Origin: Escherichia phage VEc33
Sequence record: NC_048818.1
Direction: 5' to 3' (one strand)
Length of the DNA stretch: 64,000 nucleotides
Positions 1 through 64,000 of the stretch are shown in pieces. The notes beneath the pieces were generated by a model. It had not been told where the DNA came from. It worked only from the letters and a program-made list of their open reading frames with translations, and ran no database searches. Within the stretch, counting starts at the first letter, position 1. Each line of letters starts with the position of its first letter. Made by a program: the position numbers and the translations under genes.

Positions 1-112
1 TCTAGAACCTCTCCCAAATCGTAGGGATCGTGCTTTTTGGCAGCCAGTCCTAGGTCGAGCTAATACCTTAGTGAACTAAGATGAGGATTTCTCCTCATCA
101 ATTTATATAAAT

Positions 113-141
113 ATTATAACAAGAAATTAAGCATTAAGCAA
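113..141 (-). promoter_or_regulatory. sigma70-type early promoter (RC: TTGCTT-17nt-TATAAT)
   Basis: Plus strand shows attata at 113-118 and aagcaa at 136-141; same motif recurs upstream of most minus-strand genes. Confidence 0.5.
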
Positions 142-247
142 CTGCGTTTTTGAAATTTCTTGGACTTGGTACTCGGTGATAGAATCTAACTATCGCTACC
201 GCCGTGTAAAGACGGGGTTCTCTCATTAAACTAACCGAGCAAAAATT

Positions 248-325
248 TGGTGGATTGCCTGGGATTCGAACCCAGAACTGACGGATTAAAGGTCCGCTAC
301 TCTTATCCAGTTGAGCTAGCAATCC
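248..325 (-). tRNA. tRNA, anticodon loop CCUUUAA (UUU, Lys-type)
   Basis: RC gives acceptor GGATTGC/GCAATCC, D-arm GCTC..GAGT, T-arm CTGGG-TTCGAAT-CCCAG, encoded CCA. Confidence 0.6.
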
Positions 326-789
326 AAATTCTCTACTAATAGTTTAAAAGCGTCTAACAGAGGTACTTCAAACCATTCTCCTGATACTTTGTAGTCTTTC
401 AGAAGATTATGTAATGCTTTTTCAGTTCTTCTCTTGTCCGAGGAGAATCTAAAATGGTATAACTTGTAATCACGATAGGGCGAATATGTTTGATAACTAG
501 ACAGTCTTTCATTTACGTCTACTGTCATACCTATCTTATAGAGTCCAGGCCACGCTGGGTTACCTATTACATATACAAACCCTTCTGTTATAGGGATTTT
601 ATGCTCCCTTTTATACTTCAGTAAGTTTAACGCTGCCATTCTATAACAGAACTTAAACTCTGAGGATTTTAGTTTACCTTCTTTACCGGATATTTCGTTA
701 TACTTCTCCATATACCTACGTATTAAGGAGTCAGTAATAGTAAAGTGCTTTGGAAGATCCAGGGCTTGAAGTACACGGTTAATAAGCAT
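316..789 (-). CDS. T5orf172-domain (GIY-YIG-like) protein, possible homing endonuclease
   Basis: ORF 157 aa; motif GFVYVIGNPAWPGLYKIGMT...RLSSYQTYSPY typical of T5orf172/GIY-YIG fold; embedded in tRNA array. Confidence 0.6.
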   Translation of the reverse strand: MLINRVLQALDLPKHFTITDSLIRRYMEKYNEISGKEGKLKSSEFKFCYRMAALNLLKYKREHKIPITEGFVYVIGNPAWPGLYKIGMTVDVNERLSSYQTYSPYRDYKLYHFRFSSDKRRTEKALHNLLKDYKVSGEWFEVPLLDAFKLLVENLDC

Positions 790-963
790 AAACTTCCTTA
801 ATAGAATGGACTTTTAAGTAAGAATGATTAATCCCAAACTCCGCCATTACTTCTTTTTCATCTTTTCCATAATGTGCAAGTAAGGATCTTGAGGTATTAT
901 TACCTAAACGTTTGTCGCTTACTACTAATCGAAATACTTTCATTTCGAAATCCTCTATTAAAA

Positions 964-1041
964 TGGAAGCGGGTGCAGGAATCGAACCTACCTCTTTCTA
1001 GCTTATGAGACTAGCGATCTCTACCAGAGATCTAACCCGCA
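964..1041 (-). tRNA. tRNA, anticodon CAU (Met or Ile2)
   Basis: RC: acceptor AGCGGGT/ACCCGCT, anticodon stem CTAGT/GCTAG with loop CTCATAA, T-arm AGGTTCGATTCCT, CCA encoded. Confidence 0.6.
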
Positions 1042-1047
1042 ATTGTT

Positions 1048-1125
1048 TGGTCTCCGTGGGAGGATTTGAACCCCCGACCCTATCGCCCCAAACGAAACGC
1101 TCTGGCCAAACTGAGCTACACGGAG
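1048..1125 (-). tRNA. tRNA-Pro (anticodon UGG)
   Basis: RC: acceptor CTCCGTG/CACGGAG, D-arm GCTC-AGTTTGGCCA-GAGC, loop TTTGGGG, T-arm GGGGG-TTCAAAT-CCTCC, CCA. Confidence 0.6.
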
Positions 1126-1129
1126 AATA

Positions 1130-1288
1130 TTATCTTTTTAACCACAGTAAAGATAAGCCTAGCATAGTGAATCCAGTACCTAATCCAATACATTTCTCTA
1201 TAAGAGTAAATGTATCTATGTTGAATGCTGTTATAACAATTGGGATACACCACAATAGCATAAAGACTTCGGCTATCTTATACTTCAT
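1130..1288 (-). CDS. small hydrophobic peptide (52 aa, predicted membrane), below the ORF-track size cutoff
   Basis: ATG at 1288 preceded by GAAGGAAAG RBS and by promoter 1322-1350; translation MKYKIAEVFMLLWCIPIVITAFNIDTFTLIEKCIGLGTGFTMLGLSLLWLKR. Confidence 0.3.
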   Translation of the reverse strand: MKYKIAEVFMLLWCIPIVITAFNIDTFTLIEKCIGLGTGFTMLGLSLLWLKR

Positions 1289-1321
1289 TTAGCTTTCCTT
1301 CTCTTCACTTTATAAGATATA

Positions 1322-1350
1322 TTATACAGAGAATTAAGTAAAATAGCAAA
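1322..1350 (-). promoter_or_regulatory. sigma70-type early promoter (RC: TTGCTA-17-TATAAT)
   Basis: attata 1322-1327 and tagcaa 1345-1350 on plus strand. Confidence 0.5.
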
Positions 1351-1496
1351 TGAATTTTTAATAAATTTACTTATTGTGTAGGCCACCTGGAGGCTACCAA
1401 CCCCACGGCTGACAAAGAAGTTTGCGAGACCTCTCTTAAAAGCCAGAATAGACCCGCCGGTCTATCGGAACCTACATAATAAGTAAACTTTATAGT

Positions 1497-1619
1497 GTCA
1501 TTCTAGGCAGGATTCGAACCTGCTATCACTTGTGCGGACTTACGAGAACCATTCTTTCACTCGAATCGAACGAGCTTCTGCCCTAGCCAAGCTGGTTTCC
1601 CCATCAACCACGCTAGAAT
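1497..1619 (-). ncRNA. atypical tRNA-like element (about 120 nt, two T-arm-like motifs)
   Basis: RC contains GCAGGTTCGAATCCTGC and TCGAGTTCGATTCGA T-arm-like motifs; termini CATTCTAG / CTAGAATG are complementary; too long for a canonical tRNA. Confidence 0.3.
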
Positions 1620-1741
1620 GTTAGATTGTTTTCAGTGCAAGAGTCCGAGTCTTGGACACGACCGCTTCGCAAGTACATAGGCAGCTTATCATGAGTCAGC
1701 ACTTCCGAATTGCTAGCTCCGTGTTCTGCACTGAAATTTTA

Positions 1742-2089
1742 TTAGTTTAACCGTAAAGTATTATCTACTTCACCATTAATTGTTCGGCATTCCTCTGGGA
1801 ATGCCGGGGTGGCTTTGTATTCCCACCACTCAGCACCATCATATTCCCCACGTTCTAGCCAAGTTCCATCGGCAAACCATACATTACCATAAAGTAATTG
1901 TCCACCGTATCCAGAATCATATTCAAAGTCTAGGTTATTAAGAAAATCCTCAATATCTTCTTCTGTATAACCTAAAGGTAATACCCAAACTTTTTTATCC
2001 CCATAATACCCAAATTCTATTTTAATACACTTAACTTCAGAATTAGTATTTTTTAAGGCAAGTAACAACTCTTCTTTGGCATTACGCAT
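1742..2089 (-). CDS. hypothetical protein
   Basis: 115 aa ORF in minus-strand early block; no recognisable motif. Confidence 0.5.
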   Translation of the reverse strand: MRNAKEELLLALKNTNSEVKCIKIEFGYYGDKKVWVLPLGYTEEDIEDFLNNLDFEYDSGYGGQLLYGNVWFADGTWLERGEYDGAEWWEYKATPAFPEECRTINGEVDNTLRLN

Positions 2090-2114
2090 AGTATATTCTC
2101 ATACTGAATTAATT

Positions 2115-2191
2115 TGGCGCGACCGATGGGATTTGAACCCACATTCTCTCCCGTGACAGGGGAGTACCATTACCAAGCCAGCCCCGGTCGC
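2115..2191 (-). tRNA. tRNA-Asp (anticodon GUC)
   Basis: RC: acceptor GCGACCG/CGGTCGC, anticodon stem CTCCC/GGGAG with loop CTGTCAC, T-arm GTGGG-TTCAAAT-CCCAT, CCA. Confidence 0.7.
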
Positions 2192-2200
2192 ATAATTTAT

Positions 2201-2386
2201 TTACTCAGCTTTGAGTTTTTCAATAGCTGCATTAAGTTCTTTAAGAAACTCTTTTCGTACATTAAGACGATTGAGACTTACTAGTATATCATGTTTAAGT
2301 TCTTCGATATATTTCTTCTCAACTTCAATATTGTTGATAGTGCTATCACGATGAACTTCTAGCTGCGCAATCACATTCTTGGACAT
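2201..2386 (-). CDS. hypothetical small coiled-coil protein
   Basis: 61 aa ORF; RBS GAGGAAATAAGT before ATG. Confidence 0.45.
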   Translation of the reverse strand: MSKNVIAQLEVHRDSTINNIEVEKKYIEELKHDILVSLNRLNVRKEFLKELNAAIEKLKAE

Positions 2387-2468
2387 ACTTATTTCCTCAG
2401 TTATTAATGAAAATGGTATCTGTGGCTGAATTCGATGTCAGCAATGATAGCTGGTTGGCTACCGGTTT

Positions 2469-2546
2469 ACTTAACTCTACACAGAATTTGGCGGTTCCTG
2501 CTGGATTCGAACCAGCAACCCTCAACTTAACAAGATGCCGCTCTAA
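2469..2546 (-). tRNA. tRNA, anticodon loop UUGUUAA (GUU, Asn-type)
   Basis: RC: acceptor GGTTCCT/AGGAACC, D-arm GCTC-TAATTGGTTA-GAGC, T-arm GCTGG-TTCGAAT-CCAGC, CCA; anticodon stem imperfect. Confidence 0.55.
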
Positions 2547-3061
2547 CCAATTAGAGCTAAGGAACCATATAAGTCAGAACTAGAGTTAATACGTTCTAGA
2601 TATTTACTAAGATCTCTAGAATTTATACTAAACCACTCATGCTCTTTTAAATCTTTGAAATACCGGTGAATTAGTTTTTCACCTTTTCGTTTGTCAAACC
2701 AAAAAGACCAGTGCTCTAACTTATAATCCCTATAAGGGGAATAAGTCTGATATTGAGCTAATCTCTCTTTTGGATTTTGACTCATACCTATTTTATACTG
2801 ATTTTTCCATGCAGGATTACTAATACAGTATACAAAACCTTCAGAAATAGGAAGTTTATTTTCCTGCTTAAACTTTATAAAGGAAAGTGCAGCAAGTTTT
2901 CTCGAATACATAGTATTCGTATTCTTTTTGGTATTACCATTGGTTCCTGAAAGATTTATATATTCTTCCATAAATCTTTGGATTAGTTCTGCGGTTATAT
3001 AGAAGGGCTCATTAGTAACAACGCCTTTCTTTACCAAACTATCAAAAACTTTTGTATGCAC
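2543..3061 (-). CDS. T5orf172-domain (GIY-YIG-like) protein, paralog of 316-789
   Basis: 172 aa; ISEGFVYCISNPAWKNQYKIGMSQNPKERLAQYQTYSPY aligns with the 316-789 product. Confidence 0.6.
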   Translation of the reverse strand: MHTKVFDSLVKKGVVTNEPFYITAELIQRFMEEYINLSGTNGNTKKNTNTMYSRKLAALSFIKFKQENKLPISEGFVYCISNPAWKNQYKIGMSQNPKERLAQYQTYSPYRDYKLEHWSFWFDKRKGEKLIHRYFKDLKEHEWFSINSRDLSKYLERINSSSDLYGSLALIG

Positions 3062-3082
3062 TACTTCTTTCCTTTAGCAAAT

Positions 3083-3158
3083 TGGACGACCGCATGAGAT
3101 TTGAACTCACATAAAAAGGATTTGCAATCCTTCGCCTAAGCCATTCAGCCAACGGTCG
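3083..3158 (-). tRNA. tRNA-Cys (anticodon GCA)
   Basis: RC: anticodon stem AAGGA/TCCTT with loop TTGCAAA; T-arm GTGAG-TTCAAAT-CTCAT; CCA encoded. Confidence 0.65.
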
Positions 3159-3206
3159 GTTTATCTTGTTCTGTCATGTTGCTTCTCCAGTTCAATTTAT
3201 GTAATT

Positions 3207-3236
3207 ATTATACAGAACTTTTGGAAACTAAGCAAC
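3207..3236 (-). promoter_or_regulatory. sigma70-type early promoter
   Basis: attata 3207-3212 and agcaac 3231-3236 on plus strand (RC GTTGCT-18-TATAAT). Confidence 0.45.
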
Positions 3237-3514
3237 TACATTTTTAAGAATTTGATGCCTTTCTTTTTCTTCTTATATTTCCACGTTAATGGATTCTGCC
3301 GATTGTGAACGCTTGAGATCTTCGTCTCGTCAAAGTTCTTCAATATCATGTAATCACAAGATAATTGTTCTAATGGAATGTGATCACCGTCAAAAGCATA
3401 TACATAAGGTTGTTGACTAGCACGATAATGATAGACTTTGTTAATTCTACGTTTTAGCGACTTATCAGCGCAGTAAATAAAGAAGTTTTCAGGATGCATC
3501 AGCATCTCCTTCAA
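3236..3514 (-). CDS. hypothetical protein
   Basis: 92 aa ORF. Confidence 0.45.
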   Translation of the reverse strand: MKEMLMHPENFFIYCADKSLKRRINKVYHYRASQQPYVYAFDGDHIPLEQLSCDYMILKNFDETKISSVHNRQNPLTWKYKKKKKGIKFLKM

Positions 3515-3516
3515 TT

Positions 3517-3592
3517 TGGTGCACCCTGTTCGTATCGAACGAACCTCTCAAGCTCTTCAGGCAAGCGCTAATCCATCTCAGCTAAAGGTGCA
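3517..3592 (-). tRNA. tRNA, anticodon loop CUGAAGA (GAA, Phe-type; low confidence)
   Basis: RC: acceptor GCACCTT/AGGGTGC, perfect T-arm GTTCG-TTCGATA-CGAAC, CCA; anticodon stem pairs poorly. Confidence 0.5.
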
Positions 3593-3597
3593 AATTT

Positions 3598-3676
3598 TGG
3601 CAAACCTACTAGGACTCGAACCTAGACCGTACGGTTTTAGAGACCGACATGCTGTCCAGTAACACTCTAGGAATGC
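3598..3676 (-). ncRNA. tRNA-like element with anticodon-type stem-loop CGGU-CUCUAAA-ACCG (anticodon position CUA)
   Basis: T-arm CTAGG-TTCGAGT-CCTAG and 3' CCA present, but no canonical acceptor pairing found by hand; either pseudo-tRNA or non-canonical tRNA. Confidence 0.35.
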
Positions 3677-3682
3677 AGAAAT

Positions 3683-3759
3683 TGGCGTCCTGTGCGGGGA
3701 TCGAACCCGCAAATCCTACCTTGAAAGGGTAGTGACTTTACCAGTTTGTCTAACAGGAC
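3683..3759 (-). tRNA. tRNA-Glu (anticodon UUC)
   Basis: RC: acceptor GTCCTGT/ACAGGAC, anticodon stem CTACC/GGTAG with loop CTTTCAA, T-arm GCGGG-TTCGATC-CCCGC, CCA. Confidence 0.7.
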
Positions 3760-3766
3760 TTAAATT

Positions 3767-3856
3767 TGGTGTTGGATGATGGAGTCGAACCACCCGAGAC
3801 CCTTCCGAGTCGGCAGATTTACAGTCTGCTTCGCTACCTCTACGATACTAATCCAA
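3767..3856 (-). tRNA. tRNA-Tyr (anticodon GUA), type II with long variable arm
   Basis: RC: acceptor GTTGGAT/ATCCAAC, anticodon stem GCAGA/TCTGC with loop CTGTAAA, long variable arm, T-arm GTGG-TTCGACT-CCAT, CCA. Confidence 0.7.
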
Positions 3857-3985
3857 CATATTTAAAAGTATTCAAATACTAGTTTAAACACTTTTAAATA
3901 TGTTTCCGAATTAGATAACTATTATATCAAGTTTTAAGGCACTGAGCAAGTCAAATTTTAAAGAACTTGCTCAGTGCTGTATTAG

Positions 3986-4261
3986 TTAGTCGAACTTAGG
4001 AGTGACAGTTAAGGAGAACGGAAGTTCGAAAACTTCTTCGCCCTCATTACTAACGGTAACTACACGACCTTTAAGTTCAGACATTAAAATATCAATATCA
4101 GCTTTTGCATCTGGAGCCATGCCAGCTTCAATACATTTAGCTTTAACTTCCGGTAAAAGCTCTACGTTATAGAGATAGAGCCACTCAATCTCACCTTCCC
4201 AGTCTTCCCAGGATTTGCAGATTGCACTTTCAATACCAGTTGCTACAACACGATTTTGCAT
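3986..4261 (-). CDS. hypothetical acidic protein
   Basis: 91 aa ORF, Glu/Asp-rich; promoter 4292-4320 upstream. Confidence 0.5.
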   Translation of the reverse strand: MQNRVVATGIESAICKSWEDWEGEIEWLYLYNVELLPEVKAKCIEAGMAPDAKADIDILMSELKGRVVTVSNEGEEVFELPFSLTVTPKFD

Positions 4262-4291
4262 TAATTAACTCCTCCATCAATTTATATAATT

Positions 4292-4320
4292 ATTATATCA
4301 GAAATTTAAGGCAAAAGGCA
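4292..4320 (-). promoter_or_regulatory. sigma70-type early promoter
   Basis: attata 4292-4297 on plus strand with -35-like element about 17 nt away. Confidence 0.4.
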
Positions 4321-4351
4321 AGTACATTTTTAAAAATTCTGTTTGGAGGAG

Positions 4352-4558
4352 CTAAACTCCAGATTCTTCAGCTAAGTCTAGGCTAATAAGAGTTATAGCC
4401 ATAATTGCTGCACCGTGTTCTTTTTCTCCGGTGTTTTTAGCAGAGTCTATAATAGTCTTAATCTGTTCGTAATAGCCCTTTACTTCTTGTTCAATACCTG
4501 CCTCGGCTATCATGCCTTTAGTCATGATTCGTTGCATAGTAATTTCACGGTTAGCCAT
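4352..4558 (-). CDS. hypothetical protein
   Basis: 68 aa ORF; start ATGGCTAA overlaps the stop of the upstream small ORF. Confidence 0.45.
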   Translation of the reverse strand: MANREITMQRIMTKGMIAEAGIEQEVKGYYEQIKTIIDSAKNTGEKEHGAAIMAITLISLDLAEESGV

Positions 4559-4720
4559 GATGTTTCTCCAATTTCATCTTTAATAGTCTACAAATAAAAT
4601 CAATGTCTTCATCCGTGCCTAGATCTCTATCTTCAAGAGTTGCCTTGAAGTTTTTAGTCAATTCCATGAGGATAACTTCTCTAGAACGACGTGTTGGCGG
4701 AGGTGGATGTCTATACATCT
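4553..4720 (-). CDS. small ORF (about 55 aa), below the ORF-track size cutoff
   Basis: ATG at 4720 after GGAAATAAG; translation MYRHPPPPTRRSREVILMELTKNFKATLEDRDLGTDEDIDFICRLLKMKLEKHHG; stop overlaps next start. Confidence 0.3.
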
Positions 4721-4733
4721 TATTTCCTTAATT

Positions 4734-4810
4734 TGGTAGGGGTGGTGGGATTCGAACCCACAAAACCTGAATTTTAAGTCCAGTACCTATGCCAATTCGA
4801 TTACACCCCC
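4734..4810 (-). tRNA. tRNA with anticodon loop CUUAAAA (UAA, reads UUA Leu) but short variable arm
   Basis: RC: acceptor GGGGGTG/CACCCCT, anticodon stem CTGGA/TTCAG, T-arm GTGGG-TTCGAAT-CCCAC, CCA; 77 nt, type-I architecture. Confidence 0.55.
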
Positions 4811-4817
4811 GTGTAGT

Positions 4818-5006
4818 TTAGTCAATTACTTTTGAGGCTTCAAGGTAGTCGATATAGTGTATGTTTTCTACCGTAATCATATAATCTGCCACTTTATCCA
4901 TAGCTTGGGCTTCAGAGGTAGCTCTGGCTAACCTATATCCTTTTTTATATTCATCCTGGTATTCTCTATCTTGGATAAACACAACATAAACTATATATAG
5001 ATCCAT
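4818..5006 (-). CDS. hypothetical protein
   Basis: 62 aa ORF. Confidence 0.4.
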   Translation of the reverse strand: MDLYIVYVVFIQDREYQDEYKKGYRLARATSEAQAMDKVADYMITVENIHYIDYLEASKVID

Positions 5007-5023
5007 TTGTTACCTCTATTTAA

Positions 5024-5101
5024 TTTGGTGGCTCCCCGAGGATTCGAACCTACGTACCTTCCGGTTATGAGCCGGGTGCTCATACCATATGAGCTTGAGA
5101 A
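5024..5101 (-). tRNA. tRNA-Met-type (anticodon CAU; loop CUCAUAA)
   Basis: RC: acceptor GGTTCTC/GGGAGCC (two G-U pairs), D-arm GCTC-ATATGGTAT-GAGC, anticodon stem CCGG/CCGG, TTCGAAT T-loop, CCA. Confidence 0.6.
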
Positions 5102-5107
5102 CCAAAA

Positions 5108-5197
5108 TCTGGCGGAAGAAGTGGGAATCGAATCCACAAGGCTATATTTCAAACCGACAGATTAGCAATCTGCTGCAATACCGTTATGCTATTCTTC
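5108..5197 (-). tRNA. tRNA-Ser (anticodon GCU), type II
   Basis: RC: acceptor GGAAGAA/TTCTTCC, anticodon stem GCAGA/TCTGT with loop TTGCTAA, long variable arm, T-arm GTGGA-TTCGATT-CCCAC, CCA. Confidence 0.65.
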
Positions 5198-5219
5198 CGA
5201 ATTTATAAGATATATTATA

Positions 5220-5738
5220 TTAGAAATTTAGCTTCATAGCAAGAAAATTTTTCAAGTTTTCGGTAGACATCTCATCTACGTCTACAGGAGAAACAAAGCC
5301 GTTTAATTTTCTAGCAAATTTTTCACCCGCAGGATCATTATCCCCGACAGCTACCAATTTAAAAGGTAATAATTTCAGTTGCTTTAATAACGCTTTTCCT
5401 GGAGAAGAACCCAACATTGCTAGGGCTGGATAACCAGCGTTATGTAACGCAACTGCCTTAAATACAGATTCAGCGATCAATACTACTTTTTCATCTCCAT
5501 TGAGAGTTTCTAGTCCCCATACACACTGGGTAGTAGAATAAGTAAAGTATTTAGCTTCAAAAGGGCACTTACCATGACCTTTTGGAGCAGAAGGATTATA
5601 AGTTTGGTAGCCCCTCAACATCCCAGAGAAATCATATAACGGGACTGTTAGCCATCCTTCCGGACTTAACCAGCAATGATATTTTTCTGTATCAAATCCT
5701 CTAGATAAGAGGTGCTGTGTTAGCTCATCAACATTCAT
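5220..5738 (-). CDS. Toprim-domain protein (primase/topoisomerase-like fold)
   Basis: 172 aa; conserved Glu in VVLIAESVF and DxD in VAVGDNDPAGEKF. Confidence 0.5.
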   Translation of the reverse strand: MNVDELTQHLLSRGFDTEKYHCWLSPEGWLTVPLYDFSGMLRGYQTYNPSAPKGHGKCPFEAKYFTYSTTQCVWGLETLNGDEKVVLIAESVFKAVALHNAGYPALAMLGSSPGKALLKQLKLLPFKLVAVGDNDPAGEKFARKLNGFVSPVDVDEMSTENLKNFLAMKLNF

Positions 5739-5770
5739 ACCTGGTTCCTCTCTCTCAAATTTATAGATAT

Positions 5771-5799
5771 ATTATACAGAGAATTTAGCATTCAAGCAA
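5771..5799 (-). promoter_or_regulatory. sigma70-type early promoter
   Basis: attata 5771-5776 and aagcaa 5794-5799 on plus strand. Confidence 0.5.
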
Positions 5800-5915
5800 T
5801 CAAATTTTTTAACTTTTTAGAGGAAAATCATAGGGCACTTAAGGGTAGCAGATAAGTGGTGAGGACCAAAATTTGTGACCCCACTAAAAATCCGGGGGCA
5901 ATTTTTAAAGACCCC

Positions 5916-5944
5916 TTGACATTTTCGCTGGGGTAGTGTAAAGT
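5916..5944 (+). promoter_or_regulatory. strong sigma70 promoter (TTGACA, extended -10 TGnTAAAGT) for the plus-strand cassette
   Basis: TTGACATTTTCGC box at 5916; same -35 context recurs at 21943 and 34125. Confidence 0.5.
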
Positions 5945-6006
5945 ATATGTTATGGATGAGTGATCAAAGAGACACACATTTTCTATATACTAGGAGGTGT
6001 CAAAAA

Positions 6007-6978
6007 ATGACAGAAGAAGTAGCTAAGAGTCCTGAAACCGTCGCTAGCGTAGCAGCAGAACTGCATCGTCACGAGGAATCAGATAAGAAAAAGTGGGAGA
6101 AGGTCAGAGCCTACGAAGAAAAACATCGTGTTCACGATGAAGAAGATGATGATGAACATTGTCATAAATATGGAAAACATAAAATGCAAGAACCAGTAAA
6201 CGTATTCACTAGTGGCTTCCCTGGCCTACTGGGTGGTTACCCAGCAAACGCAAGTGCTTTCGGTGGTGAAGGTATGGGACTATTCGGAGCTATCCTAATC
6301 GGTGCTCTATTAACAGGCGGATTTGGTGGTTTTGGTGGTTTTGGCCGTGGTGCTGGCGTTGCCGCTGAAGGGACTGCTGTGGACGCGATCCTTTCTAACC
6401 AAGATACTGCAAGTATTCTAGCTGCAATCAATACTACTCGTACAGAAGCTAACCAGGGCACTGGGGCTGTTCTAAGCGCAGTAAACGGTGTGGGAGCTGC
6501 TCAAGCTGCTAGCACTCAGCAAGTTCTGACTACTATCTACGGTACAGGTGCTAATCTGTCAAACCAGATCTGTGCTGAAACTCGTAACGTTATTCAGGGT
6601 CAGTTCGATCTTTCTCGTCAGATGGATCAATCTTTCGCTGCTAACCAGATCGCACGTGCTCAAGATAAATTTGACTCTGCTCAGATTGCTTTCCAGCAGT
6701 CTATTCAGACCAATAACCAGTTTGCCGCTGTTCAGGCTCAGATGTGTGCTAACCAGAATGCTATCGAACGTCAGCTTGCCGAATGTTGCTGTGAGCTTCA
6801 GACTGCAATCGCTGGTGTAACTACTGCACGTATCCAGGACGAACTGAATGAATGCCGTCTGCGTGAAGCAATCGCTGCAGGTAGCGGTGCTAACGGTCAG
6901 GTAATTAATCAAATCGCTGTAAGTCTTGGTGCTATCACTCAGACTCTGGCTGGTCTGCAGGCTAAACTGCCGGCTTAA
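6007..6978 (+). CDS. low-complexity protein: His/acidic N-terminus, Gly-rich hydrophobic segment, Ala/Gln/Asn-rich region with Cys cluster
   Basis: ATG 6007 after TAGGAGGTG RBS; GLFGAILIGALLTGGFGGFGGFG; ECCCEL; GC-richer, codon usage of a highly expressed gene; opposite strand to neighbours. Confidence 0.55.
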   Translation: MTEEVAKSPETVASVAAELHRHEESDKKKWEKVRAYEEKHRVHDEEDDDEHCHKYGKHKMQEPVNVFTSGFPGLLGGYPANASAFGGEGMGLFGAILIGALLTGGFGGFGGFGRGAGVAAEGTAVDAILSNQDTASILAAINTTRTEANQGTGAVLSAVNGVGAAQAASTQQVLTTIYGTGANLSNQICAETRNVIQGQFDLSRQMDQSFAANQIARAQDKFDSAQIAFQQSIQTNNQFAAVQAQMCANQNAIERQLAECCCELQTAIAGVTTARIQDELNECRLREAIAAGSGANGQVINQIAVSLGAITQTLAGLQAKLPA

Positions 6979-6999
6979 TATTAAGGGGAGGAGCCCATT

Positions 7000-7416
7000 A
7001 TGAGTAAATATGGTTTTGTAAATAACGGACTTAATCAAAGTATGGGCTCCCAGCAGCCCGTTCCGGGACTGGATAACCCTTACCTACAACAGTTGCAACA
7101 GCGTTTAGCAGAAGCGCAACAGATGCAGCAACAACTCCAGCAAAACCCTGGAAGTGTGAGTCCTATGCAAATGATGCAGCAAATGAGCGGGCAGTCGCAA
7201 ATGCCTCAACAAATGCAGCAACAGGTGCCTCAGCAGCAAGTTCAGCAGCAAACCCAACAACCGCAGGTTTCTGCGGAAGGACAGGCAGTACTAGCCCTTT
7301 TCGAAGACTTCGCAAAGACAGAGGATGGGAAGCAGCTTGTATCACTTATGGGTAAGTTTAATAGCTTCTGCCAAAGCCAAGTTGCAAAAGCTCAAAATGG
7401 TGGTAATAACTCCTAA
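7000..7416 (+). CDS. Gln/Met-rich low-complexity protein
   Basis: 138 aa; RBS AAGGGGAGGAG; QQMQQQLQQNPGSVSPMQMMQQMSGQSQMPQQMQQQ. Confidence 0.55.
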   Translation: MSKYGFVNNGLNQSMGSQQPVPGLDNPYLQQLQQRLAEAQQMQQQLQQNPGSVSPMQMMQQMSGQSQMPQQMQQQVPQQQVQQQTQQPQVSAEGQAVLALFEDFAKTEDGKQLVSLMGKFNSFCQSQVAKAQNGGNNS

Positions 7417-7425
7417 GGAGGAATT

Positions 7426-7620
7426 ATGTGTTGCAGAAAATCTGTTTCGTGCTGCCCAATGCCTGTAGCACGTTGTTGCTCTCCAGCAATGTTTACGCAA
7501 ATACCGGCGTTCAATCCGTTTGCCTTTAAGCCTACTCTTATCCTGCCCCCTAGAGTAGATTTTCAGTCAAGATTGGCCTCCCGTATGGGTGGTTGCTGTA
7601 ACAAGAGTATATGGTTCTAA
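7426..7620 (+). CDS. small Cys-rich protein (CC motifs)
   Basis: 64 aa; RBS AAGGAGG; MCCRKSVSCCPMPVARCCSP...GGCCNK; followed by terminator. Confidence 0.5.
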   Translation: MCCRKSVSCCPMPVARCCSPAMFTQIPAFNPFAFKPTLILPPRVDFQSRLASRMGGCCNKSIWF

Positions 7621-7633
7621 AGAACCAAACAAT

Positions 7634-7672
7634 AAAGCCCCTAGTCGAAAGACTTAGGGGCTTTTTCTTTTG
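7634..7672 (+). terminator. rho-independent terminator of the plus-strand cassette
   Basis: hairpin AAGCCCCTAGTC-GAAA-GACTTAGGGGCTT followed by TTTTCTTTT. Confidence 0.7.
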
Positions 7673-7675
7673 CCT

Positions 7676-7716
7676 TAAATACAGAAAAGCCCGCGCTCTC
7701 GGAGGAAACGCGGGCT
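7676..7716 (-). terminator. rho-independent terminator after the SPFH gene
   Basis: hairpin AAGCCCGCG...CGCGGGCTT followed by U-run on minus strand; convergent with 7634-7672. Confidence 0.6.
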
Positions 7717-7740
7717 TGGTTCGAAGATTACGTGTAACTA

Positions 7741-8688
7741 TTACTTGTTACGCATATCCATGATCATTTGACCATCGTAACCAGTACCTACTACAGTCTG
7801 AGGCACACCACCTTGATATTTCTGAGCACGAATCATATCAACTTCCAGTTGTTTCCAACGAATCATCTCAGGAGTAATGGTACGTTGCAGTGCGGCGTTA
7901 GCTTCAGCTTCTTTCTTAGCTGCGTACAGTTTAGCATCTGCGTCACGTTCATTAGCGATAGCTTGGTTGTTGCGAGCTTCACGATCTGCTTCTGCTTGTT
8001 TAACTTTTTGCTGTGCTTCCTGTTCAACACGAGCTAATTCAGCTTTAGCAGCATTAGCCTGTTCTTCACGAACTTTGGTATTCTGTACCTGTTCCATGAT
8101 TACCGGTGGCAAAGTAATATCCTGAAGGAATACCTGCTTAACTGTGTAACCATATGGGCGTGCGTACTCTTCAACTTCCTGTTGAATTGCAGTTTGCAAT
8201 TGAGCCTGAATTTTAGCATCAAACAAATCTTGTGCTTTAGGTACAGACTTACCAAACTCACGAATAGTAGACAGTAATTTTTCAGTTACATATTTGTCTA
8301 ACGCTTGATCCTGAGTACCTGCATTAATACGGTTAATCGGTGCCTTAGAACCATCAAACTGCAACATAACAGTCAGATCAACAGTGGATTTAAACTTATC
8401 CTGACTAGGAACCTGAAGTTTATCTAATTTTACAGCAATATCTTTAGTACTAAAAGTATCGAAAGAAGCAAAAGGATTTACAATATGAAAGCCGGGTAAT
8501 ACTGGATTAGGGTCTACTTTACCCAGGAATGTTTGAGTTTTAACCGTACCATCAGAAACAATAGTATATGAATTAAAAGCTAGAATTAAACCTGCTAAAC
8601 CAACTACAGCACCAATCCCCCAACGTTTAATAGTACGAATTACTTTCTGCTCAGAAGTTAGTTCTTTCATATTTTTAGTATTAAACAT
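7741..8688 (-). CDS. SPFH/band-7 (HflC/prohibitin-like) membrane protein
   Basis: 315 aa; N-terminal TM WGIGAVVGLAGLILAF, SPFH core, Ala/Glu/Gln-rich coiled-coil. Confidence 0.65.
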   Translation of the reverse strand: MFNTKNMKELTSEQKVIRTIKRWGIGAVVGLAGLILAFNSYTIVSDGTVKTQTFLGKVDPNPVLPGFHIVNPFASFDTFSTKDIAVKLDKLQVPSQDKFKSTVDLTVMLQFDGSKAPINRINAGTQDQALDKYVTEKLLSTIREFGKSVPKAQDLFDAKIQAQLQTAIQQEVEEYARPYGYTVKQVFLQDITLPPVIMEQVQNTKVREEQANAAKAELARVEQEAQQKVKQAEADREARNNQAIANERDADAKLYAAKKEAEANAALQRTITPEMIRWKQLEVDMIRAQKYQGGVPQTVVGTGYDGQMIMDMRNK

Positions 8689-8720
8689 ATATTTCCTTTG
8701 TTTTAGTTACAGTTAATAAA

Positions 8721-8795
8721 ATTGGCCGAGGTGACAGGATTCGAACCTGCATAAAGGAATTTAGAAGACTCCTGCCTATCCCTTAGACTACACCC
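8721..8795 (-). tRNA. tRNA-Arg (anticodon UCU)
   Basis: RC: acceptor CGGGGTG/CACCTCG, anticodon stem GGAGT/ATTCC with loop CTTCTAA, T-arm GCAGG-TTCGAAT-CCTGT, CCA. Confidence 0.6.
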
Positions 8796-9299
8796 CGTTT
8801 AAGTATTTTTAAGAACTCTCGTAAAAACTCTTAAAAATACAGACGATACCGGGAGAGTCATAAGTCTCACTCATTAAGTATTTCAAGACAAAATACGGTA
8901 ACGTCTATTATTTTCCAGTTTAAGTCAGGGTGACTTAGTGGTTATGTCCTGCGGTATATTGAGGACTCGGTTAGGCTTGGGGTCATGACTTCCCGCCTTT
9001 TGCTGCTACTCAACAGGAGTTATCGCGAATTACCTGTGCTATTGTGCACCATTAGTGACATCTCTCATGTCAGCATTTCCCACTTTGTGGATAGCTTGAA
9101 AAACTACTCCGATATGGAGAAAGAACTTCACTACCCTAGAATACCTTCTAAAGTTCTTCTTTAGCCTGGACATAGTTAAATCGTAATAAAACTATTCAGC
9201 AGACTGGTTGGTTAGTCTGGAACCAACTACCGCGTGGTTTAGGCAGTGCGCAACTAACCTCGGAAGCTTTTACGTTAAAAGCATCAGTTATCCAGTTCT

Positions 9300-9372
9300 T
9301 ACCGACCGTAGGATTCGAACCTACATCTTCCACCAGTTACGGCTTGATAATACCAATTATACTAGGACGGCA
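9300..9372 (-). ncRNA. tRNA-like element (T-arm GTAGG-TTCGAAT-CCTAC; anticodon undetermined, no CCA)
   Basis: clear T-arm on minus strand; acceptor and anticodon stems could not be folded cleanly by hand. Confidence 0.4.
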
Positions 9373-9610
9373 GTGTTACTACATAAGTGATTTCCACACC
9401 CCACTATTTATAAATTAGAGAAGAGTTTAGGGGAGAGGTTTCAGACGCCTCATTTTACACGTTCTAGCCACTAACCGGGATTGCCGCCCCCCTGTGTACT
9501 AGTTTTACAACTAACCCACCGACTCTATTCAACGAATCTTAGTGCTCGACGCATCTTACATTAAGACAAGTTCAGCGTAATCGGCTCGCTGTTCCCTAAT
9601 TTATGAATAT

Positions 9611-9639
9611 ATTATACAGAATTTAAAGGCATTTAGCAA
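9611..9639 (-). promoter_or_regulatory. sigma70-type early promoter driving the ORF-free RNA region, tRNAs and the SPFH gene
   Basis: attata 9611-9616 and tagcaa 9634-9639 on plus strand. Confidence 0.5.
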
Positions 9640-9647
9640 ATAAATTT

Positions 9648-10091
9648 TTAATTAAATTCGCCAGCAATCTGAGCAGCAGTACCACCATCATAACGCCCAG
9701 AAAATTCTTCCTTAATCGCTTTCATCAGCATACCTTTTGTAATTCCAGGGTTTAGCTTAACTAATTCTGCAAAGTATTTACGAATCTCAGTATCAGATAA
9801 CTGAGGAGGCAGATACTCCTGCAACCACTTAGTTAGAATGTATTCATACTGAGCGGACTGCAAGCTATAACTATCAAGATCTTGACCATGAAGTTTAGCT
9901 TTCATCTGGTTAATGCTTTTTAGTTGAGCTTTGAGATAAGACACAAATTGTTCAGAAGTGATGAAATCTTTATCAATACGCTGAAGATCCCCGATTATGG
10001 TCTGATAGCTTTTAGCGACTTCTTTATCAGAACCATTAAACTTAGAATCCTGCAAAGCTCTACGCAAAACATCTAAAATATTCTCTTCCAT
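9648..10091 (-). CDS. GatB/YqeY-domain protein
   Basis: 147 aa; C-terminal LNPGITKGMLMKAIKEEFSGRYDGGTAAQIAGEF typical of YqeY. Confidence 0.6.
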   Translation of the reverse strand: MEENILDVLRRALQDSKFNGSDKEVAKSYQTIIGDLQRIDKDFITSEQFVSYLKAQLKSINQMKAKLHGQDLDSYSLQSAQYEYILTKWLQEYLPPQLSDTEIRKYFAELVKLNPGITKGMLMKAIKEEFSGRYDGGTAAQIAGEFN

Positions 10092-10094
10092 TAT

Positions 10095-10262
10095 TTCATT
10101 CCTAACGCTTGGTTAAAAGATTGTTCTGTCATAACTGCTGAGACTTTGGCGAAATCAAACTTTTTAGGGTTCGTAGTGATCTCAGCAACGTTAGAAGTTT
10201 TAACAGTTTTCGTAGTACGAATACCGCGAGTGTTAACGCCAATAATTACAACTGATTTCATA
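10095..10262 (-). CDS. small ORF (55 aa), below the ORF-track size cutoff
   Basis: ATG at 10262, stop overlaps next start (ATGAAATAATGG); MKSVVIIGVNTRGIRTTKTVKTSNVAEITTNPKKFDFAKVSAVMTEQSFNQALGMK; promoter 10293-10321 upstream. Confidence 0.35.
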
Positions 10263-10292
10263 TTTCGCTTCCTCTCATTAATTTATGAAAGT

Positions 10293-10321
10293 ATTATACA
10301 GAAATTTAAGTACTTAAGCAA
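10293..10321 (-). promoter_or_regulatory. sigma70-type early promoter
   Basis: attata 10293-10298 and aagcaa 10316-10321. Confidence 0.5.
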
Positions 10322-10329
10322 GTAAATTT

Positions 10330-10797
10330 TTAAGTTTTAGTGACAACAGGTTTATAAAACGTATGTCCCTTAATCTTAGTTGTTTTCTTAAACTTCTTTG
10401 TCCAGTAAGGTTTATCTTTACCACTATGGAAGTACAATGCTCCATGCGTAGGATCTTGTGGTAAATCAACGTAGTATATCACTCTAGCTAAATTCTTAGC
10501 GGTTTGCCAAGCCTCATCAGTTTTATCAACTTTTGGTCTCTTAGACACCCAAGAGAACTGGTTAGACTGATATACTACTTTACAGTAGGAATCTGGGAAT
10601 TTACCAGAGTTTACACGGTTTTTAGTAACGTGTGCAATCGCCGTCATTCCCTTTATGCCCTCACCACGACTTTCGAAATAGATATTTTTAGCAATGCAAT
10701 CTATTTCTTTTGCATCGTGCGATGCCTGACTACTAAAGCTGAAGGTAAGGGCAGCTACTAAAAGCAAAGCTGCCTTCATTCTTTTTACTCCTGCCAA
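10330..10797 (-). CDS. SleB-like cell-wall hydrolase with N-terminal signal peptide
   Basis: 155 aa; signal-like MKAALLLVAALTFSFSSQA; IDCIAKNIYFESRGE...AIAHVTKNRV...VVYQSNQFSWV resembles Hydrolase_2/SleB. Confidence 0.6.
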   Translation of the reverse strand: MAGVKRMKAALLLVAALTFSFSSQASHDAKEIDCIAKNIYFESRGEGIKGMTAIAHVTKNRVNSGKFPDSYCKVVYQSNQFSWVSKRPKVDKTDEAWQTAKNLARVIYYVDLPQDPTHGALYFHSGKDKPYWTKKFKKTTKIKGHTFYKPVVTKT

Positions 10798-11102
10798 TCA
10801 TATTCAACACGATTGGGGTTTTCTTTGTACCCTAAGTCAAGCAAATCATTACGCATATGTTGCTTAGCTACTGGGTTCGAGGTTACTAGTACCACTTTCT
10901 TTGGTCTCTGCCCAAATTCTAAGAGTAAACGAAGAATTTGATAACCTTCCATACCATCTACAGCCAAGTCATTATCCATATAAACGAAGTGGCCTGTGGT
11001 ATCAGTTTTATTCAGAAACTCTACAGCGGCTTCTGGGGTTCGAATGATAATGTCCATTCCGTGAAGATTACGCACATCATCAATCAAAATATGAAAAGTC
11101 AT
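10785..11102 (-). CDS. stand-alone CheY-like receiver (REC) domain protein
   Basis: 105 aa; HILIDDV (DD pair), FVYMDNDLAVDGMEGYQILRLL (phospho-acceptor region), VVLVTSNP (Thr), YKENP (Lys) align with CheY. Confidence 0.6.
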   Translation of the reverse strand: MTFHILIDDVRNLHGMDIIIRTPEAAVEFLNKTDTTGHFVYMDNDLAVDGMEGYQILRLLLEFGQRPKKVVLVTSNPVAKQHMRNDLLDLGYKENPNRVEYDWQE

Positions 11103-11132
11103 AATAGCCTCGTTTCATCAATTTAAAAATAT

Positions 11133-11161
11133 ATTATACAGATAACTTAATAAATTAGCAA
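11133..11161 (-). promoter_or_regulatory. sigma70-type early promoter
   Basis: attata 11133-11138 and tagcaa 11156-11161. Confidence 0.5.
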
Positions 11162-11544
11162 ATACATTTTTAAATTGTGAAACTAGTAAACCGATAAACA
11201 GCCTAGAGGCGCCACAGGCCATATCTTATGAGCCATGTACCTTTGATCTAGGGTTTGAATCATCAACGAATACTTTGCATCTTTTAGCTTTAGAAGTTTA
11301 GAAGTTTGAGTTCTTTAAACTTTTCAGCTTTCATACTTAAATGTTGATCTTTGAAGTTGTGTCGGTAATATCAACGACGCTTTGTTTTTACGTGTCAGAT
11401 TAAGTGTCTGATGTAATAAACATAATCTCCAATAGATTATACTTTATAGTATGGTCAGCGGTCTTATTTAACCTCGTATTTCAACCGCTGCTGCGAGGTA
11501 AGATGCTTGGGCTTTCGTCTACCGATTTACTAGCTTTTAAATTA

Positions 11545-12183
11545 TTACTCTACTTCAATGAAGGTAGAGGCGTTAGACTCGGACAGAACAAAGTCAACAT
11601 TTGTTGCAAAGTCCTGATATTCCTCGTCATGCTGCTTAATCAGCTTCTCCAGTTCCAGCGGATCAATCAAGAATGGAGTATTCTTGAGTTCCAGCAGGTT
11701 GAGCTGCATTTTAACTTCATCTTCGGAAGTTTTCTTATCGCGGGTAGCCATGCTATCCTGCAAACGCTCATATTTAGCATCAAACTGTGCTTTCTGCGTA
11801 TTAAACTTAACCGTAGCGGCATGGAACTGCTTACGCATGTTAGCCAGTAGCTGAGCTTTAAGCTCCATAGAACGCTTAGCTTCAATTGCTTCCGCAACAG
11901 TCATCTTACGAGAGCCAATCTCAACGATTGTTTCCGCATTGCTCTTAATCAGAGCAGCTTTGATACAATCACGCTGGGACATCATATCTAGGAGAGATTG
12001 GAAATCTGCCTTAATACGAGCAGATAGATCGTCTACTTCGATTGCAGCGCCAACTACAACCTTATTTTTATCCTTACCTTCACCAACAGCGATCAGAAGC
12101 TGTTGTTCAGTAGCTTTACGGATTTTAGCTTCCAGAGATTTGATAGTTGCCAGAGCGCGAGTTTTAGAAATACGAGTAGTCAT
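11545..12183 (-). CDS. hypothetical protein
   Basis: 212 aa ORF, coiled-coil-like; no catalytic motif recognised. Confidence 0.5.
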   Translation of the reverse strand: MTTRISKTRALATIKSLEAKIRKATEQQLLIAVGEGKDKNKVVVGAAIEVDDLSARIKADFQSLLDMMSQRDCIKAALIKSNAETIVEIGSRKMTVAEAIEAKRSMELKAQLLANMRKQFHAATVKFNTQKAQFDAKYERLQDSMATRDKKTSEDEVKMQLNLLELKNTPFLIDPLELEKLIKQHDEEYQDFATNVDFVLSESNASTFIEVE

Positions 12184-12236
12184 TATTTGCTTCCTTATAT
12201 GAAGTTTGAGATTTGAATTTGTTTAAATTTGATCTA

Positions 12237-12419
12237 TTACAGACCAATTGCCAGCAGAGTGCGCAGAACAGTATCATTACTGTTATCAATTTTAGGATTA
12301 GCACGATTTAACAGATCAAAGATTTTCTGGATACCTGATTGACGTTCAGCCATACGACGGATACCAAGATTACGAGTAGCTTTCTTACCATTTTTACGAA
12401 CATTTTTAGATACTGGCAT
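12237..12419 (-). CDS. hypothetical small basic protein
   Basis: 60 aa ORF; promoter 12460-12488 upstream. Confidence 0.4.
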   Translation of the reverse strand: MPVSKNVRKNGKKATRNLGIRRMAERQSGIQKIFDLLNRANPKIDNSNDTVLRTLLAIGL

Positions 12420-12459
12420 ATTTGTTTTCCTTTTATTGTTTTATCAAATTTATGAATAT

Positions 12460-12488
12460 ATTATACAGAATTTTGGGGACGGAAGCAA
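12460..12488 (-). promoter_or_regulatory. sigma70-type early promoter
   Basis: attata 12460-12465 and aagcaa 12483-12488. Confidence 0.5.
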
Positions 12489-12489
12489 A

Positions 12490-13191
12490 TCAAATTTTCA
12501 TTTTTTCGATCATAGCTGCAACACAATAGCTTTCAACTAAGGCATCAAATGCAGGATCATGCTTAACCGGATAGATCCCATAACGAATAGTGTCCATCTT
12601 CTCCATTTTAGCTATTGCCCAGCTAATACCTTCGGTCTCTAGAGCCTTATAACTGTATCCAGCTTGCATCCAGAGATTACGAAGAGATCGAACATTACCC
12701 AAATTCCAGAATTTCCACGGAACTACCTCTTCATTGGTTCCAGCATGGAACGTGTTTGCAGAGTAGATAGTCATATCAAACTCTGGGCCATTGCCATAAT
12801 ACAAAGCATTTTCGCCTAGAGCCAACTCCATAATATTTTGAGCCATAGAGAAGGCAGCATAGTTTGAGCCTAATTTATTAGTGCAATGATGTTTACCATT
12901 TTGGAAGGCAATCAGTTTTGGATTACGTTCCTTCATAGCTTCCATAATGTGGATAGCAGACGGGCTATTTTTAGCTTGATCCATCCAGAATGCTAGAGTA
13001 GATGCTGTAACTTTGGCACCAGAATTAAGCTGATCCTGCACATCCAAAGTAACAAATACTAGATCAGGGTCTTTATCAACCCCATGCATAGCCACAAAAG
13101 CGAAAGAAGGCATTACGATATGAGTAGTACCACAATCTCCTGGAGTTCCTAGAGATTCAATATCTAGCATACCAAATGGTTTTACTTTCAT
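12490..13191 (-). CDS. DEDDh-type 3'-5' exonuclease (DexA/Orn-like)
   Basis: 233 aa; Exo I MLDIESLGT (D-x-E), Exo III YPVKHDPAFDAL (H-x4-D). Confidence 0.55.
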   Translation of the reverse strand: MKVKPFGMLDIESLGTPGDCGTTHIVMPSFAFVAMHGVDKDPDLVFVTLDVQDQLNSGAKVTASTLAFWMDQAKNSPSAIHIMEAMKERNPKLIAFQNGKHHCTNKLGSNYAAFSMAQNIMELALGENALYYGNGPEFDMTIYSANTFHAGTNEEVVPWKFWNLGNVRSLRNLWMQAGYSYKALETEGISWAIAKMEKMDTIRYGIYPVKHDPAFDALVESYCVAAMIEKMKI

Positions 13192-13219
13192 AACTTATCC
13201 TTTATTGTGTAGAAAACTA

Positions 13220-13456
13220 TTAAAGAGCTGTCTCTTTAATAGACTCCCACTTCTTGGGGTCTTTAAAACCAGGAAGCATATCCTCACTGACATCCCAGTT
13301 CTCCTCCATAGAGAGGTCGGGCCATTCATTCCAGCTACCTTCCAGCTCTTCATAACAGGTATCCATTACCTCATGACTAGAAAGTCGTGTATAATCCCTA
13401 GCTGACTTATGGGTGCTAGCACGGTTAAAATCATTCTTTGCTACAAAATTACGCAT
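13220..13456 (-). CDS. hypothetical protein
   Basis: 78 aa ORF. Confidence 0.4.
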   Translation of the reverse strand: MRNFVAKNDFNRASTHKSARDYTRLSSHEVMDTCYEELEGSWNEWPDLSMEENWDVSEDMLPGFKDPKKWESIKETAL

Positions 13457-13497
13457 AGTTTCTCCAAATAAGAGGGGCTTTCGCCCCCTGATTTAAA

Positions 13498-13713
13498 TCA
13501 CTTGCCCAGCAGTTTAAGGATATTTTCCATAATAGTTTGGGCAGATTTTTCACTCTTGTTGGTTTCAGCCAACTTTAAAGCGAGTTCTTCCTGCTGTTTC
13601 TGAATATCCGCAGCAATTTTTTGATCAGCCTCAATACGAGCTTGAAGCTCATCAGTGATAGTGGTAAAGGAAGCAACGATTTCAGTAACAGAACGTGGTT
13701 TCTTAGAGAACAT
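13498..13713 (-). CDS. hypothetical protein
   Basis: 71 aa ORF; GC-rich hairpin (GGGGGCGAAAGCCCC) downstream at about 13468-13492. Confidence 0.4.
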   Translation of the reverse strand: MFSKKPRSVTEIVASFTTITDELQARIEADQKIAADIQKQQEELALKLAETNKSEKSAQTIMENILKLLGK

Positions 13714-13776
13714 AAAAATATCCTTGATTAGTTAGAGAATTAGTAGATTGTAGGGGCAGAAGCCCCTATTTATCTA

Positions 13777-14292
13777 TTACTTCGCTTTACGCTTGCGAGC
13801 TGGTTTAGCAGATTTACGAGCAGAATCACCAGTGAACTTAATGCCTACACCGTAACACAGAGCACGAACATTATCTTTACTATACTCTACGCCAAAGATA
13901 TTTGGCTTAACAGAACCAAACTGTCCACGAGTATCACGCAATACATCTGCTGTTGGTTTACGCTTCTGGTTAACTGCTTTCTCGTAATCTTTCATGGCCA
14001 TGCCATTACGAGGGAACAATTCTGCTCCAGCATTGAAACTCAGTACTACTGGAACAGATTTGTGACCGTAACCCTGTACATAGGTCACAAGGTGGGCTAC
14101 AGAACGAGTAGCGTTCTTAGCCTTCGGCTTTTGACGAATCGGAGCCGGATTATTTAGTGCTTGCGCAGCCTGAGTATCGGTAGGATGCTTACGCAGGTGG
14201 CGTTCCAGACGAGCTTTACGGTTAGCCTCAGTCTGAGGGAAAGTTTTAACTGTAGTAGCTGCTTGAGTTTTTGCGTTTTTCTGCTTAGCCAT
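13777..14292 (-). CDS. hypothetical basic protein (possible nucleic-acid binding)
   Basis: 171 aa, Lys/Arg-rich termini. Confidence 0.5.
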   Translation of the reverse strand: MAKQKNAKTQAATTVKTFPQTEANRKARLERHLRKHPTDTQAAQALNNPAPIRQKPKAKNATRSVAHLVTYVQGYGHKSVPVVLSFNAGAELFPRNGMAMKDYEKAVNQKRKPTADVLRDTRGQFGSVKPNIFGVEYSKDNVRALCYGVGIKFTGDSARKSAKPARKRKAK

Positions 14293-14324
14293 TATTTGTT
14301 TTCCTTTTTGTTTATCAATTTATG

Positions 14325-14353
14325 AAGTATATTATACGGTAATTTGAAGCGTT
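14325..14353 (-). promoter_or_regulatory. sigma70-type early promoter
   Basis: attata 14325-14330 and tagcaa 14348-14353. Confidence 0.5.
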
Positions 14354-14375
14354 TAGCAAATGAATTTTTTAAAAA

Positions 14376-14654
14376 TTATCTACCAACCATCTTGGCTTGT
14401 TCTGCATCGGAAACATATTGATACGCTCCTTTATTATACGCTGGAGCAGTACACATTTTCTTACGCTCAATCTCTTCTTGGGCTTTTCTTTCGCGTTCAG
14501 CTAATTCTTCATCCAGATAAACTAAACGTTGTTCTGGAGGAGGTGGAAGACGTGTTTCTGGCTCACCAATATTAGCCTTTCTTATTTGACGAGGTGATTG
14601 TGCACGTTTTCTCAACGGTTTAAATCCTAATGAATTTGAGTTATAAATTCGCAT
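14376..14654 (-). CDS. hypothetical protein
   Basis: 92 aa ORF. Confidence 0.4.
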   Translation of the reverse strand: MRIYNSNSLGFKPLRKRAQSPRQIRKANIGEPETRLPPPPEQRLVYLDEELAERERKAQEEIERKKMCTAPAYNKGAYQYVSDAEQAKMVGR

Positions 14655-14681
14655 AAAGCCCTCCTCACTTTCAATACGAAT

Positions 14682-14710
14682 ATTATACTAAATTAGAGGG
14701 CTTTAAGCAA
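14682..14710 (-). promoter_or_regulatory. sigma70-type early promoter
   Basis: attata 14682-14687 and aagcaa 14705-14710. Confidence 0.5.
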
Positions 14711-14730
14711 GAAGATTTTTAATTTATTTA

Positions 14731-15207
14731 TTACATCTCAGCCATTTCAGCTTCAGTAATAACTGTGTTACACAATGCATCTACAGCTTCATTACCACTA
14801 ATACCAGAATGTCCTTTAACCTTAATAAAGGTAGGATTAGTATTGTGAAAGTTGATATACTGCTGTGTTAATTTAAATGCTTCCTGCCAAAGTTCTAGAT
14901 TAAGAGGGACTTCACCATCTGCTTTCTTCCAGCCTTTCCTTTGCCAAGAAAACATCCAACTTTCCATACCATTTTTGCAATAAGCAGAGTCAGTATAGAT
15001 AGCAATTGGTCTATTATCTTTTTTAACAGACCAACGTAGGGCTTCTACGATAGCTGTGAGTTCCATCTCATTATTTGTAGTTTTAGGATTATAACCAGAT
15101 TTAGAACCTAAACGATCGTCGTTATCATCATAGACAATAAAACCCCAAGCACCTGGACCTGGATTAGACTTACAAGCACCATCTGTGTAAATGTGGAAAA
15201 CCGACAT
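14731..15207 (-). CDS. rnhA: ribonuclease HI
   Basis: YTDGACKSNPGPGAWGF...TNNEMELTAIVEAL...IYTDSAY...HSGISGNEAVDALC; ATG at 15207 overlaps upstream stop (TAATG) with GGAGGT RBS. Confidence 0.8.
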   Translation of the reverse strand: MSVFHIYTDGACKSNPGPGAWGFIVYDDNDDRLGSKSGYNPKTTNNEMELTAIVEALRWSVKKDNRPIAIYTDSAYCKNGMESWMFSWQRKGWKKADGEVPLNLELWQEAFKLTQQYINFHNTNPTFIKVKGHSGISGNEAVDALCNTVITEAEMAEM

Positions 15208-15488
15208 TATACCTCCCAACTAATTTTAAGACCCATGTCTACAAAGGTGGCTTCTCGGTAGTATTGTGAGAGATGATACCCCTTATCCGATAAGGTTTTT
15301 AGTACCGATTTAGCTGCTCCTGGCATTTCTCTAGGATTATATAGCCACCTAGCGTAAGGATTATCTCGAATAATTACTTCTGTATTTCCAGACTTAGCAG
15401 CTTCTACAATCTTTTCTTCTATAAACTTTAGAAATGCGGGTACTTCTGTTAATCCTGCAAGTTCTTGGGCTTCTTTGGCTGAAATCAT
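15207..15488 (-). CDS. hypothetical protein
   Basis: 93 aa ORF translationally coupled to rnhA. Confidence 0.45.
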   Translation of the reverse strand: MISAKEAQELAGLTEVPAFLKFIEEKIVEAAKSGNTEVIIRDNPYARWLYNPREMPGAAKSVLKTLSDKGYHLSQYYREATFVDMGLKISWEV

Positions 15489-15513
15489 TGTATACCTCCA
15501 ATTTATAAAATAT

Positions 15514-15542
15514 ATTATATTTAAATTTCACTAAATAAGCAA
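15514..15542 (-). promoter_or_regulatory. sigma70-type early promoter
   Basis: attata 15514-15519 and aagcaa 15537-15542. Confidence 0.5.
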
Positions 15543-15544
15543 AT

Positions 15545-15576
15545 GAAATTTAAATATAATAGCCCCGAAGGGCTAT
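15545..15576 (-). terminator. rho-independent terminator after the thymidylate synthase gene
   Basis: hairpin TAGCCCCGAAGGGCTA flanked by A/T-runs. Confidence 0.55.
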
Positions 15577-15581
15577 TTAAG

Positions 15582-16421
15582 TTAAGAGGACATTTTAGCT
15601 TTAAGAGCCGGATGCGGATCATATCCTTCAAGCTGGAAAGACCAAGCTGCCGTATTATTTTCTAATAAATCGTAAAGATCTACAAACTCTGGCATTACTA
15701 GAGTAGGTAAAGCACGAGGTTTACGTTTTACCTGTTCTTCTACCTGTTCCATGTGGTCATTATAGATATGAGTATCACCACCACTAAAGATAAGATAACG
15801 AGGTTTTAATCCTGTCAGTTTTGCTAATATATGCGTTAATAAAGCATAGCTAGCAATATTGAAAGGTAAACCGAGGAAACAATCCACCGAGCGTTGTGTC
15901 CATTTAAGATCTAGGTATCCATCGTTACTTACATAGCACTGGAAGCCATAGTGACAGGGTGGTAATGCCATTTTATCAAGTTCAGCTACATTCCATGCAG
16001 ATACTAGGTGTCTACGACCATGTGGATTATTCTTGAGACCCTCAATGAGTTCTAGGATCTGATCTCGTCCACCAAAGTTGCGCCATTGTTTACCATATAC
16101 TGGCCCTAGATTACCATTGTCATATCCCATACTTATGGCTTGGTCTTCATAATTTGGAGTCCAGATGGTCCACTGTCCTTCGTCACGCCCAAATGTGAAT
16201 ACTCGCAGATCATGGAGATTTGTAGATCCAGATAAAAACCATAAGAGTTCTCCAACTACCGACTTCCAAGCTAGACGTTTAGTGGTTACAGCTGGGAATC
16301 CCTCACGTAGATCGAACTTAGCATAGGAATCAAAAATTGAAACTGTGCCTGTTCCTGTACGATCGTTACGTGGTTCACCTAGTAGAATTACATCTGTTAG
16401 AATTTTTAAATATTGTTGCAT
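15582..16421 (-). CDS. thyA: thymidylate synthase
   Basis: 279 aa; NDRTGTGTVSIFD, PPCHYGFQCYV, LGLPFNIASYALLTHI. Confidence 0.9.
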   Translation of the reverse strand: MQQYLKILTDVILLGEPRNDRTGTGTVSIFDSYAKFDLREGFPAVTTKRLAWKSVVGELLWFLSGSTNLHDLRVFTFGRDEGQWTIWTPNYEDQAISMGYDNGNLGPVYGKQWRNFGGRDQILELIEGLKNNPHGRRHLVSAWNVAELDKMALPPCHYGFQCYVSNDGYLDLKWTQRSVDCFLGLPFNIASYALLTHILAKLTGLKPRYLIFSGGDTHIYNDHMEQVEEQVKRKPRALPTLVMPEFVDLYDLLENNTAAWSFQLEGYDPHPALKAKMSS

Positions 16422-16954
16422 TAATAAGTAACCAATTCCTGTACAAATCGCAGGCTGTTATCACTGTTTGCGCCAACTGCATAGACTAATCGAGTGGATT
16501 CATAGTTATAATCCAGTATCATACTATCTAGGTGTATATCTGCCTCTAGCTTCTGCTCGCTAAAGATTGTAGATACAAAAGCACTTTCAATATGCCCATG
16601 TTGGTACATTTCTAGAAGAAGATTAGCTCCACCTAGAACTACTGTTTGCTGATCTTTTAGAAAAGTAGGTAATGTATCACCTATCATTGATATGGGAGTG
16701 TAAATATCGTGTGTAATATCATCTGGCAGTGGACGATCAGCACGAATAAATAGGTCAGAAGCTCCAATCATACGTTCCCTAACGGCGTATGGAAGAGCTA
16801 AATAAGTACCTGCCCCAATAATAATATTATCAGGATTTAGTACATCTAATTGTGAATAAAAAGCATCTAGTTCTTCTTTAAAAGAACCCCAGGGAAGCTT
16901 ACCTCGGAGGCCGAACTCCCCATTCGGCCCAACTGCATACATTGCTGTAATCAT
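16421..16954 (-). CDS. frd: dihydrofolate reductase
   Basis: 177 aa; MITAMYAVGPNGEFGLRGKLPW, overlaps thyA start by 1 nt as in the T-even frd-td arrangement. Confidence 0.75.
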   Translation of the reverse strand: MITAMYAVGPNGEFGLRGKLPWGSFKEELDAFYSQLDVLNPDNIIIGAGTYLALPYAVRERMIGASDLFIRADRPLPDDITHDIYTPISMIGDTLPTFLKDQQTVVLGGANLLLEMYQHGHIESAFVSTIFSEQKLEADIHLDSMILDYNYESTRLVYAVGANSDNSLRFVQELVTY

Positions 16955-18096
16955 AGGAAATCTCCAAATTCATTGCCCAGATCTTTCAGAGTATCAGTAG
17001 AGGTCTCAGTTACCTGACCTACACGGTAAGCTGCACCAATCTGGATTTCTTGTGGAGCAGGCTGTAGAGAAGTAGTATCCAACCAGTTCATGATCCACGG
17101 AATAGGGTTTTTGGTGATTACTGGTAAGTGACTAGGCCATTCTACACCAATGTGTATAAATGCGTTACGTCCCACAAAGTACAAGTATTCTTCTAGAAGT
17201 TCTGCATTCAAACCAATCAGACTACGACCTTTGAAGATGAAATGACCCCATTCAATTTCAGTTTTCAGAGTTTTCAGGAGCTGTGCTGGTGCTTTAGCCA
17301 CTGCTTCATCTACCAGATCTTTGTCAAACTGCTGGAACATAATCTGGATGATTGTTTTAGACATCTGAGTATGTAGGGCTTCATCTTTAGCAATCAATTG
17401 CAGATTTTTAGCAATACCTTGCAGAATATCGTTCTCTGCTAACGCAAAGGTACATGCAAAGGATGCGTAGAACTGCATTGCTTCCAGACCGTAGATTGCA
17501 AAATAAGCATCTAACAGTTTAGCCTGAGTTTCACGCTTAACTTCAGGGAACTCAGTTTCTGGATATGTATTGTCACCACGATGATCACGTACTGCAATGA
17601 AATACTGACCTAACTGGTACAGTTCATCAAACAGTTCAACAGAATCTGCGATACGTGCAAATGCTTCTTGGTTTTTAGTTACAGAATCAATAAATTCTGC
17701 CGGATCAGTCAGCACATTACGGATAATGTTGCTATACGCACGGCTATGCAGGTCTTCGAAGTAGCTCCACTGTTTTAGCATTCCTTCCAGTTCAGGGCGG
17801 CTTACAAGTGGCATAATAGCTGCTTCAGGCGCTCGACTGATAAAGGAATCAGTTTGGGTCTGCCATGCTAAGTTCAGGAGTGTAATTTCCTGAATTTCAC
17901 GTGGGAGGTTGGGCCATTGTTTCTTATCTGCTTCCAGACTGATTTCAGTTTCAGTCCAAAATTGAGAGCGTTGCAGAAGTGCCAGACGCTCTAATTCTGG
18001 ATGGGCTACACGCACATAGTCTGCGATACCAAGAGAGTCTCCCAGGAAAAGATCAGCGTTAGTATGATCCCAGTTCAGGTTTAGTAAAGTAGTCAT
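16951..18096 (-). CDS. nrdB: ribonucleotide reductase class Ia beta subunit
   Basis: 381 aa; ferritin-like di-iron fold motifs, C-terminal tail; overlaps frd start. Confidence 0.85.
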   Translation of the reverse strand: MTTLLNLNWDHTNADLFLGDSLGIADYVRVAHPELERLALLQRSQFWTETEISLEADKKQWPNLPREIQEITLLNLAWQTQTDSFISRAPEAAIMPLVSRPELEGMLKQWSYFEDLHSRAYSNIIRNVLTDPAEFIDSVTKNQEAFARIADSVELFDELYQLGQYFIAVRDHRGDNTYPETEFPEVKRETQAKLLDAYFAIYGLEAMQFYASFACTFALAENDILQGIAKNLQLIAKDEALHTQMSKTIIQIMFQQFDKDLVDEAVAKAPAQLLKTLKTEIEWGHFIFKGRSLIGLNAELLEEYLYFVGRNAFIHIGVEWPSHLPVITKNPIPWIMNWLDTTSLQPAPQEIQIGAAYRVGQVTETSTDTLKDLGNEFGDFL

Positions 18097-18118
18097 TGAT
18101 TTTCCTCTTTCTCACTAT

Positions 18119-18147
18119 TTCAGGAATATTATAGCAAATCAGGTAGC
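18119..18147 (-). promoter_or_regulatory. sigma70-type promoter upstream of nrdB
   Basis: attata 18119-18124 and tagcaa 18142-18147. Confidence 0.5.
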
Positions 18148-18167
18148 GATTAGCAAGTAAAATTTCA

Positions 18168-18200
18168 AAGAAAAAGGAGACCCGAAGATCTCCTTGTTTT
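18168..18200 (-). terminator. hairpin terminator after nrdA (T-runs on both sides)
   Basis: AAGGAGA-CCCGAAGA-TCTCCTT stem-loop flanked by A-run and T-run. Confidence 0.5.
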
Positions 18201-18202
18201 TA

Positions 18203-20533
18203 TTATAACTGGCAACCACCAGAAGCACAACCCGCTGCTTCTTCTCCAGCCCCACCACCATTTGCAGTGTTGAAGTTTGCGTAGTACCAAGTTTTTATAC
18301 CGTACTTAACAGCAGTCATGAAATCACGAACTACTACTGGGCCAGGGATGATTTCATTCTCGAATTTAGAGTAATCATAATACATCTGGAAACTTGATGA
18401 CTGATTCAAGAATTTTTGGTAAACGGCGTTCCACTTGATCCACTCAGTGCGATCAATATCATAGGCCAGTTTATAGCTCATGAGAGTATCCCAATCGGTT
18501 GCACCTGGAGCAATTGCAATTACTTTATTCACTGCACTACCTTTGATAGATACAATCTTACGAGGTGGCTCAATTGAGTTGGTAACACCCAATAGTACAG
18601 AAGAGCTTTCTCCCGGCATCTGCGCAGTCAGAACAGAGTTACGCATACCGTATTTCAGAATATCTGCACGCAGAGATTCCCAGTCCATTTCTAGACCTAC
18701 GGATACCAGTTCATCAACAGTTTTCTTGTACGTGTCGATTACCAGAGTTCCTTTAGATGGTTTAGTACGATCGAACCATTCACATGCACCTTGCTCTTTG
18801 GCTAGACGTACAGAGGCTTTATGCAGGAAGTAAGACAGTTTTTCAGCCTCACGATGAATCCAGTTACGTGCTTCAACACCTTCGTAGGCCAAACCTTCCG
18901 CCGCCATTGCACCTGCTGCGTTCATCAGACCAATACCAACATTACGACGTTTCTTAGCCGTATATTCCATAGTTGGGAACGGATAATCCTGAATTTCAAT
19001 GATGGTATCAACGAATTTCAGAAGAATATAGCAAGTCTTTTCCCACTCAGCCAGAGATTCCATGCGTCCTAGTACAACACCACCTAAGTTACACAGAGAT
19101 ACTTCCCCAATATCCTCCGGCTTCATTTGATCAAGTTGTTCTTTTGTTTTATACAGTTCCGTGATATGATGGAACGGGCGTGTAGGCTGAGTAATTTCAA
19201 CACAAAGGTTTGTCATACGGATTGGATCAAGGAAGTTACCGTGACGATTAGATTCCCCGATGTGGTGTGCATACATACGTCCTGTTTCCATTCGGATACG
19301 TAGCCAAGTATCTAGGATTTCTTTTGCTGAGACTTTAGGAGCTGCTGGAACTGTTTTTCCTTCGTGGTCGATCTTTGTAAGAGATGCCACACGTTTCTCC
19401 GCTGCCACATAGATTTCTTCAAATTTAGCCTCGTCATCACTATAAAACGCTTCATGAACTTCTGGAGCATAGAAGTATGACATTAGCGTAATATCTTCAT
19501 TTTTCAGATAACGTTTTAACAAAAGATTGTTGAAGCTCAGAGAATAATCCATCTTATCGATTTTATTCTCATCTGTAGCACGTTGTTGCTTAACCTGCAT
19601 CAATTGAATGATTTCAGGGTCAAAGTATGGATAAGACACTGTAGCAGAACCACCACGAGTTTGCTGAGTATTGGCCTTTACTGAGCGGTCAATGTGTCGA
19701 TAATATGGCAGTTTTCCGGAATGCGGGAATGCCCCATTTCGCACCGGATCAGCAATTGATCGGCTTTCAAGATGATACCCGATTCCAGCTCTGGCTGCGA
19801 CCATTTTGAAGACGATGTGCTCGGCTGTGTCGATTGAATCCAACGTGTCAGTGGAATCCACGAGGCAGCAACTAGCAAATCCACGGTCACTAGAACGCAA
19901 ACCAACCAGTGGCGGCGTAGGAACGTTGATTTTGTGGAGCGACATTGCATTGTAGAGATCGATTGCATCTAGAATTGTCCAGTTGGGTTGAGATAACATC
20001 GCCATTGCCATGCCCATATAGGCAAATTGCGGGGTTTCGTAAATTTCGCCAGTTGCGATATTACGACGAGAATACTTATCAAAGAATTGTTTCAATCCTC
20101 CGCTAGTGAAAAGACGGTCGCGATCATGGTCGATAACCTGATTCAGAGCTTCAAATTGCTCATCGGTAATCCATGCACTCATGTCTTCCCATGCACCTAC
20201 ACTAACCATATGATCGTGGAAAAAGCGCAGAGAAGGTGGTTCGAAGGAATCATAAAGGCGTTTACGCATTTGCGCAAGACGTAATTCCTTTGCTGGCACG
20301 TCGTATGCTGGATTATCTTTGATAAGACTTTCAGCAGCCTTAATTAAAGCATCCATCAGAGTGTCGGAATCTACAATCCCCTTAGGTAGAGTTTTTTGAG
20401 CAGCCATAGTAATGGCTGACCAACTTACATCAACTGTTTTGCAACCATACTCTGCCCAACCATTGAGTTTTTCAGGAGCAAAGTCTTCTACAGTACCGTC
20501 ACGTTTAATTACTTTTTCGATGCGATGGCTCAT
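18203..20533 (-). CDS. nrdA: ribonucleotide reductase class Ia alpha subunit
   Basis: 776 aa from ATG 20533 (MSHRIEKVIKRDG, ATP-cone) with AGGAAAA RBS; track ORF extends 35 codons upstream without RBS. Confidence 0.9.
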   Translation of the reverse strand: MSHRIEKVIKRDGTVEDFAPEKLNGWAEYGCKTVDVSWSAITMAAQKTLPKGIVDSDTLMDALIKAAESLIKDNPAYDVPAKELRLAQMRKRLYDSFEPPSLRFFHDHMVSVGAWEDMSAWITDEQFEALNQVIDHDRDRLFTSGGLKQFFDKYSRRNIATGEIYETPQFAYMGMAMAMLSQPNWTILDAIDLYNAMSLHKINVPTPPLVGLRSSDRGFASCCLVDSTDTLDSIDTAEHIVFKMVAARAGIGYHLESRSIADPVRNGAFPHSGKLPYYRHIDRSVKANTQQTRGGSATVSYPYFDPEIIQLMQVKQQRATDENKIDKMDYSLSFNNLLLKRYLKNEDITLMSYFYAPEVHEAFYSDDEAKFEEIYVAAEKRVASLTKIDHEGKTVPAAPKVSAKEILDTWLRIRMETGRMYAHHIGESNRHGNFLDPIRMTNLCVEITQPTRPFHHITELYKTKEQLDQMKPEDIGEVSLCNLGGVVLGRMESLAEWEKTCYILLKFVDTIIEIQDYPFPTMEYTAKKRRNVGIGLMNAAGAMAAEGLAYEGVEARNWIHREAEKLSYFLHKASVRLAKEQGACEWFDRTKPSKGTLVIDTYKKTVDELVSVGLEMDWESLRADILKYGMRNSVLTAQMPGESSSVLLGVTNSIEPPRKIVSIKGSAVNKVIAIAPGATDWDTLMSYKLAYDIDRTEWIKWNAVYQKFLNQSSSFQMYYDYSKFENEIIPGPVVVRDFMTAVKYGIKTWYYANFNTANGGGAGEEAAGCASGGCQL

Positions 20534-20677
20534 TTGGTTTTCCTTTTTATAGTTATCAGGATTTAGGAAATAGTTTACTTTATTCTCAGTCATTTGGCAA
20601 ATAAAATTTTCTGATAGAAAAGGCCCGAGTATTTTCATACCCAGGCCTTCTGTGTTGTCAGTCTAGTTTTTGGCCAC

Positions 20678-20875
20678 TTAAGTTCTCAGCAGAATATCTA
20701 TTGAGGTACTTAGTTCATTATAATTGAAGGGCCGATTTGGATTTGAGGTTACAATTTTCCACGCTAGGGTAGTCTTAGGACTATCTTCCCCTTCCTTACG
20801 TGTAATCATATTAGCAGCACTCAGTGAAGTACGATGTATTTTTGTTTTACGGTGTAGATGTACGACGTTTCCCAT
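20678..20875 (-). CDS. hypothetical protein
   Basis: 65 aa from ATG 20875, coupled to phoH stop (TAATATG). Confidence 0.35.
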   Translation of the reverse strand: MGNVVHLHRKTKIHRTSLSAANMITRKEGEDSPKTTLAWKIVTSNPNRPFNYNELSTSIDILLRT

Positions 20876-20876
20876 A

Positions 20877-21638
20877 TTACACCTTCCCCATGTCTTTAAA
20901 AATATCGTAGAATGCTTTAGACTCAGCAGAACGAACGTTATCAATCAATTCGATCATTGAGAATGGAGCATTTTCATATTTCTCATAAACTTCCATAAGA
21001 AGAGCTAGACCTGAGTCACCTTTAATATCTTTCTGAGCTATATCTCCGCAGATAATTAAACGGCAGTCTTGTCCTACACGAGTTAGGAGACAAACCATTG
21101 CCTCAACGGAAATATTCTGAGCTTCATCGACAATTACATAGGAGTTGTTGAAAGTTCTGCCACGAGCATGTTCTATAGCCAAAAATTTAATTTTCTGACG
21201 TTCGACATATCCCTTATAGGCATGATCACCGATGGCCCATTTCATACCATCAGCTATTGGCTCCAACCAAGGCTCTAGCTTTTCTGCTAGATCACCAGGA
21301 AGCATACCAAGAGACTTACCTAGAGGTTCATTAGGACGTACGAGGATCACTTGCTCAATATCTGAGTGAATGTCTACGAGTTCCTGAGCTGCAAGAACAG
21401 ACGGGATAAAGGTTTTACCTGTACCTGGCTCACCGATACCCACAGTCACTGTGTTGTTCTTGATCATATTGATATATGATTTTTGCTCTCGGTTTTTACC
21501 TACTAGGGATTTAGCAACTGGGTTAGCGTAATCATTAGAAAAATCAGCCTGAATTACGTTATTCTCATATTTGTTGCCACGCTTTCTTGAACCATTGCGG
21601 TTCTCTCTTTTTTGACGTGCTTTTCCCATAAATAACAC
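20877..21638 (-). CDS. phoH: PhoH-like ATPase
   Basis: 253 aa; Walker A GEPGTGKTF, Walker B VIVDEAQN. Confidence 0.85.
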   Translation of the reverse strand: MLFMGKARQKRENRNGSRKRGNKYENNVIQADFSNDYANPVAKSLVGKNREQKSYINMIKNNTVTVGIGEPGTGKTFIPSVLAAQELVDIHSDIEQVILVRPNEPLGKSLGMLPGDLAEKLEPWLEPIADGMKWAIGDHAYKGYVERQKIKFLAIEHARGRTFNNSYVIVDEAQNISVEAMVCLLTRVGQDCRLIICGDIAQKDIKGDSGLALLMEVYEKYENAPFSMIELIDNVRSAESKAFYDIFKDMGKV

Positions 21639-21702
21639 TCCTATAGTGTACTTCGCTAACAGAGGATCAACAAAAAGATCTTGTTTATCAACTTACAAAT
21701 AT

Positions 21703-21731
21703 ATTATACCAGTATATGCAGTAAAAAGCAA
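21703..21731 (-). promoter_or_regulatory. sigma70-type promoter for the phoH operon
   Basis: attata 21703-21708 and aagcaa 21726-21731. Confidence 0.5.
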
Positions 21732-21843
21732 CTACAATTTTAAATAAGCCTATGATATTGCATTTAAATAAAAAATTTGCTTGCTTTTAACTGGAAATGT
21801 ATGGTATTAGATAATCATTTTATACCGCGTACATAGGCGCGTG

Positions 21844-21872
21844 ATTATACTATTTTAAGTACAAAATAGCAA
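21844..21872 (-). promoter_or_regulatory. second upstream minus-strand promoter in the divergent hub
   Basis: attata 21844-21849 and tagcaa 21867-21872. Confidence 0.45.
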
Positions 21873-21942
21873 ATAAATTTTTTAACAATTTGCTAACTTT
21901 TTAGCACAGATCAAAATACAATATCTAAGAGAAAAATTATAT

Positions 21943-21970
21943 TGACATTTGCCCTTGAATAAGCTATAAT
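21943..21970 (+). promoter_or_regulatory. consensus sigma70 promoter for nrdD (TTGACA-16-TATAAT)
   Basis: TTGACA 21943-21948, TATAAT 21965-21970, about 30 nt before the RBS AAAGGAGGG. Confidence 0.6.
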
Positions 21971-21999
21971 AGTAGTCTTAGTTAGAAAAGGAGGGTATA

Positions 22000-23874
22000 A
22001 TGAATCGCAATGATGAACTAAAATACAAGGAAATGCAGTCCTTGATTAGAAACTGCAAAGAAATTATTGAGGGTTCTGCTGATGAAGAGCTTCTCTTTAA
22101 TAATGCGAATAAACCCTCTGAGCGTTTCCCTACACAAAGGGATATGCTCGCAGGGGAATTGAGTAAATATCTGATTCTAGAAGAAATGCCAGTTCAGATT
22201 CGAAATGCTCATATGATTGGAGATATTCATTTCCATGATGCTGATTACGCTGCTTTAGGCATGACTAACTGTTGCCTAGTAGCCCTGGAAGATATGTTGA
22301 AAAATGGTATGAAAGTTGGTAATGCTGAAATTAGCACTCCAAACTCTATCACTACTGCGGCTGCTATTACAGCTCAGATTATCACACAGGTTAGCTCCCA
22401 TCAGTATGGGGGTACTTCTGTAGACCGATTAGATGAAGTATTGGCTCCTTATGTTCGTAAGTCTTATGATAAGAATCATGCGTTTGCAAAACGTTGGACT
22501 AAGGATGAAGCCAAAGCATCAGTAATGGCTACGGAGATGACTGAAAAAGAAGTCTATGATGCTTGTCAGGGTCTAGAGTATGAAATCAATACGATGTTCA
22601 ACTCTAATGGTCAGAGTCCATTTATTACCTTTGGTTTTGGTCTAGGAACTTCTTGGGAAGCACGTCTAGTACAGAAAGCAATACTGAAAGTACGTATGGA
22701 TGGCTTAGGTATCAATAAACGTACAGCTATCTTTCCGAAACTGGTGTTTGTTCTGCGTGATGGCGTAAATATGAAGCCAGGGGATGTTAATTATGACATC
22801 AAGAAGTTAGCTATGAAATGTACTGCTGAACGTATGTATCCAGACTATATCAGCTATGATAAGGTTGTGGAAGTTACTGGTGACTATAAAGTTTCTATGG
22901 GCTGCCGTTCATTCCTAGCTGCTGCAGAAGATGGTGAAACTGCCGGTCGTAATAACTTAGGTGTTGTTTCTGTAAACTTGCCTAGAATTGCTATCGAAGC
23001 TGAAGGGAATATTGATCTATTCTTTGATTTGCTTGAGCTACGTGTTGATACAGCGTTAAAAGCGTTGGAGTGGAGAGTTGATCGCTTAAAATACATTCAA
23101 GCTAAAGCCGCGCCCATCCTCTATATGTCAGGAGCCTTTGGGTTACGCTTAGGGCCTGATGAATATGTATTCGATCATTTCTATAACCGTGCTTCTGTAT
23201 CTCTGGGGTATATTGGTTGCCATGAAATGCTACAGTTCATGTTTGGCAAAGATGTAGACACAATGTCCGAGACTTGCATCAAGTTTGTTCAGCGTGTATT
23301 GCAGTACATGCGAGATAGAGTCGATCAGAAGAAGGAAGAGACTAAGTTAGGTTATAGCCTGTATGCTACACCGTCAGAGTCCCTATGCGATCGGTTTTGT
23401 CGTCTAGACCGTGAATATTTCCCGGAGCATGAAGATATTCTGTCTAAAGGATACTACACTAACTCGCACCACCTTGATGTAGAACGCAAAGTTGCTCCCA
23501 ATGTGAAATTTGATTATGAATCTAATTTTACTCCGATTGCTTCTGGTGGGTGCATTTCCTATGTAGAACTACCAGATATGAAACGATTCCCAGATGCACT
23601 GGAATGGGTTATTAATTATGCTGCTAGTAAAGTTCATTACTTCGGTATTAATACTCCAGTGGATTCTTGTAGTAAATGTGGATTCTTAGGTGAAACAATA
23701 GCATCTGAAGATGGATTTAAGTGCCCTATCTGTGGTAATCATGACCCCGAAACTCTTGAAGTAACTCGTCGAGTTTGTGGGTATCTTGGAAATCCGGGTG
23801 CTCGTCCATTTAACCCCGGCAAACAGCACGAGGTGATGGGCAGAGTGAAACATCAGGATATTCGAGCTAAATAA
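22000..23874 (+). CDS. nrdD: anaerobic ribonucleoside-triphosphate reductase (class III)
   Basis: 624 aa; C-terminal Zn ribbon CSKCGF...CPICG and glycyl-radical motif RVCGYLG. Confidence 0.9.
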   Translation: MNRNDELKYKEMQSLIRNCKEIIEGSADEELLFNNANKPSERFPTQRDMLAGELSKYLILEEMPVQIRNAHMIGDIHFHDADYAALGMTNCCLVALEDMLKNGMKVGNAEISTPNSITTAAAITAQIITQVSSHQYGGTSVDRLDEVLAPYVRKSYDKNHAFAKRWTKDEAKASVMATEMTEKEVYDACQGLEYEINTMFNSNGQSPFITFGFGLGTSWEARLVQKAILKVRMDGLGINKRTAIFPKLVFVLRDGVNMKPGDVNYDIKKLAMKCTAERMYPDYISYDKVVEVTGDYKVSMGCRSFLAAAEDGETAGRNNLGVVSVNLPRIAIEAEGNIDLFFDLLELRVDTALKALEWRVDRLKYIQAKAAPILYMSGAFGLRLGPDEYVFDHFYNRASVSLGYIGCHEMLQFMFGKDVDTMSETCIKFVQRVLQYMRDRVDQKKEETKLGYSLYATPSESLCDRFCRLDREYFPEHEDILSKGYYTNSHHLDVERKVAPNVKFDYESNFTPIASGGCISYVELPDMKRFPDALEWVINYAASKVHYFGINTPVDSCSKCGFLGETIASEDGFKCPICGNHDPETLEVTRRVCGYLGNPGARPFNPGKQHEVMGRVKHQDIRAK

Positions 23875-23881
23875 GCTAATC

Positions 23882-23916
23882 AGCCGGGTTGCTAGTCGAC
23901 CTGGCTTTTATTTTAT
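23882..23916 (+). terminator. rho-independent terminator after nrdD
   Basis: hairpin AGCCGGGT...ACCTGGCT followed by TTTTATTTTATTT. Confidence 0.6.
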
Positions 23917-23945
23917 TTGCTTTCAGCCAAAAATTTATATATAAT
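23917..23945 (+). promoter_or_regulatory. sigma70-type early promoter (TTGCTT-17-TATAAT)
   Basis: TTGCTT 23917-23922, TATAAT 23940-23945, then conserved TTTATAAATTTGAGAGGAG leader. Confidence 0.55.
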
Positions 23946-23973
23946 AGATTTATAAATTTGAGAGGAGAAAGCT

Positions 23974-24264
23974 ATGAGCGAGTTGCTTCCTAAAGTAGAT
24001 GTCTCCCATCTTGGGGAGCCTAGTGAAGAACGTAAGGCTCTAGATTGGTTGGGTGGATTTGATTATCGTCGTGTTGTTGCAACATGGAATGATAAGAATG
24101 ATAAGAAAGTTAAGAAGTTTCGGGTACATTATGTAGGTAAAGACAAGTGGCTCTGGATTGATTATGAAGAATCAAAGGGGTCTACTAAGGCTGTGAAAAT
24201 TTATTGTATGTATGGGTATTATTATGCTCACTGTGATAAGAATGAATTTACAGTACAGAACTAA
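23974..24264 (+). CDS. hypothetical protein
   Basis: 96 aa ORF downstream of promoter and RBS. Confidence 0.5.
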   Translation: MSELLPKVDVSHLGEPSEERKALDWLGGFDYRRVVATWNDKNDKKVKKFRVHYVGKDKWLWIDYEESKGSTKAVKIYCMYGYYYAHCDKNEFTVQN

Positions 24265-24273
24265 GGAACAAGA

Positions 24274-24477
24274 ATGAAAAACGTAAAACATCTTAAATAT
24301 CGCTTAATTTACAACGGACGTATGGAAACAGAAGATCTGGCCCAATTAGCTATTACTTCTAATGAGGTTACGGTGCGTGCTCTGGCAATTGAAAAGTTGC
24401 GTGCCTCTTATGAAAATCGTGTTATGGAACTGGAGGAGAAACTTTATGGACTTCTTGAATCAGAATCTAAAAAGTAA
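24274..24477 (+). CDS. hypothetical protein
   Basis: 67 aa; RBS AAGGAACAAGA. Confidence 0.45.
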   Translation: MKNVKHLKYRLIYNGRMETEDLAQLAITSNEVTVRALAIEKLRASYENRVMELEEKLYGLLESESKK

Positions 24478-24640
24478 TCCAGAAAACATGCTTATTGAGC
24501 AATGGAACTTTGGTTATAATGCTGGTGTAGCTACTTGTATTGCTAGATTGGATACGCTTATTAAGCAAGAAAAGGTACGCCCTGAGGAAGCAATTTTACT
24601 CCGAAATATTATCGAAGGATTTAAGCAAGGAATCGTATAG
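24446..24640 (+). CDS. hypothetical protein
   Basis: 64 aa from ATG 24446 with GGAGGAG RBS; overlaps previous ORF end. Confidence 0.4.
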   Translation: MDFLNQNLKSNPENMLIEQWNFGYNAGVATCIARLDTLIKQEKVRPEEAILLRNIIEGFKQGIV

Positions 24641-25476
24641 TGCGTAGATTAATTATTATTAGCGGTGCAGGTTTGAGTGTTGAAAGTGGTGTACGAGCTT
24701 TTCGTACTGATACTGCTAGTGGTAAAGCATTGTGGGATGATTATGATCTAGAAGAAGTATGTAATATTCATGCCTTTCGTGGTAATTTTTATCATAAAAC
24801 CCATATGTTTTACAACAAACGTCGTGAAGAGCTAAAAACTGTTGAACCCAATCTTGCACATTTGCGTATTGGTGAATGGTATAAACAATATCCAGGTCAA
24901 GTAGTAAACTTGACTACCAACGTTGATGACCTTATTGAGCGTGCTGGCGTTCCACATAGTGACATTCTGCACATTCACGGATATTTAAAAGAGGTTGTTG
25001 TAGCTGATAGCTACAATAGTAGCAATAAACGGATTATTGATGTAGGGTATAATTCTATTGATCCAGATGATTATAAATGGGTTAAACCTAATGTAATCTT
25101 CTTTGGAGAACATGCTCCTGCATACGCAGAAATGTATAATGTTTTTGATGGTATTACCAGTCAAGATATGATCATTGTGGTTGGTTGCTCTAATCAAGTA
25201 ATTAACTTCTACTGGGAATTATTTCCTGTTCTTAATTTGACTGCTGCCAAACTAATGGTAGTTAACTACTATGATAGTGCCATAGCAGCAGAGCCAGGCT
25301 ATCAAGGTATGACTCGTAGTGAGATGTACCAACTGGAAGATCGTGGTATTCCTTACTGGAGTAATGGTGCGGTAGATGCTTTTAGTGACCCTGATTTTAT
25401 TGCTCGTGTGGAAGCCCATTTAGAGGGTAGACCTTATGTGCCGGAGAGAAGGGGAAACAGATATGTCCATAGTTAA
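24640..25476 (+). CDS. Sir2-family (sirtuin-like) NAD-dependent enzyme lacking the canonical Cys4 zinc ribbon
   Basis: 278 aa, GTG start after AAGGAA; GAGLSVESGVRAFR, TTNVDDL, HIHG; no CxxC...CxxC. Confidence 0.65.
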   Translation: MRRLIIISGAGLSVESGVRAFRTDTASGKALWDDYDLEEVCNIHAFRGNFYHKTHMFYNKRREELKTVEPNLAHLRIGEWYKQYPGQVVNLTTNVDDLIERAGVPHSDILHIHGYLKEVVVADSYNSSNKRIIDVGYNSIDPDDYKWVKPNVIFFGEHAPAYAEMYNVFDGITSQDMIIVVGCSNQVINFYWELFPVLNLTAAKLMVVNYYDSAIAAEPGYQGMTRSEMYQLEDRGIPYWSNGAVDAFSDPDFIARVEAHLEGRPYVPERRGNRYVHS

Positions 25477-25645
25477 ATCTGTTTATACACATCCCGATGA
25501 TATATTTGTATGGGCGGACGGTAGTTGGTGCTATCGCTGTGAGCTATGGGAAATGGACTATAAATCCGATGATTATGGTGTCATATATGTTGATACGGTT
25601 GAGTATGATACGTTCTTAGAAAGGGACAAAAATGGAAATAAGTAA
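25463..25645 (+). CDS. hypothetical small protein
   Basis: 60 aa from ATG 25463 with AGGGGAAA RBS. Confidence 0.35.
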   Translation: MSIVKSVYTHPDDIFVWADGSWCYRCELWEMDYKSDDYGVIYVDTVEYDTFLERDKNGNK

Positions 25646-26138
25646 TACTCCAATTATTTTTCTAGATATTGATGGGGTGCTCAACTCGAGCATCTCCCAT
25701 CACCATGCACCTGATGATGAAAAGATTTTCTTTGGAAGTGACTGGGTTTTTAAACCGCTTCTCAAGGCTTTTCAGGATTTTATTCGTCCTTCTCCAATAA
25801 TGATTGTTGGGGTATCTTCATGGTTCTCTGTCAGGAATGAGATGGAGAACGTTCAGATTATGACCGGATTAGATCTTATCGATCGTTTTCTTGGTACAAC
25901 GGATTTTACTGGTGGTGGATTATCTAGGGGTAATTCTGTTCTTCGCTTCGTTGAAAAGCATAAGCTCAAACATTGGTGTGTGCTGGATGATGCTGGTGCT
26001 ATGATGTATCAGTATCCAACGGTTATAGTCAATGGTAGAACTGGAATAAATCTTCAAGATTTAAGAGCTGTTAGCTATATGTTAGAATTTAGTCCAGATC
26101 TTGAAATGTGTAAAGCCCTGCAACAATTTAAGGTGTAA
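25632..26138 (+). CDS. HAD-superfamily phosphatase-like protein
   Basis: 168 aa; HAD motif I FLDIDGVLN near the N-terminus, acidic motif CVLDDAG near the C-terminus. Confidence 0.55.
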   Translation: MEISNTPIIFLDIDGVLNSSISHHHAPDDEKIFFGSDWVFKPLLKAFQDFIRPSPIMIVGVSSWFSVRNEMENVQIMTGLDLIDRFLGTTDFTGGGLSRGNSVLRFVEKHKLKHWCVLDDAGAMMYQYPTVIVNGRTGINLQDLRAVSYMLEFSPDLEMCKALQQFKV

Positions 26139-26140
26139 AT

Positions 26141-26569
26141 ATGTTCAATAATGTATTCTCTAAAGAGGCTAACCCGATATTGGTTAATTTTTGGCGTACT
26201 CTTCCAGCCAACCTGTACAATGAGGCTATTAATGCTTTGAAAATATGGTGTGAGAATAATGAAATCTCCTTTGCTTTTAAAGGTGAGATTGAAGAGGCTC
26301 CCTGTATTGGTTTAATTGTGCAGGTGGAGGATGGTCTTGAAGAGATTGTCGGCTGGAAAGAGTTGGATGAAATGGGCTTGGTTTTTGCGTTAAACTATAA
26401 GCTGTTTATGCCCAATAAACACCGTATTGTTGTTAACTATAAAACCAATGAATCTCCTGGTTTTCAAGTTAATGAACGGTATGGTTGGTCTTACTCACCA
26501 GAAGAAGTAAATGATGGTATCCAAAAACTTCGTCGTTTTGGTTATCAAATTCCGGGTTTAACCGCCTAA
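26141..26569 (+). CDS. hypothetical protein, tandem paralog A
   Basis: 142 aa; shares PCIG, ELxxMGL(V/I)xALN(Y/F)xLF and (Q/Y)(I/V)PGL motifs with 26579-26971. Confidence 0.5.
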   Translation: MFNNVFSKEANPILVNFWRTLPANLYNEAINALKIWCENNEISFAFKGEIEEAPCIGLIVQVEDGLEEIVGWKELDEMGLVFALNYKLFMPNKHRIVVNYKTNESPGFQVNERYGWSYSPEEVNDGIQKLRRFGYQIPGLTA

Positions 26570-26578
26570 GGGGGCACA

Positions 26579-26971
26579 ATGGAACAAGTATATTGGCGTC
26601 AGATCGACCCTAGTTTGGTGAAGCGTGCAGAGAAGCTGCTACAACGTTGGTTGGGGGTAAGACAAGCCTCCTTCACTTTTCCGGAGCAGCAAATAGACGA
26701 TCCCTGTATTGGTGTTTTCCTATCAGGCTACGCTAGGGAATGGGAATTGGATTGGAATGAGTTGTCTGCTATGGGTTTAATTGTTGCCCTAAATTTCTCT
26801 TTGTTCCATACACGTGGTTTGGCTATATGTCGTGTGCCTGATGACGGTTGTTCGCCCCATCTTTTACAGGTGGAAGATGATATTTGGGAGTACACTCCAG
26901 ATATTCTCAAAGAAGCTAAAGAACAATTAAATCGTGCTGGGATTTATGTTCCAGGCCTGAACGATGAATGA
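26579..26971 (+). CDS. hypothetical protein, tandem paralog B
   Basis: 130 aa; paralogous to 26141-26569. Confidence 0.5.
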   Translation: MEQVYWRQIDPSLVKRAEKLLQRWLGVRQASFTFPEQQIDDPCIGVFLSGYAREWELDWNELSAMGLIVALNFSLFHTRGLAICRVPDDGCSPHLLQVEDDIWEYTPDILKEAKEQLNRAGIYVPGLNDE

Positions 26972-26987
26972 GTTTTATTAGCTGAAC

Positions 26988-27016
26988 TCTGATTACCGAG
27001 CCATTTTGACTCGGTT
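26988..27016 (+). terminator. hairpin terminator after the paralog pair
   Basis: ACCGAG-CCATTTTGA-CTCGGT followed by TTTCTC. Confidence 0.45.
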
Positions 27017-27062
27017 TTCTCTATGTTCAAAGACACTGGTAGCAGCTCCTGGAAAAATCTAC

Positions 27063-27091
27063 TTGCAGGATGCCCAAAATCTTGATATAAT
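27063..27091 (+). promoter_or_regulatory. sigma70-type promoter followed by an unusually long (about 500 nt) leader
   Basis: TTGCAG 27063-27068, TATAAT 27086-27091, conserved TATTTATATTGAATTGAGAG downstream element but no ORF start. Confidence 0.5.
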
Positions 27092-27590
27092 ATTTATATT
27101 GAATTGAGAGACATTAGTAAAAATTGATTTTGCTAATTTTTCTTGTTTACAATCCGCGATACGGAACAGTTAGGCTGCCCCATTAAGGGTTGTTTTAACT
27201 GTTACGTGTTAGTTTTTAAACAAATAGTTAATAGAATACTTAGCGATCTGCGTCCCGTAGGAACCCTGGTAAGGCCTCGAAGCAACCTAGATAGAGGTGG
27301 TTGTGAAGTGAGACGGGAGGAGTGAAAAACTCCGAGACGTGATTCTGTAAGTTATATTGCATCTAGTATGAGCTAGTATATGAAGCATTAGGTGAGCAAA
27401 TCTGGCTTAGCGGCCATCCTCAAGGATTTGTGCGGTATAGCAAAGCAGCAGCGCAGCGTGAAAGTGGAAGTTGCCACCCCACTTCAGTATTTGCGATTAA
27501 TTTGTTGAGAAATTGACAGTAACAGTTGTTCTATTCTTTCTGAATAGTCCTAAAGAAAACTTATTTCATTTCCAACACAGGAGTATTGTT

Positions 27591-30380
27591 GTGTTTTCAA
27601 TCCTACAAGGTCATGCAGGATTTCATCGCGATTTAGCCACAGGCAATTGGCGAGAAGTTAAAGCAGAAGATTATCTTTTTGCTAAAAGATTTTCCTCAAA
27701 GCATCCTGAAGGTAAACCAGCTTCAATGCCCTTCAAGTTTGATGTAATTGACGAAGTTGATCCTCAAACCCTAGTAGAAATGCTTCCCATTATGAGACGT
27801 TTAACGTCTGACCCTCATATCGTTGCGGTACGAGGTCGATGTCTTGCACCTAAAAATAATGTGCGGCGTAAGAAGGGCAACTTTAATGTATCTAACCCAA
27901 GTCATATAATCGCAATGGATGTGGATGGTATTGTAGATACAGGTGGTTGTAACAAGTTTGATCTTGTTGGCATGGCTCGACATATTATTAGAATGTTAAA
28001 TAGTATTAGTGAGGATATGTTCCCTCTTGATGCAGGGTTTATCGCTCATGCATCATCTTCGGCTGGGCTAAAACCAGGTATCCGAATGCACTTAATACTA
28101 GAATCTAATGTTAAAGTAACTCAGGGTCAAATCAAATTCTTATTTACATCTATCAACGAAAGTAGTAGACAAAAGTATGGCTTTGATATTGCCGACCTAG
28201 CTTATTACTCTTCCGTACAGCTTCATTATTTTGCAGATCCGTTATTTATCGATGGTATAGTAGATCCGTTTAAAGCGGAGGGTGCTTCACGTCTGGTATT
28301 TGTTAAGGGTTCTAAAGTAAATTTACCCAATAATCTGGTTGACTATGAAACAACTAGAGGAGAGTTTAAAGAGGAGTTCTACTCCTTACTCGATCAAATT
28401 AAAGGTAAAAAGGCTGCCTCTGATAAAGTAGAAGAAACCATCAGCGAGTTAGAAGAAGCCGAGGATGGAGTGTATCTACGTATTATTCCTAAACTCTATC
28501 ACAGAGCTTTAGAGGATGGTGTTGATTTTGCATGGCTAGAAAAAGAAATCCGCCCAGCCTTATCAGAATATATTGCAACTAAAGATAATAGTCGTAATAT
28601 TCAAGACTACTTTAATAACGGTCGTAAACAGGCTCTGAAAGCGTTTGTTAATAATTCTAAACGCGATATACCTGATGTTTTAAAAGGTATTCCACTTAAA
28701 AAGCTAGAAACTAATTCTCTAGAAACTGATAACTTCTTGAAATTAAACACTGTACCACCAGAAGGTTATATGACTTTTGTAAAAGCAAGTCTAGGTACAG
28801 GTAAAACCACGGCAGTTGTGCGTTGGTTAGATTCAGGGGTTATTAAAGGTAATTTCTTAGCAATTACCAATACTAGAGCACTGGTATCTTCAAATGCTAA
28901 GAAATTTAGTGCAGGACAGTATGATAAGTCTGTAGATATGCTTAATTTTAAGCGTGGTGCTATTGACCGTATGTCCACAACTATTCACTCTTTGCATAAA
29001 TTCAAGAGTTTTATTGGTCAAATTGACGCAATCTTTATCGATGAATGTGATGCAGTAATGAATGACCTATTATTCGCCCCGGTTGTTAAGCAACGTCGAG
29101 AGTGTATTCAGGTTCTTCGGGATATTCTTGCAACTGCAAAAATCATTATATTATCTGATGGGGATATTAGTGCAGAAACAATTGAAGCATATGGTTCTTT
29201 GATTGAGTTTGATAAACCGGTTGCATTTTATAATCATCACCGTAAAATGCTATCAAAAGCTCATGCTTATGAGTTTCCTGATGAATCCAGTATTTGGGTT
29301 GCACTTCAGACTTCCCTGGAGATGGGTGAGAAATCTATCCTAGTATCTGACTGTGGGCCAGATGAACTGAATGAGAAGGGCATGGCGTTGCGTCGTAATA
29401 CGGGTGCGTTAGTTAAGGAAATCCATTCAAATTCTACGTCTGATGTGGATATTAGACGTATCCTGGATTACACAACTAATGAGTTAATTGACCAACAAAT
29501 TGATTGCTTATTATGTAGTCCATCCGTAACGAGTGGTGTTGACTTCAACTATTTTGATAACGTATTCGTTATTACTAGAACCTCAAACCAAGCGCCAAAC
29601 ATGCGTTTCCAAGCAATCAGGCGCGACCGTGGTGCTCAGAATATCTATTATTTTATTGATAAATCCACTAGTGGATTCTCCGCAGGTTCTGAACAATATA
29701 ATATTGATGAAGGTTGGCTGGAGTTAGCACAGCAATTATATGCACGTCGCAGAGAGCTGGAATCTAGGAACTATACTAGTACTTTACGTTATTACTTGCT
29801 TGATCAGGGTGCAACTATTGATATTTTCAGCGAAAGCTGGGGAACTATTGAAGGTGCTGGTAAAGAGTACACAGAAGAGCGAATCAAAGCTATACTGTAT
29901 TCAACTCCTGATTATTGTGCTCCACGCCATGCAGATGCGTATGAAGCTAAACTACTTCTTGTTCGCTATTATCATCTTGAGTCTATTAAAGATGTAACAG
30001 TTGAGCATGTTGAACAATATATCAAGGATAAACCTAATGATCGAGCGGCATTCTTCCATAAAATGCACGAGATGTTTTGGGAAGATATTAAGAAGTGTTC
30101 AAATGTCACTATCAAACCATTCATAGAAGCTCTGAAAGGTAAGAAGAAAGATTTCTTCCTTAAAACAGGTCAGAGTGCTAACCCAAAATATGCGAGAATG
30201 TATCTTGGTATGATGGGTATTGGTAAGGATATGAACACTGAAAATATTGTAGACTGGTACAGAACCTATTGTAAAATCGAGTGTATGCCAATCCCGTATA
30301 AGTTTATGACTGATGAGGAGAAACATATGCATGATGAAGCAATGGCAGAGCTAGGTGCTAGAAATGACAGTGAAGAATAA
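27591..30380 (+). CDS. primase-polymerase-like / P-loop NTPase fusion (putative replication initiator, origin-binding type)
   Basis: GTG 27591 after ACAGGAGT RBS; N-terminal AEP-like IIAMDVDG...AHASSSAG; Walker A ASLGTGKTT, Walker B FIDECDAV. Confidence 0.6.
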   Translation: MFSILQGHAGFHRDLATGNWREVKAEDYLFAKRFSSKHPEGKPASMPFKFDVIDEVDPQTLVEMLPIMRRLTSDPHIVAVRGRCLAPKNNVRRKKGNFNVSNPSHIIAMDVDGIVDTGGCNKFDLVGMARHIIRMLNSISEDMFPLDAGFIAHASSSAGLKPGIRMHLILESNVKVTQGQIKFLFTSINESSRQKYGFDIADLAYYSSVQLHYFADPLFIDGIVDPFKAEGASRLVFVKGSKVNLPNNLVDYETTRGEFKEEFYSLLDQIKGKKAASDKVEETISELEEAEDGVYLRIIPKLYHRALEDGVDFAWLEKEIRPALSEYIATKDNSRNIQDYFNNGRKQALKAFVNNSKRDIPDVLKGIPLKKLETNSLETDNFLKLNTVPPEGYMTFVKASLGTGKTTAVVRWLDSGVIKGNFLAITNTRALVSSNAKKFSAGQYDKSVDMLNFKRGAIDRMSTTIHSLHKFKSFIGQIDAIFIDECDAVMNDLLFAPVVKQRRECIQVLRDILATAKIIILSDGDISAETIEAYGSLIEFDKPVAFYNHHRKMLSKAHAYEFPDESSIWVALQTSLEMGEKSILVSDCGPDELNEKGMALRRNTGALVKEIHSNSTSDVDIRRILDYTTNELIDQQIDCLLCSPSVTSGVDFNYFDNVFVITRTSNQAPNMRFQAIRRDRGAQNIYYFIDKSTSGFSAGSEQYNIDEGWLELAQQLYARRRELESRNYTSTLRYYLLDQGATIDIFSESWGTIEGAGKEYTEERIKAILYSTPDYCAPRHADAYEAKLLLVRYYHLESIKDVTVEHVEQYIKDKPNDRAAFFHKMHEMFWEDIKKCSNVTIKPFIEALKGKKKDFFLKTGQSANPKYARMYLGMMGIGKDMNTENIVDWYRTYCKIECMPIPYKFMTDEEKHMHDEAMAELGARNDSEE

Positions 30381-30597
30381 AAAATGGGAAACAAGGAAGT
30401 TCCCAGTAAAAGAGCGTAAAGTTCCTGTTTACGATACTTCGGAAAAGCTATGTAGGGTGGTACCGCACAGACTAGCTGGCATCCCTAACATATCCGAGTG
30501 GTTACTTAAACAACGGAGGACTAACGTATCTCTTCGCATAGGGTTTGAATTAGATAAAGTATATGCTGAACTTTCTTCTTTGCTCAAGGAATCGTAA
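30364..30597 (+). CDS. hypothetical protein (overlaps end of upstream gene)
   Basis: 77 aa from ATG 30364; weak RBS. Confidence 0.3.
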   Translation: MTVKNKKWETRKFPVKERKVPVYDTSEKLCRVVPHRLAGIPNISEWLLKQRRTNVSLRIGFELDKVYAELSSLLKES

Positions 30598-30604
30598 AAA
30601 TTTA

Positions 30605-30633
30605 TTTGCTTTCAGGAAAATTTTTCTGTATAA
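30605..30633 (+). promoter_or_regulatory. sigma70-type early promoter
   Basis: TTGCTT 30605-30610, TATAAT 30628-30633, conserved leader ATAAATTTGAGAGAGAGGAG. Confidence 0.55.
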
Positions 30634-30667
30634 TAGATTCATAAATTTGAGAGAGAGGAGTTTAAAT

Positions 30668-31372
30668 ATGGCTGGTTCTCGCAGAAAGAAACATATCCAT
30701 GAAATCCCGGATGAAGTCTTTAAAAAAGTTATAGAGCATCTGGAGAACGGTGGTACTAAGAAAGCAGCATGTGAAATGCTTGGCGTATCATCCAACCCAA
30801 CTATGGAAAGGATGATAGAAGAGTGGCAAGATCGCCAAATTCAAGTTGCCGAGATGAAGAAAAAGAAACGTGGCACACTCATTGAAGGCATTGAGTTAGC
30901 TAACGTTATTGAGCAGTATTTATCTGGTGATTCTTTTGAAGAAATTGCCGATCGTAATTACCGCTCTGTAGCAATGGTTAAATCTGTTCTGGAACGATAT
31001 GGTGCTCTACTTCGTTTGAACGATATTGTAGATCCATTGAATCCTCCAATTATTCCTGATGATGCTGTAGCAGAAGAATTTGCAGTTGGTGAGCTTGTTT
31101 GGGTTCCTGGGTACCAGTGTATCGGTGAAATCAAAAAAGCAATGGATAACCCTGTTGGTTGTTACCGTGTATGGCTTCTATCAGAAGGCAAACAACAGAA
31201 CGTTCATTATATGAATTATGAGTTGGCTTCTGTAAAGCATTTGGAAAAGCTAGGAGTAGACGTAAAATCTCTGGGGTATAAATGGACTCGGGAAGAAGTC
31301 ATTACGTTGATTAACGAAGCTGTTAAGGCCGCCTTGAAACTTGATAAAGAAAAAGGAAAACGCCGTGAGTAG
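30668..31372 (+). CDS. putative HTH DNA-binding protein
   Basis: 234 aa from ATG 30668; N-terminal HTH-like NGGTKKAACEMLGVSSNPTMERMIEEW. Confidence 0.5.
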   Translation: MAGSRRKKHIHEIPDEVFKKVIEHLENGGTKKAACEMLGVSSNPTMERMIEEWQDRQIQVAEMKKKKRGTLIEGIELANVIEQYLSGDSFEEIADRNYRSVAMVKSVLERYGALLRLNDIVDPLNPPIIPDDAVAEEFAVGELVWVPGYQCIGEIKKAMDNPVGCYRVWLLSEGKQQNVHYMNYELASVKHLEKLGVDVKSLGYKWTREEVITLINEAVKAALKLDKEKGKRRE

Positions 31373-31616
31373 ACTAACTGATTTACTTAAAGATGGGGAA
31401 GTAAAAACACTATATCGTAGAAGCTGGGATAACGATAATAACGGCTTAGTGTTACTAACTTTAGATGCTGACTCGGATGTAGCTACTCAGCATACCTGGG
31501 TAGCCGGTAACTATCCATACAGCGAGGTTGTTTCATTAACGGTATGCGAAGCTATTGCTGATGATTGGGAGATTGCCAGCATTGATGATATGCTCGCTGT
31601 TGGCCTGGTGGAGTAA
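31365..31616 (+). CDS. hypothetical protein
   Basis: 83 aa from GTG 31365 after AAAAAGGAAAA RBS; overlaps upstream stop. Confidence 0.4.
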   Translation: MSRLTDLLKDGEVKTLYRRSWDNDNNGLVLLTLDADSDVATQHTWVAGNYPYSEVVSLTVCEAIADDWEIASIDDMLAVGLVE

Positions 31617-31633
31617 CTACTTAAAAATTTCAG

Positions 31634-31662
31634 TTGCTTAATCCTACAATTCTTGATATAAT
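31634..31662 (+). promoter_or_regulatory. sigma70-type early promoter
   Basis: TTGCTT 31634-31639, TATAAT 31657-31662. Confidence 0.55.
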
Positions 31663-31719
31663 ATTCTCATAGTTTGAAAGAACTATTCTGTTTAATTCTT
31701 AATTAAGGAAATATAAAAT

Positions 31720-32130
31720 ATGACTACTCCAACTCAGTGGACTGATGAACTGTTTGAAAAAATGTCTTCCGAATATGTTGCTCGTATGGAGCAATTCCCA
31801 GAGGATGAACGTCCGGGCGTTAGCATGGAAATTGTTAGTGAAATTGCCCAGGAAAATGGTGTAACTCCGAACGGTTTTCGTATGAAGCTGACTAAAGCAG
31901 GTTTGTATATCAAGAAAGCTGCTGGTTCTACTTCTAAATCTAGTGCATCTACTGGAGAAAAAGCTTCCGGTGGTTCTCGTACCTCCAAAGCCCAAGCTCA
32001 TGCTGATCTTCGTTCAGCGTTCTCTGATGCTGGCTTAGCACCAGATTTTCTGGATGATGCAATTATCGACAAACTGACCGGTAAAGCGGCTGCTCATCTG
32101 GCCGAAGCAATCCGAGCTATCACTAAGTAA
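31720..32130 (+). CDS. hypothetical protein
   Basis: 136 aa; RBS TTAAGGAAATA. Confidence 0.5.
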   Translation: MTTPTQWTDELFEKMSSEYVARMEQFPEDERPGVSMEIVSEIAQENGVTPNGFRMKLTKAGLYIKKAAGSTSKSSASTGEKASGGSRTSKAQAHADLRSAFSDAGLAPDFLDDAIIDKLTGKAAAHLAEAIRAITK

Positions 32131-32167
32131 TATTTAGATAAATCCACCAACAAAAGGAACTACAGTT

Positions 32168-32464
32168 ATGACCAAAGCTGAAATTATCGCACAGTGTGAA
32201 AAATTTGGTGAGTTTTATCTTCATTACGAGAAACTTCGTCAGAAAGGAACCACATACCTTCAGGGTACAATGGAATTTGATCCAGCCCAGGATAAATATC
32301 TGGCTGAGCGTATTAAACGTGAACGTATTCGTAAAGCGAAAGATGATGAAATCCTTGTCTTCTCTCGTACTAATGATAGCTTCCGTTTTATTCCTGTCGA
32401 GAAAGTTCGTCGTGTGACTAGCCTTCAATCAGAGTTAGATCGTGCTTCTCCAGTAGGCCGATAA
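32168..32464 (+). CDS. hypothetical protein
   Basis: 98 aa; followed by terminator. Confidence 0.5.
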   Translation: MTKAEIIAQCEKFGEFYLHYEKLRQKGTTYLQGTMEFDPAQDKYLAERIKRERIRKAKDDEILVFSRTNDSFRFIPVEKVRRVTSLQSELDRASPVGR

Positions 32465-32473
32465 GAAAACAAT

Positions 32474-32497
32474 TAGCCCCTATATGGGGCTTTTTGT
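32474..32497 (+). terminator. rho-independent terminator
   Basis: AGCCCC-TATAT-GGGGCT followed by TTTTTG. Confidence 0.6.
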
Positions 32498-32514
32498 GTA
32501 TTTGGGATACGTAA

Positions 32515-32823
32515 ATGAGCGAACAGGTAAATCAAAACTATGAAGGACACGTTGATGACCAGTCCATCATACTTTGGGAGAAGGAGGGAGAACAAGTAAG
32601 ATTAACAGTATCTGAATTTCGTGGGAATCTATACATGGGTATTCGTTACTGGCTTCTTGATATTAATGATGAATGGTTTCCAACGAAATCTGGCTTCTCT
32701 TTTCCTTACACCCTAGAAACAACATCACAGCTTTTCTATGCGTTTACACAGATTCTTAGCGAATCTGAGGTTTTACATGAAGTACAGAAACGAGCTGAAG
32801 AACTCAAAGCCAAGAATGCCTAG
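32515..32823 (+). CDS. hypothetical protein
   Basis: 102 aa ORF bracketed by two terminators. Confidence 0.5.
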   Translation: MSEQVNQNYEGHVDDQSIILWEKEGEQVRLTVSEFRGNLYMGIRYWLLDINDEWFPTKSGFSFPYTLETTSQLFYAFTQILSESEVLHEVQKRAEELKAKNA

Positions 32824-32840
32824 TTCTTGGCTTTTTCTTT
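32810..32840 (+). terminator. rho-independent terminator
   Basis: CCAAGAA-TGCCTAG-TTCTTGG followed by CTTTTTCTTT. Confidence 0.55.
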
Positions 32841-32849
32841 ATAAATGTA

Positions 32850-32878
32850 TTTGCTTTCAACTCAGTTTTGTTATATAA
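32850..32878 (+). promoter_or_regulatory. sigma70-type early promoter
   Basis: TTGCTT 32850-32855, TATAAT 32873-32878. Confidence 0.55.
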
Positions 32879-32908
32879 TATTTATATAAATTAATGAGAG
32901 GATTAATC

Positions 32909-33109
32909 ATGGCAATGACAGTAACACTTCCCAAGATTCAAGCAAAACTTAATCTACTTTCCACAGCACGCATTAATTATCAGGATAACATAGGCACAGT
33001 AAATCAAAAGGTGTACAAAGATGCGTTTCTGAAAGAATCTGCTGATTTGATGGATATGGTTACACAATATAATAAAGAACTCAAGATGGAAATCGCCGAT
33101 GATGAATAA
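32909..33109 (+). CDS. hypothetical small protein
   Basis: 66 aa from ATG 32909 (GAGAGG RBS); stop overlaps ligase start (ATGATGAATAA). Confidence 0.4.
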   Translation: MAMTVTLPKIQAKLNLLSTARINYQDNIGTVNQKVYKDAFLKESADLMDMVTQYNKELKMEIADDE

Positions 33110-34073
33110 TATAAAAGACTTTATTAAGCGTTGTCAAGAAGCATATTATCAAGGCATGTCTTTAATCTCTGACGAAGAATATGATCGTCTGATTAAAAGA
33201 TTTCCACTAGAAGAAGAGATCGGGCCTAAGGGTGATATTCCACACCTGTATCGTATGTATTCTTTACAGAAAGTTTATTATAATCGTGGAGATAAACCTC
33301 CGTTTAACCCATTAGGTCAGGTAGAAACTGATAAGTTAGATGGTTGTGCGATTTCTCTGCTATATATTAATGGCGATTTTGTTCAAGCACTAACTCGTGG
33401 TAGCGGTATTTTAGGAAATGATGTCACAAGCAACGTAAGATTGCTGAACATCCCCAAAAAGATTTCCCAAAAAGTACCTACTCAAATCACTGGTGAAGTT
33501 CTAATTACAAAAGAAGTAGAAAATAAACGTAACTTTGCCTCTGGTGCTATTAACCTCAAAGATAGCGATGATTTCGTACAACGTATCGGGGAAGGTGGTT
33601 TAATCTTCGTTGCATATGGTATCCAGTGTTCTGCTGAATCTGTAGGTATTACAGAAGCGTATTTAAAAGATATGCTTTGGCTGGAGAATGAGAACTTCTT
33701 AACAGTTGTTAATGTGCGTTCCTTCTTTAAATGGATTCCGACTGATGGTAAAGTTGTTCGTATTAATGACAACAACAAATTCTTCCGAGAAGGCTGGACT
33801 AATAAATTCCCTCGCGGGGCATTCGCTATTAAAGAGGATGAAGAAGGCGAGATTACAACTCTTACTAAAGTTGAATGGCAGGTAGGGGCTTCTGGTAAAG
33901 TAACTCCAGTTGGTTATTTCGAACCGGTAATTATTGATGATGCTACAATTGTTAAGGCGACTCTTAATAACGTTGATTATATTAACTCTCTTGATCTAGA
34001 GATCGGTTGCCAGATTCGAGTGATTCGTGCTGGTGGTGTAATCCCGTGCATAGTAGAGCGAGTATACGATTAA
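33099..34073 (+). CDS. ligA: NAD-dependent DNA ligase, N-terminal fragment (adenylation and OB domains)
   Basis: 324 aa; KxDG adenylation motif ETDKLDGCAISL; ends at the OB/Zn-finger junction (IRVIRAGGVIPCIVERV). Confidence 0.8.
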   Translation: MMNNIKDFIKRCQEAYYQGMSLISDEEYDRLIKRFPLEEEIGPKGDIPHLYRMYSLQKVYYNRGDKPPFNPLGQVETDKLDGCAISLLYINGDFVQALTRGSGILGNDVTSNVRLLNIPKKISQKVPTQITGEVLITKEVENKRNFASGAINLKDSDDFVQRIGEGGLIFVAYGIQCSAESVGITEAYLKDMLWLENENFLTVVNVRSFFKWIPTDGKVVRINDNNKFFREGWTNKFPRGAFAIKEDEEGEITTLTKVEWQVGASGKVTPVGYFEPVIIDDATIVKATLNNVDYINSLDLEIGCQIRVIRAGGVIPCIVERVYD

Positions 34074-34124
34074 TACATAACCCTTTGCTACCCATCTACC
34101 ATATCGGAATTATAAAGTGGTTAT

Positions 34125-34152
34125 TGACATTTTCGCCGCTTAGGTATATACT
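34125..34152 (+). promoter_or_regulatory. consensus-like sigma70 promoter inside the ligase gap
   Basis: TTGACATTTTCGCCGCTTAGGTATATACT. Confidence 0.5.
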
Positions 34153-34216
34153 ATTATCATTCAGTTGAGGGATAGAAAGTTATGGCGAGGGTAAGCAAAG
34201 TTAGTTAAAATTGTAG

Positions 34217-34245
34217 TTGCTAAATGCTTAAATACTTGCTATAAT
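34217..34245 (+). promoter_or_regulatory. sigma70-type early promoter driving the ligase C-terminal fragment
   Basis: TTGCTA 34217-34222, TATAAT 34240-34245, then TTTATATAAATTGATAAGGAAG RBS. Confidence 0.55.
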
Positions 34246-34275
34246 ATTTATATAAATTGATAAGGAAGAAATTTG

Positions 34276-35055
34276 ATGAAAATCGAAATTCCAACACAAT
34301 GTCCCTCTTGTGGTTCTAAGCTAGATCTTGTCAACGGACAATTATTCTGTCGGAATAAGTCCAACTGCCCAGCGCAATCAAGTAAGTTAATTGAGAACTT
34401 CTGTACAAAAATGAAGTTAAAGGGCTTTGGCCCAAAAACTATTGAGAAGCTGGAGCTGACGAAGATTTCAGAACTATTTTACCTAACCGAAGAAGATTTG
34501 GTTAGAGCCGTGGGTAGCAAGGTTGCCGCTAAGTTAATTAGCGAATTAAATACTAAAGTTCGCGGAGACATTGACTTTGGTTCAGTTCTCGGTTCTTTAG
34601 GAATCCCTCTAATTGGAGAGGTTGCAGCAAAGAAATTATCCCAAAATTGCACTAGCTTCCATGATGTGAAGGCTGACGGCAAAGCTGGAGAAAATTATAA
34701 AGCCTGGCTAAATTCCCCACAAGGCAAGGATGTTATCGAATTACCGTGGAAATTCACAACGGGTATTAAAGGTGCTAAAGCTGAGGTCATCATCACTGAT
34801 GGTCTAGTAGCCCAACCAAACGGAATAACGGTATGTATTACCGGATCTTTGCAAGATTTTGCAAATAGAACGGATGCAACAAACTATTTAGAAGGTCTAG
34901 GATATACGGTTAAGAAATCCGTTACCAAAGACGTCAAATACCTAATCTGTGAGGATGAATCGAAGCGTTCTTCCTCATCTTATAAGAAAGCCGAAACGAA
35001 TGGGATAGAAATCCTGTCGATTAAAGAACTATTGGAGAAAAATAATAATGTCTAA
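34276..35055 (+). CDS. ligA: NAD-dependent DNA ligase, C-terminal fragment (Zn finger, HhH, BRCT-like)
   Basis: 259 aa from ATG 34276; CPSCGSKL...CRNKSNCPAQ zinc-finger motif directly continuing the N-fragment. Confidence 0.8.
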   Translation: MKIEIPTQCPSCGSKLDLVNGQLFCRNKSNCPAQSSKLIENFCTKMKLKGFGPKTIEKLELTKISELFYLTEEDLVRAVGSKVAAKLISELNTKVRGDIDFGSVLGSLGIPLIGEVAAKKLSQNCTSFHDVKADGKAGENYKAWLNSPQGKDVIELPWKFTTGIKGAKAEVIITDGLVAQPNGITVCITGSLQDFANRTDATNYLEGLGYTVKKSVTKDVKYLICEDESKRSSSSYKKAETNGIEILSIKELLEKNNNV

Positions 35056-35815
35056 ACTGAACTGGAACGTAGAAGGTGTAACCGAGTCTCTGAAAGCAAA
35101 AGCCACTGCCCTGGGTGTTGCTGTAATCTCTCAAGAACAAGTAGCTGCTATTGCTGCTGAACTGGCTGCTGAAACTGGCAAAGACGTTACCGCTCGCTCT
35201 GTTGGCTCTAAGCTGCGTAAAGAAGGTTTTGAAGTACAGAAAGCTAACGAAGTACAGAAATCCCCGTGGACTCCTGAGCAGGAAGCTGAACTGGTTGATT
35301 TCCTGAACGCTCATGCTGGTCAGTATACCTATGCTGAAATCGCTGCTGCTGTAGCTGGTGGTCAGTTCGGTGCTAAGCAGGTACAGGGTAAGATTCTGAG
35401 TCTGGAAATGACCGCTTCTGTTAAACCAACCGAAAAAGCTGCTGCTGTTCGTTCCTTCACTCCGGATGAAGAAACTGATTTTGTTAATCAGGTTGTTGCT
35501 GGTGCTACTATTGAAGCTATCGCTGCTCACTTCGGTCGTAATATCAAGCAGATCCGCGGTAAAGCTCTGAGCCTGCTTCGTGAAGGTCGTATCGCCGCTA
35601 TGCCGGTACAGGAAACCTCAAGTGCTAAAACTCGTGAAGATCTGTTAGAAGGTCTGGATCTGGTTAACATGACTGTTGCTGAGATCGCTGAGAAAACTGG
35701 TAAATCTGAGCGCGGTGTTAAATCTATGCTGTCTCGTCGTGGTCTGGTTGCTAAGGACTATGATGGTGCCGCTAAGCGTGCTAAACTGGATGCAAAAGCT
35801 GCGGCTGCTGAATAA
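35048..35815 (+). CDS. Ala-rich hypothetical protein with high-expression codon usage (possible abundant DNA-binding protein)
   Basis: 255 aa; strong bias to GCT/CTG/CGT/GGT codons; internal repeats (VISQEQVAAIAAELAAETGK / VAGATIEAIAAHFGRNIK). Confidence 0.5.
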   Translation: MSKLNWNVEGVTESLKAKATALGVAVISQEQVAAIAAELAAETGKDVTARSVGSKLRKEGFEVQKANEVQKSPWTPEQEAELVDFLNAHAGQYTYAEIAAAVAGGQFGAKQVQGKILSLEMTASVKPTEKAAAVRSFTPDEETDFVNQVVAGATIEAIAAHFGRNIKQIRGKALSLLREGRIAAMPVQETSSAKTREDLLEGLDLVNMTVAEIAEKTGKSERGVKSMLSRRGLVAKDYDGAAKRAKLDAKAAAAE

Positions 35816-35832
35816 TCTGGTAAATTAAACCT

Positions 35833-35868
35833 AAGGGGAGGGGGCTATGCTCCTTCCCCTTTTTGCAT
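35833..35868 (+). terminator. rho-independent terminator
   Basis: AAGGGGAGGG-GGCTATGC-TCCTTCCCCTT followed by TTTGCATTT. Confidence 0.65.
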
Positions 35869-35897
35869 TTAGAAGGCACGAAAGCGTGCAAAGGAGA

Positions 35898-37370
35898 ATG
35901 ACCTTGTTTAACGTGCAAGCTGTAGTGTTGAAGATGCTTCTAGCTTCCGAACAGAAGCAAATAGCATTGGAAACATTCTCAAAACTGCATAAAGATCATT
36001 TTAATGACGCTTTCTCCTCAATTTACCAAGCCGTCCAGAATTATTATAAAAAATATAACACAATGCCGTCCATTGACGCACTTATGCTTGAAGCTAATAG
36101 GAACGCCCGCCTTTCTCAAGCTCTAGTCGTCTTAGCTAACACTCAAATTCCAGAAGTGAGCATGGAACAGGCACTTGAAGTCCTAGAAGCCGAATATACA
36201 CAGGATTTATTCCTGAAGCTTCTAGAAACAGACGTGCTTCAAGATTTAACAATGCTGGATCAGGGAGAAATTCTCAACCGAGTTGCCTCCCTTCACTTAA
36301 AATTAGAAGAGAAAGTAACGAATACTGGAAAAGTATTCAACGCAGATAACATGCGTATTTTCCAGAGAGAAGAAGATACCAAACTGAACTTAATCGCTCT
36401 TGGTATTTGTAATGAGTTCGACGCTCAAATCGGTTTAGCTCGCACAGAAACGTTACTGCTTGGTGGTTGGCGTGGTACTGGTAAATCCATTATCTGTTCA
36501 AACATACAGGTTCAGCAATATTTGAATGGGGATATTGCTCCATACTTCTCAATTGAGATGAAAGAACATGAAGTATTTAGACGTAATCTAGCCATGTTAG
36601 CTGGTGTATCGGCATTAGCAATGCGTAATAATACTCTAGAAGGTGCAGCTCTGTTGAGATTAGCCAGAACTAGAGCTAGAATGTTTAATGGTGGTGAAGA
36701 GCTTTTCGACAACTTCGTTAAACAGTACACAATGGCTAAGATGAGTGATTTCTACGATATGGAGAGTAAGCTAATAGAGGGATATGAACTACATACTCCT
36801 ATGATTATCGTTTATGACCCTGAACTGTCCATTACAACAGTTGACGTAGAATTAAATAAATTAGTTGCTAGATATGGGGATAAAGTTACAGTAGCTTTAC
36901 TGGACTATATTAACCAAACCCGACTTCCAGACTCTAAAACCATTGATATGTATGACTGGAAAGAACAGATGGTTGTTAGCTCGTCTTTCAAATCTATCTG
37001 CCAGAAACATAACGTGGCTGGTGTAGCTCCTTACCAGATTGATCAAGATGGTAGAACACGTATGTCAAAGGGGATTCTTGATTCCGCAGACATGGCTGCT
37101 AATCTTAATGCTGCAAAAGCTGATAATGGTCAAGGTGCTATTATGTTTGACTTCGTTAAGACTCGTTCTTCTGATAGCGTGAAGTTTATGCCTAAAATGA
37201 ACTGGGAAACCCTGCGGATGGATAACACTACCAACCTAGCAATGGAAGATATATCTCAAATGGAAGCTGAGTTCGTTATCCCTATTGAGAAGGATAAGCC
37301 GGCTCAATCTAAACGTGCTAAGAAAGACAAAGCTGAAAATTCAACAGGTGAACAGGCCAGCGATATATGA
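35898..37370 (+). CDS. DnaB-like replicative helicase
   Basis: 490 aa from ATG 35898 (AAGGAG RBS; track start 35847 lies inside the terminator hairpin); RecA-like core with GGWRGTGKS P-loop. Confidence 0.6.
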   Translation: MTLFNVQAVVLKMLLASEQKQIALETFSKLHKDHFNDAFSSIYQAVQNYYKKYNTMPSIDALMLEANRNARLSQALVVLANTQIPEVSMEQALEVLEAEYTQDLFLKLLETDVLQDLTMLDQGEILNRVASLHLKLEEKVTNTGKVFNADNMRIFQREEDTKLNLIALGICNEFDAQIGLARTETLLLGGWRGTGKSIICSNIQVQQYLNGDIAPYFSIEMKEHEVFRRNLAMLAGVSALAMRNNTLEGAALLRLARTRARMFNGGEELFDNFVKQYTMAKMSDFYDMESKLIEGYELHTPMIIVYDPELSITTVDVELNKLVARYGDKVTVALLDYINQTRLPDSKTIDMYDWKEQMVVSSSFKSICQKHNVAGVAPYQIDQDGRTRMSKGILDSADMAANLNAAKADNGQGAIMFDFVKTRSSDSVKFMPKMNWETLRMDNTTNLAMEDISQMEAEFVIPIEKDKPAQSKRAKKDKAENSTGEQASDI

Positions 37371-37900
37371 TAACACAGGAAAGGCTAAAAGAGTTATTTG
37401 ATTACTCCCCAGAAACTGGGGAGTTTACTAGAAAAGTATCTAGAGGTAATCAGAAAGCTGGTAGTATAATAACCAGAAAAGACTCTAACGGTTATATAAT
37501 TATTGGTATAGATGGCAAGGATTACAAAGCCCATCGGATGGCTTTTCTATTTATGGAAAATACATTGCCGAAAAAAGTAGACCATGTAAACAGAATACCT
37601 TTTGATAATAGGTGGTGTAATCTAAGAGACGCCACAGCTCAGGAAAATAGTAGAAATAAAACCGCATGTAGTAAGTCTGGATATTTGGGAGTTGCTTGGG
37701 ATATCGAAAAACAAAGATGGAGAGTTCAAGTAAGAGACTCTAATAGCACTCTTAAAAATGGTGGCAGATTTAAGCATGAAGAGCTAGAGCTAGCTGTAAA
37801 TTCAGCAAATATATTAAGGACTAAGTTACATGGAGAACGTGCTGTTATAGAAATTTTTGATACATCTAATTATCCTTCACTGGAGGAGTTAAATTCATGA
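37367..37900 (+). CDS. HNH homing endonuclease
   Basis: 177 aa; HVNRIPFDNRWCNLRDATAQENSRNK HNH motif; ATGA overlaps with both neighbours. Confidence 0.7.
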   Translation: MITQERLKELFDYSPETGEFTRKVSRGNQKAGSIITRKDSNGYIIIGIDGKDYKAHRMAFLFMENTLPKKVDHVNRIPFDNRWCNLRDATAQENSRNKTACSKSGYLGVAWDIEKQRWRVQVRDSNSTLKNGGRFKHEELELAVNSANILRTKLHGERAVIEIFDTSNYPSLEELNS

Positions 37901-38787
37901 GTCGAATAACAGAATTACTTGATCTTAAGGGAATTGAGTATAAAGATACTGGTGGAGATATTTTAATCTGTTGTCTCAATCCAGATCATGACGATAAACA
38001 CCCGAGTTTGCGTATTGACCCTGAAACAGGTATTATGCACTGCTTGAGTTGTGGCTTCGGTAAAGGTATACCGAGCATTTACCATTATTTTAATGAGACC
38101 CAGTACCGACAGTCCCCAAGGCTATCACAAGTACGTAAAAAAATTTCTGAGATTAGAAATGGATCTACGAATCTTGCAATCCCAGAATCTGCCTTTCTTT
38201 TTGAAGGTGATTTCCGAGGTATCAGTTCTAAGACCTTGAAGAAATATTTTGCTTTCCAACATCAAGAGAACTGGGAAGGCAGAATTGTATTCCCAATCAC
38301 AGATGCTGTTGGACGCAATATCCTATTTTTGGGTCGTTCTATAAACAGTTCTGCCCCTCCTAAATACTTAGTAAAACCAAAACAAGTTTCACCACCGATT
38401 TTCCCTGTACGATATAATACTCCAGTTCTTGTTCTAGTTGAAGGTATCTTTGATATGCTGAACCTAGAGGATAATGGTATAGACTATGCTTCTTGCTGCT
38501 TTGGTACACATCAGTTTACCTCGGATAACATTGCAGATAAGTTCAGTCCTTATATTATTGCTGGTGTTAAAGTTGTTGTTATCTTACTAGATAATGATGC
38601 TTCTGGTAATAAGGCCGCACAAGCATTGGCCAAGTTAATTCGTACAAAAACGCGTTTAACACCTGTAGTTGCTAATTTTCTTCTGCCTGAAGGTAAAGAC
38701 CCGGGTGACTTAAATAAAGAAGAGATCGATATGTTAGCAAAACGTATTGAAATTTTAGTTGCTGAATCGCTTAAAGATTTGGTATAA
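37897..38787 (+). CDS. DnaG-like DNA primase (zinc-binding and Toprim domains)
   Basis: 296 aa; CLNPDHDDKHPSLRIDPETGIMHCLSCGFGKG zinc ribbon; Toprim VLVEGIFDML...LLDNDASGNKAA. Confidence 0.75.
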   Translation: MSRITELLDLKGIEYKDTGGDILICCLNPDHDDKHPSLRIDPETGIMHCLSCGFGKGIPSIYHYFNETQYRQSPRLSQVRKKISEIRNGSTNLAIPESAFLFEGDFRGISSKTLKKYFAFQHQENWEGRIVFPITDAVGRNILFLGRSINSSAPPKYLVKPKQVSPPIFPVRYNTPVLVLVEGIFDMLNLEDNGIDYASCCFGTHQFTSDNIADKFSPYIIAGVKVVVILLDNDASGNKAAQALAKLIRTKTRLTPVVANFLLPEGKDPGDLNKEEIDMLAKRIEILVAESLKDLV

Positions 38788-38849
38788 TATATTGGTAAGT
38801 TAGAGAAGAAACACTGAAGTTATACTTACTTACCAAGAGGAGATTAAAT

Positions 38850-41417
38850 TTGAAAATCGCAGTAGTTGATAAAGCCCTAAATAACACTCGTTATGATAAA
38901 CATTTCCAGCTATATGGCGAGGAAGTTGATGTATTCCATATGTGTAACGAGAAGTTGTCCGGTCGTTTGCTCAAAAAGCATATTACTATCGGGACTCCGG
39001 AAAACCCATTTGACCCGAATGATTATGATTTTGTTATACTGGTAGGTGCCGAACCTTTTCTGTACTTTGCAGGTAAGAAAGGTATTGGTGATTATACCGG
39101 TAAACGTGTAGAGTATAATGGATATGCTAACTGGATTGCGAGTATCAGCCCAGCCCAGCTACACTTTAAACCTGAAATGAAACCAGTTTTTGATGCAACA
39201 GTAGAGAATATCCACGATATTATCAATGGTCGTGAGAAGATTGCAAAAGCTGGTGATTACCGTCCTATTACTGACCCTGACGAGGCGGAAGAATATATCA
39301 AGATGGTGTATAATATGGTTATCGGACCTGTCGCATTCGACTCCGAAACCTCAGCACTATACTGTCGAGATGGTTATCTGCTTGGTGTTTCTATATCTCA
39401 CCAAGAGTATCAGGGTGTGTATATTGATTCTGATTGTCTCACAGAGGTTGCAGTATATTATCTCCAGAAAATTCTGGATAGTGAAAACCACACTATTGTT
39501 TTTCACAACTTGAAGTTTGATATGCACTTTTATAAGTACCATCTGGGACTTACCTTTGATAAAGCACATAAAGAACGCAGGCTCCATGATACCATGTTGC
39601 AGCATTATGTTCTAGATGAGCGTCGTGGTACTCATGGCTTGAAATCTCTAGCAATGAAGTACACCGATATGGGTGACTATGACTTTGAACTAGATAAGTT
39701 CAAGGATGATTACTGCAAAGCACATAAAATCAAGAAAGAAGATTTCACCTATGATTTAATTCCGTTTGATATTATGTGGCCTTACGCTGCAAAAGATACC
39801 GATGCAACCATACGTTTGCACAACTTCTTCTTACCAAAAATTGAGAAGAATGAAAAACTTTGCAGTCTATACTACGATGTTTTGATGCCTGGTTGTGTGT
39901 TCCTGCAACGTGTTGAAGATCGTGGTGTACCAATTTCTATTGATCGCTTGAAAGAAGCACAGTACCAGTTAACCCATAACCTGAATAAGGCTCGTGAGAA
40001 ACTGTATACTTATCCAGAAGTCGTTCAGCTAGAAAAAGACCAGAACGAGGCGTTTAACCCAAACTCTGTTAAGCAGCTGCGTGTTCTTCTGTTTGATTAT
40101 GTTGGCTTAACTCCAACAGGTAAATTGACAGATACGGGAGCGGACTCTACAGATGCAGAAGCTCTGAACGAACTGTCTACGCAGCATCCAATTGCTAAAA
40201 CTCTGCTAGAGATTCGTAAGCTGACTAAGCTGATCTCTACTTACGTTGAGAAGATTCTTCTGAGCATTGATGCTGATGGTTGCATTCGTACTGGCTTCCA
40301 CGAACACATGACTACTTCTGGTCGTCTGAGTTCTTCTGGTAAACTGAACCTTCAACAGTTACCGCGTGATGAATCTATTATCAAGGGTTGTGTAGTAGCT
40401 CCTCCCGGGTATCGTGTAATCGCGTGGGACTTAACAACTGCGGAAGTTTATTATGCTGCTGTTCTATCTGGTGATAGAAATATGCAACAAGTATTTATCA
40501 ACATGAGAAATGAACCTGATAAATACCCTGACTTCCACTCTAACATCGCACACATGGTATTTAAGCTCCAATGCGAACCTCGTGATGTTAAAAAGTTATT
40601 CCCAGCTCTGCGTCAAGCAGCTAAAGCAATTACCTTTGGTATTTTGTACGGTTCTGGCCCAGCTAAAGTAGCTCATTCTGTTAACGAAGCTCTTCTGGAG
40701 CAGGCTACTAAGACAGGCGAACCGTTTGTAGAGTGTACTGTTGCAGATGCTAAAGAGTACATTGAAACTTACTTCGGTCAGTTCCCACAGCTTAAGCGTT
40801 GGATTGATAAGTGCCACGATCAGATCAAGAATCATGGATTTATCTACAGTCACTTTGGTCGTAAACGTCGTCTACATAATATCCACTCCGAAGATCGTGG
40901 TGTTCAGGGTGAAGAAATCCGTTCTGGATTTAACGCAATCATTCAGTCTGCTTCTTCTGATAGTCTCCTTTTAGGTGCTGTAGATGCAGATAATGAGATC
41001 ATTTCTCTTGGCCTAGAACAAGAGATGAAGATTGTTATGCTGGTTCATGACTCCGTAGTTGCTATTGTTCGTGAAGACTTGATCGACCAATACAATGAAA
41101 TCCTGATTCGTAATATTCAGAAAGACCGTGGTATCAGTATTCCTGGTTGTCCGATTGGTATTGATTCTGATTCTGAAGCTGGAGGTTCTCGTGACTACTC
41201 TTGTGGTAAGATGAAGAAGCAGCATCCATCAATCGCTTGTATTGATGATGATGAATATACTCGTTATGTCAAAGGTGTGTTACTTGACGCAGATTTCGAG
41301 TATAAGAAACTAGCTGCAATGGATAAAGAGCATCCAGATCATAGCAAATACAAGGATGATAAGTTTATTGCTGTATGTAAAGATTTGGATAACGTGAGAA
41401 GGATTCTCGGTGCTTGA
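38850..41417 (+). CDS. family-A DNA polymerase (T5-type, with 3'-5' exonuclease domain)
   Basis: 855 aa, TTG start after AAGAGGAG RBS; exo motifs AFDSETSALY; pol motif B RQAAKAITFGILYGSG, motif C LVHDSVV. Confidence 0.9.
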   Translation: MKIAVVDKALNNTRYDKHFQLYGEEVDVFHMCNEKLSGRLLKKHITIGTPENPFDPNDYDFVILVGAEPFLYFAGKKGIGDYTGKRVEYNGYANWIASISPAQLHFKPEMKPVFDATVENIHDIINGREKIAKAGDYRPITDPDEAEEYIKMVYNMVIGPVAFDSETSALYCRDGYLLGVSISHQEYQGVYIDSDCLTEVAVYYLQKILDSENHTIVFHNLKFDMHFYKYHLGLTFDKAHKERRLHDTMLQHYVLDERRGTHGLKSLAMKYTDMGDYDFELDKFKDDYCKAHKIKKEDFTYDLIPFDIMWPYAAKDTDATIRLHNFFLPKIEKNEKLCSLYYDVLMPGCVFLQRVEDRGVPISIDRLKEAQYQLTHNLNKAREKLYTYPEVVQLEKDQNEAFNPNSVKQLRVLLFDYVGLTPTGKLTDTGADSTDAEALNELSTQHPIAKTLLEIRKLTKLISTYVEKILLSIDADGCIRTGFHEHMTTSGRLSSSGKLNLQQLPRDESIIKGCVVAPPGYRVIAWDLTTAEVYYAAVLSGDRNMQQVFINMRNEPDKYPDFHSNIAHMVFKLQCEPRDVKKLFPALRQAAKAITFGILYGSGPAKVAHSVNEALLEQATKTGEPFVECTVADAKEYIETYFGQFPQLKRWIDKCHDQIKNHGFIYSHFGRKRRLHNIHSEDRGVQGEEIRSGFNAIIQSASSDSLLLGAVDADNEIISLGLEQEMKIVMLVHDSVVAIVREDLIDQYNEILIRNIQKDRGISIPGCPIGIDSDSEAGGSRDYSCGKMKKQHPSIACIDDDEYTRYVKGVLLDADFEYKKLAAMDKEHPDHSKYKDDKFIAVCKDLDNVRRILGA

Positions 41418-41907
41418 TTTCAAATTGCCCGTATATGCTTTACGGGCGTTTGTATCAATTGAGCAAGAAGGTGATTATTCCGTAATTACAACAAGGTATA
41501 ATAAATATGTGCTAGATAACAGGAAGTTGCCTGGCACTTTTTCTCAACGTAGGCTTATTCTATTTGAGAAACGGAAAGAATTACCATACAAGCTCTATCC
41601 TATTAGGGGTAGAATATCAATGTTGTCTCAATTAGTTGGGTCAAAGCGTAACCAATTTATAGATTCTGATGGAAATCTTATTAATTGGAAGAAAACTACG
41701 TTCTATGATGTTGTCACCTCTAAAGTTTTGCATTCAGCTAGAATTTATAATGGAAAATACCAATGCTATGTGGCTAAAGTCCCTTATCCATTTGTATTAT
41801 CCTATGTTCCAGCATATATAAGCTATATTCTGGTAAATAATAGCCCTGTTATTTACCAAGTCCATCAAGAGGAGCCTGAAATTCCTAGACTTAGAATAAA
41901 ATTATGA
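41410..41907 (+). CDS. hypothetical protein (AT-rich, atypical codon usage)
   Basis: 165 aa ORF overlapping the polymerase stop and the helicase start. Confidence 0.45.
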   Translation: MLDFKLPVYALRAFVSIEQEGDYSVITTRYNKYVLDNRKLPGTFSQRRLILFEKRKELPYKLYPIRGRISMLSQLVGSKRNQFIDSDGNLINWKKTTFYDVVTSKVLHSARIYNGKYQCYVAKVPYPFVLSYVPAYISYILVNNSPVIYQVHQEEPEIPRLRIKL

Positions 41908-43256
41908 AGGTTGTTATATCTAATAAAGCCTATTTCAAGCCCGATGATGAACTTTGGGATTATTGTAGTAAGCAAACCACTTATCACATAGAGACAATGA
42001 CTAGTAAATACCCTATTATGTATAAGAATAGTGGTGTTGTTGCCAAAGAGATTAAGTGGATTCCTATTACGCGTCTGGACTTACTGGATGCCAAAGGAGT
42101 AAAATACGAATTAGTCGATAAACGCACATTAGCACCGGTAGATATACCAAAACCGTCGTTTAAACTGCGTGAAGAAGATCAGCTTCCAATATACGAAGAA
42201 TGCGATGATACCTGTATTATTAATGGTAAGCCTGGATTTGGTAAAACTATCCTAGCTCTTGCACTTGCGTATAAATTTGGCCAGAAAACTTTGGTAATCT
42301 GTACGAATACATCCATCCGTGAAATGTGGGCGGCAGAAGTTCGTAAATGGTTTGGGTTTGAACCAGGTATCATAGGTTCTGGAAAGTACAATATTGATCC
42401 ACCAATTGTAGTCAGTAATATTCAAACAGTGAATAAACATGCGAATAATCTTTCTAAAGTATTCGGTACTGTTATAGTTGATGAAGTTCACCATTGTGTG
42501 GCTACAACTTTCACTAATTTCCTAGAAATATCATGTGCTCGCTATAAAATTGGACTATCCGGTACACTAAAACGAAAAGATGGTCTACAAGTTATGTTCA
42601 AAGACTTCTTTGGATATAAGATCTTTAGCCCACCGGTTAATAATACTGTTGCACCTACAATCCATAGGTACTCCGTGCCTGTTGAGCTATCAGGAAACCA
42701 AAACGTACCGTGGGCATTACGTGCTAACGATGTGTATAACCATCCTGAATATCGAGAGACTATTATAAACCTAGCACATTTATATGTGAATATGGGGCAT
42801 AAAGTACTCATTGTAAGTGATAGAACAGAGTTAATCCAAACAGTACTAGAAGCTCTTGCACAGCGTGGTGTTACAACATATGAAATTATAGGGGCGACCC
42901 ACTTAGATGACCGATTAAAAATTCAGGAAGATATAGCAAAAGGTGGACCTTGTGTACTTGCAGCAGCTCAAAGTATATTCTCTGAAGGTATTTCTCTTAA
43001 TGAGTTGTCTTGTTTAATAATGGGAAGCCTCATTAATAATGAATCTCTCATTGAACAGCTTGCAGGACGTGTTCAACGTATTGTCGATGGTAAACTCGAT
43101 CCTATTGTTGTAGATCTAATTATGAAAGGTGGCACTGGACTAAGACAGGCTTCTGGACGTATGGCAGTATATCGTAACAATGGGTGGAAAACTATTACCA
43201 TGACTCCGGAGAAAGCAGTTCAATTAGCTAAAATTGCATTTGGCAACAGCTCATAA
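41904..43256 (+). CDS. SF2 DNA helicase (D10-like)
   Basis: 450 aa; Walker A GKPGFGKT, Walker B VIVDEVHH, helicase C-domain motifs. Confidence 0.8.
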   Translation: MKVVISNKAYFKPDDELWDYCSKQTTYHIETMTSKYPIMYKNSGVVAKEIKWIPITRLDLLDAKGVKYELVDKRTLAPVDIPKPSFKLREEDQLPIYEECDDTCIINGKPGFGKTILALALAYKFGQKTLVICTNTSIREMWAAEVRKWFGFEPGIIGSGKYNIDPPIVVSNIQTVNKHANNLSKVFGTVIVDEVHHCVATTFTNFLEISCARYKIGLSGTLKRKDGLQVMFKDFFGYKIFSPPVNNTVAPTIHRYSVPVELSGNQNVPWALRANDVYNHPEYRETIINLAHLYVNMGHKVLIVSDRTELIQTVLEALAQRGVTTYEIIGATHLDDRLKIQEDIAKGGPCVLAAAQSIFSEGISLNELSCLIMGSLINNESLIEQLAGRVQRIVDGKLDPIVVDLIMKGGTGLRQASGRMAVYRNNGWKTITMTPEKAVQLAKIAFGNSS

Positions 43257-43267
43257 ATGATGTATAA
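43239..43267 (+). promoter_or_regulatory. sigma70-type promoter (TTGGCA-17-TATAAT)
   Basis: first of two tandem promoters; followed by hairpin TTCGGA-N12-TCCGAA at 43295-43318. Confidence 0.5.
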
Positions 43268-43339
43268 TATATACATAAATTTGAGAGAGAAAGTTTCGGA
43301 TTGATAAGGAAGTCCGAAGCAGAAAAATAAAAATTTTAG

Positions 43340-43369
43340 TTGCTAAATTCTCTCGAAATCTAGTATAAT
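43340..43369 (+). promoter_or_regulatory. sigma70-type promoter (TTGCTA-18-TATAAT)
   Basis: second tandem promoter upstream of 43477. Confidence 0.5.
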
Positions 43370-43476
43370 ATATACATAAATTCGAGGAGAAAACAAAAAT
43401 TAAATTCTTCGATTATGAAAAGCTATACTTACTAGCTAGAGGAAATTCCGACCTAATTATTAAGCTATTCAAAAGA

Positions 43477-43761
43477 ATGATTGCAGAGCCTGATGCTCAC
43501 CAATTATTGGTCGGTTCCTCATTCATTTTGAATGAATCAACAATAGTTGATAATCCAAATAAATTGTCTAATAGACAACTGGCAGAATATCTAGGAATTT
43601 TAAGTCTACGAAATTATGCCGAATACAAGTTTACAAACGATCCTAGTTTGGACATACAATATGTTCCAGTATGGATACCACGTTTAGTAATCGACACTAA
43701 CCCACTAATCGCAATTAACAAATCGAAATTAATCTTTAAAGAGGAAATAAAATATGGCTAA
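43477..43761 (+). CDS. hypothetical protein
   Basis: 94 aa ORF; weak RBS. Confidence 0.4.
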   Translation: MIAEPDAHQLLVGSSFILNESTIVDNPNKLSNRQLAEYLGILSLRNYAEYKFTNDPSLDIQYVPVWIPRLVIDTNPLIAINKSKLIFKEEIKYG

Positions 43762-44527
43762 GTCTTGGGGCGAAACTACTGGCGGTTCTAACGATAAAAT
43801 CGAATTCCTGAAGTTCAACAACGGTATCACTCGTGTTCGTATCGTTTCTGGTGTTCTTCCACGTTATGTCTATTGGCTGACTAATAAAGAGGGTAGCGTA
43901 GCTCCTTTCGAATGTCTTCGTTTCAACCGTGACAAAGAGAGCTTTGTTCGTGGTAAAGCTGATCCGGTTCATGAGATGGGCTTCTTTGAGAAAGAGCTGG
44001 ATAAAGATGGTAATCGCGTTCCGCTGAAACCGAAGAAAAACTATATCGCTTTTGTTATCGACCGTTCTGATAACAAACTGAAAGTAATGGAAGTCAAAGC
44101 TACTATTCTGAAAGGCATCCAATCTATTATGAAGCAGTTGAATCTGGCAACTCCATTTGATATTGATATTTCTATCGAGAAAAAAGGCAAAGGTTTCGAT
44201 ACTGAGTATGATGTACAGCAGATTGCTGCTATGCAGTTCCAGATTAAGCTGCAAGATCCTAACAGTGCAGAATCTAAGCAATATGCTGCGGATGTAGATC
44301 TGATTGGTGAAGCTATGTGTGATGAAGATGGCGACATCATTAAGTTCGAAAAAGTTCCTTCTCTGGAACAAACCTATCCGGTTCCTACCTATGAAGAGCA
44401 GAAAGAAGCAATTCTAGCCTTCATGGAAGGTCGTGAGAATAAAGATGATGATGCCAAATCTGGTAATAGCAATGCAGGTTCCCAGAAAGGTATTGACTCA
44501 GAAGCTGCAAGCGATCTGGACGACTAA
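43754..44527 (+). CDS. hypothetical protein with acidic C-terminal tail (possible ssDNA-binding protein)
   Basis: 257 aa; high-expression codon usage; C-terminus ...DSEAASDLDD; followed by terminator. Confidence 0.45.
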   Translation: MAKSWGETTGGSNDKIEFLKFNNGITRVRIVSGVLPRYVYWLTNKEGSVAPFECLRFNRDKESFVRGKADPVHEMGFFEKELDKDGNRVPLKPKKNYIAFVIDRSDNKLKVMEVKATILKGIQSIMKQLNLATPFDIDISIEKKGKGFDTEYDVQQIAAMQFQIKLQDPNSAESKQYAADVDLIGEAMCDEDGDIIKFEKVPSLEQTYPVPTYEEQKEAILAFMEGRENKDDDAKSGNSNAGSQKGIDSEAASDLDD

Positions 44528-44532
44528 TAAAT

Positions 44533-44558
44533 AGAGGGGCTTCGGCCCCTTTCTTTTT
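44533..44558 (+). terminator. rho-independent terminator
   Basis: GAGGGGC-TTCG-GCCCCT followed by TTCTTTTT. Confidence 0.65.
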
Positions 44559-44563
44559 AACCA

Positions 44564-45541
44564 ATGAGAATATTATTTAGTGCTGATCATCATATCAAAC
44601 TAGGACAAGATAAAGTTCCAAAGGAATGGCAGAAGCGTCGTTTCCTGATGCTAGGAGAACGGTTAAATGATATATTCCATAATCATAACTGTGATCTTCA
44701 TATTGCTGGTGGTGATATTCTTGATGTTGCCGACCCGTCGTCAGAAGAAATAGAACTGCTTGAACAGTTCATGTCAAGACTTGACCACCCAGGTAAAATC
44801 TTTACTGGAAATCATGAAATGTTAACTAAAACGATTTCATGTCTATATCATTATGCAGGAGTTATTAATAAGGTAACGAGTGGTAAGTGGGAAGTAATTA
44901 CCAAACCATATCGTTCCCCTGAATTTGATATTGTTCCGTATGATGAGATCCATAAATCCAAATGGAAACCGTCTGAATCAAAACTATGTTTCACGCATGT
45001 TCGTGGTGAAATCCCTCCACATGTAAAACCAGAAATTGATCTAACTAAGTATAACTGTTATGATACTGTAATTGCTGGCGATTTACATTCTTATACTAAT
45101 AGCCAGACTATCGGATCTACTAGACTTCTCTACCCAGGGTCTCCATTAACTACATCGTTCCATAGAGAACGCACAAAAGGTACAAATGGTTGCTTTATCG
45201 TTGATACCGACACATTAAAAGTAGAATGGATTGAACTAGGTGATTTACCACAACTGATTCGTAAAACAATCGGAGCCGGTGAAGAGATGGAACCTAGTGA
45301 TTATGATCGTGTAGTCTATGAAGTTACTGGTGACGTTGTTCAATTAAAGTCTATCAAAGACTCTGATTTATTAGATAAGAAGATTAACCATCGAGTTACT
45401 AAAGACGCTAAGTTAAATCTTGTTGATCTTGATATGTTAGGTGAACTTGAACTTTACTTCCGTGAAGTCGAGAAGCTATCTCAAGGCGACATTGATAGAA
45501 TCTTGGCTAGAGCTGCGAAATATGTCAAAGATTACAATTAA
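44564..45541 (+). CDS. SbcD/Mre11-like nuclease subunit (D12-like)
   Basis: 325 aa; calcineurin-like phosphoesterase motifs ADHH, GDILD, GNHE. Confidence 0.8.
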   Translation: MRILFSADHHIKLGQDKVPKEWQKRRFLMLGERLNDIFHNHNCDLHIAGGDILDVADPSSEEIELLEQFMSRLDHPGKIFTGNHEMLTKTISCLYHYAGVINKVTSGKWEVITKPYRSPEFDIVPYDEIHKSKWKPSESKLCFTHVRGEIPPHVKPEIDLTKYNCYDTVIAGDLHSYTNSQTIGSTRLLYPGSPLTTSFHRERTKGTNGCFIVDTDTLKVEWIELGDLPQLIRKTIGAGEEMEPSDYDRVVYEVTGDVVQLKSIKDSDLLDKKINHRVTKDAKLNLVDLDMLGELELYFREVEKLSQGDIDRILARAAKYVKDYN

Positions 45542-47360
45542 GACACTAAAATTTAGTAACGTTATGTCTTACGGTAAGGACATCGTAATTCATTTCGATA
45601 AGAATCCAGTTACTCAACTAATTGGTGGCAATGGGCTAGGGAAATCCACCATCGCTACGGTTATCGAGGAATTGTTTTATAACAAGAACTCACGTGGTAT
45701 TAAGAAGGATGCTCTGTTCTCCTGGTCTACTCCGAAAAAAGAGTATGATATGCACGCTTACTTCTCAAAAGATGAAGATGAGTATGAATTGCATAAAGTA
45801 GTTAAATCCACTGCTAAAGTAACCCTTATTAAGAATGGAGAGGATATTAGTGGACACACGGCAACCCAAACATACAAGATGATTGAAGAGATTATGGGTG
45901 GTGACTTCCAAACATTCACCAAACTGATCTATCAATCGGTGGGTTCCAATCTAGATTTTCTAAAGGCAACGGATGCAACACGTAAGGCTTTTCTTGTTAA
46001 CTTGTTCAATCAAGAACAGTACAAAGAAATGTCAGAAACTATTAAGGCTGATCGTAAAGAAATAGCAAATACCTTAAATAATTTGCAGGGCCAAATGGCT
46101 GTAATTACGAAAATTCTTAATGGAAAGAATAATCTGGGAACTTTGCAGGAACCTGTAGAAGTACCGGAGTTTGATGAAGAGCCATTAGCACAAGAACTTA
46201 CTGAATCGAAAATTAAGGCGGCATTAGCCAAGTCTCAAGAGGCTAATATTACTAAATTGCGTAATTTGGACAAAGCTGTACAAGTTGCCGAACAATCTTT
46301 CGAACCTTTCAAAAATTTACCCGCGCCCACCGACCAAAATGAAGAGATCTCGAGTGTTACGCGTGACCTAACGATTGTGACCTCACGTGCGGGCGAAGTT
46401 AAGAAACGTTATCAGAAGTTCAAGCAAGAGGCTTCAAATACTGAATGTCCTACTTGTGGTACTCATCTGGATACAACTGCTGCTCAAAAAGCAATGGATA
46501 TGGCTAGAGTAGAATATGATCCTCTGTTCAAAGAGAAGCAATCTCTTGAAGCTAAGCTAGAACAGTTGAAGAAAGAACAACTTGAGTACGTTGCGTATAC
46601 TAGAGCAAAGGATGCTTTGGATAAAGCAGTGGTAGCTAGAGACGAGTTCAAAAATTCAATGAGTGATGCTTCTTTTGAAGAACTCAATGTGCAAATCCTA
46701 CAGGTGCAAATCCGACAATTAGAACAGGAAATCGCTGATGGCCGTTCTAAGGTTGCAATTGCCAAAGAGCATAATGCAAATGTCGAATTAGCCAATGCAA
46801 AATATAAAGCAAAGCTAGAACAGATTGAGAAAGCAGAAGCAGAAATGACTGAGATTACTTCCAAACTGGATGGAGTATCAGAAGCTGTTGCTGATCTCGA
46901 TATTCTAATTGCTGCATTGAAAAATCTGGTTGGATATAAACTAGAGCATAGTGTGAAAGTATTTGAAGAGCTAATTAATAAATATCTTTCTATTATGACT
47001 GGTGGTAAATTCGCACTTGGATTTGAACTAGATGAAACTAAATTACAAGTAGTAATCTTCAATGATGGAAACCGTACCAGTATGGAAAACTGCTCTACTG
47101 GTCAGCAAAGTCGAATTAATCTAGCAACCCTGTTAGCTATTCGGATGCTGTTAACATCTATTAGTAAAGTTAATATTAATCTTCTATTCCTTGATGAAGT
47201 AATTAGCTTTATTGATACGAAGGGACTTGATACTCTCGTTGAGCTATTAAATGAGGAAGAAAGTCTAAATTCTATCATTGTTTCTCATGGGCATACGCAT
47301 CCATTAGCTCATAAGATTACTGTCAAAAAAGATGCAGAAGGATTTTCCTACTTAGAATAA
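45522..47360 (+). CDS. SbcC/Rad50-like ATPase subunit (D13-like)
   Basis: 612 aa from ATG 45522 (20-nt overlap with SbcD gene); Walker A GGNGLGKST, coiled-coil with CPTCG zinc hook, Walker B LLFLDEV. Confidence 0.8.
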   Translation: MSKITIKTLKFSNVMSYGKDIVIHFDKNPVTQLIGGNGLGKSTIATVIEELFYNKNSRGIKKDALFSWSTPKKEYDMHAYFSKDEDEYELHKVVKSTAKVTLIKNGEDISGHTATQTYKMIEEIMGGDFQTFTKLIYQSVGSNLDFLKATDATRKAFLVNLFNQEQYKEMSETIKADRKEIANTLNNLQGQMAVITKILNGKNNLGTLQEPVEVPEFDEEPLAQELTESKIKAALAKSQEANITKLRNLDKAVQVAEQSFEPFKNLPAPTDQNEEISSVTRDLTIVTSRAGEVKKRYQKFKQEASNTECPTCGTHLDTTAAQKAMDMARVEYDPLFKEKQSLEAKLEQLKKEQLEYVAYTRAKDALDKAVVARDEFKNSMSDASFEELNVQILQVQIRQLEQEIADGRSKVAIAKEHNANVELANAKYKAKLEQIEKAEAEMTEITSKLDGVSEAVADLDILIAALKNLVGYKLEHSVKVFEELINKYLSIMTGGKFALGFELDETKLQVVIFNDGNRTSMENCSTGQQSRINLATLLAIRMLLTSISKVNINLLFLDEVISFIDTKGLDTLVELLNEEESLNSIIVSHGHTHPLAHKITVKKDAEGFSYLE

Positions 47361-47363
47361 AAC

Positions 47364-47846
47364 ATGGCTGTAGATAGTAGAGAGAAAGGTAAACGTGGTG
47401 AATATCAGGTAAGAGATATTCTACGTGAGCGTACAGGTCTTGAGTGGGAACGTGTTCCAGGCTCTGGTGCTTTTGGCCAGAGTCATGGACTAAAGGGTGA
47501 TATCTACCTTCCCCCACAAAGTGGACATATTAGTAAATACTGCTTCGAAGTTAAGTGGTATAAAGATGATAATATTTCAAGCAATTTATTTAATGTTGGT
47601 GAATCCACTCTAGAGAAATGGTGGCAGCAATGCTCGCGTGAAGGTGAGCAAATGAACTCTAAACCAGCATTAATATTCAAAAAAGACAGAGGACAGTGGC
47701 TAATTGCTTTAGATAGTTCTGACCCAATGGTGGATAACCTAATGAGTCGTACACATATGGTGTTAAATAAGAAAGATATGGAAATTGTAATAGGGTTGTT
47801 TGAGCCGTGGCTACATCATGCATCTGTTGAGGACTTAATTAAATAA
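47364..47846 (+). CDS. D14-like protein (putative nuclease)
   Basis: 160 aa, conserved position between the SbcC-like and flap endonuclease genes. Confidence 0.45.
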   Translation: MAVDSREKGKRGEYQVRDILRERTGLEWERVPGSGAFGQSHGLKGDIYLPPQSGHISKYCFEVKWYKDDNISSNLFNVGESTLEKWWQQCSREGEQMNSKPALIFKKDRGQWLIALDSSDPMVDNLMSRTHMVLNKKDMEIVIGLFEPWLHHASVEDLIK

Positions 47847-48721
47847 TGAGCAAATCCTGGGGAAAATTTATTGAAGAGGAAGAGGCTGAAATGGCCTCTC
47901 GTCGTAATCTAATGATCGTTGACGGAACTAACTTAGGTTTTCGATTCAAACATAATAATAGTAAGAAACCCTTTGCCTCAAGTTATGTTTCAACTATTCA
48001 ATCTCTGGCAAAATCCTACTCCGCAAGAACTACGATTGTTTTAGGCGATAAAGGTAAATCTGTATTTCGTCTAGAACATCTACCAGAGTATAAAGGTAAT
48101 CGTGATGAAAAATACTCACAACGTACAGAGGAAGAGAAAGCACTGGATGGACAGTTCTTTGAGTACCTGCGTGATGCTTTCGAGTTGTGTGAAACTACAT
48201 TCCCAACTTTCACTATTCGTGGTGTAGAAGCAGATGATATGGCGGCTTATATTGTTAAACTCATTGGGCATCTATATGATCATGTTTGGTTAATCTCTAC
48301 AGATGGTGACTGGGATACTTTATTAACAGATAAAGTTTCTCGTTTTTCTTTCACAACACGTCGTGAATACCATCTTCGTGATATGTATGAGCATCATAAT
48401 GTTGACGATGTAGAGCAGTTTATCTCTCTAAAAGCAATTATGGGTGATTTAGGGGATAATATCCGTGGTGTTGAAGGTATTGGGGCAAAACGCGGGTATA
48501 ACATTATTCGTGAATTCGGTAACGTTCTGGATATTATTGATCAGCTTCCACTACCTGGAAAACAGAAATATATACAGAATTTAAATGCTTCGGAAGAATT
48601 GCTTTACCGAAACCTAATTCTGGTTGATTTACCTACCTACTGTGTAGACGCTATTGCTGCGGTAGGTCAAGACGTATTAGATAAGTTTACAAAAGATATT
48701 TTGGAGATTGCAGAACAATGA
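47846..48721 (+). CDS. 5'-3' exonuclease / flap endonuclease (T5 D15-type)
   Basis: 291 aa; N-terminus MSKSWGKFIEEEEAEMASRRNLMIVDGTNLGFRF; conserved acidic residues (VEADDMAAY, LISTDGD, GDLGDNIRGVEGIGAK). Confidence 0.9.
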   Translation: MSKSWGKFIEEEEAEMASRRNLMIVDGTNLGFRFKHNNSKKPFASSYVSTIQSLAKSYSARTTIVLGDKGKSVFRLEHLPEYKGNRDEKYSQRTEEEKALDGQFFEYLRDAFELCETTFPTFTIRGVEADDMAAYIVKLIGHLYDHVWLISTDGDWDTLLTDKVSRFSFTTRREYHLRDMYEHHNVDDVEQFISLKAIMGDLGDNIRGVEGIGAKRGYNIIREFGNVLDIIDQLPLPGKQKYIQNLNASEELLYRNLILVDLPTYCVDAIAAVGQDVLDKFTKDILEIAEQ

Positions 48722-49164
48722 TTAAAATTAAATTAACTCATCCAGATTGTATGCCTAAGATTGGTTCCGAAGATGCCGCAGGTATGGATCTACGAGCATT
48801 CTTTGGTACTAATCCTGCCGCAGACTTACGCGCTATTGCACCAGGCAAATCCCTAATGATTGACACCGGTGTCGCGGTAGAAATTCCGCGAGGTTGGTTT
48901 GGTTTGGTGGTTCCTCGTAGTTCTTTAGGAAAGCGTCATCTGATGATTGCAAACACCGCAGGAGTGATCGACTCAGATTATCGTGGCACTATTAAGATGA
49001 ACCTCTATAATTACGGTTCTGAAATGCAAACTCTGGAGAATTTCGAGAGACTTTGTCAACTAGTGGTACTCCCACATTATTCAACCCATAACTTTAAAAT
49101 CGTTGACGAACTAGAGGAGACTATTCGTGGAGAAGGTGGATTTGGAAGCTCAGGAAGCAAGTAA
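48718..49164 (+). CDS. dut: dUTPase
   Basis: 148 aa; dUTPase motifs DAAGMDLRA, VVPRSSLG, IANTAGVIDSDYRG. Confidence 0.9.
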   Translation: MIKIKLTHPDCMPKIGSEDAAGMDLRAFFGTNPAADLRAIAPGKSLMIDTGVAVEIPRGWFGLVVPRSSLGKRHLMIANTAGVIDSDYRGTIKMNLYNYGSEMQTLENFERLCQLVVLPHYSTHNFKIVDELEETIRGEGGFGSSGSK

Positions 49165-49180
49165 TTTTGTTCATCATAAT

Positions 49181-49384
49181 ATGGTAGGTATTGATACTAA
49201 TATGTCAACTTATCAGATTAAAACTACTGAACCAGAAAAGATTGTATTAAAAATAGATAAAGAAGGTAACGTTATTTTCTGGGATCCTGAAGGTTTTGTA
49301 GAGCTTTGTACTAATACAGATAATGAGCAGTTAAAATTACTATTAATTATTTATAATCTTGGTATTATAGAAGGCAGTAAATAA
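49181..49384 (+). CDS. hypothetical small protein (start uncertain)
   Basis: ORF 49127-49384 overlaps dut; internal ATG 49181 chosen; no clear RBS. Confidence 0.3.
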   Translation: MVGIDTNMSTYQIKTTEPEKIVLKIDKEGNVIFWDPEGFVELCTNTDNEQLKLLLIIYNLGIIEGSK

Positions 49385-49387
49385 ATA

Positions 49388-49428
49388 GTAAAACCCCAGT
49401 GGATTTTGTCCACTGGGGTTTCTTTTTA
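49388..49428. terminator. bidirectional rho-independent terminator at the convergence of early (plus) and late (minus) transcription
   Basis: AACCCCAGTGG-ATTTTGT-CCACTGGGGTT flanked by A-run and T-run. Confidence 0.7.
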
Positions 49429-49439
49429 CTATGTATACA

Positions 49440-52262
49440 TTATGAGTTATTTGGCTTAATGAGCTCGCTCACAAGTTTTTTCAGTTCAGTTAATTCTTGC
49501 TCAAGTTTGTTAACTTTGTCAGCTTGATAACGAAATGCACAAGCTAAATCAGCCATAATTACGTTATTATCAAGAGCTAATGTATCGTCCGCTTTATCAA
49601 CAACAATTTGACGGTCTACATATTCTTCACCTTCTTCATTAACACCTATAACGTCTGCAAAGATGTCCCCGCCAGGAATTAATTTTACATATTCCGGGTC
49701 TATTTTTAGTAGGTCTTGGGCTATTAAACCAAATCGCTGGATGTTGCTTCCATTGTACTTAAACATTGTAGGCAGCCACTGCATAACGCGATCATAGCTT
49801 TCTTTTCCATCTGTATAGATGATATCGTGCTTTAAATCTCTGTCAGAGTTAGCGGCCTTTTGAAAAATGAAATTTCCACTTGATGACCATGTAGTTATAT
49901 CATTTGATGCTGGCTGGAACTGGAAGTTACAGAAAAAATTACCATCACCACGAAGCCTTAACGAGCAAAAAGGCCATGCATTATTTCCCTGTGGAATAAG
50001 ACCCCAAGTTGCGCGAATAGGATAGCCACCGGTGGACTGGGTTCCCCATGAAAGACCCGGTGCCCAACCACCGTCATTGTTAGCAATAATCTCACCCCAA
50101 ACAAGAGCATTACCCCAATAGTTAGGATCGTCCCAGCCCATCTGTTGTGTCTTCCCTGTGTATTGGGCAGAATGCGTTCTGCCGTCCGGGTAAAACTTGT
50201 GCATATAGGCCTGTATCCCTGCTTGATACAATTCTATTCCAAAAGATTCAACGTGTGTATCGCCTCTTCTGATTAAACCAGCGATAGCGTAATCGTCATA
50301 CCAGTTGTAACGACTTACACCAGTCCATGTGTTGATTGGTGGATTCATAATTGAAAACAATTGCGACGCATTTCGCTCATTTCCGTCTACATAAATACCA
50401 GCCCCAGGAGCTAAGGAAATACTTTTCGCTCCTGAAAAAGTACCATTTTCATTAAACTGATAATAGTGAGACAAGTTATTATGAAATACACCTATAGTAT
50501 GTTTTCCTACGCCAAGTTGAGTTTCAAAGTAAGACTGAGAAGAACCAATATCCTCGCCTTGTGTATTCTTTAATTTTGAATGGTATATACCTGCGTTTGC
50601 AGTAGTTGCATTTTCAGTTTCATTTTCAACAGTAAGACTTAGGAACTTTGGCGCATGTTTTTCCCCGAGTCCTATATTATTTCTAATACCATTCGCATCC
50701 TTAGCACCCGTACCACCAAATTGAATACCTAGGGGTAGCCATTGCTCGGTTGTAGCATCATAAACGCCCCAATGATCCCCACCATCTGGAATGGTTAGAT
50801 ACTTGTTTTTATTTGGGGAATATAAAACTGTTTCACCAGAATTCTGAAACAGCCTATCAACTCCTAAATTATATCTAGCACCTTCAAGTGTATCCGCTCC
50901 AGTACCACCAGCAATAATTGATAATGGAAGAGATTCCCATGAGATACCATCACCATTTATGTTTTTCTGGAGTACAATAAGCCCATCATCTCTCATAACA
51001 AATCTATATAATCTATTATGCGAGTATAAAAAAGTATGAGCCCCATCCTGCACAAGTGAGTCTATAAGGAGCGTCTGACGAGAAGCATTAATATCCGACA
51101 GATCTGAAAGATTATTTTCTTTTAGTAACGATTTACCAATAATACCTTCAGCTTTTCCAGCAGCCACTTCTGCACGTCCAGCGTCGGTAGATGCGCTTTG
51201 TGCGCTACTAGCAGCATTACTAGCTTGTTGCCCAGCCTCAACAGCACTGTTACCCGCTTGTGTAGCGGAAATAGCAGCGGCGTCTTTTAGCACGGTAGTT
51301 TCGGACACAGCGGCATCCTTAATTGCTTGCGTCTCGCTTACTGCACTATCCTTAATAGTCTGTGTATCAGACTTTAATTTTTCAACATCTGCTTTTAAAG
51401 CTGTTGTTTCACCTACAGCGCTATCTTTAATTAGTTGAGTATCTGATTTTAGTTGCTCAACATCTGATTTTAAGCCTTGAATAGTGGTTACTGACTGACT
51501 AGCTGAGGTTGCAGAACTAGCTGCGTTAGTCTCACTATCTTTGGCTTTAGTCTCACTAGTTTTAGCATTTGTTTCACTAGTTTTAGCATTTGTTTCACTA
51601 GTTTTAGCATTTGTTTCAGAGGTTTTTGCAGCAGACGCTGATGTAGCAGCTTGTGTAGAGAATGTTTCCGCCTCATTCCTAAAACCACTGGAATCCGCAG
51701 CGGAAGCGGCAGCATTAGTCTCACTGATTTTTGCTTTATCTTCACTAATTTTTGCAGCAGCAGCAGATGCAGCAGCATTAGTCTCACTGATTTTTGCTTT
51801 ATCTTCACTAGCCTTTGCATTAATTTCGCTAGTTTTAGCTTTATCTTCACTAGCCTTTGCATTAATTTCGCTAGTTTTAGCTTTATCTTCACTAGTCTTT
51901 GCATTAGTTTCGGATATTTTAGCTGCTGCAGCGGATTCTGCAGATCTATCCGCTGATGCAGCAGATTGAGTAGCAGATGTAGCGGACTGAGCGGCAGAGG
52001 CTTCAGAAGCTCCAGCAGAAATAGCAGCTTCCTGTTCAGAGTTCTTAGCGTTAAGTTCTGAAGTCTTAGCAGCTATTTCAGAATCTTTTGCAGCCGCAGC
52101 AGATTTAGCAGCGGCCTCTATAGAAGATACTAACTCATTAGCAGTAATAGAGCTAATAGAATTTCCAAGAGTTACTGTGTATCTAGGAAATTTACTAGCA
52201 GTAGCTTTAGTATCATCAATATTTAATATTTGTTGTACAATAATCTTAGTAGTTATTGCCAT
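49440..52262 (-). CDS. ltf: L-shaped tail fibre protein with C-terminal intramolecular chaperone (peptidase S74-like) domain
   Basis: 940 aa; N-terminal repetitive Ala/Ser/Thr/Glu/Lys region; C-terminal DLKHDIIYTDGKESYDRVMQWLPTMFKYNGSNIQRFGLIAQDL. Confidence 0.75.
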   Translation of the reverse strand: MAITTKIIVQQILNIDDTKATASKFPRYTVTLGNSISSITANELVSSIEAAAKSAAAAKDSEIAAKTSELNAKNSEQEAAISAGASEASAAQSATSATQSAASADRSAESAAAAKISETNAKTSEDKAKTSEINAKASEDKAKTSEINAKASEDKAKISETNAAASAAAAKISEDKAKISETNAAASAADSSGFRNEAETFSTQAATSASAAKTSETNAKTSETNAKTSETNAKTSETKAKDSETNAASSATSASQSVTTIQGLKSDVEQLKSDTQLIKDSAVGETTALKADVEKLKSDTQTIKDSAVSETQAIKDAAVSETTVLKDAAAISATQAGNSAVEAGQQASNAASSAQSASTDAGRAEVAAGKAEGIIGKSLLKENNLSDLSDINASRQTLLIDSLVQDGAHTFLYSHNRLYRFVMRDDGLIVLQKNINGDGISWESLPLSIIAGGTGADTLEGARYNLGVDRLFQNSGETVLYSPNKNKYLTIPDGGDHWGVYDATTEQWLPLGIQFGGTGAKDANGIRNNIGLGEKHAPKFLSLTVENETENATTANAGIYHSKLKNTQGEDIGSSQSYFETQLGVGKHTIGVFHNNLSHYYQFNENGTFSGAKSISLAPGAGIYVDGNERNASQLFSIMNPPINTWTGVSRYNWYDDYAIAGLIRRGDTHVESFGIELYQAGIQAYMHKFYPDGRTHSAQYTGKTQQMGWDDPNYWGNALVWGEIIANNDGGWAPGLSWGTQSTGGYPIRATWGLIPQGNNAWPFCSLRLRGDGNFFCNFQFQPASNDITTWSSSGNFIFQKAANSDRDLKHDIIYTDGKESYDRVMQWLPTMFKYNGSNIQRFGLIAQDLLKIDPEYVKLIPGGDIFADVIGVNEEGEEYVDRQIVVDKADDTLALDNNVIMADLACAFRYQADKVNKLEQELTELKKLVSELIKPNNS
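51548..51910 (-). repeat. in-frame tandem DNA repeats (21-bp and about 42-bp units) inside the tail fibre gene
   Basis: TTTCACTAGTTTTAGCATTTG x3 at about 51554-51620; repeated CTTTATCTTCACTAGCCTTTGCATTAATTTCGCTAGTTTTAG units at about 51700-51900; encode (K/E)TSE(T/I)NAK repeats. Confidence 0.7.
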
Positions 52263-52684
52263 TATCTAGTTACCCCATCACTGATAAATACTTTACCCTC
52301 CATTATACGAAAAGAACTAATAGCTGATCCTATGACGTCTCGTGTCATAATTATATCATAGTATCCTGCAAAACGTTGGCGAGGGTTATACTTATCTCTC
52401 TCTTTGGTAGCTTTTTCGCCAATATTATCTACTGCCTCTACAGGTAAACTTATAGCTATAGCACCTTGAGCAGCATCAATAATTTTAGTAGTAAAAGATG
52501 CCAAAGTTTCCGCATTCTCATCAAGCCCGGCCTTTATAGTACCCCTTAGGGAATACCCTGTTAAGTTAACAGGGGTATTTGTAGGTGGATAAGTACTATC
52601 ATCAACATCTAAGAATTGCATCATTAGACCATAAGGTACTTTCTCATCTATCACTAAGTCTATAACTCTATTTTCAGTACTCAT
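52262..52684 (-). CDS. tail collar protein (T5 p132-like)
   Basis: 140 aa; conserved position between pb4-like and tail fibre genes. Confidence 0.55.
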
Positions 52685-52690
52685 TATTTA

Positions 52691-54748
52691 TTACCTTATA
52701 TGGATATACCCACTATTTAGGTCTATCTTCATCTTGTAGTATGCCTCAGGATTTCCTGATAACGCAGCGTTCCTATCATAAATGATGTTAACACCGATCT
52801 GAGATAAGAAAGCATTTCCTGCTACAATTTTATCTGCCGTCACCGTCCCGTTAACAATCATGTTTCCGTGGAGAACCATTGCAGGGTTAACCCAACCAGA
52901 CCCGTTCCATTGCCTTGTAAATGCTGATTGTGGGGCATTACTGTTAAATTCAGTTAATACATCATATTTAACTGGGGGAGAACCGAAGTTACTTTGAAAG
53001 AAGGAATTAGCTTGTCCATCATCCCAATCACCTAAACCTGCTATACCTACAGAGTACATCCCAGGACCACGTTGTCCATCATGCCCTATAGTACCTTCAG
53101 TACCACTCCACTGAACCACATCTGACCAGCTAGTACCCTCTAATAACCTATTAGTAACTGGATCAAGTGTACCCGTAGTCGCATAGATATTTTGTGTCAT
53201 ATCTGTACGGTTAGGTGGAGTTTTTGACCAACCAGGAGGTGGATAATCTTGTTCTAGTGGTTTAGCAGGTAGAGATGTTGCTAACTTATAAACAAATACT
53301 GTCTGTTTACCTTGTAAACCAGTTTCAATATCTACGTCACCATTTGGTGTCCCAATTACTACACCACTAGAGATACGCAAGGTAGTACCATCATAACGTA
53401 TCCATTGTGTAGCGTTACCAATGTCTAATTTAGCTTTGGCAGAGGTATTATCCATACCCATCCAAATACCGGAGTTATTATCCCCCCAAGATTTACCTTG
53501 AGTGTAAATTGCTGGGTTATCCTTACCAGATAAGTTAGTCATGATAAAGTTCGCAGCATTAATATCTCTAGTAATTACTTTACCATCAACGTTAACAACA
53601 CGGTTTATAGGGTCGAAAGAAATAGGTGCTTTTCCTTCTTCATCCAGTAGACCAATGTTAATAGCACCAGTAGCTGCGTCGATTAAGAATGTCTGTCTCC
53701 AGATTTCTCCATCTTTCATGCTACCCTTAATAAAGGCATAATTAACGTCAATACCTGTCTCATTGACAAAGCTATTGTCTAGAGGAGTATCTTCATTCAA
53801 TATAAATGTTACAGGAGCTGATTCTGTTATATCTTGCTTATTTGGTCCCCAGGCAATTGATGATACCTTAAAAGTATGCTCAACTTTCCATGGGAATGAT
53901 ATAATCGTTGCAGCTCTAGCAGCCCCAACGTTTATCTTTTGAGCTTTATCCCAGCCAGTCTTAGCGTATTCTTCAGAGTTTATATAAGTAACCAGAAATT
54001 CACGGACATTAGCACCCGCACCACGTTCCCAGTCCCACTCTATTCTGACATCATATCGTTCCTTACCATCTGCAATTCGTGCAGCTTTAAAGGCAATGTT
54101 AGTAGGTGCAGTAGGTGGTACAAAATTATAAGCTACAGTGAAAACGCTAGGATATTCATAATAACCAGATGAGTCAACTGTAACACCATCTGGCATCGTA
54201 ACTTGACCAGATATTCTGATCTTATAGTCGCCAACGGGAACACCACCAAATTTGATAGTAGGTCCCAGCGCGCCTATATAGTATTTAACCCATTCACTAT
54301 CTTCTGATGCAGTACTTTTTAATTCAATAGTGCAGTAACTAGCTTCACCAGTAGTCTCTACAACAACTATTGGAGCACCAACACCAACGTCAACGGGTTC
54401 TGATTCAGATCTTGCTGCAGTAATTATTGGCTTTTCCTTTGTTCTAAAGTTAGTTTCATTAGAGAGGTTTATACCAATTTTTGCATTTAAAAGTTCTGAG
54501 TCGATAATTGAATCATAGAAAGCCCCCTGAACCTGGTAGGTGGTTGAGGGGGTTAAATTATTAATCATTACGAAGAAAGTATCTATACCGGTATAATCAC
54601 GTCTATCTATACTTTCTCCTATTTTTAACCAAAAAGATCTACCAATAACATCATAATCAGTATAAATGGAGTGCTGGACATAAGCCAAAGTATATCCAGT
54701 CATTATACTATTTAAGACCATTTTGGCTGGTGCATTATTTGAAATCAT
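52691..54748 (-). CDS. baseplate/central fibre protein (T5 pb4-like)
   Basis: about 685 aa from ATG 54748 (TAATG overlap with upstream stop; alternative GTG at 54763); size and position match pb4. Confidence 0.65.
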   Translation of the reverse strand: MISNNAPAKMVLNSIMTGYTLAYVQHSIYTDYDVIGRSFWLKIGESIDRRDYTGIDTFFVMINNLTPSTTYQVQGAFYDSIIDSELLNAKIGINLSNETNFRTKEKPIITAARSESEPVDVGVGAPIVVVETTGEASYCTIELKSTASEDSEWVKYYIGALGPTIKFGGVPVGDYKIRISGQVTMPDGVTVDSSGYYEYPSVFTVAYNFVPPTAPTNIAFKAARIADGKERYDVRIEWDWERGAGANVREFLVTYINSEEYAKTGWDKAQKINVGAARAATIISFPWKVEHTFKVSSIAWGPNKQDITESAPVTFILNEDTPLDNSFVNETGIDVNYAFIKGSMKDGEIWRQTFLIDAATGAINIGLLDEEGKAPISFDPINRVVNVDGKVITRDINAANFIMTNLSGKDNPAIYTQGKSWGDNNSGIWMGMDNTSAKAKLDIGNATQWIRYDGTTLRISSGVVIGTPNGDVDIETGLQGKQTVFVYKLATSLPAKPLEQDYPPPGWSKTPPNRTDMTQNIYATTGTLDPVTNRLLEGTSWSDVVQWSGTEGTIGHDGQRGPGMYSVGIAGLGDWDDGQANSFFQSNFGSPPVKYDVLTEFNSNAPQSAFTRQWNGSGWVNPAMVLHGNMIVNGTVTADKIVAGNAFLSQIGVNIIYDRNAALSGNPEAYYKMKIDLNSGYIHIR

Positions 54749-57597
54749 TAAATGGATGCCCACTCCACAGACTGTTCTCCATCATCCCCTTCTGCCCTAA
54801 TACGAAAATACAATTTTCTATTTATACCTAGAGCACCGCTGTTCTGGAGAGCAAAGTCTGCCTTATTATATGTTAATAAATAGTCATAAGTATACTGATT
54901 TTCAATACGTACACTTCTTAACATCCTATTTTGCGAATCGTGTATTTCAAGTGTATAAAATATACTCTCTATTATATCTTCTTCAGGTATTCTATCCCAA
55001 GCTAGTTTTACATCTGGGCCAACAAACTCAGTTACATCTCCAGAAGCAGTATTAGTTACCCTAAAATTAGATACTACACTAAGGTTTTTAGCAGAGTTAA
55101 GTTCTATAGACAGAGTCACCGGGGAACTTCTTCTACCATTAATATCTACTGCTCTTATCTCAAATATAGCCAGACCTGCTGGTTCCCCAATTATTTCTTG
55201 GATCATACGTTCGTTAGGATTGGTCTCTAACTGTTGTACTATGTAAGGTTCGGCATGGCCTGAGTGCACAATAGAGTAATAAACTACATTATTGGTTAGA
55301 CTCGGAAGCCAGGATAACTCACCATTTTTACCTATAGAGCCTACTAAACCGCCAGGAGTAGGGGTATACTTAAAGTCCCTAGGAGGAAGGACATTATTAC
55401 TAATATCGGGAATATCATTACCGCTATTATCAACCTGCTCAGAGTTGATGAATACATCTTCTCCATACTCCTGTAAGGTAACATTTATCTTACCCTCTCT
55501 AGAGTTTTCAACCTCATCAACTAGGAAATACTTTTTGTTCCACCCGTAACGGTCATACGTGAATGCAATAGCATCATTGGGTTCAATCCCTATGAACTGG
55601 TATGGTAATGAGAATGAAAGTGTTCTTGAGTATCTGGATTTCTTAAGTTCTCTATCCGCAAAACTTCTTGCAGTATAGTAGTTAGTAATATTAGCAAAAG
55701 ATAGTTGTAATTTTTTATCTAGGTTCTTGTCCTGTTCCTTATACTTGGAATTATAGAATGTAATAGAATTAGTTTTCCAGCTAAGGGCGGGATCTACGAT
55801 AGATGCTTGAACTGAGTTGAATTTATTTCTACCAGTAGTATCTGATAGCTCCAAATCACCGTAAGTATCTAGAAAATTAATCTCTAAGGGAGTATTAGAG
55901 TATTTTTCTACAGTAACCCTATACTGGCCAGATAAATTGTTAATAGCCCCACCATAGGACTCTAACAAACCTTGCACATTTTTAAATACTGATTCAGATG
56001 TATCCAAAATAGTATTCATTTGTACTATTTGTCTATTTTCTGCTAGTGGATCAGTCCACCCAACGTATCTCCAATATGGCTGCCAAGATACCTGATAGGA
56101 TTCATCTATAATATCTAAAATAGCTGCCTCCTGTATTAATTGCTGAAGAGGGAACTGATCAATGGTAATATTAGCGCCATATCTATCAGAGGTTAAGTAA
56201 TCAAGTGTTTGCCAAATACCATTTAAACTAGTACTATTAGCAGTTACTCTACCATCAGAATGATAGACTTTTACTTTTTTACCTTGAATTTCAGCACTAA
56301 CTTCTGGAATCTCAGTCCTATTTTCATTAATAGTGAAGCGCACCACTGCGTATGCAGTATCTAGTAGCTTATATCTAGCATCCCAGTACTCCGGCCCATT
56401 GCCATTCATATTCTGAAGGTAGAATCCACGTTCTTTAGCTATATCTACTAGTACTTCAGAGGCTGTTTGATCAGATTTTCCGTGATAAGTCCAAATCCTT
56501 ATGTCACCATTTCCATCATTATACTTATACTCTTGACCATGGACGGATGGACTACTAGAAGAGGTTCCAGATGCTATCCTCTGCATTGTATCTCCTGCTA
56601 TTTTTTTAGTACCAAAGCAGGTTCTAGCGGAGCTGTCATTAGCATCTACGCAGATCATAGGGTTATCACCAAAGGAGAAATCAAGAAAACCATCAATCTC
56701 CCCCTCAGCAAAGGCGTATACGACATAAACTATGTTGGGATTGTGTAGTTCTGTATCAGCAAAAATGGGTATTCCAGGAATTTTTTGAACTCCATAAACC
56801 ACCGGTATGTATTTAGCAGCAAGGTTAAAATCTATATCCACTTCCTTAGTGACAGTTTCATAGTATTTTTTAAGGCTGTAGCTTCTAGATAAACCAAATA
56901 ATTTTTTCTTTGATTTTAGCTTGTATCTTTCTTCTTGAACCTGATATTTTGCTAGGATAGAGATACTTTTATTAGAGTGGAAGAACCCATAGTCTTCTTG
57001 GTACTCAGGTCTTTTAGCCCCGTTAGATGGAACTAATTGTCCTGCTACAACTTCAAGCCCCCTATGGGAAGCGTCATCAGTATATCTACCATTAACTCTA
57101 TCAAAGTCATAGAATTGGTTAGAACAATTCCAGGTAATTGTAGAGGTTCCTACTCCAGAGGTACTAATGTTATCTTTAATACCCCCTCCAGTAATCCTCC
57201 CCCTAAAGTATAGTAAAGGACCATTTGTATCTGGGTCTACTGGCAGAATAGAACCATCTTCAGTAATAATTGCTTGATGAATTGATACGGTTCTATCTAA
57301 GAAGGATACACCATTTTGTACTAGTTTTAGTACTTCATCCTGTGCTGTACCAGTAATAGTAAAAGATAGACTACCAATAGATAAATCTCTATTTTGTTTA
57401 TGTGAGCTAATAGACTTAACTTTACCCGCCTGGTATAAGATGCCATTATATAGTACATCTCTAAAATAATCAGTTAAATAGATAAAAGCAGTACTAGTAC
57501 CAGTAGAGCCAGGTAATTCTAGGGAAATTAGACTAGCAGTTTTTATTCTGCTATTATTTTTTAAGTAGTTTCTAGCACTATCTAGTATTTTCTTCAT
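54748..57597 (-). CDS. baseplate hub protein (T5 pb3-like)
   Basis: 949 aa; position downstream of the pb9-like gene. Confidence 0.7.
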   Translation of the reverse strand: MKKILDSARNYLKNNSRIKTASLISLELPGSTGTSTAFIYLTDYFRDVLYNGILYQAGKVKSISSHKQNRDLSIGSLSFTITGTAQDEVLKLVQNGVSFLDRTVSIHQAIITEDGSILPVDPDTNGPLLYFRGRITGGGIKDNISTSGVGTSTITWNCSNQFYDFDRVNGRYTDDASHRGLEVVAGQLVPSNGAKRPEYQEDYGFFHSNKSISILAKYQVQEERYKLKSKKKLFGLSRSYSLKKYYETVTKEVDIDFNLAAKYIPVVYGVQKIPGIPIFADTELHNPNIVYVVYAFAEGEIDGFLDFSFGDNPMICVDANDSSARTCFGTKKIAGDTMQRIASGTSSSSPSVHGQEYKYNDGNGDIRIWTYHGKSDQTASEVLVDIAKERGFYLQNMNGNGPEYWDARYKLLDTAYAVVRFTINENRTEIPEVSAEIQGKKVKVYHSDGRVTANSTSLNGIWQTLDYLTSDRYGANITIDQFPLQQLIQEAAILDIIDESYQVSWQPYWRYVGWTDPLAENRQIVQMNTILDTSESVFKNVQGLLESYGGAINNLSGQYRVTVEKYSNTPLEINFLDTYGDLELSDTTGRNKFNSVQASIVDPALSWKTNSITFYNSKYKEQDKNLDKKLQLSFANITNYYTARSFADRELKKSRYSRTLSFSLPYQFIGIEPNDAIAFTYDRYGWNKKYFLVDEVENSREGKINVTLQEYGEDVFINSEQVDNSGNDIPDISNNVLPPRDFKYTPTPGGLVGSIGKNGELSWLPSLTNNVVYYSIVHSGHAEPYIVQQLETNPNERMIQEIIGEPAGLAIFEIRAVDINGRRSSPVTLSIELNSAKNLSVVSNFRVTNTASGDVTEFVGPDVKLAWDRIPEEDIIESIFYTLEIHDSQNRMLRSVRIENQYTYDYLLTYNKADFALQNSGALGINRKLYFRIRAEGDDGEQSVEWASI

Positions 57598-58208
57598 AAA
57601 CTTTCCCGTAAATTTAATGAGATGCCGGAATATGTTCCGTTATTATTTAGTGTAGATCCGAAAGCATCACCATTCATGAGTTTTGTTCTAAATAGTATTC
57701 CGTTAAACACTGGTTTCTCAGCCCCAGTAGTAGTTATAAATAAATCAGGATATAAGTTTATAGACCACGTATTGCCTGATTTATTGAATGATGTTATTTT
57801 ATATACTTTTGGGTGGTTAGATAGCTTAAATAGATCCCCAGGTTTTGGAGTACCTGTTAGGAGCCCTTTTGTATCCATAGTTATAGTAGAACCCTTCTGC
57901 CCCGCAGGTATGTTTACTAGACTAGTATTACCTCTAACCCTGAAGGCCTCATATTGTGGTAGTATAACATCTATATAACCACCGGTCCTTTTGTACTCTA
58001 GAATAAAAGCATCTAGAACACTATATTCATCTGGAAATAATTCTGGGTAGGAAATATTTATACCCCAGTACTGAGCAGATACCTTAACTTCGTTAACTTT
58101 ACCATTAGGTAACTCATCACGAATTACTGGGTCATTATCAATCAGGTTAACACTTTCGAATCCTAATCCTGAAAGTTCTGGATTCGTGTATGGGTCTGGT
58201 AGTCTCAT
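57594..58208 (-). CDS. distal tail protein (T5 pb9-like, Dit)
   Basis: 204 aa; immediately downstream of the tape measure gene, overlaps pb3-like start. Confidence 0.6.
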   Translation of the reverse strand: MRLPDPYTNPELSGLGFESVNLIDNDPVIRDELPNGKVNEVKVSAQYWGINISYPELFPDEYSVLDAFILEYKRTGGYIDVILPQYEAFRVRGNTSLVNIPAGQKGSTITMDTKGLLTGTPKPGDLFKLSNHPKVYKITSFNKSGNTWSINLYPDLFITTTGAEKPVFNGILFRTKLMNGDAFGSTLNNNGTYSGISLNLRESL

Positions 58209-58235
58209 AGTTAATTTCTCCTCTTAGATACAATT

Positions 58236-58264
58236 ATTATAATAGTATTAGAAAATTTTATCAA
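58236..58264 (-). promoter_or_regulatory. sigma70-like promoter inside the tail gene cluster (RC: TTGATA-17-TATAAT)
   Basis: attata 58236-58241 and tatcaa 58259-58264 on plus strand, between the tape measure terminator and the pb9-like gene. Confidence 0.4.
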
Positions 58265-58271
58265 GAAATTT

Positions 58272-58313
58272 TTATTTTTCCATAAAGAAAAGGAGGACTC
58301 AAAGTCCTCCTCC
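58272..58313 (-). terminator. rho-independent terminator after the tape measure gene
   Basis: AGGAGGACT-CAAA-GTCCTCCT hairpin followed by U-run on minus strand. Confidence 0.6.
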
Positions 58314-58317
58314 AGTT

Positions 58318-61300
58318 TTAAGAATTTCCTAGTGTTTTTAGGCTAGCACCATTCTCATTCAGAGCTAATTCTACTGCATCCCTCAGAGCACCGCTATTAC
58401 TAGAGGCGAACTCTCTAAAACTAGCAGCATCCATAGCACTAATATTCAGGATGATAGGTCTTCCTGAGGTTGAATTAGAGGAATTTTTTAACTCATCATT
58501 AGGTGTAGCTTTCATAGGAATCATAGGTGTAATTACTTCTGTACCATGTTCTCCCATCTGATAGCTAACCCCTGGGTACATATTACCACCTTCGGCACGC
58601 GGCACAAATGAATTAGCATTACCAATACCTTGATCACCACGTACATAGGATAGTTCCCCAGCATTAGCAGACATAGATACATCAATGTTCTTCTGACGCT
58701 CTCCAAGAGTTAAATAACTAGTAGTATCCGCTCCAGAATCTGCAATACTTGACATACTAGAGGCAGAGGATGCCTGCGCTAATGCCAGAGCACCTGCTAA
58801 TCCTGCCGCTACCATCAGAGGGATAGAGAACGGGTATGGTACAGCTGTTGCTGCCTGCATAACTGCTACTGCAGTTTGGATGATAATCTGCTTCTTAGCT
58901 GCATCTTGTTGAATCTTCAGCTTTTCAGCTTCTAGCTTCTTCAATTTAGCTTTAGATGCTTCTGATTTACCATCACGTTTCTGCTCCGCTGCGATAGCTG
59001 CATCAATAGCACTAACCTGTTGACTAGTACTATACTGAATCATAGAAGATACAGTTTGCATGCCAGAAGCAATCAAGGAGGTAGTATCTAGGGATCCCTG
59101 AGAGAACTGAATCATGGCGTTAGTTAAGTTACCCATACTTTGAGCCACAGCGGTTGCTTCAGAATTTAATTCAGATAGCTTAGAGATTGCCTGATCATAA
59201 GAAGCCATTCTATTTTGCATATCTGCAAAATCTTTGTCTTCCCCAGATAGTCCAGTTGTAGGAGTGTACACAGCACCCACAGAAGACCCTACCTGTTGCT
59301 GCATTTGGCCTTCTCTTTGCTTTCTAAGTTGCTCTAGAGCAGCAGCAGTTTTATAGATCTCATTACGATATTTGATCTCTTCTTCGGTATTGCCCTTAGA
59401 TAGTTCTAGCTGTTCTTGCAAAACAGATAATCTTTCTGTAAGAATCTGGGCTTGGCCAGTAACATTTCTTTGTGTTTGGCTGACTTCTAATGCATCCATA
59501 AGAGCTGATACATGTGATGCAGTTGCCTGCTTCTCAGCCTCCCATAACTCCCGGCTTATTTGTGCTTGCGCACGTCTAGACTGTTCCGCCTCTTTCTGTT
59601 TGTCCGCTTGTTTTGTATACCATTCGTACTTCTCTTTCTCTACAGTTAGTTCTAGTTTTAGCTGAGCTAATCTATATTGAGTAGTAGTCATAGTACGGTC
59701 ATTCAGAAGAGCTATCTCACGATCTACACCAAGAATTTTATCTGTGTAATCCTTGACCTTCTTCTGAGCTTCCATACCCTGATTGGTAAGTTTAAGTTTC
59801 TCCAGCTGAATTTTTTCAATTTCTTTTTCAACAGCTTTATTCCCCTGGTTTGTTTGAAGAACACGGCGTAAAGCAGCTTCTTGCTCTTCTAACTGTTGCA
59901 ACTCTAAACGTCTACCAGCTTCCTGAGCCTTTTCCTTATCCTTAGTTTGATTATACACATCAGCTATTTTCTGTTGAACTGCTAATTGATTTTTAGTTTC
60001 ATTACCAGTTAGTTTAACATACTCAGATAGAGCCTGAGATGCAGTTTTCATTTCAGACAGGGTGTTATAGCCCAGGTTAAGGTTTTTAACATACTCATCG
60101 GCACTCTTACCAGTGCCTAAGGATAGAGATTCTATGTTTTTTATAGCATCTGCTAAAGTAGCACTAGTTTTAGCAGCAGTATCTGTATTCTGAGCAACGT
60201 TCTGTATATCATTAGCTAAGTCACTAGCAGTTTTCTTAGTTTGATTATATGCTTTCTGTTGTTCAGTTAGTCCTTTTAATACTGTGGAGTTAAAGTCATA
60301 TACAGCACCAGGATCAGTAGTATCCCTCTGTAGATTAATCTGTTTTTGGAATTCTGGATTAGCTTTTGCAGCAGCAGCACCCGCAGCTTGATAGGCTGAC
60401 TTCCAAGCATTAAGGTTTTCAGTAGAATCTTCTACTTCCTTACCTAGTCTGGTTACTTGTAGACCCATAGCCGCAGTTTCTTCTACGAACTTTTTATTAG
60501 CTTCGGAAGCACCAGCAGCAGCAAGACCAACAGGAATACCTTCACCAACTTGACGTATGGCTAATCTTGTATAGAAATCCGCTTGCTCCATTCGTTTATC
60601 GAATTCGGATTTTAGCTTATTACGCTTATCAAGAGATTCCTTATACATATCTAGAGCTTTATTATAACCTTCTTCAGAAGCGGCCAAACTTAAAGCAACA
60701 GCACCAACGTTGGTAGGATCTATCTGTCTATTGGTTTTTTCTTGAGCTCTAGCTGCTTCAGCAGATACAGAAGCCTGAGAAGTATAAAATACTGTGTTGA
60801 TAGCATCAATTACCGGCCCTAAATACTTAGCAGCAGCCTGCTGAATCTTTCTCAGCGCGGCATCAGCATTAGCGGCAAATTGCTCCCATGGAGTAGCACG
60901 TAAAACTTCATCTAAGTAACCAAAACGTTTAGTAGACTCTGCTATAACAGCATTAGCATACGCTTGCTGTTTCTGGAAGGTAGTAAGGCTATTAATATTA
61001 TACGTTATACCTGTGTTTGCAGCATTTAACTGTTTAACGTAATCAGCATAAGCATCATTAAGACGAATAGTAACACCAAGTTCATCCAGAAGTTCGATTT
61101 CCTGTTTAGATACACCCTTAATTACACGGTTAAGTGCATCAGTCATATCAACGCCAAGAACAGCAGCAGCACGACGAGCTACTAGACCAAATTTATTAAG
61201 TTGTTCAGCATCAAAACCGTATGCAGAAGCAGAGGATGCTTGTCTCATAGCTTCTTCAAAGGAAATAGCGTACCCGGCTGCTTCTTGTAGGGATCTAGCA

Positions 61301-61998
61301 AGGGACTGAACAGGAGTACCTGTCTGAGTACCTACTATAACACCAAATTTTTCTAGACGATTTAGCTGATCACCTAACTTAAGTTGTTCGAATGCAGATT
61401 GCAAAACGAAGATGTTGGAAGCAAGAGCTGCATACATAATAGGTAAACTACCACCTATCTTAGCCATTGCCGCAAAATCACGAGTTGCACCACGTGCTGA
61501 ACCAGAAGTATTACCAATAGCTCTAGAAGCTCTGCCAGCAGCACCAGTAGTATCATTAAAGCCCTTAGTTGTACCACCTAAAGCTCTATTAGTATCGTAT
61601 AACCTATCTTGAACTTTCTCTGTTGCAGCTGCAACATCATTGCCCATTGTTTTAACAGATCTAGAAACTCCATCAAATCCAACTTCTAGTTTATCTGCTA
61701 CTTCAATCATTGTAATAGCTAGGTCATCCAGCTTAGTCCCTATATCATTAATAGATTTAGTAATACCAAGCATGCCCCTACTAGCCTGCATTTTAGTAAG
61801 ACTTTTTGCTGCTCTATCTGCTGCCCTCTCAATGGAGTATAGAGTTTTGGGCATTTTACCTAACTGTTCATTCGTTAGCTCAGAAGCCGCAGCAGCATTC
61901 TCTAATGCATCAGATACGTTTTCAATAGACTTTGCAGTACGAGTTGCCCCCTTCTGTTTAACGTCTATCAGTAATTCTCGTATTAGCTTATCAGTCAT
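58318..61998 (-). CDS. tail tape measure protein (T5 pb2-like)
   Basis: 1226 aa; long Ala/Gln/Glu/Lys-rich coiled-coil, hydrophobic segment near the C-terminus. Confidence 0.8.
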   Translation of the reverse strand: MTDKLIRELLIDVKQKGATRTAKSIENVSDALENAAAASELTNEQLGKMPKTLYSIERAADRAAKSLTKMQASRGMLGITKSINDIGTKLDDLAITMIEVADKLEVGFDGVSRSVKTMGNDVAAATEKVQDRLYDTNRALGGTTKGFNDTTGAAGRASRAIGNTSGSARGATRDFAAMAKIGGSLPIMYAALASNIFVLQSAFEQLKLGDQLNRLEKFGVIVGTQTGTPVQSLARSLQEAAGYAISFEEAMRQASSASAYGFDAEQLNKFGLVARRAAAVLGVDMTDALNRVIKGVSKQEIELLDELGVTIRLNDAYADYVKQLNAANTGITYNINSLTTFQKQQAYANAVIAESTKRFGYLDEVLRATPWEQFAANADAALRKIQQAAAKYLGPVIDAINTVFYTSQASVSAEAARAQEKTNRQIDPTNVGAVALSLAASEEGYNKALDMYKESLDKRNKLKSEFDKRMEQADFYTRLAIRQVGEGIPVGLAAAGASEANKKFVEETAAMGLQVTRLGKEVEDSTENLNAWKSAYQAAGAAAAKANPEFQKQINLQRDTTDPGAVYDFNSTVLKGLTEQQKAYNQTKKTASDLANDIQNVAQNTDTAAKTSATLADAIKNIESLSLGTGKSADEYVKNLNLGYNTLSEMKTASQALSEYVKLTGNETKNQLAVQQKIADVYNQTKDKEKAQEAGRRLELQQLEEQEAALRRVLQTNQGNKAVEKEIEKIQLEKLKLTNQGMEAQKKVKDYTDKILGVDREIALLNDRTMTTTQYRLAQLKLELTVEKEKYEWYTKQADKQKEAEQSRRAQAQISRELWEAEKQATASHVSALMDALEVSQTQRNVTGQAQILTERLSVLQEQLELSKGNTEEEIKYRNEIYKTAAALEQLRKQREGQMQQQVGSSVGAVYTPTTGLSGEDKDFADMQNRMASYDQAISKLSELNSEATAVAQSMGNLTNAMIQFSQGSLDTTSLIASGMQTVSSMIQYSTSQQVSAIDAAIAAEQKRDGKSEASKAKLKKLEAEKLKIQQDAAKKQIIIQTAVAVMQAATAVPYPFSIPLMVAAGLAGALALAQASSASSMSSIADSGADTTSYLTLGERQKNIDVSMSANAGELSYVRGDQGIGNANSFVPRAEGGNMYPGVSYQMGEHGTEVITPMIPMKATPNDELKNSSNSTSGRPIILNISAMDAASFREFASSNSGALRDAVELALNENGASLKTLGNS

Positions 61999-62007
61999 AT
62001 TTTATTT

Positions 62008-62046
62008 TTCCCAATAAAAAAGGCTCTGGGCAAATCACCCAGAGCC
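62008..62046 (-). terminator. hairpin terminator/attenuator between the chaperone genes and the tape measure gene
   Basis: GGCTCTGGG-CAAATCA-CCCAGAGCC with U-run on minus strand. Confidence 0.5.
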
Positions 62047-62081
62047 AAGCCTCATCGTGGAACGCCCATTGGAGGAAACTT

Positions 62082-62450
62082 TTATCGTGCACGAGATCTA
62101 GCATGTGGCTTAACGTTAGGAATCCTTCCGTTTTGCGGTTTATGCTTCTCAGCACGTTTACGTGCAGCATCTACAGCTTTAGCATCAAATATATTGATAA
62201 TGTGTAGAACAAATTCTTTCTCTATAGGATCAGTAATCCCATAAATATCAAATAAAACACCTAGAGCAGCCTTATCTTTACCTATAAAGATAGGAAAGTC
62301 ACCTGGTATGAAGCAGTCAATTAGACTGTTATAAATATTCATACTAATAGATACAATAGGTGGAAAATCTTCGAGTTCAACAGGCATAGCCTTAGGATCA
62401 GGTTCTATACCCATTGACTCACAAAGTATTAAATATTGTTGTTTGGTCAT
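62082..62450 (-). CDS. tail assembly chaperone-like protein (downstream ORF)
   Basis: 122 aa; frame stays open 29 codons upstream of its ATG into the end of ORF 62512-62916. Confidence 0.45.
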   Translation of the reverse strand: MTKQQYLILCESMGIEPDPKAMPVELEDFPPIVSISMNIYNSLIDCFIPGDFPIFIGKDKAALGVLFDIYGITDPIEKEFVLHIINIFDAKAVDAARKRAEKHKPQNGRIPNVKPHARSRAR

Positions 62451-62511
62451 TTTAGATGCTGAGCTTTTAATACATTTATCTGCAAAATCAGCAACAGCAT
62501 CTAGGAGTTCT

Positions 62512-62916
62512 TTACGCTTTTGGGCTACGAAAAGTGTCTAAGTGGAACACTGTCTGGTTGATCCAAGAATCAAACGCAGCAGAGTTCTGCATGAGCATTA
62601 CAGCATTATCGCGGCTAAAAGGAACTTCAGTAGCAGGATCAGCATCTGTTTCAATCAGCATCAGTTTTTCAACGTCACCTACAGTCAAACCGGTCCAACC
62701 TTTAATAGCTGCGTCAACGAAGGCTTCAATGAACTTATCATCATCCTGTACCTGAATCAAAGTACCATTAACCCATTCATCGCGTTTAGCAGAAGAAATA
62801 ACACGTTTAGAGGTAGCACGAGACATATAGTTAAGTTCTAGTTTAAAGTTCGGCATACCCGGGTAGGAAAGAGTAATAGTACGAGTATCGAGAGTAATAT
62901 CTTTTAAATTAATCAT
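62512..62916 (-). CDS. tail assembly chaperone-like protein (upstream ORF)
   Basis: 134 aa; between the p140-like and tape measure genes. Confidence 0.5.
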   Translation of the reverse strand: MINLKDITLDTRTITLSYPGMPNFKLELNYMSRATSKRVISSAKRDEWVNGTLIQVQDDDKFIEAFVDAAIKGWTGLTVGDVEKLMLIETDADPATEVPFSRDNAVMLMQNSAAFDSWINQTVFHLDTFRSPKA

Positions 62917-63812
62917 TTTTTAATTTCTCCAAAGAAATCTATTCTCACTGGGTCTGAAGAAGCAGTAGGTATAATATCCCACTCAACTCTATACACATCT
63001 GAGAAATCTAGGCGTTTTGTAATACGTGCTGAAGGAAAATCTATAGAAATATTATTATTTCTTATCATTAAAGGTACATCTGTCTCCGGTTCTATATTAT
63101 AAACCATATCTCCTGCAAAACGTTTTAAGTAGTATAGAGAAATGGTTGCCGAAGCATTCATTTCAGTTACATAGGCTCTTTTATTATTATAAATTTTATT
63201 TATATCAAAAACACTCTTATCTTCTCTCCAAGAGCACTGCTGCTGGAAGGATAAAGAGGCAGAAATAAGACCAGGTAAGATACTACCATTAGTAGAAGCT
63301 ATTACTGGGCTATAAGACATAACTTCACCCTGTATAATAGAAGCTGCTTCTCTATATGTAGATACTTCGGAGAATTTCCCTGACTCAATACCAACGTTAA
63401 GAATTGGTATATTCTTATCTAAAGAAAAATCTACCGTAGATACATAACAGTTTTCAAAATATACACAGTTGTTATCTTTATTTACTATATAGATATTAAA
63501 CATAGTAGGTTCAATATTGTTACTATATAGTGGTAGTAAGAAAGTATTACCTTTTCTGTCAAAACCTAGCCATTCAAAAAAGTTAGCTTCAGTAAGTGTA
63601 TTACTAAAATTTATTGCTAATGATATAGAAGAAGGGGTTTGAGCATTTATAATAGAGTCTGCATAGTTAGTTCTACGATGAATAGTCCTACGAAGGGTCT
63701 TAAATTCTTCGTAGGAGGTTTGTACATCATAGTTTGATAGGGCATCAAAATGAAATGCCCTACCATCATACTCAACTATAACTTTTGACTCTCGCATTAG
63801 AGAGTAGTACAT
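62913..63812 (-). CDS. tail tube-associated protein (T5 p140-like)
   Basis: 299 aa; downstream of the tail tube gene. Confidence 0.55.
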   Translation of the reverse strand: MYYSLMRESKVIVEYDGRAFHFDALSNYDVQTSYEEFKTLRRTIHRRTNYADSIINAQTPSSISLAINFSNTLTEANFFEWLGFDRKGNTFLLPLYSNNIEPTMFNIYIVNKDNNCVYFENCYVSTVDFSLDKNIPILNVGIESGKFSEVSTYREAASIIQGEVMSYSPVIASTNGSILPGLISASLSFQQQCSWREDKSVFDINKIYNNKRAYVTEMNASATISLYYLKRFAGDMVYNIEPETDVPLMIRNNNISIDFPSARITKRLDFSDVYRVEWDIIPTASSDPVRIDFFGEIKK

Positions 63813-63816
63813 TTAT

Positions 63817-64000
63817 TTAACCACCAGCACTAACTGTGATAGTTTTAGTACCTTCTACACCAGAACCGTCTTTAGCTACAGCCTTCACAGTAACTGCACC
63901 AGTTTTAGAAGCATCAGCTGTTAATAACCCAGATTCTGCATCAATCGTAGCTGCGTTACCACTAGAAATAGACCAAGTTACAGCCTTATTAGTAGCTTCT
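63817..64000 (-). CDS. major tail tube protein, C-terminal Ig-like domain (5' end outside window)
   Basis: RC translation ends ...VTWSISSGNAATIDAESGLLTADASKTGAVTVKAVAKDGSGVEGTKTITVSAGG*, a Big_2-like Ig domain. Confidence 0.55.
   Translation of the reverse strand, partial: EATNKAVTWSISSGNAATIDAESGLLTADASKTGAVTVKAVAKDGSGVEGTKTITVSAGG

What the first reader, a model, noticed from the sequence alone, without database searches (positions are those of the whole stretch)
10785..11102. Orphan CheY-like receiver domain encoded by a phage
The 105-aa product aligns along its whole length with single-domain response regulators such as CheY. The acidic pair is present (HILIDDV), as is the phospho-acceptor region (FVYMDNDLAVDGMEGYQILRLL), the conserved Thr (VVLVTSNP) and the Lys (YKENP). 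There is no output domain and no cognate kinase nearby. A free receiver domain could act as a phosphate sink or decoy for a host two-component pathway. It sits in an early operon with a secreted SleB-like hydrolase, a YqeY protein and an SPFH protein, which looks like a host-physiology module.
Basis: partly seen in the sequence, partly recalled or inferred. Interest (0 to 1): 0.55.

Follow-up and report, generated by a model that had tools for sequence, protein, structure and literature searches.

The report
Phage cREC domain, not CheY decoy
This small gene of a T5-type phage encodes a stripped-down relative of bacterial 'receiver' signalling domains; it belongs to an already named, mostly phage-borne family (cREC) that is predicted to process damaged RNA ends or related nucleotide products rather than to intercept host signalling, and its chemistry has never been tested.

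The parts
10785..11102 (-). cREC gene (105 aa), ortholog of phage T5 gene T5.084. It is a minimal receiver-fold protein. Family-wide conserved residues are D8, D9, R11, D17, R21, D43, D45, G53, P67, T74, N76 and Y92.
   Evidence: ORF. PF20274 at E 1.5e-14, 54.8 bits against GA 27. phrog_1479 at E 1.5e-29. 96% identical to T5.084. Conserved residues. AF2 models.
11108..11111 (-). Shine-Dalgarno GAGG, 5 nt upstream of the ATG
   Evidence: Read directly from the sequence.
11133..11161 (-). Sigma-70-like promoter TTGCTA-17-TATAAT upstream of the gene
   Evidence: Consensus scan, 10/12 matches. A promoter is annotated at the equivalent place upstream of T5.084 in NC_005859. The scan as a whole found no more sites than shuffled sequence gives, so this site rests mainly on the T5 annotation.
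10330..10779 (-). Co-transcribed downstream gene: SleB/CwlJ-like cell-wall hydrolase with an N-terminal signal-peptide-like sequence (MKAALLLVAALTFSFSSQAS). Its ATG is 5 nt after the cREC stop, and the GGAG inside the last cREC codons can serve as its ribosome-binding site. This is context; a functional link is not shown.
   Evidence: PF07486 Hydrolase_2 at E 2.4e-25. Sequence. T5.083 is annotated with the same 450-nt extent.
12490..13191 (-). Rv2179c-like 3'-5' exoribonuclease-family gene, 1.4 kb upstream (context). The same family lies 1.4 kb from cREC in Streptomyces phage Jay2Jay.
   Evidence: PF16473 at E 1.1e-7, 32.2 bits. Jay2Jay gp128 matches PF16473 at E 3.2e-5, 24.1 bits, below GA 27.
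9648..10091 (-). YqeY/GatB-tail-like protein (context). It has its own upstream promoter in T5.
   Evidence: PF09424 at 26.3 bits, just under GA 27. phrog_1460 at E 3.6e-46. T5 promoter annotation.
167..8797 (-). Phage tRNA gene cluster (14 tRNAs called). The cREC gene lies 2 kb beyond its last member, tRNA-Arg at 8723-8797.
   Evidence: ARAGORN. Rfam.
24640..25476 (+). SIR2-family gene. It is a candidate pathway partner by inference only, lying 13.5 kb away.
   Evidence: PF02146 at E 8.3e-25. The sirtuin + HAD_SAK neighbourhood of T5-like phage SP15 is described as a predicted RNA-repair system in PMC9503650.
25632..26138 (+). HAD_SAK_2 'Swiss-army-knife' RNA-repair phosphatase gene next to SIR2. 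It is a candidate pathway partner by inference only.
   Evidence: PF18143 at E 1.8e-20.

Best explanation
The gene encodes a member of the cREC family (PF20274). It is the ortholog of T5.084. The protein is a cut-down receiver-fold protein that has lost alpha1, alpha5 and the active-site Lys. It keeps the phosphoryl-handling core of a receiver: the D8/D9 acidic pair, which probably binds a metal; D43 at the tip of beta3; and T74 at the tip of beta4. It adds family-conserved residues: D45 two positions after D43, N76 two positions after T74, R11 and R21.

I propose it is an enzyme, not a switch or a decoy. In this model D43 attacks a phosphate ester. D45 acts as general acid/base, as the second Asp does in the DxD motif of HAD phosphatases such as the phosphatase domain of T4 Pnkp. 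The arginines replace the missing Lys in holding the phosphate.

The most likely substrates are 2',3'-cyclic or terminal phosphates on RNA, especially tRNA cut by host anticodon nucleases or toxins, or the ADP-ribose cyclic phosphate made during NAD-dependent RNA repair. In T5-like phages the protein would work as a free-standing early accessory protein. It would act alongside the phage tRNA set, an Rv2179c-like exoribonuclease, and the SIR2 + HAD_SAK_2 pair encoded elsewhere in the same genome.

Shown: family membership, fold, conserved residues, absence of kinases, and the RNA-repair contexts of some relatives. Inferred: catalysis, nucleophile and acid/base roles, substrate, and partnership with SIR2/HAD_SAK_2.
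For: Family and fold:
- PF20274 at 54.8 bits against GA 27, with no PF00072 hit.
- 434 cluster representatives (50% identity) and at least 4533 clusters (90% identity). All 120 of the latter that were listed carry PF20274 and are about 100 aa, stand-alone.
- Invariant in 103 diverse members: D8, D9, R21, D43, D45, G53. Near-invariant: R11, D17, P67, N76, Y92. Position 74 is T or S in all.
- hhalign mapping: D43 = CheY D57, D45 = D+2, T74 = T87, N76 = T+2, with alpha1 deleted.
- Two confident AF2 models share one topology with no alpha1 and no alpha5.
- The PDB fold neighbours are receiver domains. The closest BFVD neighbours are other phage cREC proteins.

Context in relatives:
- In IMG/VR contig L014, cREC (5001-5306) overlaps the start of an AAA_33 PNK-like kinase. 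Next come RNA_lig_T4_1 and two calcineurin-like phosphoesterases. cREC thus sits at the head of a kinase/ligase RNA-repair cassette, where an end-healing phosphatase would be expected.
- Homologs of that Metallophos_2 gene lie near cREC in two further lineages. An RlaP RNA-repair nucleotidyltransferase lies near cREC in L002.
- An RNA ligase lies 2.4 kb from cREC in L039.
- In Streptomyces phage Jay2Jay, cREC lies inside the tRNA cluster. An Rv2179c-like nuclease is 1.4 kb away and a T4-like RNA ligase 2.5 kb away.
- tRNA genes lie within about 5 kb of cREC in 10 of 31 non-redundant loci outside the T5 group.

This phage:
- This window carries SIR2 and HAD_SAK_2. That pair is the T5-like 'type 3' predicted RNA-repair neighbourhood of PMC9503650.
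- The T5 tRNA region is experimentally a counter-defence against host tRNA cleavage by PARIS (PMC11464382).
- Knock-down of T5.084 is scored 'Not Fit' in a defence-poor lab strain, as expected for a conditional accessory gene (PMC11879866 supplementary table).
- The family's describers predicted cyclic-phosphate processing from gene neighbourhoods (PMC7824862, PMC9503650).
Against: - No member of the family has been assayed. PMC9503650 says so explicitly, and I found no later paper.
- Most sampled loci (more than 20 of about 33) show only small unknown phage genes around cREC. No neighbour family is conserved across lineages. RNA-repair linkage is therefore a minority pattern.
- In this window no RNA ligase or polynucleotide kinase was found among the ORFs scanned or in the annotation of close relatives. 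SIR2/HAD_SAK_2 is 13.5 kb away on the other strand.
- tRNA proximity has no proper null. tRNAs and small accessory genes tend to share the same plastic regions.
- The T5-like clade lacks the K/R found after the last strand in 81 of 103 members, so it could be functionally diverged.
- A covalent Asp intermediate on a phosphodiester (cyclic phosphate) is chemically less usual than on a monoester.
- I could not inspect model coordinates, so the active-site geometry is inferred from sequence position and secondary structure only.
Confidence: 0.5

Rival explanations
1. Reader's hypothesis. The protein is a free CheY-like receiver that is phosphorylated by host histidine kinases or acetyl phosphate. 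It acts as a phosphate sink or decoy for a host two-component pathway.
For: - The DD pair, the acceptor-position Asp and the Thr are present and align with CheY D12/D13, D57 and T87.
- The fold neighbours are response regulators.
- It is a single domain with no output domain.
- Autophosphorylation by small-molecule donors cannot be excluded by computation.
Against: - No PF00072 hit.
- alpha1 and alpha5 are absent in both models and in the profile alignment. By established knowledge of HK853-RR468 and Spo0B-Spo0F complexes and of specificity-residue studies, these elements carry the kinase-recognition surface.
- The conserved Lys is absent. Under the definition in PMC12632262, that alone makes it a pseudo-receiver.
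- The family occurs in phages of Proteobacteria, Vibrio, Bacillus, Streptomyces and Microbacterium. Its active-site periphery is invariant (D+2 Asp, T+2 Asn, two Arg), which points to one common small substrate rather than diverse host kinases.
- No kinase lies in any sampled neighbourhood.
Confidence: 0.05
2. The protein is a counter-defence enzyme that destroys a nucleotide-derived immune signal, such as cyclic mono- or oligonucleotides or cyclic ADP-ribose isomers, rather than repairing RNA ends.
For: - The same catalytic core would serve this function.
- The describers list cADPr-type molecules among candidate substrates, and report Nudix fusions and NAD-enzyme linkage.
- In L014 a Tad3 anti-Thoeris gene lies two genes upstream of cREC.
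- T5-like genomes are rich in NAD-related genes: SIR2 here, NadR/PnuC and NADAR in close relatives.
- The gene is dispensable in a lab strain that lacks such defences.
Against: - There is no direct link to any known signal-degrading family.
- The clearest operon (L014) is a kinase/ligase RNA-repair cassette.
- No experimental data exist.
Confidence: 0.2
3. The protein is a non-catalytic pseudo-receiver. It would be a small binding or adaptor protein, or a nucleotide 'sponge', whose conserved acidic pocket binds a ligand or partner without turnover.
For: - It lacks one of the five catalytic receiver residues, and many pseudo-receivers are regulatory (PMC12632262).
- It is very small and stand-alone.
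- Most neighbourhoods are uninformative.
Against: - Four of the five receiver catalytic positions are strictly conserved, and additional polar residues around them are invariant or nearly so (D45, N76, R11, R21) across members averaging 26% column identity. This pattern is typical of an active site.
- It heads a cassette of RNA-repair enzymes in L014.
Confidence: 0.12
4. The function is tied to the adjacent secreted cell-wall hydrolase, for example as a cytoplasmic regulator or helper of an envelope-remodelling module.
For: - The gene is tightly coupled to a SleB-like hydrolase here and in T5, with a 5-nt gap.
- In the unrelated Streptomyces phage Jay2Jay a non-homologous NlpC/P60 hydrolase ends 3 nt before cREC.
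- In Bacillus phage Goe8 a poly-gamma-glutamate-hydrolase-like gene is two genes upstream.
Against: - The adjacency is absent in My1 and in KVP40-like phages.
- No cell-wall hydrolase family recurred among 144 neighbours from 22 lineages.
- cREC has no signal peptide whereas the hydrolase has one.
- No known chemistry links the two.
Confidence: 0.05

Closest known systems
cREC_REC family (Pfam PF20274; 'cyclic-phosphate processing Receiver domain'; Iyer, Anantharaman, Krishnan, Burroughs & Aravind 2021, PMC7824862; Iyer et al. 2022, PMC9503650), including T5.084 and KVP40.0304
   Same: It scores above the family threshold and carries all family-invariant residues. It is stand-alone, about 100 aa and phage-borne, with no kinase partner. 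It is 96% identical to T5.084 and 100% identical to proteins of phages phiAPCEc03 and EH7. Some GenBank records already use the family name.
   Different: Nothing essential differs. The T5-like clade has N instead of the majority H in the D-x-D motif (38 of 103 members also have N) and A instead of G at position 47. It has W instead of the usual K/R after the last strand. Unlike the published neighbourhoods, it is not adjacent to an RNA ligase, sirtuin or Nudix gene. Its immediate partner is a SleB-like hydrolase.
Classical two-component receiver domains (Response_reg PF00072; CheY, Spo0F)
   Different: There is no PF00072 match. alpha1 and alpha5 are missing and the conserved Lys is missing. 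D+2 and T+2, which vary in true receivers (PMC12632262), are an invariant Asp and a near-invariant Asn here. There is no kinase, Hpt or output partner.
HAD-superfamily acyl-phosphatases, in particular the 3'-phosphatase domain of T4 polynucleotide kinase-phosphatase (own knowledge: DxDxT motif; Asp165 nucleophile, Asp167 acid/base; heals 2',3'-cyclic phosphate RNA ends, Das & Shuman 2013)
   Same: This is a proposed working analogy. Both have an Asp nucleophile followed two residues later by a second Asp, at the C-terminal end of a central strand of a Rossmann-like sheet, with further acidic residues for Mg2+. In L014 cREC heads a kinase + RNA ligase cassette that has no HAD phosphatase among the scanned genes.
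   Different: The two are not homologous at the family level. In HAD enzymes the DxD follows beta1 and the fold has squiggle, flap and cap elements. Here the DxD follows beta3 and the DD pair follows beta1. No HAD Pfam model is matched. The analogy is an inference, not a test.
2H phosphoesterases (LigT/ThpR, CPDase), the established cyclic-phosphate-opening enzymes of RNA repair
   Same: The predicted role is the same: resolving 2',3'-cyclic or ADP-ribose cyclic phosphates. PMC9503650 treats the two families together.
   Different: The fold is unrelated. The two H-x-T/S motifs are absent from this sequence (read from the translation). The chemistry differs: His-based and metal-independent in 2H enzymes, against a proposed Asp-based mechanism here.
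Pseudo-receiver domains as defined by Bourret and colleagues (PMC12632262)
   Same: It lacks one of the five catalytic receiver residues (K), which formally meets their definition.
   Different: Their analysis concerns bacterial proteins identified as receivers by PF00072 and a few minor families. PF20274 and phage proteins are not mentioned (0 occurrences). Here the remaining active site is more conserved than in receivers, not less.

Membership tests
cREC_REC (PF20274) | Scores above the curated Pfam gathering threshold over the whole domain | tested here: met
   54.8 bits against 27, E 1.5e-14, residues 4-87 on model positions 2-86 of 88. All close and distant homologs carry PF20274.
cREC_REC (PF20274) | Conserved aspartates equivalent to the receiver catalytic Asp residues, plus family-specific conserved residues | tested here: met
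   D8, D9, R21, D43, D45 and G53 are invariant in 103 members. R11, D17, P67, N76 and Y92 are at least 90% conserved. Position 74 is T or S in all. All are present in this protein.
cREC_REC (PF20274) | Never associated with histidine kinases | tested here: met
   No HisKA/HATPase_c or Hpt gene was found in the scanned window ORFs. None appears in the annotated relatives, nor in about 33 sampled loci.
cREC_REC (PF20274) | Linked to RNA-repair or NAD/ADP-ribose-processing genes (RNA ligase, sirtuin, Nudix, 2H, kinase) | tested here: inconclusive
   This was seen for some relatives: L014 (adjacent kinase + Rnl1 + Metallophos), Jay2Jay and L039. In this window SIR2 + HAD_SAK_2 exist but lie 13.5 kb away. 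The immediate neighbours are a cell-wall hydrolase, DUF7616 and YqeY.
cREC_REC (PF20274) | Cyclic-phosphate phosphoesterase activity (the family's name-giving prediction) | not testable with these tools
   This is a prediction only. It was described as experimentally uncharacterised in PMC9503650, and no later study was found.
Two-component receiver domain (Response_reg, PF00072; CheY-like) | Significant match to the Response_reg profile | tested here: not met
   PF00072 does not appear at E<=1. PDB sequence and profile searches give receiver hits only at E 0.1-0.9.
Two-component receiver domain (Response_reg, PF00072; CheY-like) | (beta-alpha)5 topology with five helices | tested here: not met
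   Both AF2 models show: b 4-7, loop 8-17, b 18-20, a 23-32, b 39-42, a 53-62, b 69-72, a 77-90, then a short hairpin (93-94 and 100-102). alpha1 and alpha5 are absent. hhalign shows an 8-residue deletion at alpha1.
Two-component receiver domain (Response_reg, PF00072; CheY-like) | Acidic pair (DD) after beta1 | tested here: met
   D8/D9 align with CheY D12/D13 and are invariant.
Two-component receiver domain (Response_reg, PF00072; CheY-like) | Phospho-acceptor Asp at the end of beta3 | tested here: met
   D43 aligns with CheY D57, directly follows strand 39-42 and is invariant. Whether it is phosphorylated is not testable here.
Two-component receiver domain (Response_reg, PF00072; CheY-like) | Conserved Thr/Ser at the end of beta4 | tested here: met
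   T74 aligns with CheY T87. The position is T in 75 and S in 28 of 103 members.
Two-component receiver domain (Response_reg, PF00072; CheY-like) | Conserved Lys at the end of beta5 | tested here: not met
The other candidate position, 103, is K/R in 81 of 103 members but W in this protein. The profile alignment ends at residue 76.
Two-component receiver domain (Response_reg, PF00072; CheY-like) | Cognate histidine kinase or phosphorelay partner | tested here: not met
   None is encoded in the window or in related phages. Phosphotransfer from host kinases is not testable with these tools.
HAD phosphatase superfamily | DxD(x)T motif after beta1 with HAD fold elements, and a match to a HAD profile | tested here: not met
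   There is no HAD family hit. The D-x-D here follows beta3. This is a functional analogy only.
2H phosphoesterase superfamily | Two H-x-T/S motifs in a duplicated fold | tested here: not met
   The four His residues (H4, H14, H38, H82) are followed by IL, GM, FV and MR, so no H-x-T/S motif exists (translation). The fold neighbours are receiver domains.

The most novel reading that the evidence does not exclude
cREC proteins are a previously untested class of receiver-fold enzymes with an Asp nucleophile and a D+2 acid/base. In this reading a signalling fold has been converted into a hydrolase. T5-like phages would use T5.084 as a dedicated counter-defence factor. It would either heal cyclic-phosphate ends of tRNAs cut by host nucleases or destroy an NAD/ADP-ribose-derived cyclic-phosphate product or immune signal. 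The tight coupling to a secreted peptidoglycan hydrolase recurs with a non-homologous hydrolase in a Streptomyces phage. That could point to a link between envelope remodelling and this chemistry that nobody has described.
Probability: 0.15. Interest if true: 0.65.

Novelty: already known. Interest (0 to 1): 0.3.

Why it matters
The gene is not a discovery. It is T5.084, and it belongs to a family that was named and given a predicted function in 2021. The useful outcome is a correction: it should not be annotated or pursued as a CheY-like response regulator or a two-component decoy.

It still has some value. cREC is a large family (thousands of sequence clusters, almost all phage-borne) with a strictly conserved active site and no biochemical data. 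T5 is a genetically tractable model phage whose tRNA region is already known to counter host tRNA cleavage. T5.084 is therefore a convenient entry point. It could test whether a receiver fold has been converted into an RNA-end or ADP-ribose cyclic-phosphate hydrolase, and which host defences it answers.

Tried and rejected
- NCBIfam gave no hit.
- PDB sequence and profile searches found no significant relative and no solved structure of the family. The best-scoring hits were repeat-protein artefacts such as TAL effector, armadillo and NLRP3.
- The search for related loci with the broad alignment A2 failed because no stretch was conserved enough. A narrower alignment, A4, yielded only 16 viral and 8 genomic loci.
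- All-against-all clustering of 544 neighbour ORFs found no neighbour conserved across lineages. A Pfam count over 144 neighbours agreed. I therefore dropped the idea of a universal partner gene.
- Literature searches for 'cREC' were swamped by 'carbapenem-resistant E. coli'.
- No paper mentions T5.084 in its main text.
- The HIDEN-SEQ preprint has no T5 gene-level data.
- The CRISPRi-ART supplement is internally inconsistent. One sentence lists T5.084 among 'Fit' unknowns. The data table (mean -4.20, p 0.88, 'Not Fit') and the stated list of 17 Fit genes do not include it. I followed the table.
- The afdb50 fold library was unavailable.
- I considered a formal enrichment test for tRNA proximity and dropped it. 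Only the flanks of the contigs are held, so no fair null could be computed.
- I could not inspect model coordinates. The equivalence of D43 and D45 to receiver positions rests on hhalign and secondary structure. One HMMER alignment to a de novo receiver-like protein put D45, not D43, opposite the acceptor Asp.
Full report
**What is there.** The window is a T5-like phage (Demerecviridae, Tequintavirus). A 3-kb stretch around the finding is 99.5% identical to Salmonella phage MET_P1_179_112 and matches 445 phage records. The ORF at 10785..11102 on the minus strand is real: 105 aa, ATG start. A GAGG ribosome-binding site lies 5 nt upstream (sequence). A sigma-70-like promoter, TTGCTA-17-TATAAT, lies at 11161..11133. 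The protein is 96% identical to T5.084 of phage T5, which carries an annotated promoter at the same place. It is 100% identical to proteins of phages phiAPCEc03 and EH7.

**Which family.** Pfam gives one significant hit: PF20274 cREC_REC, "cyclic-phosphate processing Receiver domain" (E 1.5e-14, 54.8 bits against a cut-off of 27, residues 4-87). Response_reg (PF00072) does not appear even at E<=1. PHROGs places the protein in phrog_1479, function unknown. NCBIfam has nothing.
- A word-indexed search found only T5-like relatives.
- An exhaustive profile search found 434 representatives of 50%-identity clusters.
- A profile search of the 90%-identity clusters found at least 4533 hits. All 120 listed carry PF20274 and are about 100 aa.
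- Among isolated phages the family occurs in T5-likes, KVP40-like Vibrio phages, and Streptomyces, Microbacterium, Bacillus, Erwinia and Roseobacter phages.
- Only 8 loci came from 185,579 species genomes with the pattern used, and all were MAG contigs.
- Some recent GenBank records already name the T5-like protein [quoted passage not shown].

**Fold.** Two AlphaFold2 models were built, one from 16 close sequences and one from 103 diverse sequences. Both are confident (pLDDT 90.6 and 95.7; pTM 0.84 and 0.88) and share one topology: strand 4-7, loop 8-17, strand 18-20, helix 23-32, strand 39-42, helix 53-62, strand 69-72, helix 77-90, and a short hairpin at 93-94 and 100-102.
- Foldseek agrees, weakly: best E 2e-3, TM about 0.57.
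- In BFVD the nearest structures are other phage cREC proteins.
- No solved structure of the family exists by sequence or profile search.

So this is a receiver-superfamily fold, but a cut-down one with no alpha1 and no alpha5.

**Residue mapping.** I ran a profile-profile alignment of 103 cREC sequences against six classical receivers. The alignment gives 89.8% probability over 71 columns.

| cREC residue | CheY equivalent |
|---|---|
| D8/D9 | D12/D13 |
| D43 | D57 |
| D45 | N59 (D+2) |
| G53 | G65 |
| T74 | T87 |
| N76 | E89 (T+2) |

An 8-residue deletion replaces alpha1, and the alignment stops at residue 76.

The fourth does not. K93 is K in only 21 of 103 members (T 17, V 13, R 11). It varies K/Q/T/V even among close relatives. 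The other candidate position, just after the last strand, is K/R in 81 of 103 members but W in this protein.

Family-wide invariant residues are D8, D9, R21, D43, D45 and G53. R11, D17, P67, N76 and Y92 are at least 90% conserved, and position 74 is always T or S. In true receivers the D+2 and T+2 positions are variable and tune reaction rates (PMC12632262). Here they are fixed or nearly fixed as Asp and Asn.

**Why not a decoy for host two-component systems.**
- By the definition in PMC12632262, a receiver lacking any one of the five catalytic residues is a pseudo-receiver.
- More importantly, alpha1 and the beta5-alpha5 region are missing. From established structural work on HK-RR complexes, these carry the kinase-recognition surface.
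- The family's describers state it is never found with histidine kinases (PMC7824862, PMC9503650).
- I saw none in the window ORFs scanned or in the annotated relatives.
- I saw none in about 33 independent loci.
- A family spread over phages of Gram-negative and Gram-positive hosts, with an invariant active-site periphery, fits one common small substrate better than diverse host kinases.

**What the contexts say.** Most loci are uninformative, showing arrays of small unknown early genes. No neighbour family is conserved across lineages. A minority are telling.
- In IMG/VR contig L014 the cREC gene overlaps the start of an AAA_33 PNK-like kinase. Next come a T4 Rnl1-type RNA ligase and two calcineurin-like phosphoesterases. 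A Tad3 anti-Thoeris gene lies two genes upstream. In that cassette cREC sits where an end-healing phosphatase would be expected.
- Homologs of the Metallophos_2 gene lie near cREC in two other lineages.
- An RlaP RNA-repair nucleotidyltransferase lies near it in L002.
- An RNA ligase lies 2.4 kb away in L039.
- In Streptomyces phage Jay2Jay, cREC lies inside the tRNA cluster. It is 1.4 kb from an Rv2179c-like nuclease, near a tmRNA, and 2.5 kb from a T4-like RNA ligase.
- tRNA genes lie within about 5 kb in 10 of 31 non-redundant loci outside the T5 group. In three of these (L003, L015, L038) they flank the gene closely on both sides. I have no fair null for this number.

**This phage.** The gene sits 2 kb beyond the last of 14 tRNA genes. 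It is 1.4 kb from an Rv2179c-like exoribonuclease-family gene and near a YqeY/GatB-tail-like gene. The same window carries SIR2 (24640-25476) next to a HAD_SAK_2 "Swiss-army-knife RNA repair" phosphatase (25632-26138). That is the neighbourhood PMC9503650 describes for T5-like phage SP15 as a predicted NAD-dependent RNA-repair system. Close relatives add NadR/PnuC or a NADAR gene. No RNA ligase or polynucleotide kinase was found among the window ORFs scanned or in the annotated relatives.

Two experimental results bear on this:
- T5's own tRNA-Lys neutralises the tRNA-cleaving PARIS defence (PMC11464382).
- In a transcriptome-wide knock-down screen, T5.084 is scored Not Fit in E. coli DH10B (mean -4.20, p 0.88). 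One sentence of the supplementary note says otherwise.

A gene that is dispensable on a defence-poor host is what one expects of a conditional counter-defence or repair factor.

**Most likely mechanism (inference).** The protein is an enzyme that uses the receiver phosphoryl-transfer core.
- D8/D9 hold a metal.
- D43 attacks the phosphorus.
- D45, two residues on, acts as general acid/base.
- T74, N76, R11 and R21 hold the phosphate in place of the missing Lys.

The D-x-D arrangement is the functional signature of HAD acyl-phosphatases. By my own knowledge, the HAD phosphatase domain of T4 Pnkp heals 2',3'-cyclic phosphate RNA ends with exactly such a pair. This differs slightly from the "metal-independent" wording in PMC9503650. 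The strict conservation of the DD pair makes me expect a metal site.

The substrate is most likely a cyclic or terminal phosphate on cleaved RNA or tRNA, or ADP-ribose cyclic phosphate from NAD-dependent repair. A nucleotide immune signal is the main alternative. None of this has been assayed for any family member.

**The hydrolase link.** The SleB-like hydrolase gene starts 5 nt after the cREC stop, and its likely ribosome-binding site lies inside the last cREC codons. T5 annotation places promoters upstream of T5.084 and again downstream of T5.083, so the two genes form a bicistron. The YqeY and SPFH genes are separate units, divided off by promoters, a stable RNA (RNAX) and tRNA-Arg.

In My1 the cREC gene is not next to the hydrolase. 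In Jay2Jay, however, a non-homologous NlpC/P60 hydrolase ends 3 nt before cREC. In Bacillus phage Goe8 a PghP-like hydrolase is two genes away. I cannot explain this recurrence. It did not show up among 144 neighbours from 22 environmental lineages.

**Verdict.** The family and its predicted role are already published, so the finding is known rather than new. The biochemistry remains open and is testable in T5.

Noticed in passing
window 3598-3674 (-): ARAGORN calls this 'tRNA-Pyl (CTA)'. It is the T5-like tRNA-Trp with a single C-to-T change in the middle of the anticodon (CCA to CTA). It is otherwise identical to the tRNA-Trp of phage HdH2 and differs at one other base from that of MET_P1_179_112. 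It would read UAG, so it is either a natural amber-suppressor tRNA or a sequencing variant.
   Followed up: partly
window ~8798-9647 (-), especially 9300-9371 (-): This roughly 850-nt gap has only short (under 60 aa), apparently spurious ORFs. It lies between the YqeY-like gene and tRNA-Arg and corresponds to the 'RNAX' stable RNA of unknown function annotated in phage T5. Rfam finds a tRNA-like element there (35.5 bits, above the gathering score of 29) that ARAGORN did not call.
   Followed up: partly
window 24640-25476 (+), 25632-26138 (+), 26141-26971 (+): A SIR2-family gene sits next to a HAD_SAK_2 'Swiss-army-knife RNA repair' phosphatase. Two DUF7415 proteins follow. This is the T5-like sirtuin neighbourhood that Iyer et al. 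2022 predicted to be an NAD-dependent RNA-repair system.
   Followed up: partly
window 10330-10779 (-); L038 (Streptomyces phage Jay2Jay) 3516-4288; L037 (Bacillus phage Goe8) 2827-4369: cREC is tightly coupled to a small cell-envelope hydrolase in unrelated phages. Here it is SleB/Hydrolase_2 with a 5-nt gap. In Jay2Jay it is NlpC/P60 with a 3-nt gap. In Goe8 a poly-gamma-glutamate-hydrolase-like gene lies two genes away. The hydrolases are not homologous, and the association is absent in most other loci.
   Followed up: partly
L010 (Salmonella phage Kenya-K44) 2985-3806; protein P0033: In some T5-like phages the cREC domain is the C-terminal part of a 273-aa ORF whose N-terminal half is an HNH_3 homing-endonuclease domain. 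This looks like an endonuclease inserted in frame upstream of the gene.
   Followed up: partly
L014 (IMGVR_UViG_3300024054_000020) 3834-8007: The gene order is Tad3 (anti-Thoeris), one unknown gene, cREC, AAA_33 kinase, T4 Rnl1-type RNA ligase and two calcineurin-like phosphoesterases. This is a compact candidate anti-defence and RNA-repair island.
   Followed up: partly
window 5220-5738 (-): This small Toprim-domain protein is the ortholog of T5.076 and is annotated 'DNA primase' in GenBank records. The CRISPRi-ART T5 table labels it 'anti-defense, known' and Semi-Fit. The annotations disagree.
   Followed up: no
PMC11879866 supplementary files 1 and 16: The supplementary note lists T5.084 and T5.090 among Fit genes of unknown function. 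The data table scores both Not Fit, and the stated 17-gene Fit list omits them. This is an inconsistency within the paper.
   Followed up: yes
relatives L036 (MET_P1_179_112) 25986-27720 and L001 (HdH2) 16866-17315, compared with window 5947-7416 and 14293-14730: Close relatives carry NadR + PnuC (NAD salvage and nicotinamide riboside uptake) near the SPFH gene, or a NADAR/DUF1768 gene near RNase H. This window has other genes or nothing at those spots. The NAD-related accessory genes therefore vary between T5-like phages.
   Followed up: no

What the first reader, a model, noticed from the sequence alone, without database searches (positions are those of the whole stretch)
21640..22000. Divergent promoter hub separating the two early blocks
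A 360-bp AT-rich intergenic region carries two tandem minus-strand promoters (21703-21731, 21844-21872) and a consensus plus-strand promoter (21943-21970) for nrdD. The roughly 100-nt segment between the two minus-strand promoters would give a short leader or sRNA.
Basis: seen in the sequence. Interest (0 to 1): 0.28.

Follow-up and report, generated by a model that had tools for sequence, protein, structure and literature searches.

The report
T5 phoH/nrdD divergent early promoter region
This is the already-annotated stretch of a T5-like coliphage genome where host RNA polymerase starts early transcription leftward (phoH and the aerobic ribonucleotide reductase genes) and rightward (nrdD); the promoters are real, but nothing supports a small RNA.

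Summary
The window is a T5-like phage (Tequintavirus; T5 itself is 97.8% identical here). Positions 21630-21999 are the 370-bp, 27% G+C spacer between phoH (minus strand) and nrdD (plus strand).

- P1, minus, 21731-21703: TTGCTT-17-TATAAT.
- P2, minus, 21872-21844: TTGCTA-17-TATAAT.
- P3, plus, 21942-21970: TTGACA-17-TATAAT.

Three such sites in 370 bp occurred in 1 of 5000 shuffles. GenBank record AY543070 (phage T5) already annotates the same three promoters, so the feature is known.

Across the window, every T5-type promoter left of the spacer points left. Every one to its right, up to about 43 kb, points right. The spacer is therefore the true divergence point of the early genes.

- P1 is a textbook T5 early promoter, including the ATATT discriminator, and is invariant in relatives.
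- P2 keeps its hexamers and spacing while its spacer sequence changes. Its discriminator is unusually G+C-rich. It is missing where homing-endonuclease genes have been inserted.

The sRNA idea fails. There is no terminator, no fold signal, no Rfam match and no ORF, and the segment is conserved even where P2 is absent.

Still unexplained are an invariant block (TAGATAATCATTT), a G+C-rich palindrome, and a possible weak fourth promoter pointing right.

The parts
20877..21629 (-). phoH (PhoH-like ATPase), first gene of the leftward early block. The real start is the ATG at 21629; the GTG at 21638 listed by the ORF tool is an upstream extension.
   Evidence: ORF; Pfam PhoH, E = 1e-61; T5 annotation.
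21639..21643 (-). Shine-Dalgarno AGGAG of phoH, 8-9 nt upstream of the ATG.
   Evidence: Sequence; invariant in all relatives.
21630..21696 (-). Predicted 67-nt phoH leader from P1. The start site at G21696 is inferred from the 7-nt distance to the -10 hexamer, as in other T5 promoters. The leader contains two GATC sites.
   Evidence: Inferred. It is 100% identical even in relatives whose phoH third-codon identity is 76-78%. No fold signal, z = 0.10.
21703..21731 (-). P1, a canonical T5 early-class promoter: TTGCTT-17-TATAAT followed by the ATATT discriminator and a TGTAAGTTGA start region.
   Evidence: PWM built from 26 other T5-type promoters: score 45.1, rank 20 of about 128,000 positions. 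Invariant in 28 of 29 sequences. Annotated in T5 AY543070, AY692264 and AY587007 (as 'T5P30'). The ATATT rule is from PMC7472727.
21732..21799 (.). Conserved A/T-rich upstream region of P1. On the plus strand, 21769-21788 (TAAAAAATTTGCTTGCTTTT) mirrors the upstream and -35 part of P2.
   Evidence: Inverted repeats I1 and I2. 94% identity where the neutral expectation is about 77%.
21777..21809 (+). Candidate fourth promoter ('P4'), pointing right. The -35 hexamer is TTGCTT (21777-82 or 21781-86). The -10 hexamer is weak here (TATGGT or GGTATT), better in relatives (TATGAT; TGTGATACT), and best in phage My1 (TTGACA-16-GATACT).
   Evidence: PWM score 8.8, rank 31, comparable to P2 and P3 but driven by the upstream half. 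Function not shown.
21808..21820 (.). Invariant block TAGATAATCATTT, function unknown.
   Evidence: Identical in every T5-like sequence examined except gmork (TAGATACTCAACT) and L019 (one A-to-G change). Also identical in Pectobacterium phage My1, whose PhoH is only 67% identical. Kept in relatives that lack P2. Unique within the window.
21825..21843 (.). G+C-rich island and imperfect palindrome CCGCG-TACATAGG-CGCG-TG, alternating purine/pyrimidine. It forms the discriminator and initial transcribed region of P2.
   Evidence: A G+C-rich island sits at the same place, with a different sequence, in My1, KKP_3711 and Klebsiella phage K7PH164C4. The plus-strand fold of 21812-21900 gives z = -2.36. 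No compensatory changes.
21844..21872 (-). P2, the upstream tandem leftward promoter: TTGCTA-17-TATAAT, with a T5-type upstream tract (TTAAAAAATTTAT) but a G+C-rich discriminator, CACGCGCC. Predicted start near 21838.
   Evidence: PWM score 8.6, rank 33. The hexamers and 17-18 nt spacing persist while the -35 varies (TTGCTA, TTGCCA, TTGCTT, TTGACA) and the spacer sequence is replaced. Present in 19 of 29 sequences. Annotated only in AY543070.
21877..21894 (.). An 18-nt segment (ATTTTTTAACAATTTGCT) found only in the T5 subgroup and absent from Epseptimavirus relatives.
   Evidence: Alignment.
21901..21914 (+). Degenerate FNR/CRP-family-like box TTAGC-ACAG-ATCAA (7 of 10), ending 27 nt upstream of the nrdD -35 hexamer.
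   Evidence: background-level match in this window. Relatives carry 9 of 10 matches at the same 27-nt distance.
21942..21970 (+). P3, the nrdD promoter: perfect sigma-70 consensus TTGACA-17-TATAAT. Predicted start near 21975-21978.
   Evidence: 12 of 12. It is the only site's list, which covers TTG-type -35 hexamers across the window, that combines TTGACA with TATAAT. Both hexamers are invariant in all relatives where nrdD is adjacent. Annotated in AY543070 and AY692264.
21988..21994 (+). Shine-Dalgarno AAGGAGG of nrdD.
   Evidence: Sequence; conserved.
22000..23874 (+). nrdD (anaerobic ribonucleoside-triphosphate reductase), first gene of the rightward early block.
   Evidence: (Pfam NRDD, E = 2e-172, plus Gly_radical).

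Best explanation
The region is the divergent early promoter spacer of a T5-like phage.

How it works:
- Unmodified host sigma-70 RNA polymerase starts leftward at two tandem promoters. P1 should start near 21696 and P2 near 21838. Both would read into phoH and the genes beyond it (T5.097, nrdA and further).
- The polymerase starts rightward at a perfect-consensus promoter, P3, near 21977. P3 would read into nrdD and the rightward early block.
- P1 is a standard T5 early-class promoter: an A-tract, TTGCTT, 17 nt, TATAAT, then ATATT.
- P2 is an accessory promoter with a G+C-rich discriminator. It adds a longer leader and is dispensable in many relatives.
- The stretch between P2 and P1 is mainly P1's conserved upstream region, not an RNA gene.

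Shown here: the sequence motifs, their statistical excess, their orientation relative to the genes, and their conservation.

Inferred: the start sites, promoter activity in vivo, and read-through from P2 into phoH.
For: - Identity of the phage: 442 phage records match, and T5 is 97.8% identical.
- Prior annotation: T5 record AY543070 places promoters at positions equal to window 21677-21751 (minus), 21815-21889 (minus) and 21923-21997 (plus). Two other T5 records annotate subsets.
- Statistics: 3 sites observed against 0.107 expected; 1 of 5000 shuffles reached 3.
- Orientation: all T5-type promoters from 141 to 21872 are on the minus strand, and all from 21942 to 43369 are on the plus strand. 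GC skew changes sign at 22 kb.
- PWM trained on 26 other promoters in the window: P1 ranks 20, P3 30 and P2 33 among about 128,000 positions.
- Promoter class: P1 carries the ATATT discriminator reported for all known T5 early promoters (PMC7472727).
- Conservation: P1 is invariant in 28 of 29 sequences. P2's hexamers and spacing are kept while the -35 and spacer sequences vary. P3 is invariant.
- The same divergent layout holds in My1, the Klebsiella Sugarlandvirus phage, KKP_3711 and Vibrio phage D30.
- In phiR2-01 the reverse block ends at g090 (PhoH) and the forward block starts at g091 (PMC8624392).
Against: - I found no transcription start-site data for this spacer in the accessible literature, so activity and start sites are inferred.
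- P2 lacks the early-class ATATT element. Two of the three T5 GenBank annotations do not list it. It is absent in 10 of 29 relatives.
- The general consensus scan over 20500-23000 finds no more sites than shuffles do at its lax 9-of-12 threshold.
- An invariant block and a G+C-rich palindrome in the middle of the spacer are not explained by this simple model.
Confidence: 0.85

Rival explanations
1. The segment between P2 and P1 (about 21697-21838, minus strand) encodes a discrete small RNA or a structured regulatory leader.
For: P2 would transcribe this segment, and it is well conserved: 94% identity where about 77% is expected.
Against: - No terminator-like site between P2 and phoH.
- Fold z-scores of 0.07 and -0.51.
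- No credible Rfam match: the only hit inside the spacer is FIE3, E = 5.6, at 21851-21913 and outside this segment.
- No tRNA and no ORF.
- The segment stays conserved in S124-, Shivani- and gmork-type phages that lack P2, so its conservation does not depend on being transcribed from P2.
Confidence: 0.04
2. The spacer holds an extra regulatory layer. A fourth, rightward promoter (P4; -35 at 21777-21786) would fire face-to-face against P2 across the conserved block and G+C-rich palindrome (21808-21843). Leftward and rightward expression would then interfere with each other, or the palindrome would act as an operator or as a cruciform/Z-DNA sink for transcription-induced supercoiling.
For: - Plus strand 21769-21788 is 85% complementary to P2's upstream and -35 part (repeat I2).
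- The P4 PWM score of 8.8 (rank 31) equals those of P2 and P3.
- Relatives have better -10 hexamers (TATGAT in 4 of 29), and My1 has TTGACA-16-GATACT in the same register.
- TAGATAATCATTT is invariant even in My1.
- A G+C-rich alternating island is kept in position, but not in sequence, across genera.
- The plus-strand fold has z = -2.36.
Against: - P4's -10 hexamer in this window is poor (TATGGT or GGTATT; the PWM's best -10 is TATTAG, which lacks the final T).
- There are no compensatory changes in the hairpin.
- The invariant block has no pairing partner in phages that lack P2.
- KKP_3711 and the Klebsiella phage have no P4-like site.
- No T5 record annotates such a promoter.
Confidence: 0.15
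3. The AT-rich spacer is also the primary bidirectional replication origin of the phage, with transcription and replication leaving it in the same directions.
For: - The position corresponds to about 44% of the T5 genome.
- Cumulative GC skew has its minimum here.
- Internal origins of bidirectional synthesis have been reported for T5 (cited in PMC3632103).
Against: - GC skew follows gene orientation and flips again near 50 kb, where the genes turn, so it says nothing specific about replication.
- There are no iterons or tandem repeats.
- The best DnaA-box match is 7 of 9.
- The long structured non-coding region next to the origin-binding-protein gene at about 27.1-27.6 kb is at least as good a candidate.
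Confidence: 0.04
4. P2 is a chance promoter-like match or a decaying relic in AT-rich DNA, and only P1 and P3 are used.
For: Two of three T5 annotations omit P2. It lacks the early-class ATATT element. It is absent in 10 of 29 relatives.
Against: - Four different -35 variants (TTGCTA, TTGCCA, TTGCTT, TTGACA) are found.
- One relative (L032) has a fully replaced spacer yet keeps a TATAAT hexamer at 17-18 nt.
- The upstream tract TTAAAAAATTTAT is of T5 type.
- Where P2 is lost in gmork, the inserted gene brings another leftward promoter (my reading of the sequence).
Confidence: 0.08

Closest known systems
The annotated phoH/nrdD intergenic promoters of phage T5 (GenBank AY543070; partly in AY692264, and in AY587007 as 'T5P30')
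   Same: Same locus, same three promoters and same strands. The window is 97.8% identical to T5 over 21000-22600.
   Different: Only a few base changes. For example, the P2 discriminator is CACGCGCC here and CCTGCGCC in T5. The T5 features are sequence predictions, not mapped start sites.
Classical strong T5 promoters recognised by E. coli sigma-70 RNA polymerase (PN25, PH207, P25 and others; Gentz and Bujard 1985, cited in PMC7472727)
   Same: P1 shares the full architecture: an upstream A-tract, a TTGCTT/A -35 hexamer, a 17-nt spacer, TATAAT, an ATATT-type discriminator and a conserved start region. P2 shares the upstream half. From memory, I recognise window 30606-30634 as PN25 and 14359-14331 as PH207.
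   Different: I cannot show that the promoters in this spacer are among the experimentally characterised ones. P2 has a G+C-rich discriminator. P3 uses TTGACA rather than TTGCTx.
Tandem promoters with a G+C-rich discriminator, such as E. coli rrn P1/P2 (established knowledge, not tested here)
   Same: Two promoters in series feed one operon. One of them (P2) has a G+C-rich stretch between the -10 hexamer and the start, the feature that makes rrn P1 sensitive to ppGpp/DksA and to the initiating NTP.
   Different: This is purely an analogy. No data on ppGpp sensitivity exist, and the downstream genes encode proteins.
Face-to-face or back-to-back promoter switches, such as coliphage 186 pR/pL and lambda pR/pRM (established knowledge)
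   Same: Closely packed promoters on opposite strands in one short spacer.
   Different: T5 is strictly lytic. No repressor or operator is known here. The face-to-face partner (P4) is only a candidate.

Membership tests
Sigma-70 promoter | -35 and -10 hexamers close to TTGACA and TATAAT, with a 17 +/- 1 nt spacer | tested here: met
   P1 is TTGCTT-17-TATAAT, P2 is TTGCTA-17-TATAAT and P3 is TTGACA-17-TATAAT. Excess over shuffles: 1 of 5000 reached 3 sites.
Sigma-70 promoter | Correct orientation and position upstream of a gene, and conservation of the hexamers and spacing among relatives | tested here: met
Sigma-70 promoter | A mapped transcription start and RNA polymerase binding | not testable with these tools
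   No start-site data for this spacer were found in the accessible papers.
T5 early-class promoter | ATATT discriminator immediately after the -10 hexamer (PMC7472727) | tested here: met
   Met for P1 (TATAAT-ATATTTG). Not met for P2 (CACGCGCC) or P3 (AGTAGTC).
T5 early-class promoter | Upstream A-tract plus a TTGCT(T/A) -35 hexamer, scored with a PWM built from 26 other promoters in the window | tested here: met
   P1 scores 45.1, within the range of the training set. P2 scores 8.6, carried by its upstream half. P3 scores 9.1.
Small RNA or structured cis-regulatory leader | Its own 3' end or terminator | tested here: not met
   No terminator-like site lies between 21838 and 21630 on the minus strand.
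Small RNA or structured cis-regulatory leader | A fold more stable than shuffled sequence, covariation, or a match to a known RNA family | tested here: not met
   z = 0.07, -0.51 and 0.10. The only Rfam hit inside the spacer is FIE3 at E = 5.6. The plus-strand hairpin has z = -2.36 but no compensatory changes.
T5 single-strand interruption (nick) site | Consensus R/GCGCRGG on the nicked (minus) strand (PMC3517423) | tested here: not met
   The only exact matches are at 7690, 46320 and 58773, all on the minus strand. The minus strand of the spacer reads CACGCGCCTA.
Host transcription-factor operator (Fur, FNR, CRP, NrdR, PhoB, ArcA) | A close match to the consensus box. The consensus sequences were taken from memory. 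| tested here: not met
   Best matches are Fur 12 of 19, FNR 7 of 10, CRP 7 of 10 and NrdR 10 of 16, all at the background level for AT-rich DNA.
Replication origin | Iterons, DnaA boxes or initiator sites next to an AT-rich unwinding element | tested here: inconclusive
   The region is AT-rich, but there are no direct-repeat iterons and the best DnaA-box match is 7 of 9. GC skew is confounded by gene orientation. The site bound by the T5 initiator is unknown.

The most novel reading that the evidence does not exclude
The spacer may be more than three independent promoters. A fourth, rightward T5-type promoter (-35 at 21777-21786) may face P2 across an invariant block (TAGATAATCATTT) and a G+C-rich alternating purine/pyrimidine palindrome that keeps its position across genera. 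Expression of the aerobic ribonucleotide reductase block (leftward) and the anaerobic one (rightward) would then be coupled, through promoter interference or through a supercoiling-sensitive DNA structure.
Probability: 0.1. Interest if true: 0.4.

Novelty: already known. Interest (0 to 1): 0.12.

Why it matters
It matters little on its own. The result confirms that the annotated T5 phoH/nrdD promoter spacer is intact in this relative, and that it is the single point where early transcription diverges.

Its practical value is for annotation:
- P1 can be transferred with confidence to T5-like genomes.
- P2 is an optional module that is lost when homing-endonuclease genes are inserted.
- Small ORFs called inside this spacer in some records, such as the 47-aa ORF in vB_SenS-AKM_ECS, are not conserved genes.

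The unexplained invariant block and G+C-rich palindrome would deserve attention only if start-site mapping shows convergent transcription there.

Tried and rejected
- **Rfam** on 20500-23000 at E <= 10: only implausible eukaryotic or sub-threshold hits.
- **tRNA, tandem-repeat and ORF scans:** nothing found. The 47-aa ORF annotated in vB_SenS-AKM_ECS is broken by a TAG codon in this window and in T5 (my reading).
- **Terminator scan:** nothing between P2 and phoH.
- **RNA folds of the P2 and P1 leaders:** no signal.
- **Covariation test of the plus-strand hairpin at 21812-21847:** 97% of cells pair, but there are no double changes and the shuffle control was uninformative.
- **T5 nick site:** rejected. 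The consensus R/GCGCRGG does not occur in the spacer on the nicked strand.
- **Host factor boxes** (Fur, FNR, CRP, NrdR, PhoB, ArcA, DnaA, IHF): background-level matches only. GATAATCATT does match the core of the Fur box, but the full site is only 12 of 19, as are other places in the spacer.
- **Replication origin from GC skew:** rejected as uninformative, because the skew follows gene direction and flips again near 50 kb.
- **Literature:** I found no start-site mapping of this spacer. Gentz and Bujard 1985 (PMC214212) is not held, so I could not check whether these promoters are among the 19 characterised in vitro.
- **Internal repeat of TAGATAATCATTT:** it is unique in the window.
Full report
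**What the window is.** A megablast of 21000-22600 finds 442 phage records, almost all T5-like phages of Escherichia and Salmonella. The best hits are 98-99% identical, and T5 itself is 97.8% identical. The finding therefore lies in a Tequintavirus genome. It sits between phoH on the minus strand (Pfam PhoH, E = 1e-61) and nrdD on the plus strand (Pfam NRDD, E = 2e-172).

**Checking the observation.**
- P1, minus strand, 21731-21703: TTGCTT-17-TATAAT.
- P2, minus strand, 21872-21844: TTGCTA-17-TATAAT.
- P3, plus strand, 21942-21970: TTGACA-17-TATAAT.

The tool's scan did not list P1 because it scores the -35 hexamer only against TTGACA. My scan of the whole window shows that TTGCTT/TTGCTA is the normal -35 hexamer of this phage's promoters.

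Sites of the form TTGnnn-(16-18)-TATAAT are expected 0.107 times in dinucleotide shuffles of the spacer. Three were observed, and 1 of 5000 shuffles reached three. The whole window has 31 such sites against 4.7 in shuffles.

**It is already annotated.** GenBank record AY543070 (phage T5) carries three 'promoter' features in this spacer. Converted to window coordinates (record = window + 31961), they lie at 21677-21751 (minus), 21815-21889 (minus) and 21923-21997 (plus, assigned to nrdD). AY692264 annotates P1 and P3. AY587007 annotates P1 as 'putative early promoter T5P30'. These are predictions. I found no start-site mapping of this spacer in the papers I could search, and Gentz and Bujard 1985 is not held.

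**Does it separate two early blocks?** Yes.
- In my window-wide scan, every T5-type promoter from 141 to 21872 is on the minus strand, and every one from 21942 to 43369 is on the plus strand.
- GC skew changes sign at 22 kb.
- The T5 annotation shows hegH, nrdA, T5.097 and phoH on the minus strand, and nrdD and T5.100-T5.104 on the plus strand.
- For the related phage phiR2-01, the published description gives a reverse block g011-g090 (g090 is PhoH) and a forward block g091-g122 (PMC8624392).
- The same divergent layout holds in mar003J3, a Klebsiella Sugarlandvirus phage, Enterobacter phage KKP_3711, Pectobacterium phage My1 and a Vibrio phage whose PhoH is only 36% identical.

**What kind of promoters.** The window's promoters share a clear architecture: an A-tract (AAAAATTTnn), TTGCT(T/A), 17 nt, TATAAT, then ATATTCATAAATTGA. 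Klimuk et al. state that all T5 early promoters identified so far carry ATATT in the discriminator (PMC7472727).
- P1 fits completely (TATAAT-ATATTTGTAAGTTGA).
- I built a two-block PWM from 26 other promoters in the window. P1 scores 45.1, rank 20 of about 128,000 positions, which is as good as the training promoters.
- P3 scores 9.1 (rank 30) and P2 scores 8.6 (rank 33), both far above the 99.9th percentile of -12.9.
- P2 has the typical upstream half (TTAAAAAATTTAT-TTGCTA) but a G+C-rich discriminator, CACGCGCC.
- P3 uses the E. coli consensus TTGACA and the discriminator AGTAGTC.

By analogy with the other promoters, starts are expected at G21696 (P1, a 67-nt leader), near 21838 (P2, about 209 nt) and near 21975-21978 (P3, about 23 nt with a strong AAGGAGG). 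These start sites are inferences.

**Conservation.** I aligned the spacer from T5, eight annotated relatives and 28 IMG/VR loci.
- P1 with its discriminator is identical in 28 of 29 sequences. My1 has TTGCCA-17-TAGAAT at the same place.
- P3's hexamers are invariant wherever nrdD is adjacent.
- P2 is present in 19 of 29 sequences. Its -35 hexamer varies (TTGCTA, TTGCCA, TTGCTT, TTGACA). The spacer is 17 or 18 nt, and in L032 its sequence is replaced entirely. TATAAT and a G+C-rich discriminator are always kept. That pattern points to selection on promoter function.
- For the most divergent T5-like relatives, phoH third-codon identity is 76-78%. In the same relatives the P1 leader is 100% identical and 21732-21799 is 94% identical. 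The right part, 21873-21941, is only about 50% identical.

The spacer is thus a mosaic junction, with a strongly constrained left module and a fast-changing right module.

**Gene insertions on the right side.** In 10 of 29 sequences the right module is replaced.
- S124- and Shivani-type phages carry a 287-aa gene (zinc finger, CapR and T5orf172/MUG113 domains) with its own TTGACA-17-TATAAT promoter.
- Phage gmork carries an HNH_3 + AP2 gene on the minus strand.
- phiR2-01 has an HNH endonuclease gene in front of nrdD.

These look like homing-endonuclease-type insertions, and they explain the loss of P2 in those phages.

**The sRNA or leader idea.**
- No terminator-like site lies between P2 and phoH on the minus strand.
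- The minus-strand RNAs 21838-21630 and 21838-21697 fold no better than shuffles, z = 0.07 and -0.51. The P1 leader gives z = 0.10.
- There is no credible Rfam match, no tRNA, no ORF of 20 aa or more on the minus strand and no tandem repeat.
- The segment is conserved in phages that have lost P2, so its conservation cannot be due to a P2-derived RNA.

I conclude that the segment is mainly the upstream region of P1, and that P2 merely adds a longer leader.

**What remains unexplained.**
- **The invariant block.** TAGATAATCATTT (21808-21820) is identical in nearly all the T5-like sequences; gmork and L019 differ. It is also identical in My1, where the rest of the spacer has diverged. It is unique in the window.
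- **The G+C-rich island.** Just to the right of the block lies an imperfect palindrome (21825-21843) that forms P2's discriminator. My1, KKP_3711 and the Klebsiella phage each have a G+C-rich, largely alternating purine/pyrimidine island at the same place with a different sequence.
- **A possible fourth promoter.** Just to the left, the plus strand (21769-21788) is 85% complementary to P2's upstream and -35 part. It scores as a T5-type promoter (P4) at 8.8, rank 31. Its -10 hexamer is poor here (TATGGT or GGTATT), better in some relatives (TATGAT in 4 of 29) and best in My1 (TTGACA-16-GATACT). If active, P4 would fire face-to-face against P2, with start sites about 25 bp apart.
- **A plus-strand fold signal.** A plus-strand RNA over 21812-21900 folds better than shuffles, z = -2.36. 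The hairpin shows only one-sided (G-U) changes and no compensatory pairs.

I rate an extra regulatory layer here at about 0.15.

**Alternatives rejected.**
- **T5 nick site.** The published major-nick consensus R/GCGCRGG (PMC3517423) hits the window only at 7690, 46320 and 58773, all on the minus strand. The first two fit the classical 32.6% and 64.8% nicks, and T5 annotates one of them. The minus strand of the spacer does not match.
- **Host factor boxes.** Consensus sequences taken from memory give background-level matches only.
- **Replication origin.** This cannot be judged from skew, because skew tracks gene direction. No iterons are present.

**Verdict.** The promoter-hub interpretation is correct and already in the public T5 annotation. 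The sRNA suggestion is not supported. Interest is low.

Noticed in passing
window 27098-27585 (+), with promoter-like sites at 27063-27091 and 27124-27153: A non-coding stretch of about 490 nt lies between an annotated T5 promoter and the gene for the 'putative replication origin binding protein' (T5.108, the D2 helicase). The RNA fold gives z = -2.89, with 1 of 100 shuffles as stable, and shows long-range pairing. There is no Rfam match. The second promoter-like site has a G+C-rich discriminator (CCGCGAT), like P2. This could be a structured leader, a stable RNA or an origin region.
   Followed up: partly
L009 1797-2660 (S124); L010 1800-2663 (Shivani); L007 586-1077 (gmork); L008 751 onward (phiR2-01): The nrdD-proximal half of the spacer is an insertion hot spot for homing-endonuclease-type genes: a zinc finger + CapR + T5orf172/MUG113 protein, an HNH_3 + AP2 protein, and the HNH endonuclease F-TflVI. 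Ten of 29 relatives lack P2 as a result.
   Followed up: partly
window 21901-21914; relatives L004, L039 and L040 at the equivalent place: Epseptimavirus phages, mar003J3 and a Klebsiella Sugarlandvirus phage carry an FNR-like box (TTGAC, TTGAG or ATGAT, then N4, then ATCAA; 9 of 10). In mar003J3, the Klebsiella phage and this window it ends exactly 27 nt upstream of the nrdD -35 hexamer, although the intervening sequence differs. The T5 subgroup, including this window, has a degenerate copy (7 of 10). This hints at host FNR input to the phage's anaerobic reductase gene in some lineages.
   Followed up: partly
window 7690-7697 (-), 46320-46327 (-), 58773-58780 (-): These are exact matches to the T5 major-nick consensus R/GCGCRGG, all on the minus strand. 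The first two correspond to the classical 32.6% and 64.8% single-strand interruptions, and T5 annotates the first.
   Followed up: yes
window 30606-30634 (+), 14359-14331 (-), 31634-31662 (+): From memory, these sequences match the classical T5 promoters PN25 (used in pQE-type vectors), PH207 and P25 respectively. I could not check them against the original paper.
   Followed up: no
L004 572-715 (vB_SenS-AKM_ECS); 'hypothetical protein (x2)' entries in several records: Small ORFs annotated inside this spacer in some relatives are not conserved. The 47-aa ORF is interrupted by a TAG codon in this window and in T5, so these are probably over-calls.
   Followed up: yes
window 21666-21669 and 21677-21680: Two GATC (Dam) sites, 11 bp apart start to start, lie in the perfectly conserved P1 leader, the second within a BglII-like palindrome (AAGATCTT). 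phiR2-01 keeps two GATC sites with a shorter gap. Their significance is unknown.
   Followed up: no

What the first reader, a model, noticed from the sequence alone, without database searches (positions are those of the whole stretch)
22000..23874. Class III anaerobic ribonucleotide reductase without an adjacent activase
NrdD is intact (glycyl-radical motif RVCGYLG and C-terminal zinc ribbon), but none of the downstream small ORFs has the CxxxCxxC radical-SAM signature of NrdG. The phage enzyme would have to be activated by the host NrdG, or the activase is encoded elsewhere. The phage also carries class Ia NrdAB, so it encodes both aerobic and anaerobic reductases.
Basis: partly seen in the sequence, partly recalled or inferred. 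Interest (0 to 1): 0.28.

Follow-up and report, generated by a model that had tools for sequence, protein, structure and literature searches.

The report
Phage NrdD without its own activase
A T5-like phage carries an intact, strongly conserved oxygen-sensitive ribonucleotide reductase gene but no gene for the radical-SAM enzyme that switches it on, so it most likely borrows the host's NrdG; this arrangement was already tabulated for T5 and its relatives in 2013, so it is real but ordinary.

Summary
Window 22000-23874 (+) encodes a complete class III ribonucleotide reductase (NrdD, 624 aa; Pfam NRDD E=2e-172). It keeps every catalytic residue, the four-Cys zinc ribbon and the RVCGYLG glycyl-radical loop, and it has no ATP cone. 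No NrdG or radical-SAM protein is encoded in the 64-kb window. None was found in the complete genomes of T5 or of the close relative S131 either. The window is a T5-like phage (Demerecviridae, Markadamsvirinae). The nrdB-nrdA-nrdD gene set without nrdG was published for T5, SPC35 and EPS7 (Dwivedi et al. 2013, Table S1). The gene is under strong purifying selection (dN/dS 0.02). Its glycyl loop is identical to that of E. coli NrdD, and nrdG is present in 5426 of 5426 complete E. coli genomes. The best explanation is activation by pre-existing host NrdG; this is inferred, not shown. Side observations: T5 and S131 also carry a GrcA-like glycyl-radical protein without an activase, and the T5 reference strain has a 150-bp in-frame deletion in nrdD. 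Verdict: real, correctly interpreted, already known, low interest.

The parts
21942..21970 (+). Consensus sigma-70 promoter of nrdD (TTGACA, 17 nt, TATAAT; 12 of 12 matches)
   Evidence: sequence read. T5 annotates a promoter at the syntenic place. No FNR-box-like site lies in 21639-21999.
21990..21994 (+). Shine-Dalgarno GGAGG, 5 nt upstream of the ATG
   Evidence: Read directly from the sequence.
22000..23874 (+). nrdD, class III (anaerobic) ribonucleoside-triphosphate reductase, 624 aa, without an ATP cone
   Evidence: It is 52-54% identical to E. coli NrdD, 50% to T4 NrdD and 99% to S131 NrdD. dN/dS against S131 is 0.021.
22270..22272 (+). Cys91, equivalent of T4 NrdD Cys79 (active site)
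22903..22905 (+). Cys302, equivalent of T4 NrdD Cys290 (thiyl-radical cysteine on the finger loop)
23668..23733 (+). Zinc ribbon CxxC-x14-CxxC (Cys557, 560, 575, 578), the proposed docking domain for the activase
   Evidence: The role in the NrdG interaction is a conjecture stated in PMC4493059.
23770..23790 (+). Glycyl-radical loop RVCGYLG (Gly594 corresponds to T4 Gly580). The 10-mer VTRRVCGYLG is identical to E. coli NrdD.
23882..23906 (+). Intrinsic terminator (10-bp stem with 6 GC pairs, then a T run) directly after nrdD, which makes nrdD a one-gene transcription unit
   Evidence: T5 annotates a terminator at the same place.
23974..24640 (+). Three small ORFs downstream of nrdD (96, 67 and up to 92 aa). 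They are not activases: PHROGs 7953, 5236 and 5827, all of unknown function.
   Evidence: None has a CxxxCxxC motif.
20877..21638 (-). phoH-like ATPase, transcribed divergently from nrdD
   Evidence: PhoH, 1e-61.
18203..20638 (-). nrdA, class Ia reductase large subunit. The true start may lie downstream of this longest ORF; S131 annotates 776 aa.
16951..18096 (-). nrdB, class Ia reductase small subunit

Best explanation
The phage makes its own cone-less NrdD from a strong constitutive early promoter. It relies on NrdG protein already present in an anaerobically growing enterobacterial host, together with host flavodoxin and S-adenosylmethionine, to place the glycyl radical on Gly594. Once activated, the enzyme reduces NTPs to dNTPs with formate as reductant, so phage DNA synthesis can continue where the oxygen-dependent NrdAB pair cannot work, as in the gut.

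Shown here: the gene is intact and selectively maintained; no activase is encoded in the window or in complete relatives; the host gene is universal in E. coli. Inferred: that host NrdG is the activating enzyme and that the enzyme is active during anaerobic infection.
For: 1. All catalytic, zinc-binding and radical residues are conserved. dN/dS is 0.021 against S131, with 69 synonymous and 6 non-synonymous differences. That fits a working enzyme, not a relic.
2. No radical-SAM or NrdG gene is found in the window, S131 or T5.
3. The glycyl loop, including the 10-mer VTRRVCGYLG, is identical to that of E. coli NrdD. T4, which brings its own NrdG, has RRTCGYLG. A 2026 review states that the known cases of cross-activation by glycyl-radical activases involve identical or near-identical Gly loops, and that E. 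coli PFL activase does not act on the RVCGYLG peptide (PMC13450708).
4. nrdG is present in 5426 of 5426 complete E. coli genomes.
5. NrdG acts catalytically: activated NrdD turns over many times without it (PMC11226230). A small pre-existing pool could therefore suffice after the phage shuts off host transcription.
6. There is a parallel within the lineage. T5 and S131 encode a 122-aa GrcA/YfiD-like protein with the PFL loop RVSGYAV and no PflA homologue. For the T4 homologue Y06I, activation by the host PFL activase has been demonstrated (Wagner et al. 2001, cited in PMC8683613).
7. nrdD is monocistronic, bounded by its own promoter and terminator, so no partner gene is co-transcribed with it.
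Against: - No experiment on T5-type NrdD activation was found in the searchable literature. Dwivedi et al. say it is unknown whether such incomplete gene sets are functional.
- T4, whose NrdD is 59% identical to the host enzyme, still carries its own NrdG. From my own recollection of Young et al. 1994 (JBC, not verified here), T4 NrdD needed the phage NrdG. Cross-activation by host NrdG is therefore not guaranteed.
- T5 degrades host DNA early, so host nrdG cannot be newly induced after infection.
- The host-like C-terminal domain (62% identity to E. coli, against 45.5% for T4) does not discriminate. Vibrio phage Chester has its own NrdG and is even closer, at 76%.
- The rest of this phage's genome was not available.
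Confidence: 0.8

Rival explanations
1. The activase is encoded in the roughly 46 kb of this phage's genome that lies outside the window.
For: The window covers only about 58% of a ~110-kb genome, and T5-like genomes are mosaic: the best matches are 92-97% identical and differ between window segments. Vibrio members of the same family (Chester, Thalassavirus) do carry nrdG near nrdD.
Against: The complete genomes of S131 and T5 have none by tblastn, profile HMM and motif scan. Database-wide, the excess of NrdD-bearing over NrdG-bearing records per host name equals the number of T5-like records. Dwivedi et al. list T5, SPC35 and EPS7 without nrdG.
Confidence: 0.03
2. The phage NrdD is not used as a reductase. 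It is either a dispensable remnant or has another role, such as titrating host NrdG.
For: The T5 reference strain carries a 50-aa in-frame deletion in the barrel, so the gene is dispensable in aerobic laboratory culture. The published survey left function open.
Against: dN/dS is 0.021 and all active-site, zinc and radical residues are conserved. The segment deleted in T5 is present in 388 records, against 390 for a neighbouring control segment, so natural isolates keep the gene whole.
Confidence: 0.07
3. A different host radical-SAM activase (PflA or another glycyl-radical-enzyme activase) installs the radical, not NrdG.
For: E. coli has several such activases, and the phage lineage appears to use PflA for its GrcA-like protein.
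Against: E. coli PFL activase does not act on the RVCGYLG peptide, and specificity follows the Gly-loop sequence (PMC13450708). The phage loop is that of NrdD, not of PFL.
Confidence: 0.05
4. One of the phage proteins of unknown function is a non-homologous activator or an adaptor for the activation step.
For: Three conserved small ORFs follow nrdD, and many window ORFs have no assigned function.
Against: Glycyl-radical installation has only been seen with [4Fe-4S]/SAM enzymes. No window ORF has the cluster motif, the small ORFs have at most two cysteines, and a terminator separates them from nrdD.
Confidence: 0.02

Closest known systems
nrdD of phage T5 (T5.099) and of the T5-like phages SPC35 and EPS7 (Markadamsvirinae)
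   Same: The same gene at the same place: nrdB-nrdA-phoH on one strand, nrdD divergent with its own promoter and terminator, and no nrdG. NrdD is 91-99% identical in sequence. The gene set was published as 'nrdB-nrdA-nrdD' with an empty NrdG column (PMC3653736, Table S1).
   Different: The T5 reference sequence lacks residues 393-442; the window's gene is complete. Otherwise there are only allelic differences.
Phage T4 NrdD/NrdG (solved structures 1H78-1HK8)
   Same: A cone-less phage class III reductase of similar length (605 against 624 aa), 50% identical, with all catalytic and zinc residues shared. T4 also coexists with phage NrdAB and with a GrcA-like protein (Y06I).
   Different: T4 encodes its own NrdG next to nrdD. 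Its nrdD has a group I intron. Its Gly loop is RTCGYLG, and its C-terminal domain is only 45.5% identical to the host's.
E. coli NrdD-NrdG (the host system)
   Same: 52-54% identity over the catalytic body. The Gly loop is identical and the zinc ribbon very similar (62% over the last 66 residues).
   Different: The host enzyme has an N-terminal ATP cone and is co-transcribed with nrdG. From established knowledge, the host operon is controlled by FNR and NrdR. The phage gene has a constitutive consensus promoter and no FNR-like box.
NrdD-NrdG of Vibrio-infecting Demerecviridae (phage Chester, Thalassavirus)
   Same: Same virus family. NrdD is 51-52% identical and lies in a cluster with class I reductase genes.
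   Different: The Vibrio phage NrdD keeps the ATP cone (724 aa), and an nrdG (Fer4_12 at 4e-53, motif CSHGCNSC) sits in the same cluster.
T4 Y06I / E. coli YfiD (GrcA), the spare-part glycyl-radical proteins
   Same: A precedent for a phage-encoded glycyl-radical protein that is activated by a host activase (PMC8683613). T5 and S131 carry a homologue with the RVSGYAV loop.
   Different: It is a different protein with a different activase (PflA). The T5-type homologue lies outside this window.

Membership tests
Class III ribonucleotide reductase catalytic subunit NrdD (PF13597 / TIGR02487 / PRK09263) | Full-length profile match above the curated cut-off | tested here: met
   Pfam NRDD 575 bits (cut-off 26.2); TIGR02487 588 bits (cut-off 326); PRK09263 844 bits (cut-off 657).
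Class III ribonucleotide reductase catalytic subunit NrdD (PF13597 / TIGR02487 / PRK09263) | C-terminal glycyl-radical loop RVCGY(L/I)G with the radical glycine | tested here: met
   RVCGYLG at residues 591-597; Gly594 aligns with T4 Gly580. Pfam Gly_radical E=6e-23.
Class III ribonucleotide reductase catalytic subunit NrdD (PF13597 / TIGR02487 / PRK09263) | Active-site cysteines and asparagine (T4 C79, C290, N311) | tested here: met
   Cys91, Cys302 and Asn319 are conserved in the alignment with T4, E. coli and Chester NrdD.
Class III ribonucleotide reductase catalytic subunit NrdD (PF13597 / TIGR02487 / PRK09263) | Four-cysteine zinc ribbon before the glycyl loop | tested here: met
   Cys557, 560, 575 and 578 align with T4 C543, C546, C561 and C564.
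Class III ribonucleotide reductase catalytic subunit NrdD (PF13597 / TIGR02487 / PRK09263) | Oxygen-sensitive NTP reductase activity after radical installation | not testable with these tools
   Needs anaerobic biochemistry. It is supported only indirectly by dN/dS of 0.021.
Complete class III system (NrdD plus its cognate activase NrdG in the same genome) | A radical-SAM NrdG (CxxxCxxC; Fer4_12 / Radical_SAM) encoded by the same replicon, usually adjacent | tested here: not met
   None in the window. None in the complete genomes of S131 and T5. The unseen part of this phage's own genome could not be tested.
T5-type (Markadamsvirinae) reductase gene set nrdB-nrdA-(phoH)-nrdD without nrdG | Gene order and orientation: nrdB, nrdA and phoH on one strand, nrdD divergent, with a Sir2-like gene and the replication-origin-binding protein gene downstream | tested here: met
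   Window ORFs compared with the S131 and T5 annotation. DNA identity to Tequintavirus genomes is 92-97%.
ATP-cone-regulated NrdD (E. coli type) | N-terminal ATP-cone domain (PF03477) | tested here: not met
   No ATP-cone hit. The alignment to PRK09263 starts at profile position 87. The Chester NrdD control does show the cone.

The most novel reading that the evidence does not exclude
T5-like phages may not simply borrow NrdG. They may have evolved a distinct way of activating or using NrdD. Examples would be an unrecognised phage factor that retargets a host radical-SAM enzyme, or a phage NrdD that monopolises the host NrdG pool so that only phage dNTP synthesis runs under anoxia. Together with the GrcA-like protein, which would keep PFL making formate (the NrdD reductant), this would form a coordinated module for anaerobic infection that depends on two host activases.
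Probability: 0.05. Interest if true: 0.55.

Novelty: already known. Interest (0 to 1): 0.12.

Why it matters
If host NrdG really is the activase, host nrdG becomes a conditional host factor for T5-like phages under anoxia. That is relevant to phage therapy and biocontrol with Tequintavirus and Epseptimavirus phages in the gut. It would also be a clean natural test of how far glycyl-radical activases tolerate non-cognate partners. The genomic fact itself is long published and the explanation is the expected one, so the finding adds nothing new beyond a more complete exclusion of a distant nrdG. The 2013 survey only accepted nrdG hits that lay close to other reductase genes.

Tried and rejected
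- An FNR-type anaerobic promoter upstream of nrdD. There is no TTGAT-N4-ATCAA-like site in 21639-21999, and the window-wide count is at chance level: 64 matches against 62 expected.
- The three small downstream ORFs as hidden activases. They have no family, at most two cysteines, and lie beyond a terminator.
- The one CxxxCxxC-bearing ORF found in relatives (T5.055 and its S131 homologue, motif CICSCWMCGNPRK, next to the GrcA-like gene). It is a 103-aa basic protein with no Pfam hit and no similarity to NrdG, and it is too small for a radical-SAM core.
- The C-terminal domain's similarity to the host as proof of dependence on host NrdG. It is real (62%, against 45.5% for T4) but does not discriminate, because Chester, which has its own NrdG, reaches 76%.
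- Literature searches for experiments on T5 NrdD activation or on anaerobic T5 infection found nothing.
- Technical note: several fetched loci never reached the script sandbox, so S131 positions 100,000-110,091 were checked only by reading the ORF translations, not by script.

Full report
**What the window is.** The 5.9 kb around the finding matches 538 phage records by megablast, almost all of them T5-like phages of Salmonella, Escherichia and Klebsiella. The best matches are 95-97% identical (GEC_vB_N5, S131, JLBYU40). The other end of the window matches different T5-like phages at about 92%. So this is a mosaic member of Demerecviridae/Markadamsvirinae (Tequintavirus-like) that is not itself in the collection. 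GC skew and the ORF map show a divergent junction at about 21.6-22.0 kb. nrdB, nrdA and phoH run leftward, and nrdD, a Sir2-like gene and the replication genes run rightward.

**The observation.**
- ORF 22000-23874 (+) is a complete NrdD. It matches Pfam NRDD end to end (E=2e-172), Gly_radical at 6e-23, TIGR02487 at 588 bits and PRK09263 at 844 bits.
- The PRK09263 alignment begins at profile position 87, and no ATP-cone domain is detected. The enzyme is therefore cone-less, like T4 NrdD (PMC11226230).
- The closest solved structures are a 734-aa NrdD (9d3x, E=2e-188) and T4 NrdD (1h78, E=5e-177).
- In a five-way alignment every T4-numbered functional residue is present: C79, C290, N311, E446, the zinc cysteines C543, C546, C561 and C564, and the radical glycine G580.
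NrdA and NrdB are confirmed by Pfam.

**Absence of an activase.** Four independent tests on the window were negative.
- A six-frame scan for CxxxCxxC found the motif only in short or antisense segments.
- tblastn with three NrdGs (E. coli, T4, Vibrio phage Chester) gave no hit below E=1.2. The same queries found T4 nrdG at 1e-37 to 1e-107.
- All 65 window ORFs of at least 100 aa were scanned against Pfam together with three spiked NrdGs. Fer4_12 and Radical_SAM were matched by exactly the three spikes, at an E-value limit of 0.05.
- An NrdG profile HMM against six-frame segments gave a best window E-value of 0.075, against 2e-84 for the control.

The window is only part of the genome, so I repeated the tblastn, HMM and motif scans on two complete relatives. 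These were S131 (positions 1-99,999 by script; the last 10 kb by reading the ORFs) and T5 (all 121,750 bp). Both were negative. The only CxxxCxxC in a plausible ORF is in T5.055 and its S131 homologue. That is a 103-aa basic protein (CICSCWMCGNPRK) with no Pfam hit and no similarity to NrdG.

**Database-wide picture.**
- tblastn finds NrdG-like genes in 2276 phage records and NrdD-like genes in 2907.
- The excess by organism name is Salmonella 397-126=271, Escherichia 1053-931=122 and Klebsiella 346-265=81.
- These numbers closely match the counts of T5-like records by the same names: 274, 130 and 82. T5-like phages therefore account for most phages that have NrdD but not NrdG.
- Within the same family, Vibrio phage Chester (Ermolyevavirinae) has a cone-bearing NrdD and an nrdG in one cluster. 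The NrdG-less, cone-less state is thus a trait of the Markadamsvirinae, not of the whole family.

**Already known.**
- Dwivedi et al. [quoted passage not shown] - Their Table S1 lists these three phages as nrdB-nrdA-nrdD with no NrdG accession (PMC3653736).
- RNRdb in 2009 already counted 30 phage NrdD against 21 phage NrdG (PMC2795772).
- Dwivedi et al. add that it is unknown whether such incomplete sets are functional. They accepted nrdG hits only when these lay near other reductase genes, so a distant nrdG would have been missed. The whole-genome scans here close that gap for T5 and S131.

**Is the gene in use?**
- Against S131 there are 69 synonymous and 6 non-synonymous differences, giving dN/dS of 0.021.
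- The T5 reference genome is an instructive exception. Its nrdD (574 aa) lacks residues 393-442 through a clean 150-bp in-frame deletion between two copies of TCGATCA. The lost piece includes the conserved RASxSLGYIG segment that E. coli, T4 and Chester NrdD all have (for E. coli; alignment).
- The deleted segment is present in 388 phage records, against 390 for a neighbouring control segment. The deletion is therefore confined to a couple of records.
- My reading, which is inference, is that the gene is dispensable in aerobic laboratory passage but maintained in nature.

**How it most likely works.**
- nrdD has a perfect sigma-70 promoter (21942-21970), a strong ribosome-binding site and its own terminator (23882-23906). 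There is no FNR-like box. It is thus made as a one-gene early transcript whatever the oxygen level.
- Radical installation needs a [4Fe-4S]/SAM activase. The only available one with the right specificity is host NrdG, which is present in 5426 of 5426 complete E. coli genomes.
- The phage Gly loop, including the 10-mer VTRRVCGYLG, is identical to the host's, whereas T4 (which has its own NrdG) has RRTCGYLG.
- A 2026 review reports that known cross-activations involve conserved Gly loops, and that PFL activase rejects the RVCGYLG peptide (PMC13450708). This favours NrdG over PflA.
- NrdG works catalytically (PMC11226230). The pool present in an anaerobically growing cell could therefore serve after T5-type host shut-off.
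- The zinc-ribbon domain, proposed as the docking site for NrdG (PMC4493059), is 62% identical to the host's, against 45.5% for T4. I give this little weight, because Chester, which has its own NrdG, reaches 76%.

**A supporting parallel.** T5 (T5.056) and S131 (orf97) encode a 122-aa Gly_radical protein whose C-terminus (TIRVSGYAVRFNALTREQQ) carries the PFL/YfiD loop. Neither genome has a PflA homologue. For the T4 homologue Y06I, activation by the host PFL activase and repair of oxygen-cleaved PFL were shown (Wagner et al. 2001, cited in PMC8683613). PFL makes formate, and formate is needed for substrate reduction by class III reductases (PMC11226230; PMC5704485 abstract). The two phage genes may therefore serve one anaerobic dNTP supply line. 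That link is speculation. By synteny, this gene lies about 3.3 kb beyond position 1 of the window, so it cannot be confirmed for this phage.

**Verdict.** The feature is an ordinary, already published property of T5-like phages. The mechanism, host NrdG, is the expected one and remains untested experimentally. I put it at about 0.8. The alternatives are a non-reductase or dispensable role (0.07), another host activase (0.05), an activase in the unseen part of the genome (0.03) and a novel phage factor (0.02).

Noticed in passing
Window 23176-23325 (NrdD residues 393-442); L010:8961-10685 (T5 reference nrdD): The T5 reference genome (NC_005859) has a clean 150-bp in-frame deletion in nrdD between two 7-bp direct repeats (TCGATCA). 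It removes a conserved part of the barrel. The segment is present in 388 phage records, against 390 for a flanking control segment, so the deletion looks specific to the laboratory T5 lineage.
   Followed up: yes
L007:28790-29158 (S131 orf97) and T5 27656-28024 (T5.056); by synteny about 3.3 kb beyond window position 1: T5-like phages encode a 122-aa GrcA/YfiD-like autonomous glycyl-radical protein (Pfam Gly_radical 4e-18, loop RVSGYAV). It is annotated as 'pyruvate formate-lyase' or 'acetyltransferase-related protein'. It is a second glycyl-radical protein with no phage-encoded activase.
   Followed up: partly
T5 27263-27574 (T5.055); S131 near 79360: A small basic protein (103 aa) immediately downstream of the GrcA-like gene carries a dense cysteine motif, CICSCWMCGNPRK. 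It has no Pfam family and no similarity to NrdG. S131 annotates only a 55-aa CDS there.
   Followed up: partly
Window 25632-26138 (+): The 168-aa ORF that several relatives annotate as a second 'Sir2' is in fact a HAD_SAK_2 domain protein (HAD domain of the 'Swiss Army Knife' RNA repair proteins, E=2e-20). The true Sir2-family gene is 24640-25476 (compared with the annotations).
   Followed up: partly
Window 26141-26569 and 26579-26971 (+): Two tandem paralogues, each with two DUF7415 repeats (E=3e-32 and 5e-31; PHROG 2502), of unknown function.
   Followed up: no
Window 5947-7416 (+), within 6001-8000: A GC-rich island (GC 0.47 against about 0.38 around it) holds two ORFs (343 and 138 aa) on the strand opposite to their neighbours. 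Neither has a Pfam hit. The arrangement is conserved in T5 (T5.077 and T5.078) and S131.
   Followed up: partly
Window 26972-27512: About 540 bp without a convincing ORF lies upstream of the 955-aa replication-origin-binding protein ORF, whose TTG start is probably too far upstream (T5 annotates 928 aa). T5 has a similar gap of about 570 bp containing a terminator and a promoter.
   Followed up: no
Phage collection records, e.g. OR848287.1 and OR848434.1 ('Listeria phage LM 4-14-1'), and records named Campylobacter or Vibrio phage: Short unannotated records deposited under names of unrelated hosts carry T5-like DNA; one has an NrdD 98.9% identical to the window's. They are probably contamination or mislabelled fragments, and they inflate host-range impressions in name-based counts.
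   Followed up: no
L006 (Vibrio phage Chester 62288-67888): In Vibrio-infecting Demerecviridae the reductase genes form one cluster on a single strand: nrdD (with ATP cone), a small ORF, two CDSs annotated only as 'ribonucleotide reductase', then nrdG. This contrasts with the split, NrdG-less layout of T5-like phages.
   Followed up: partly
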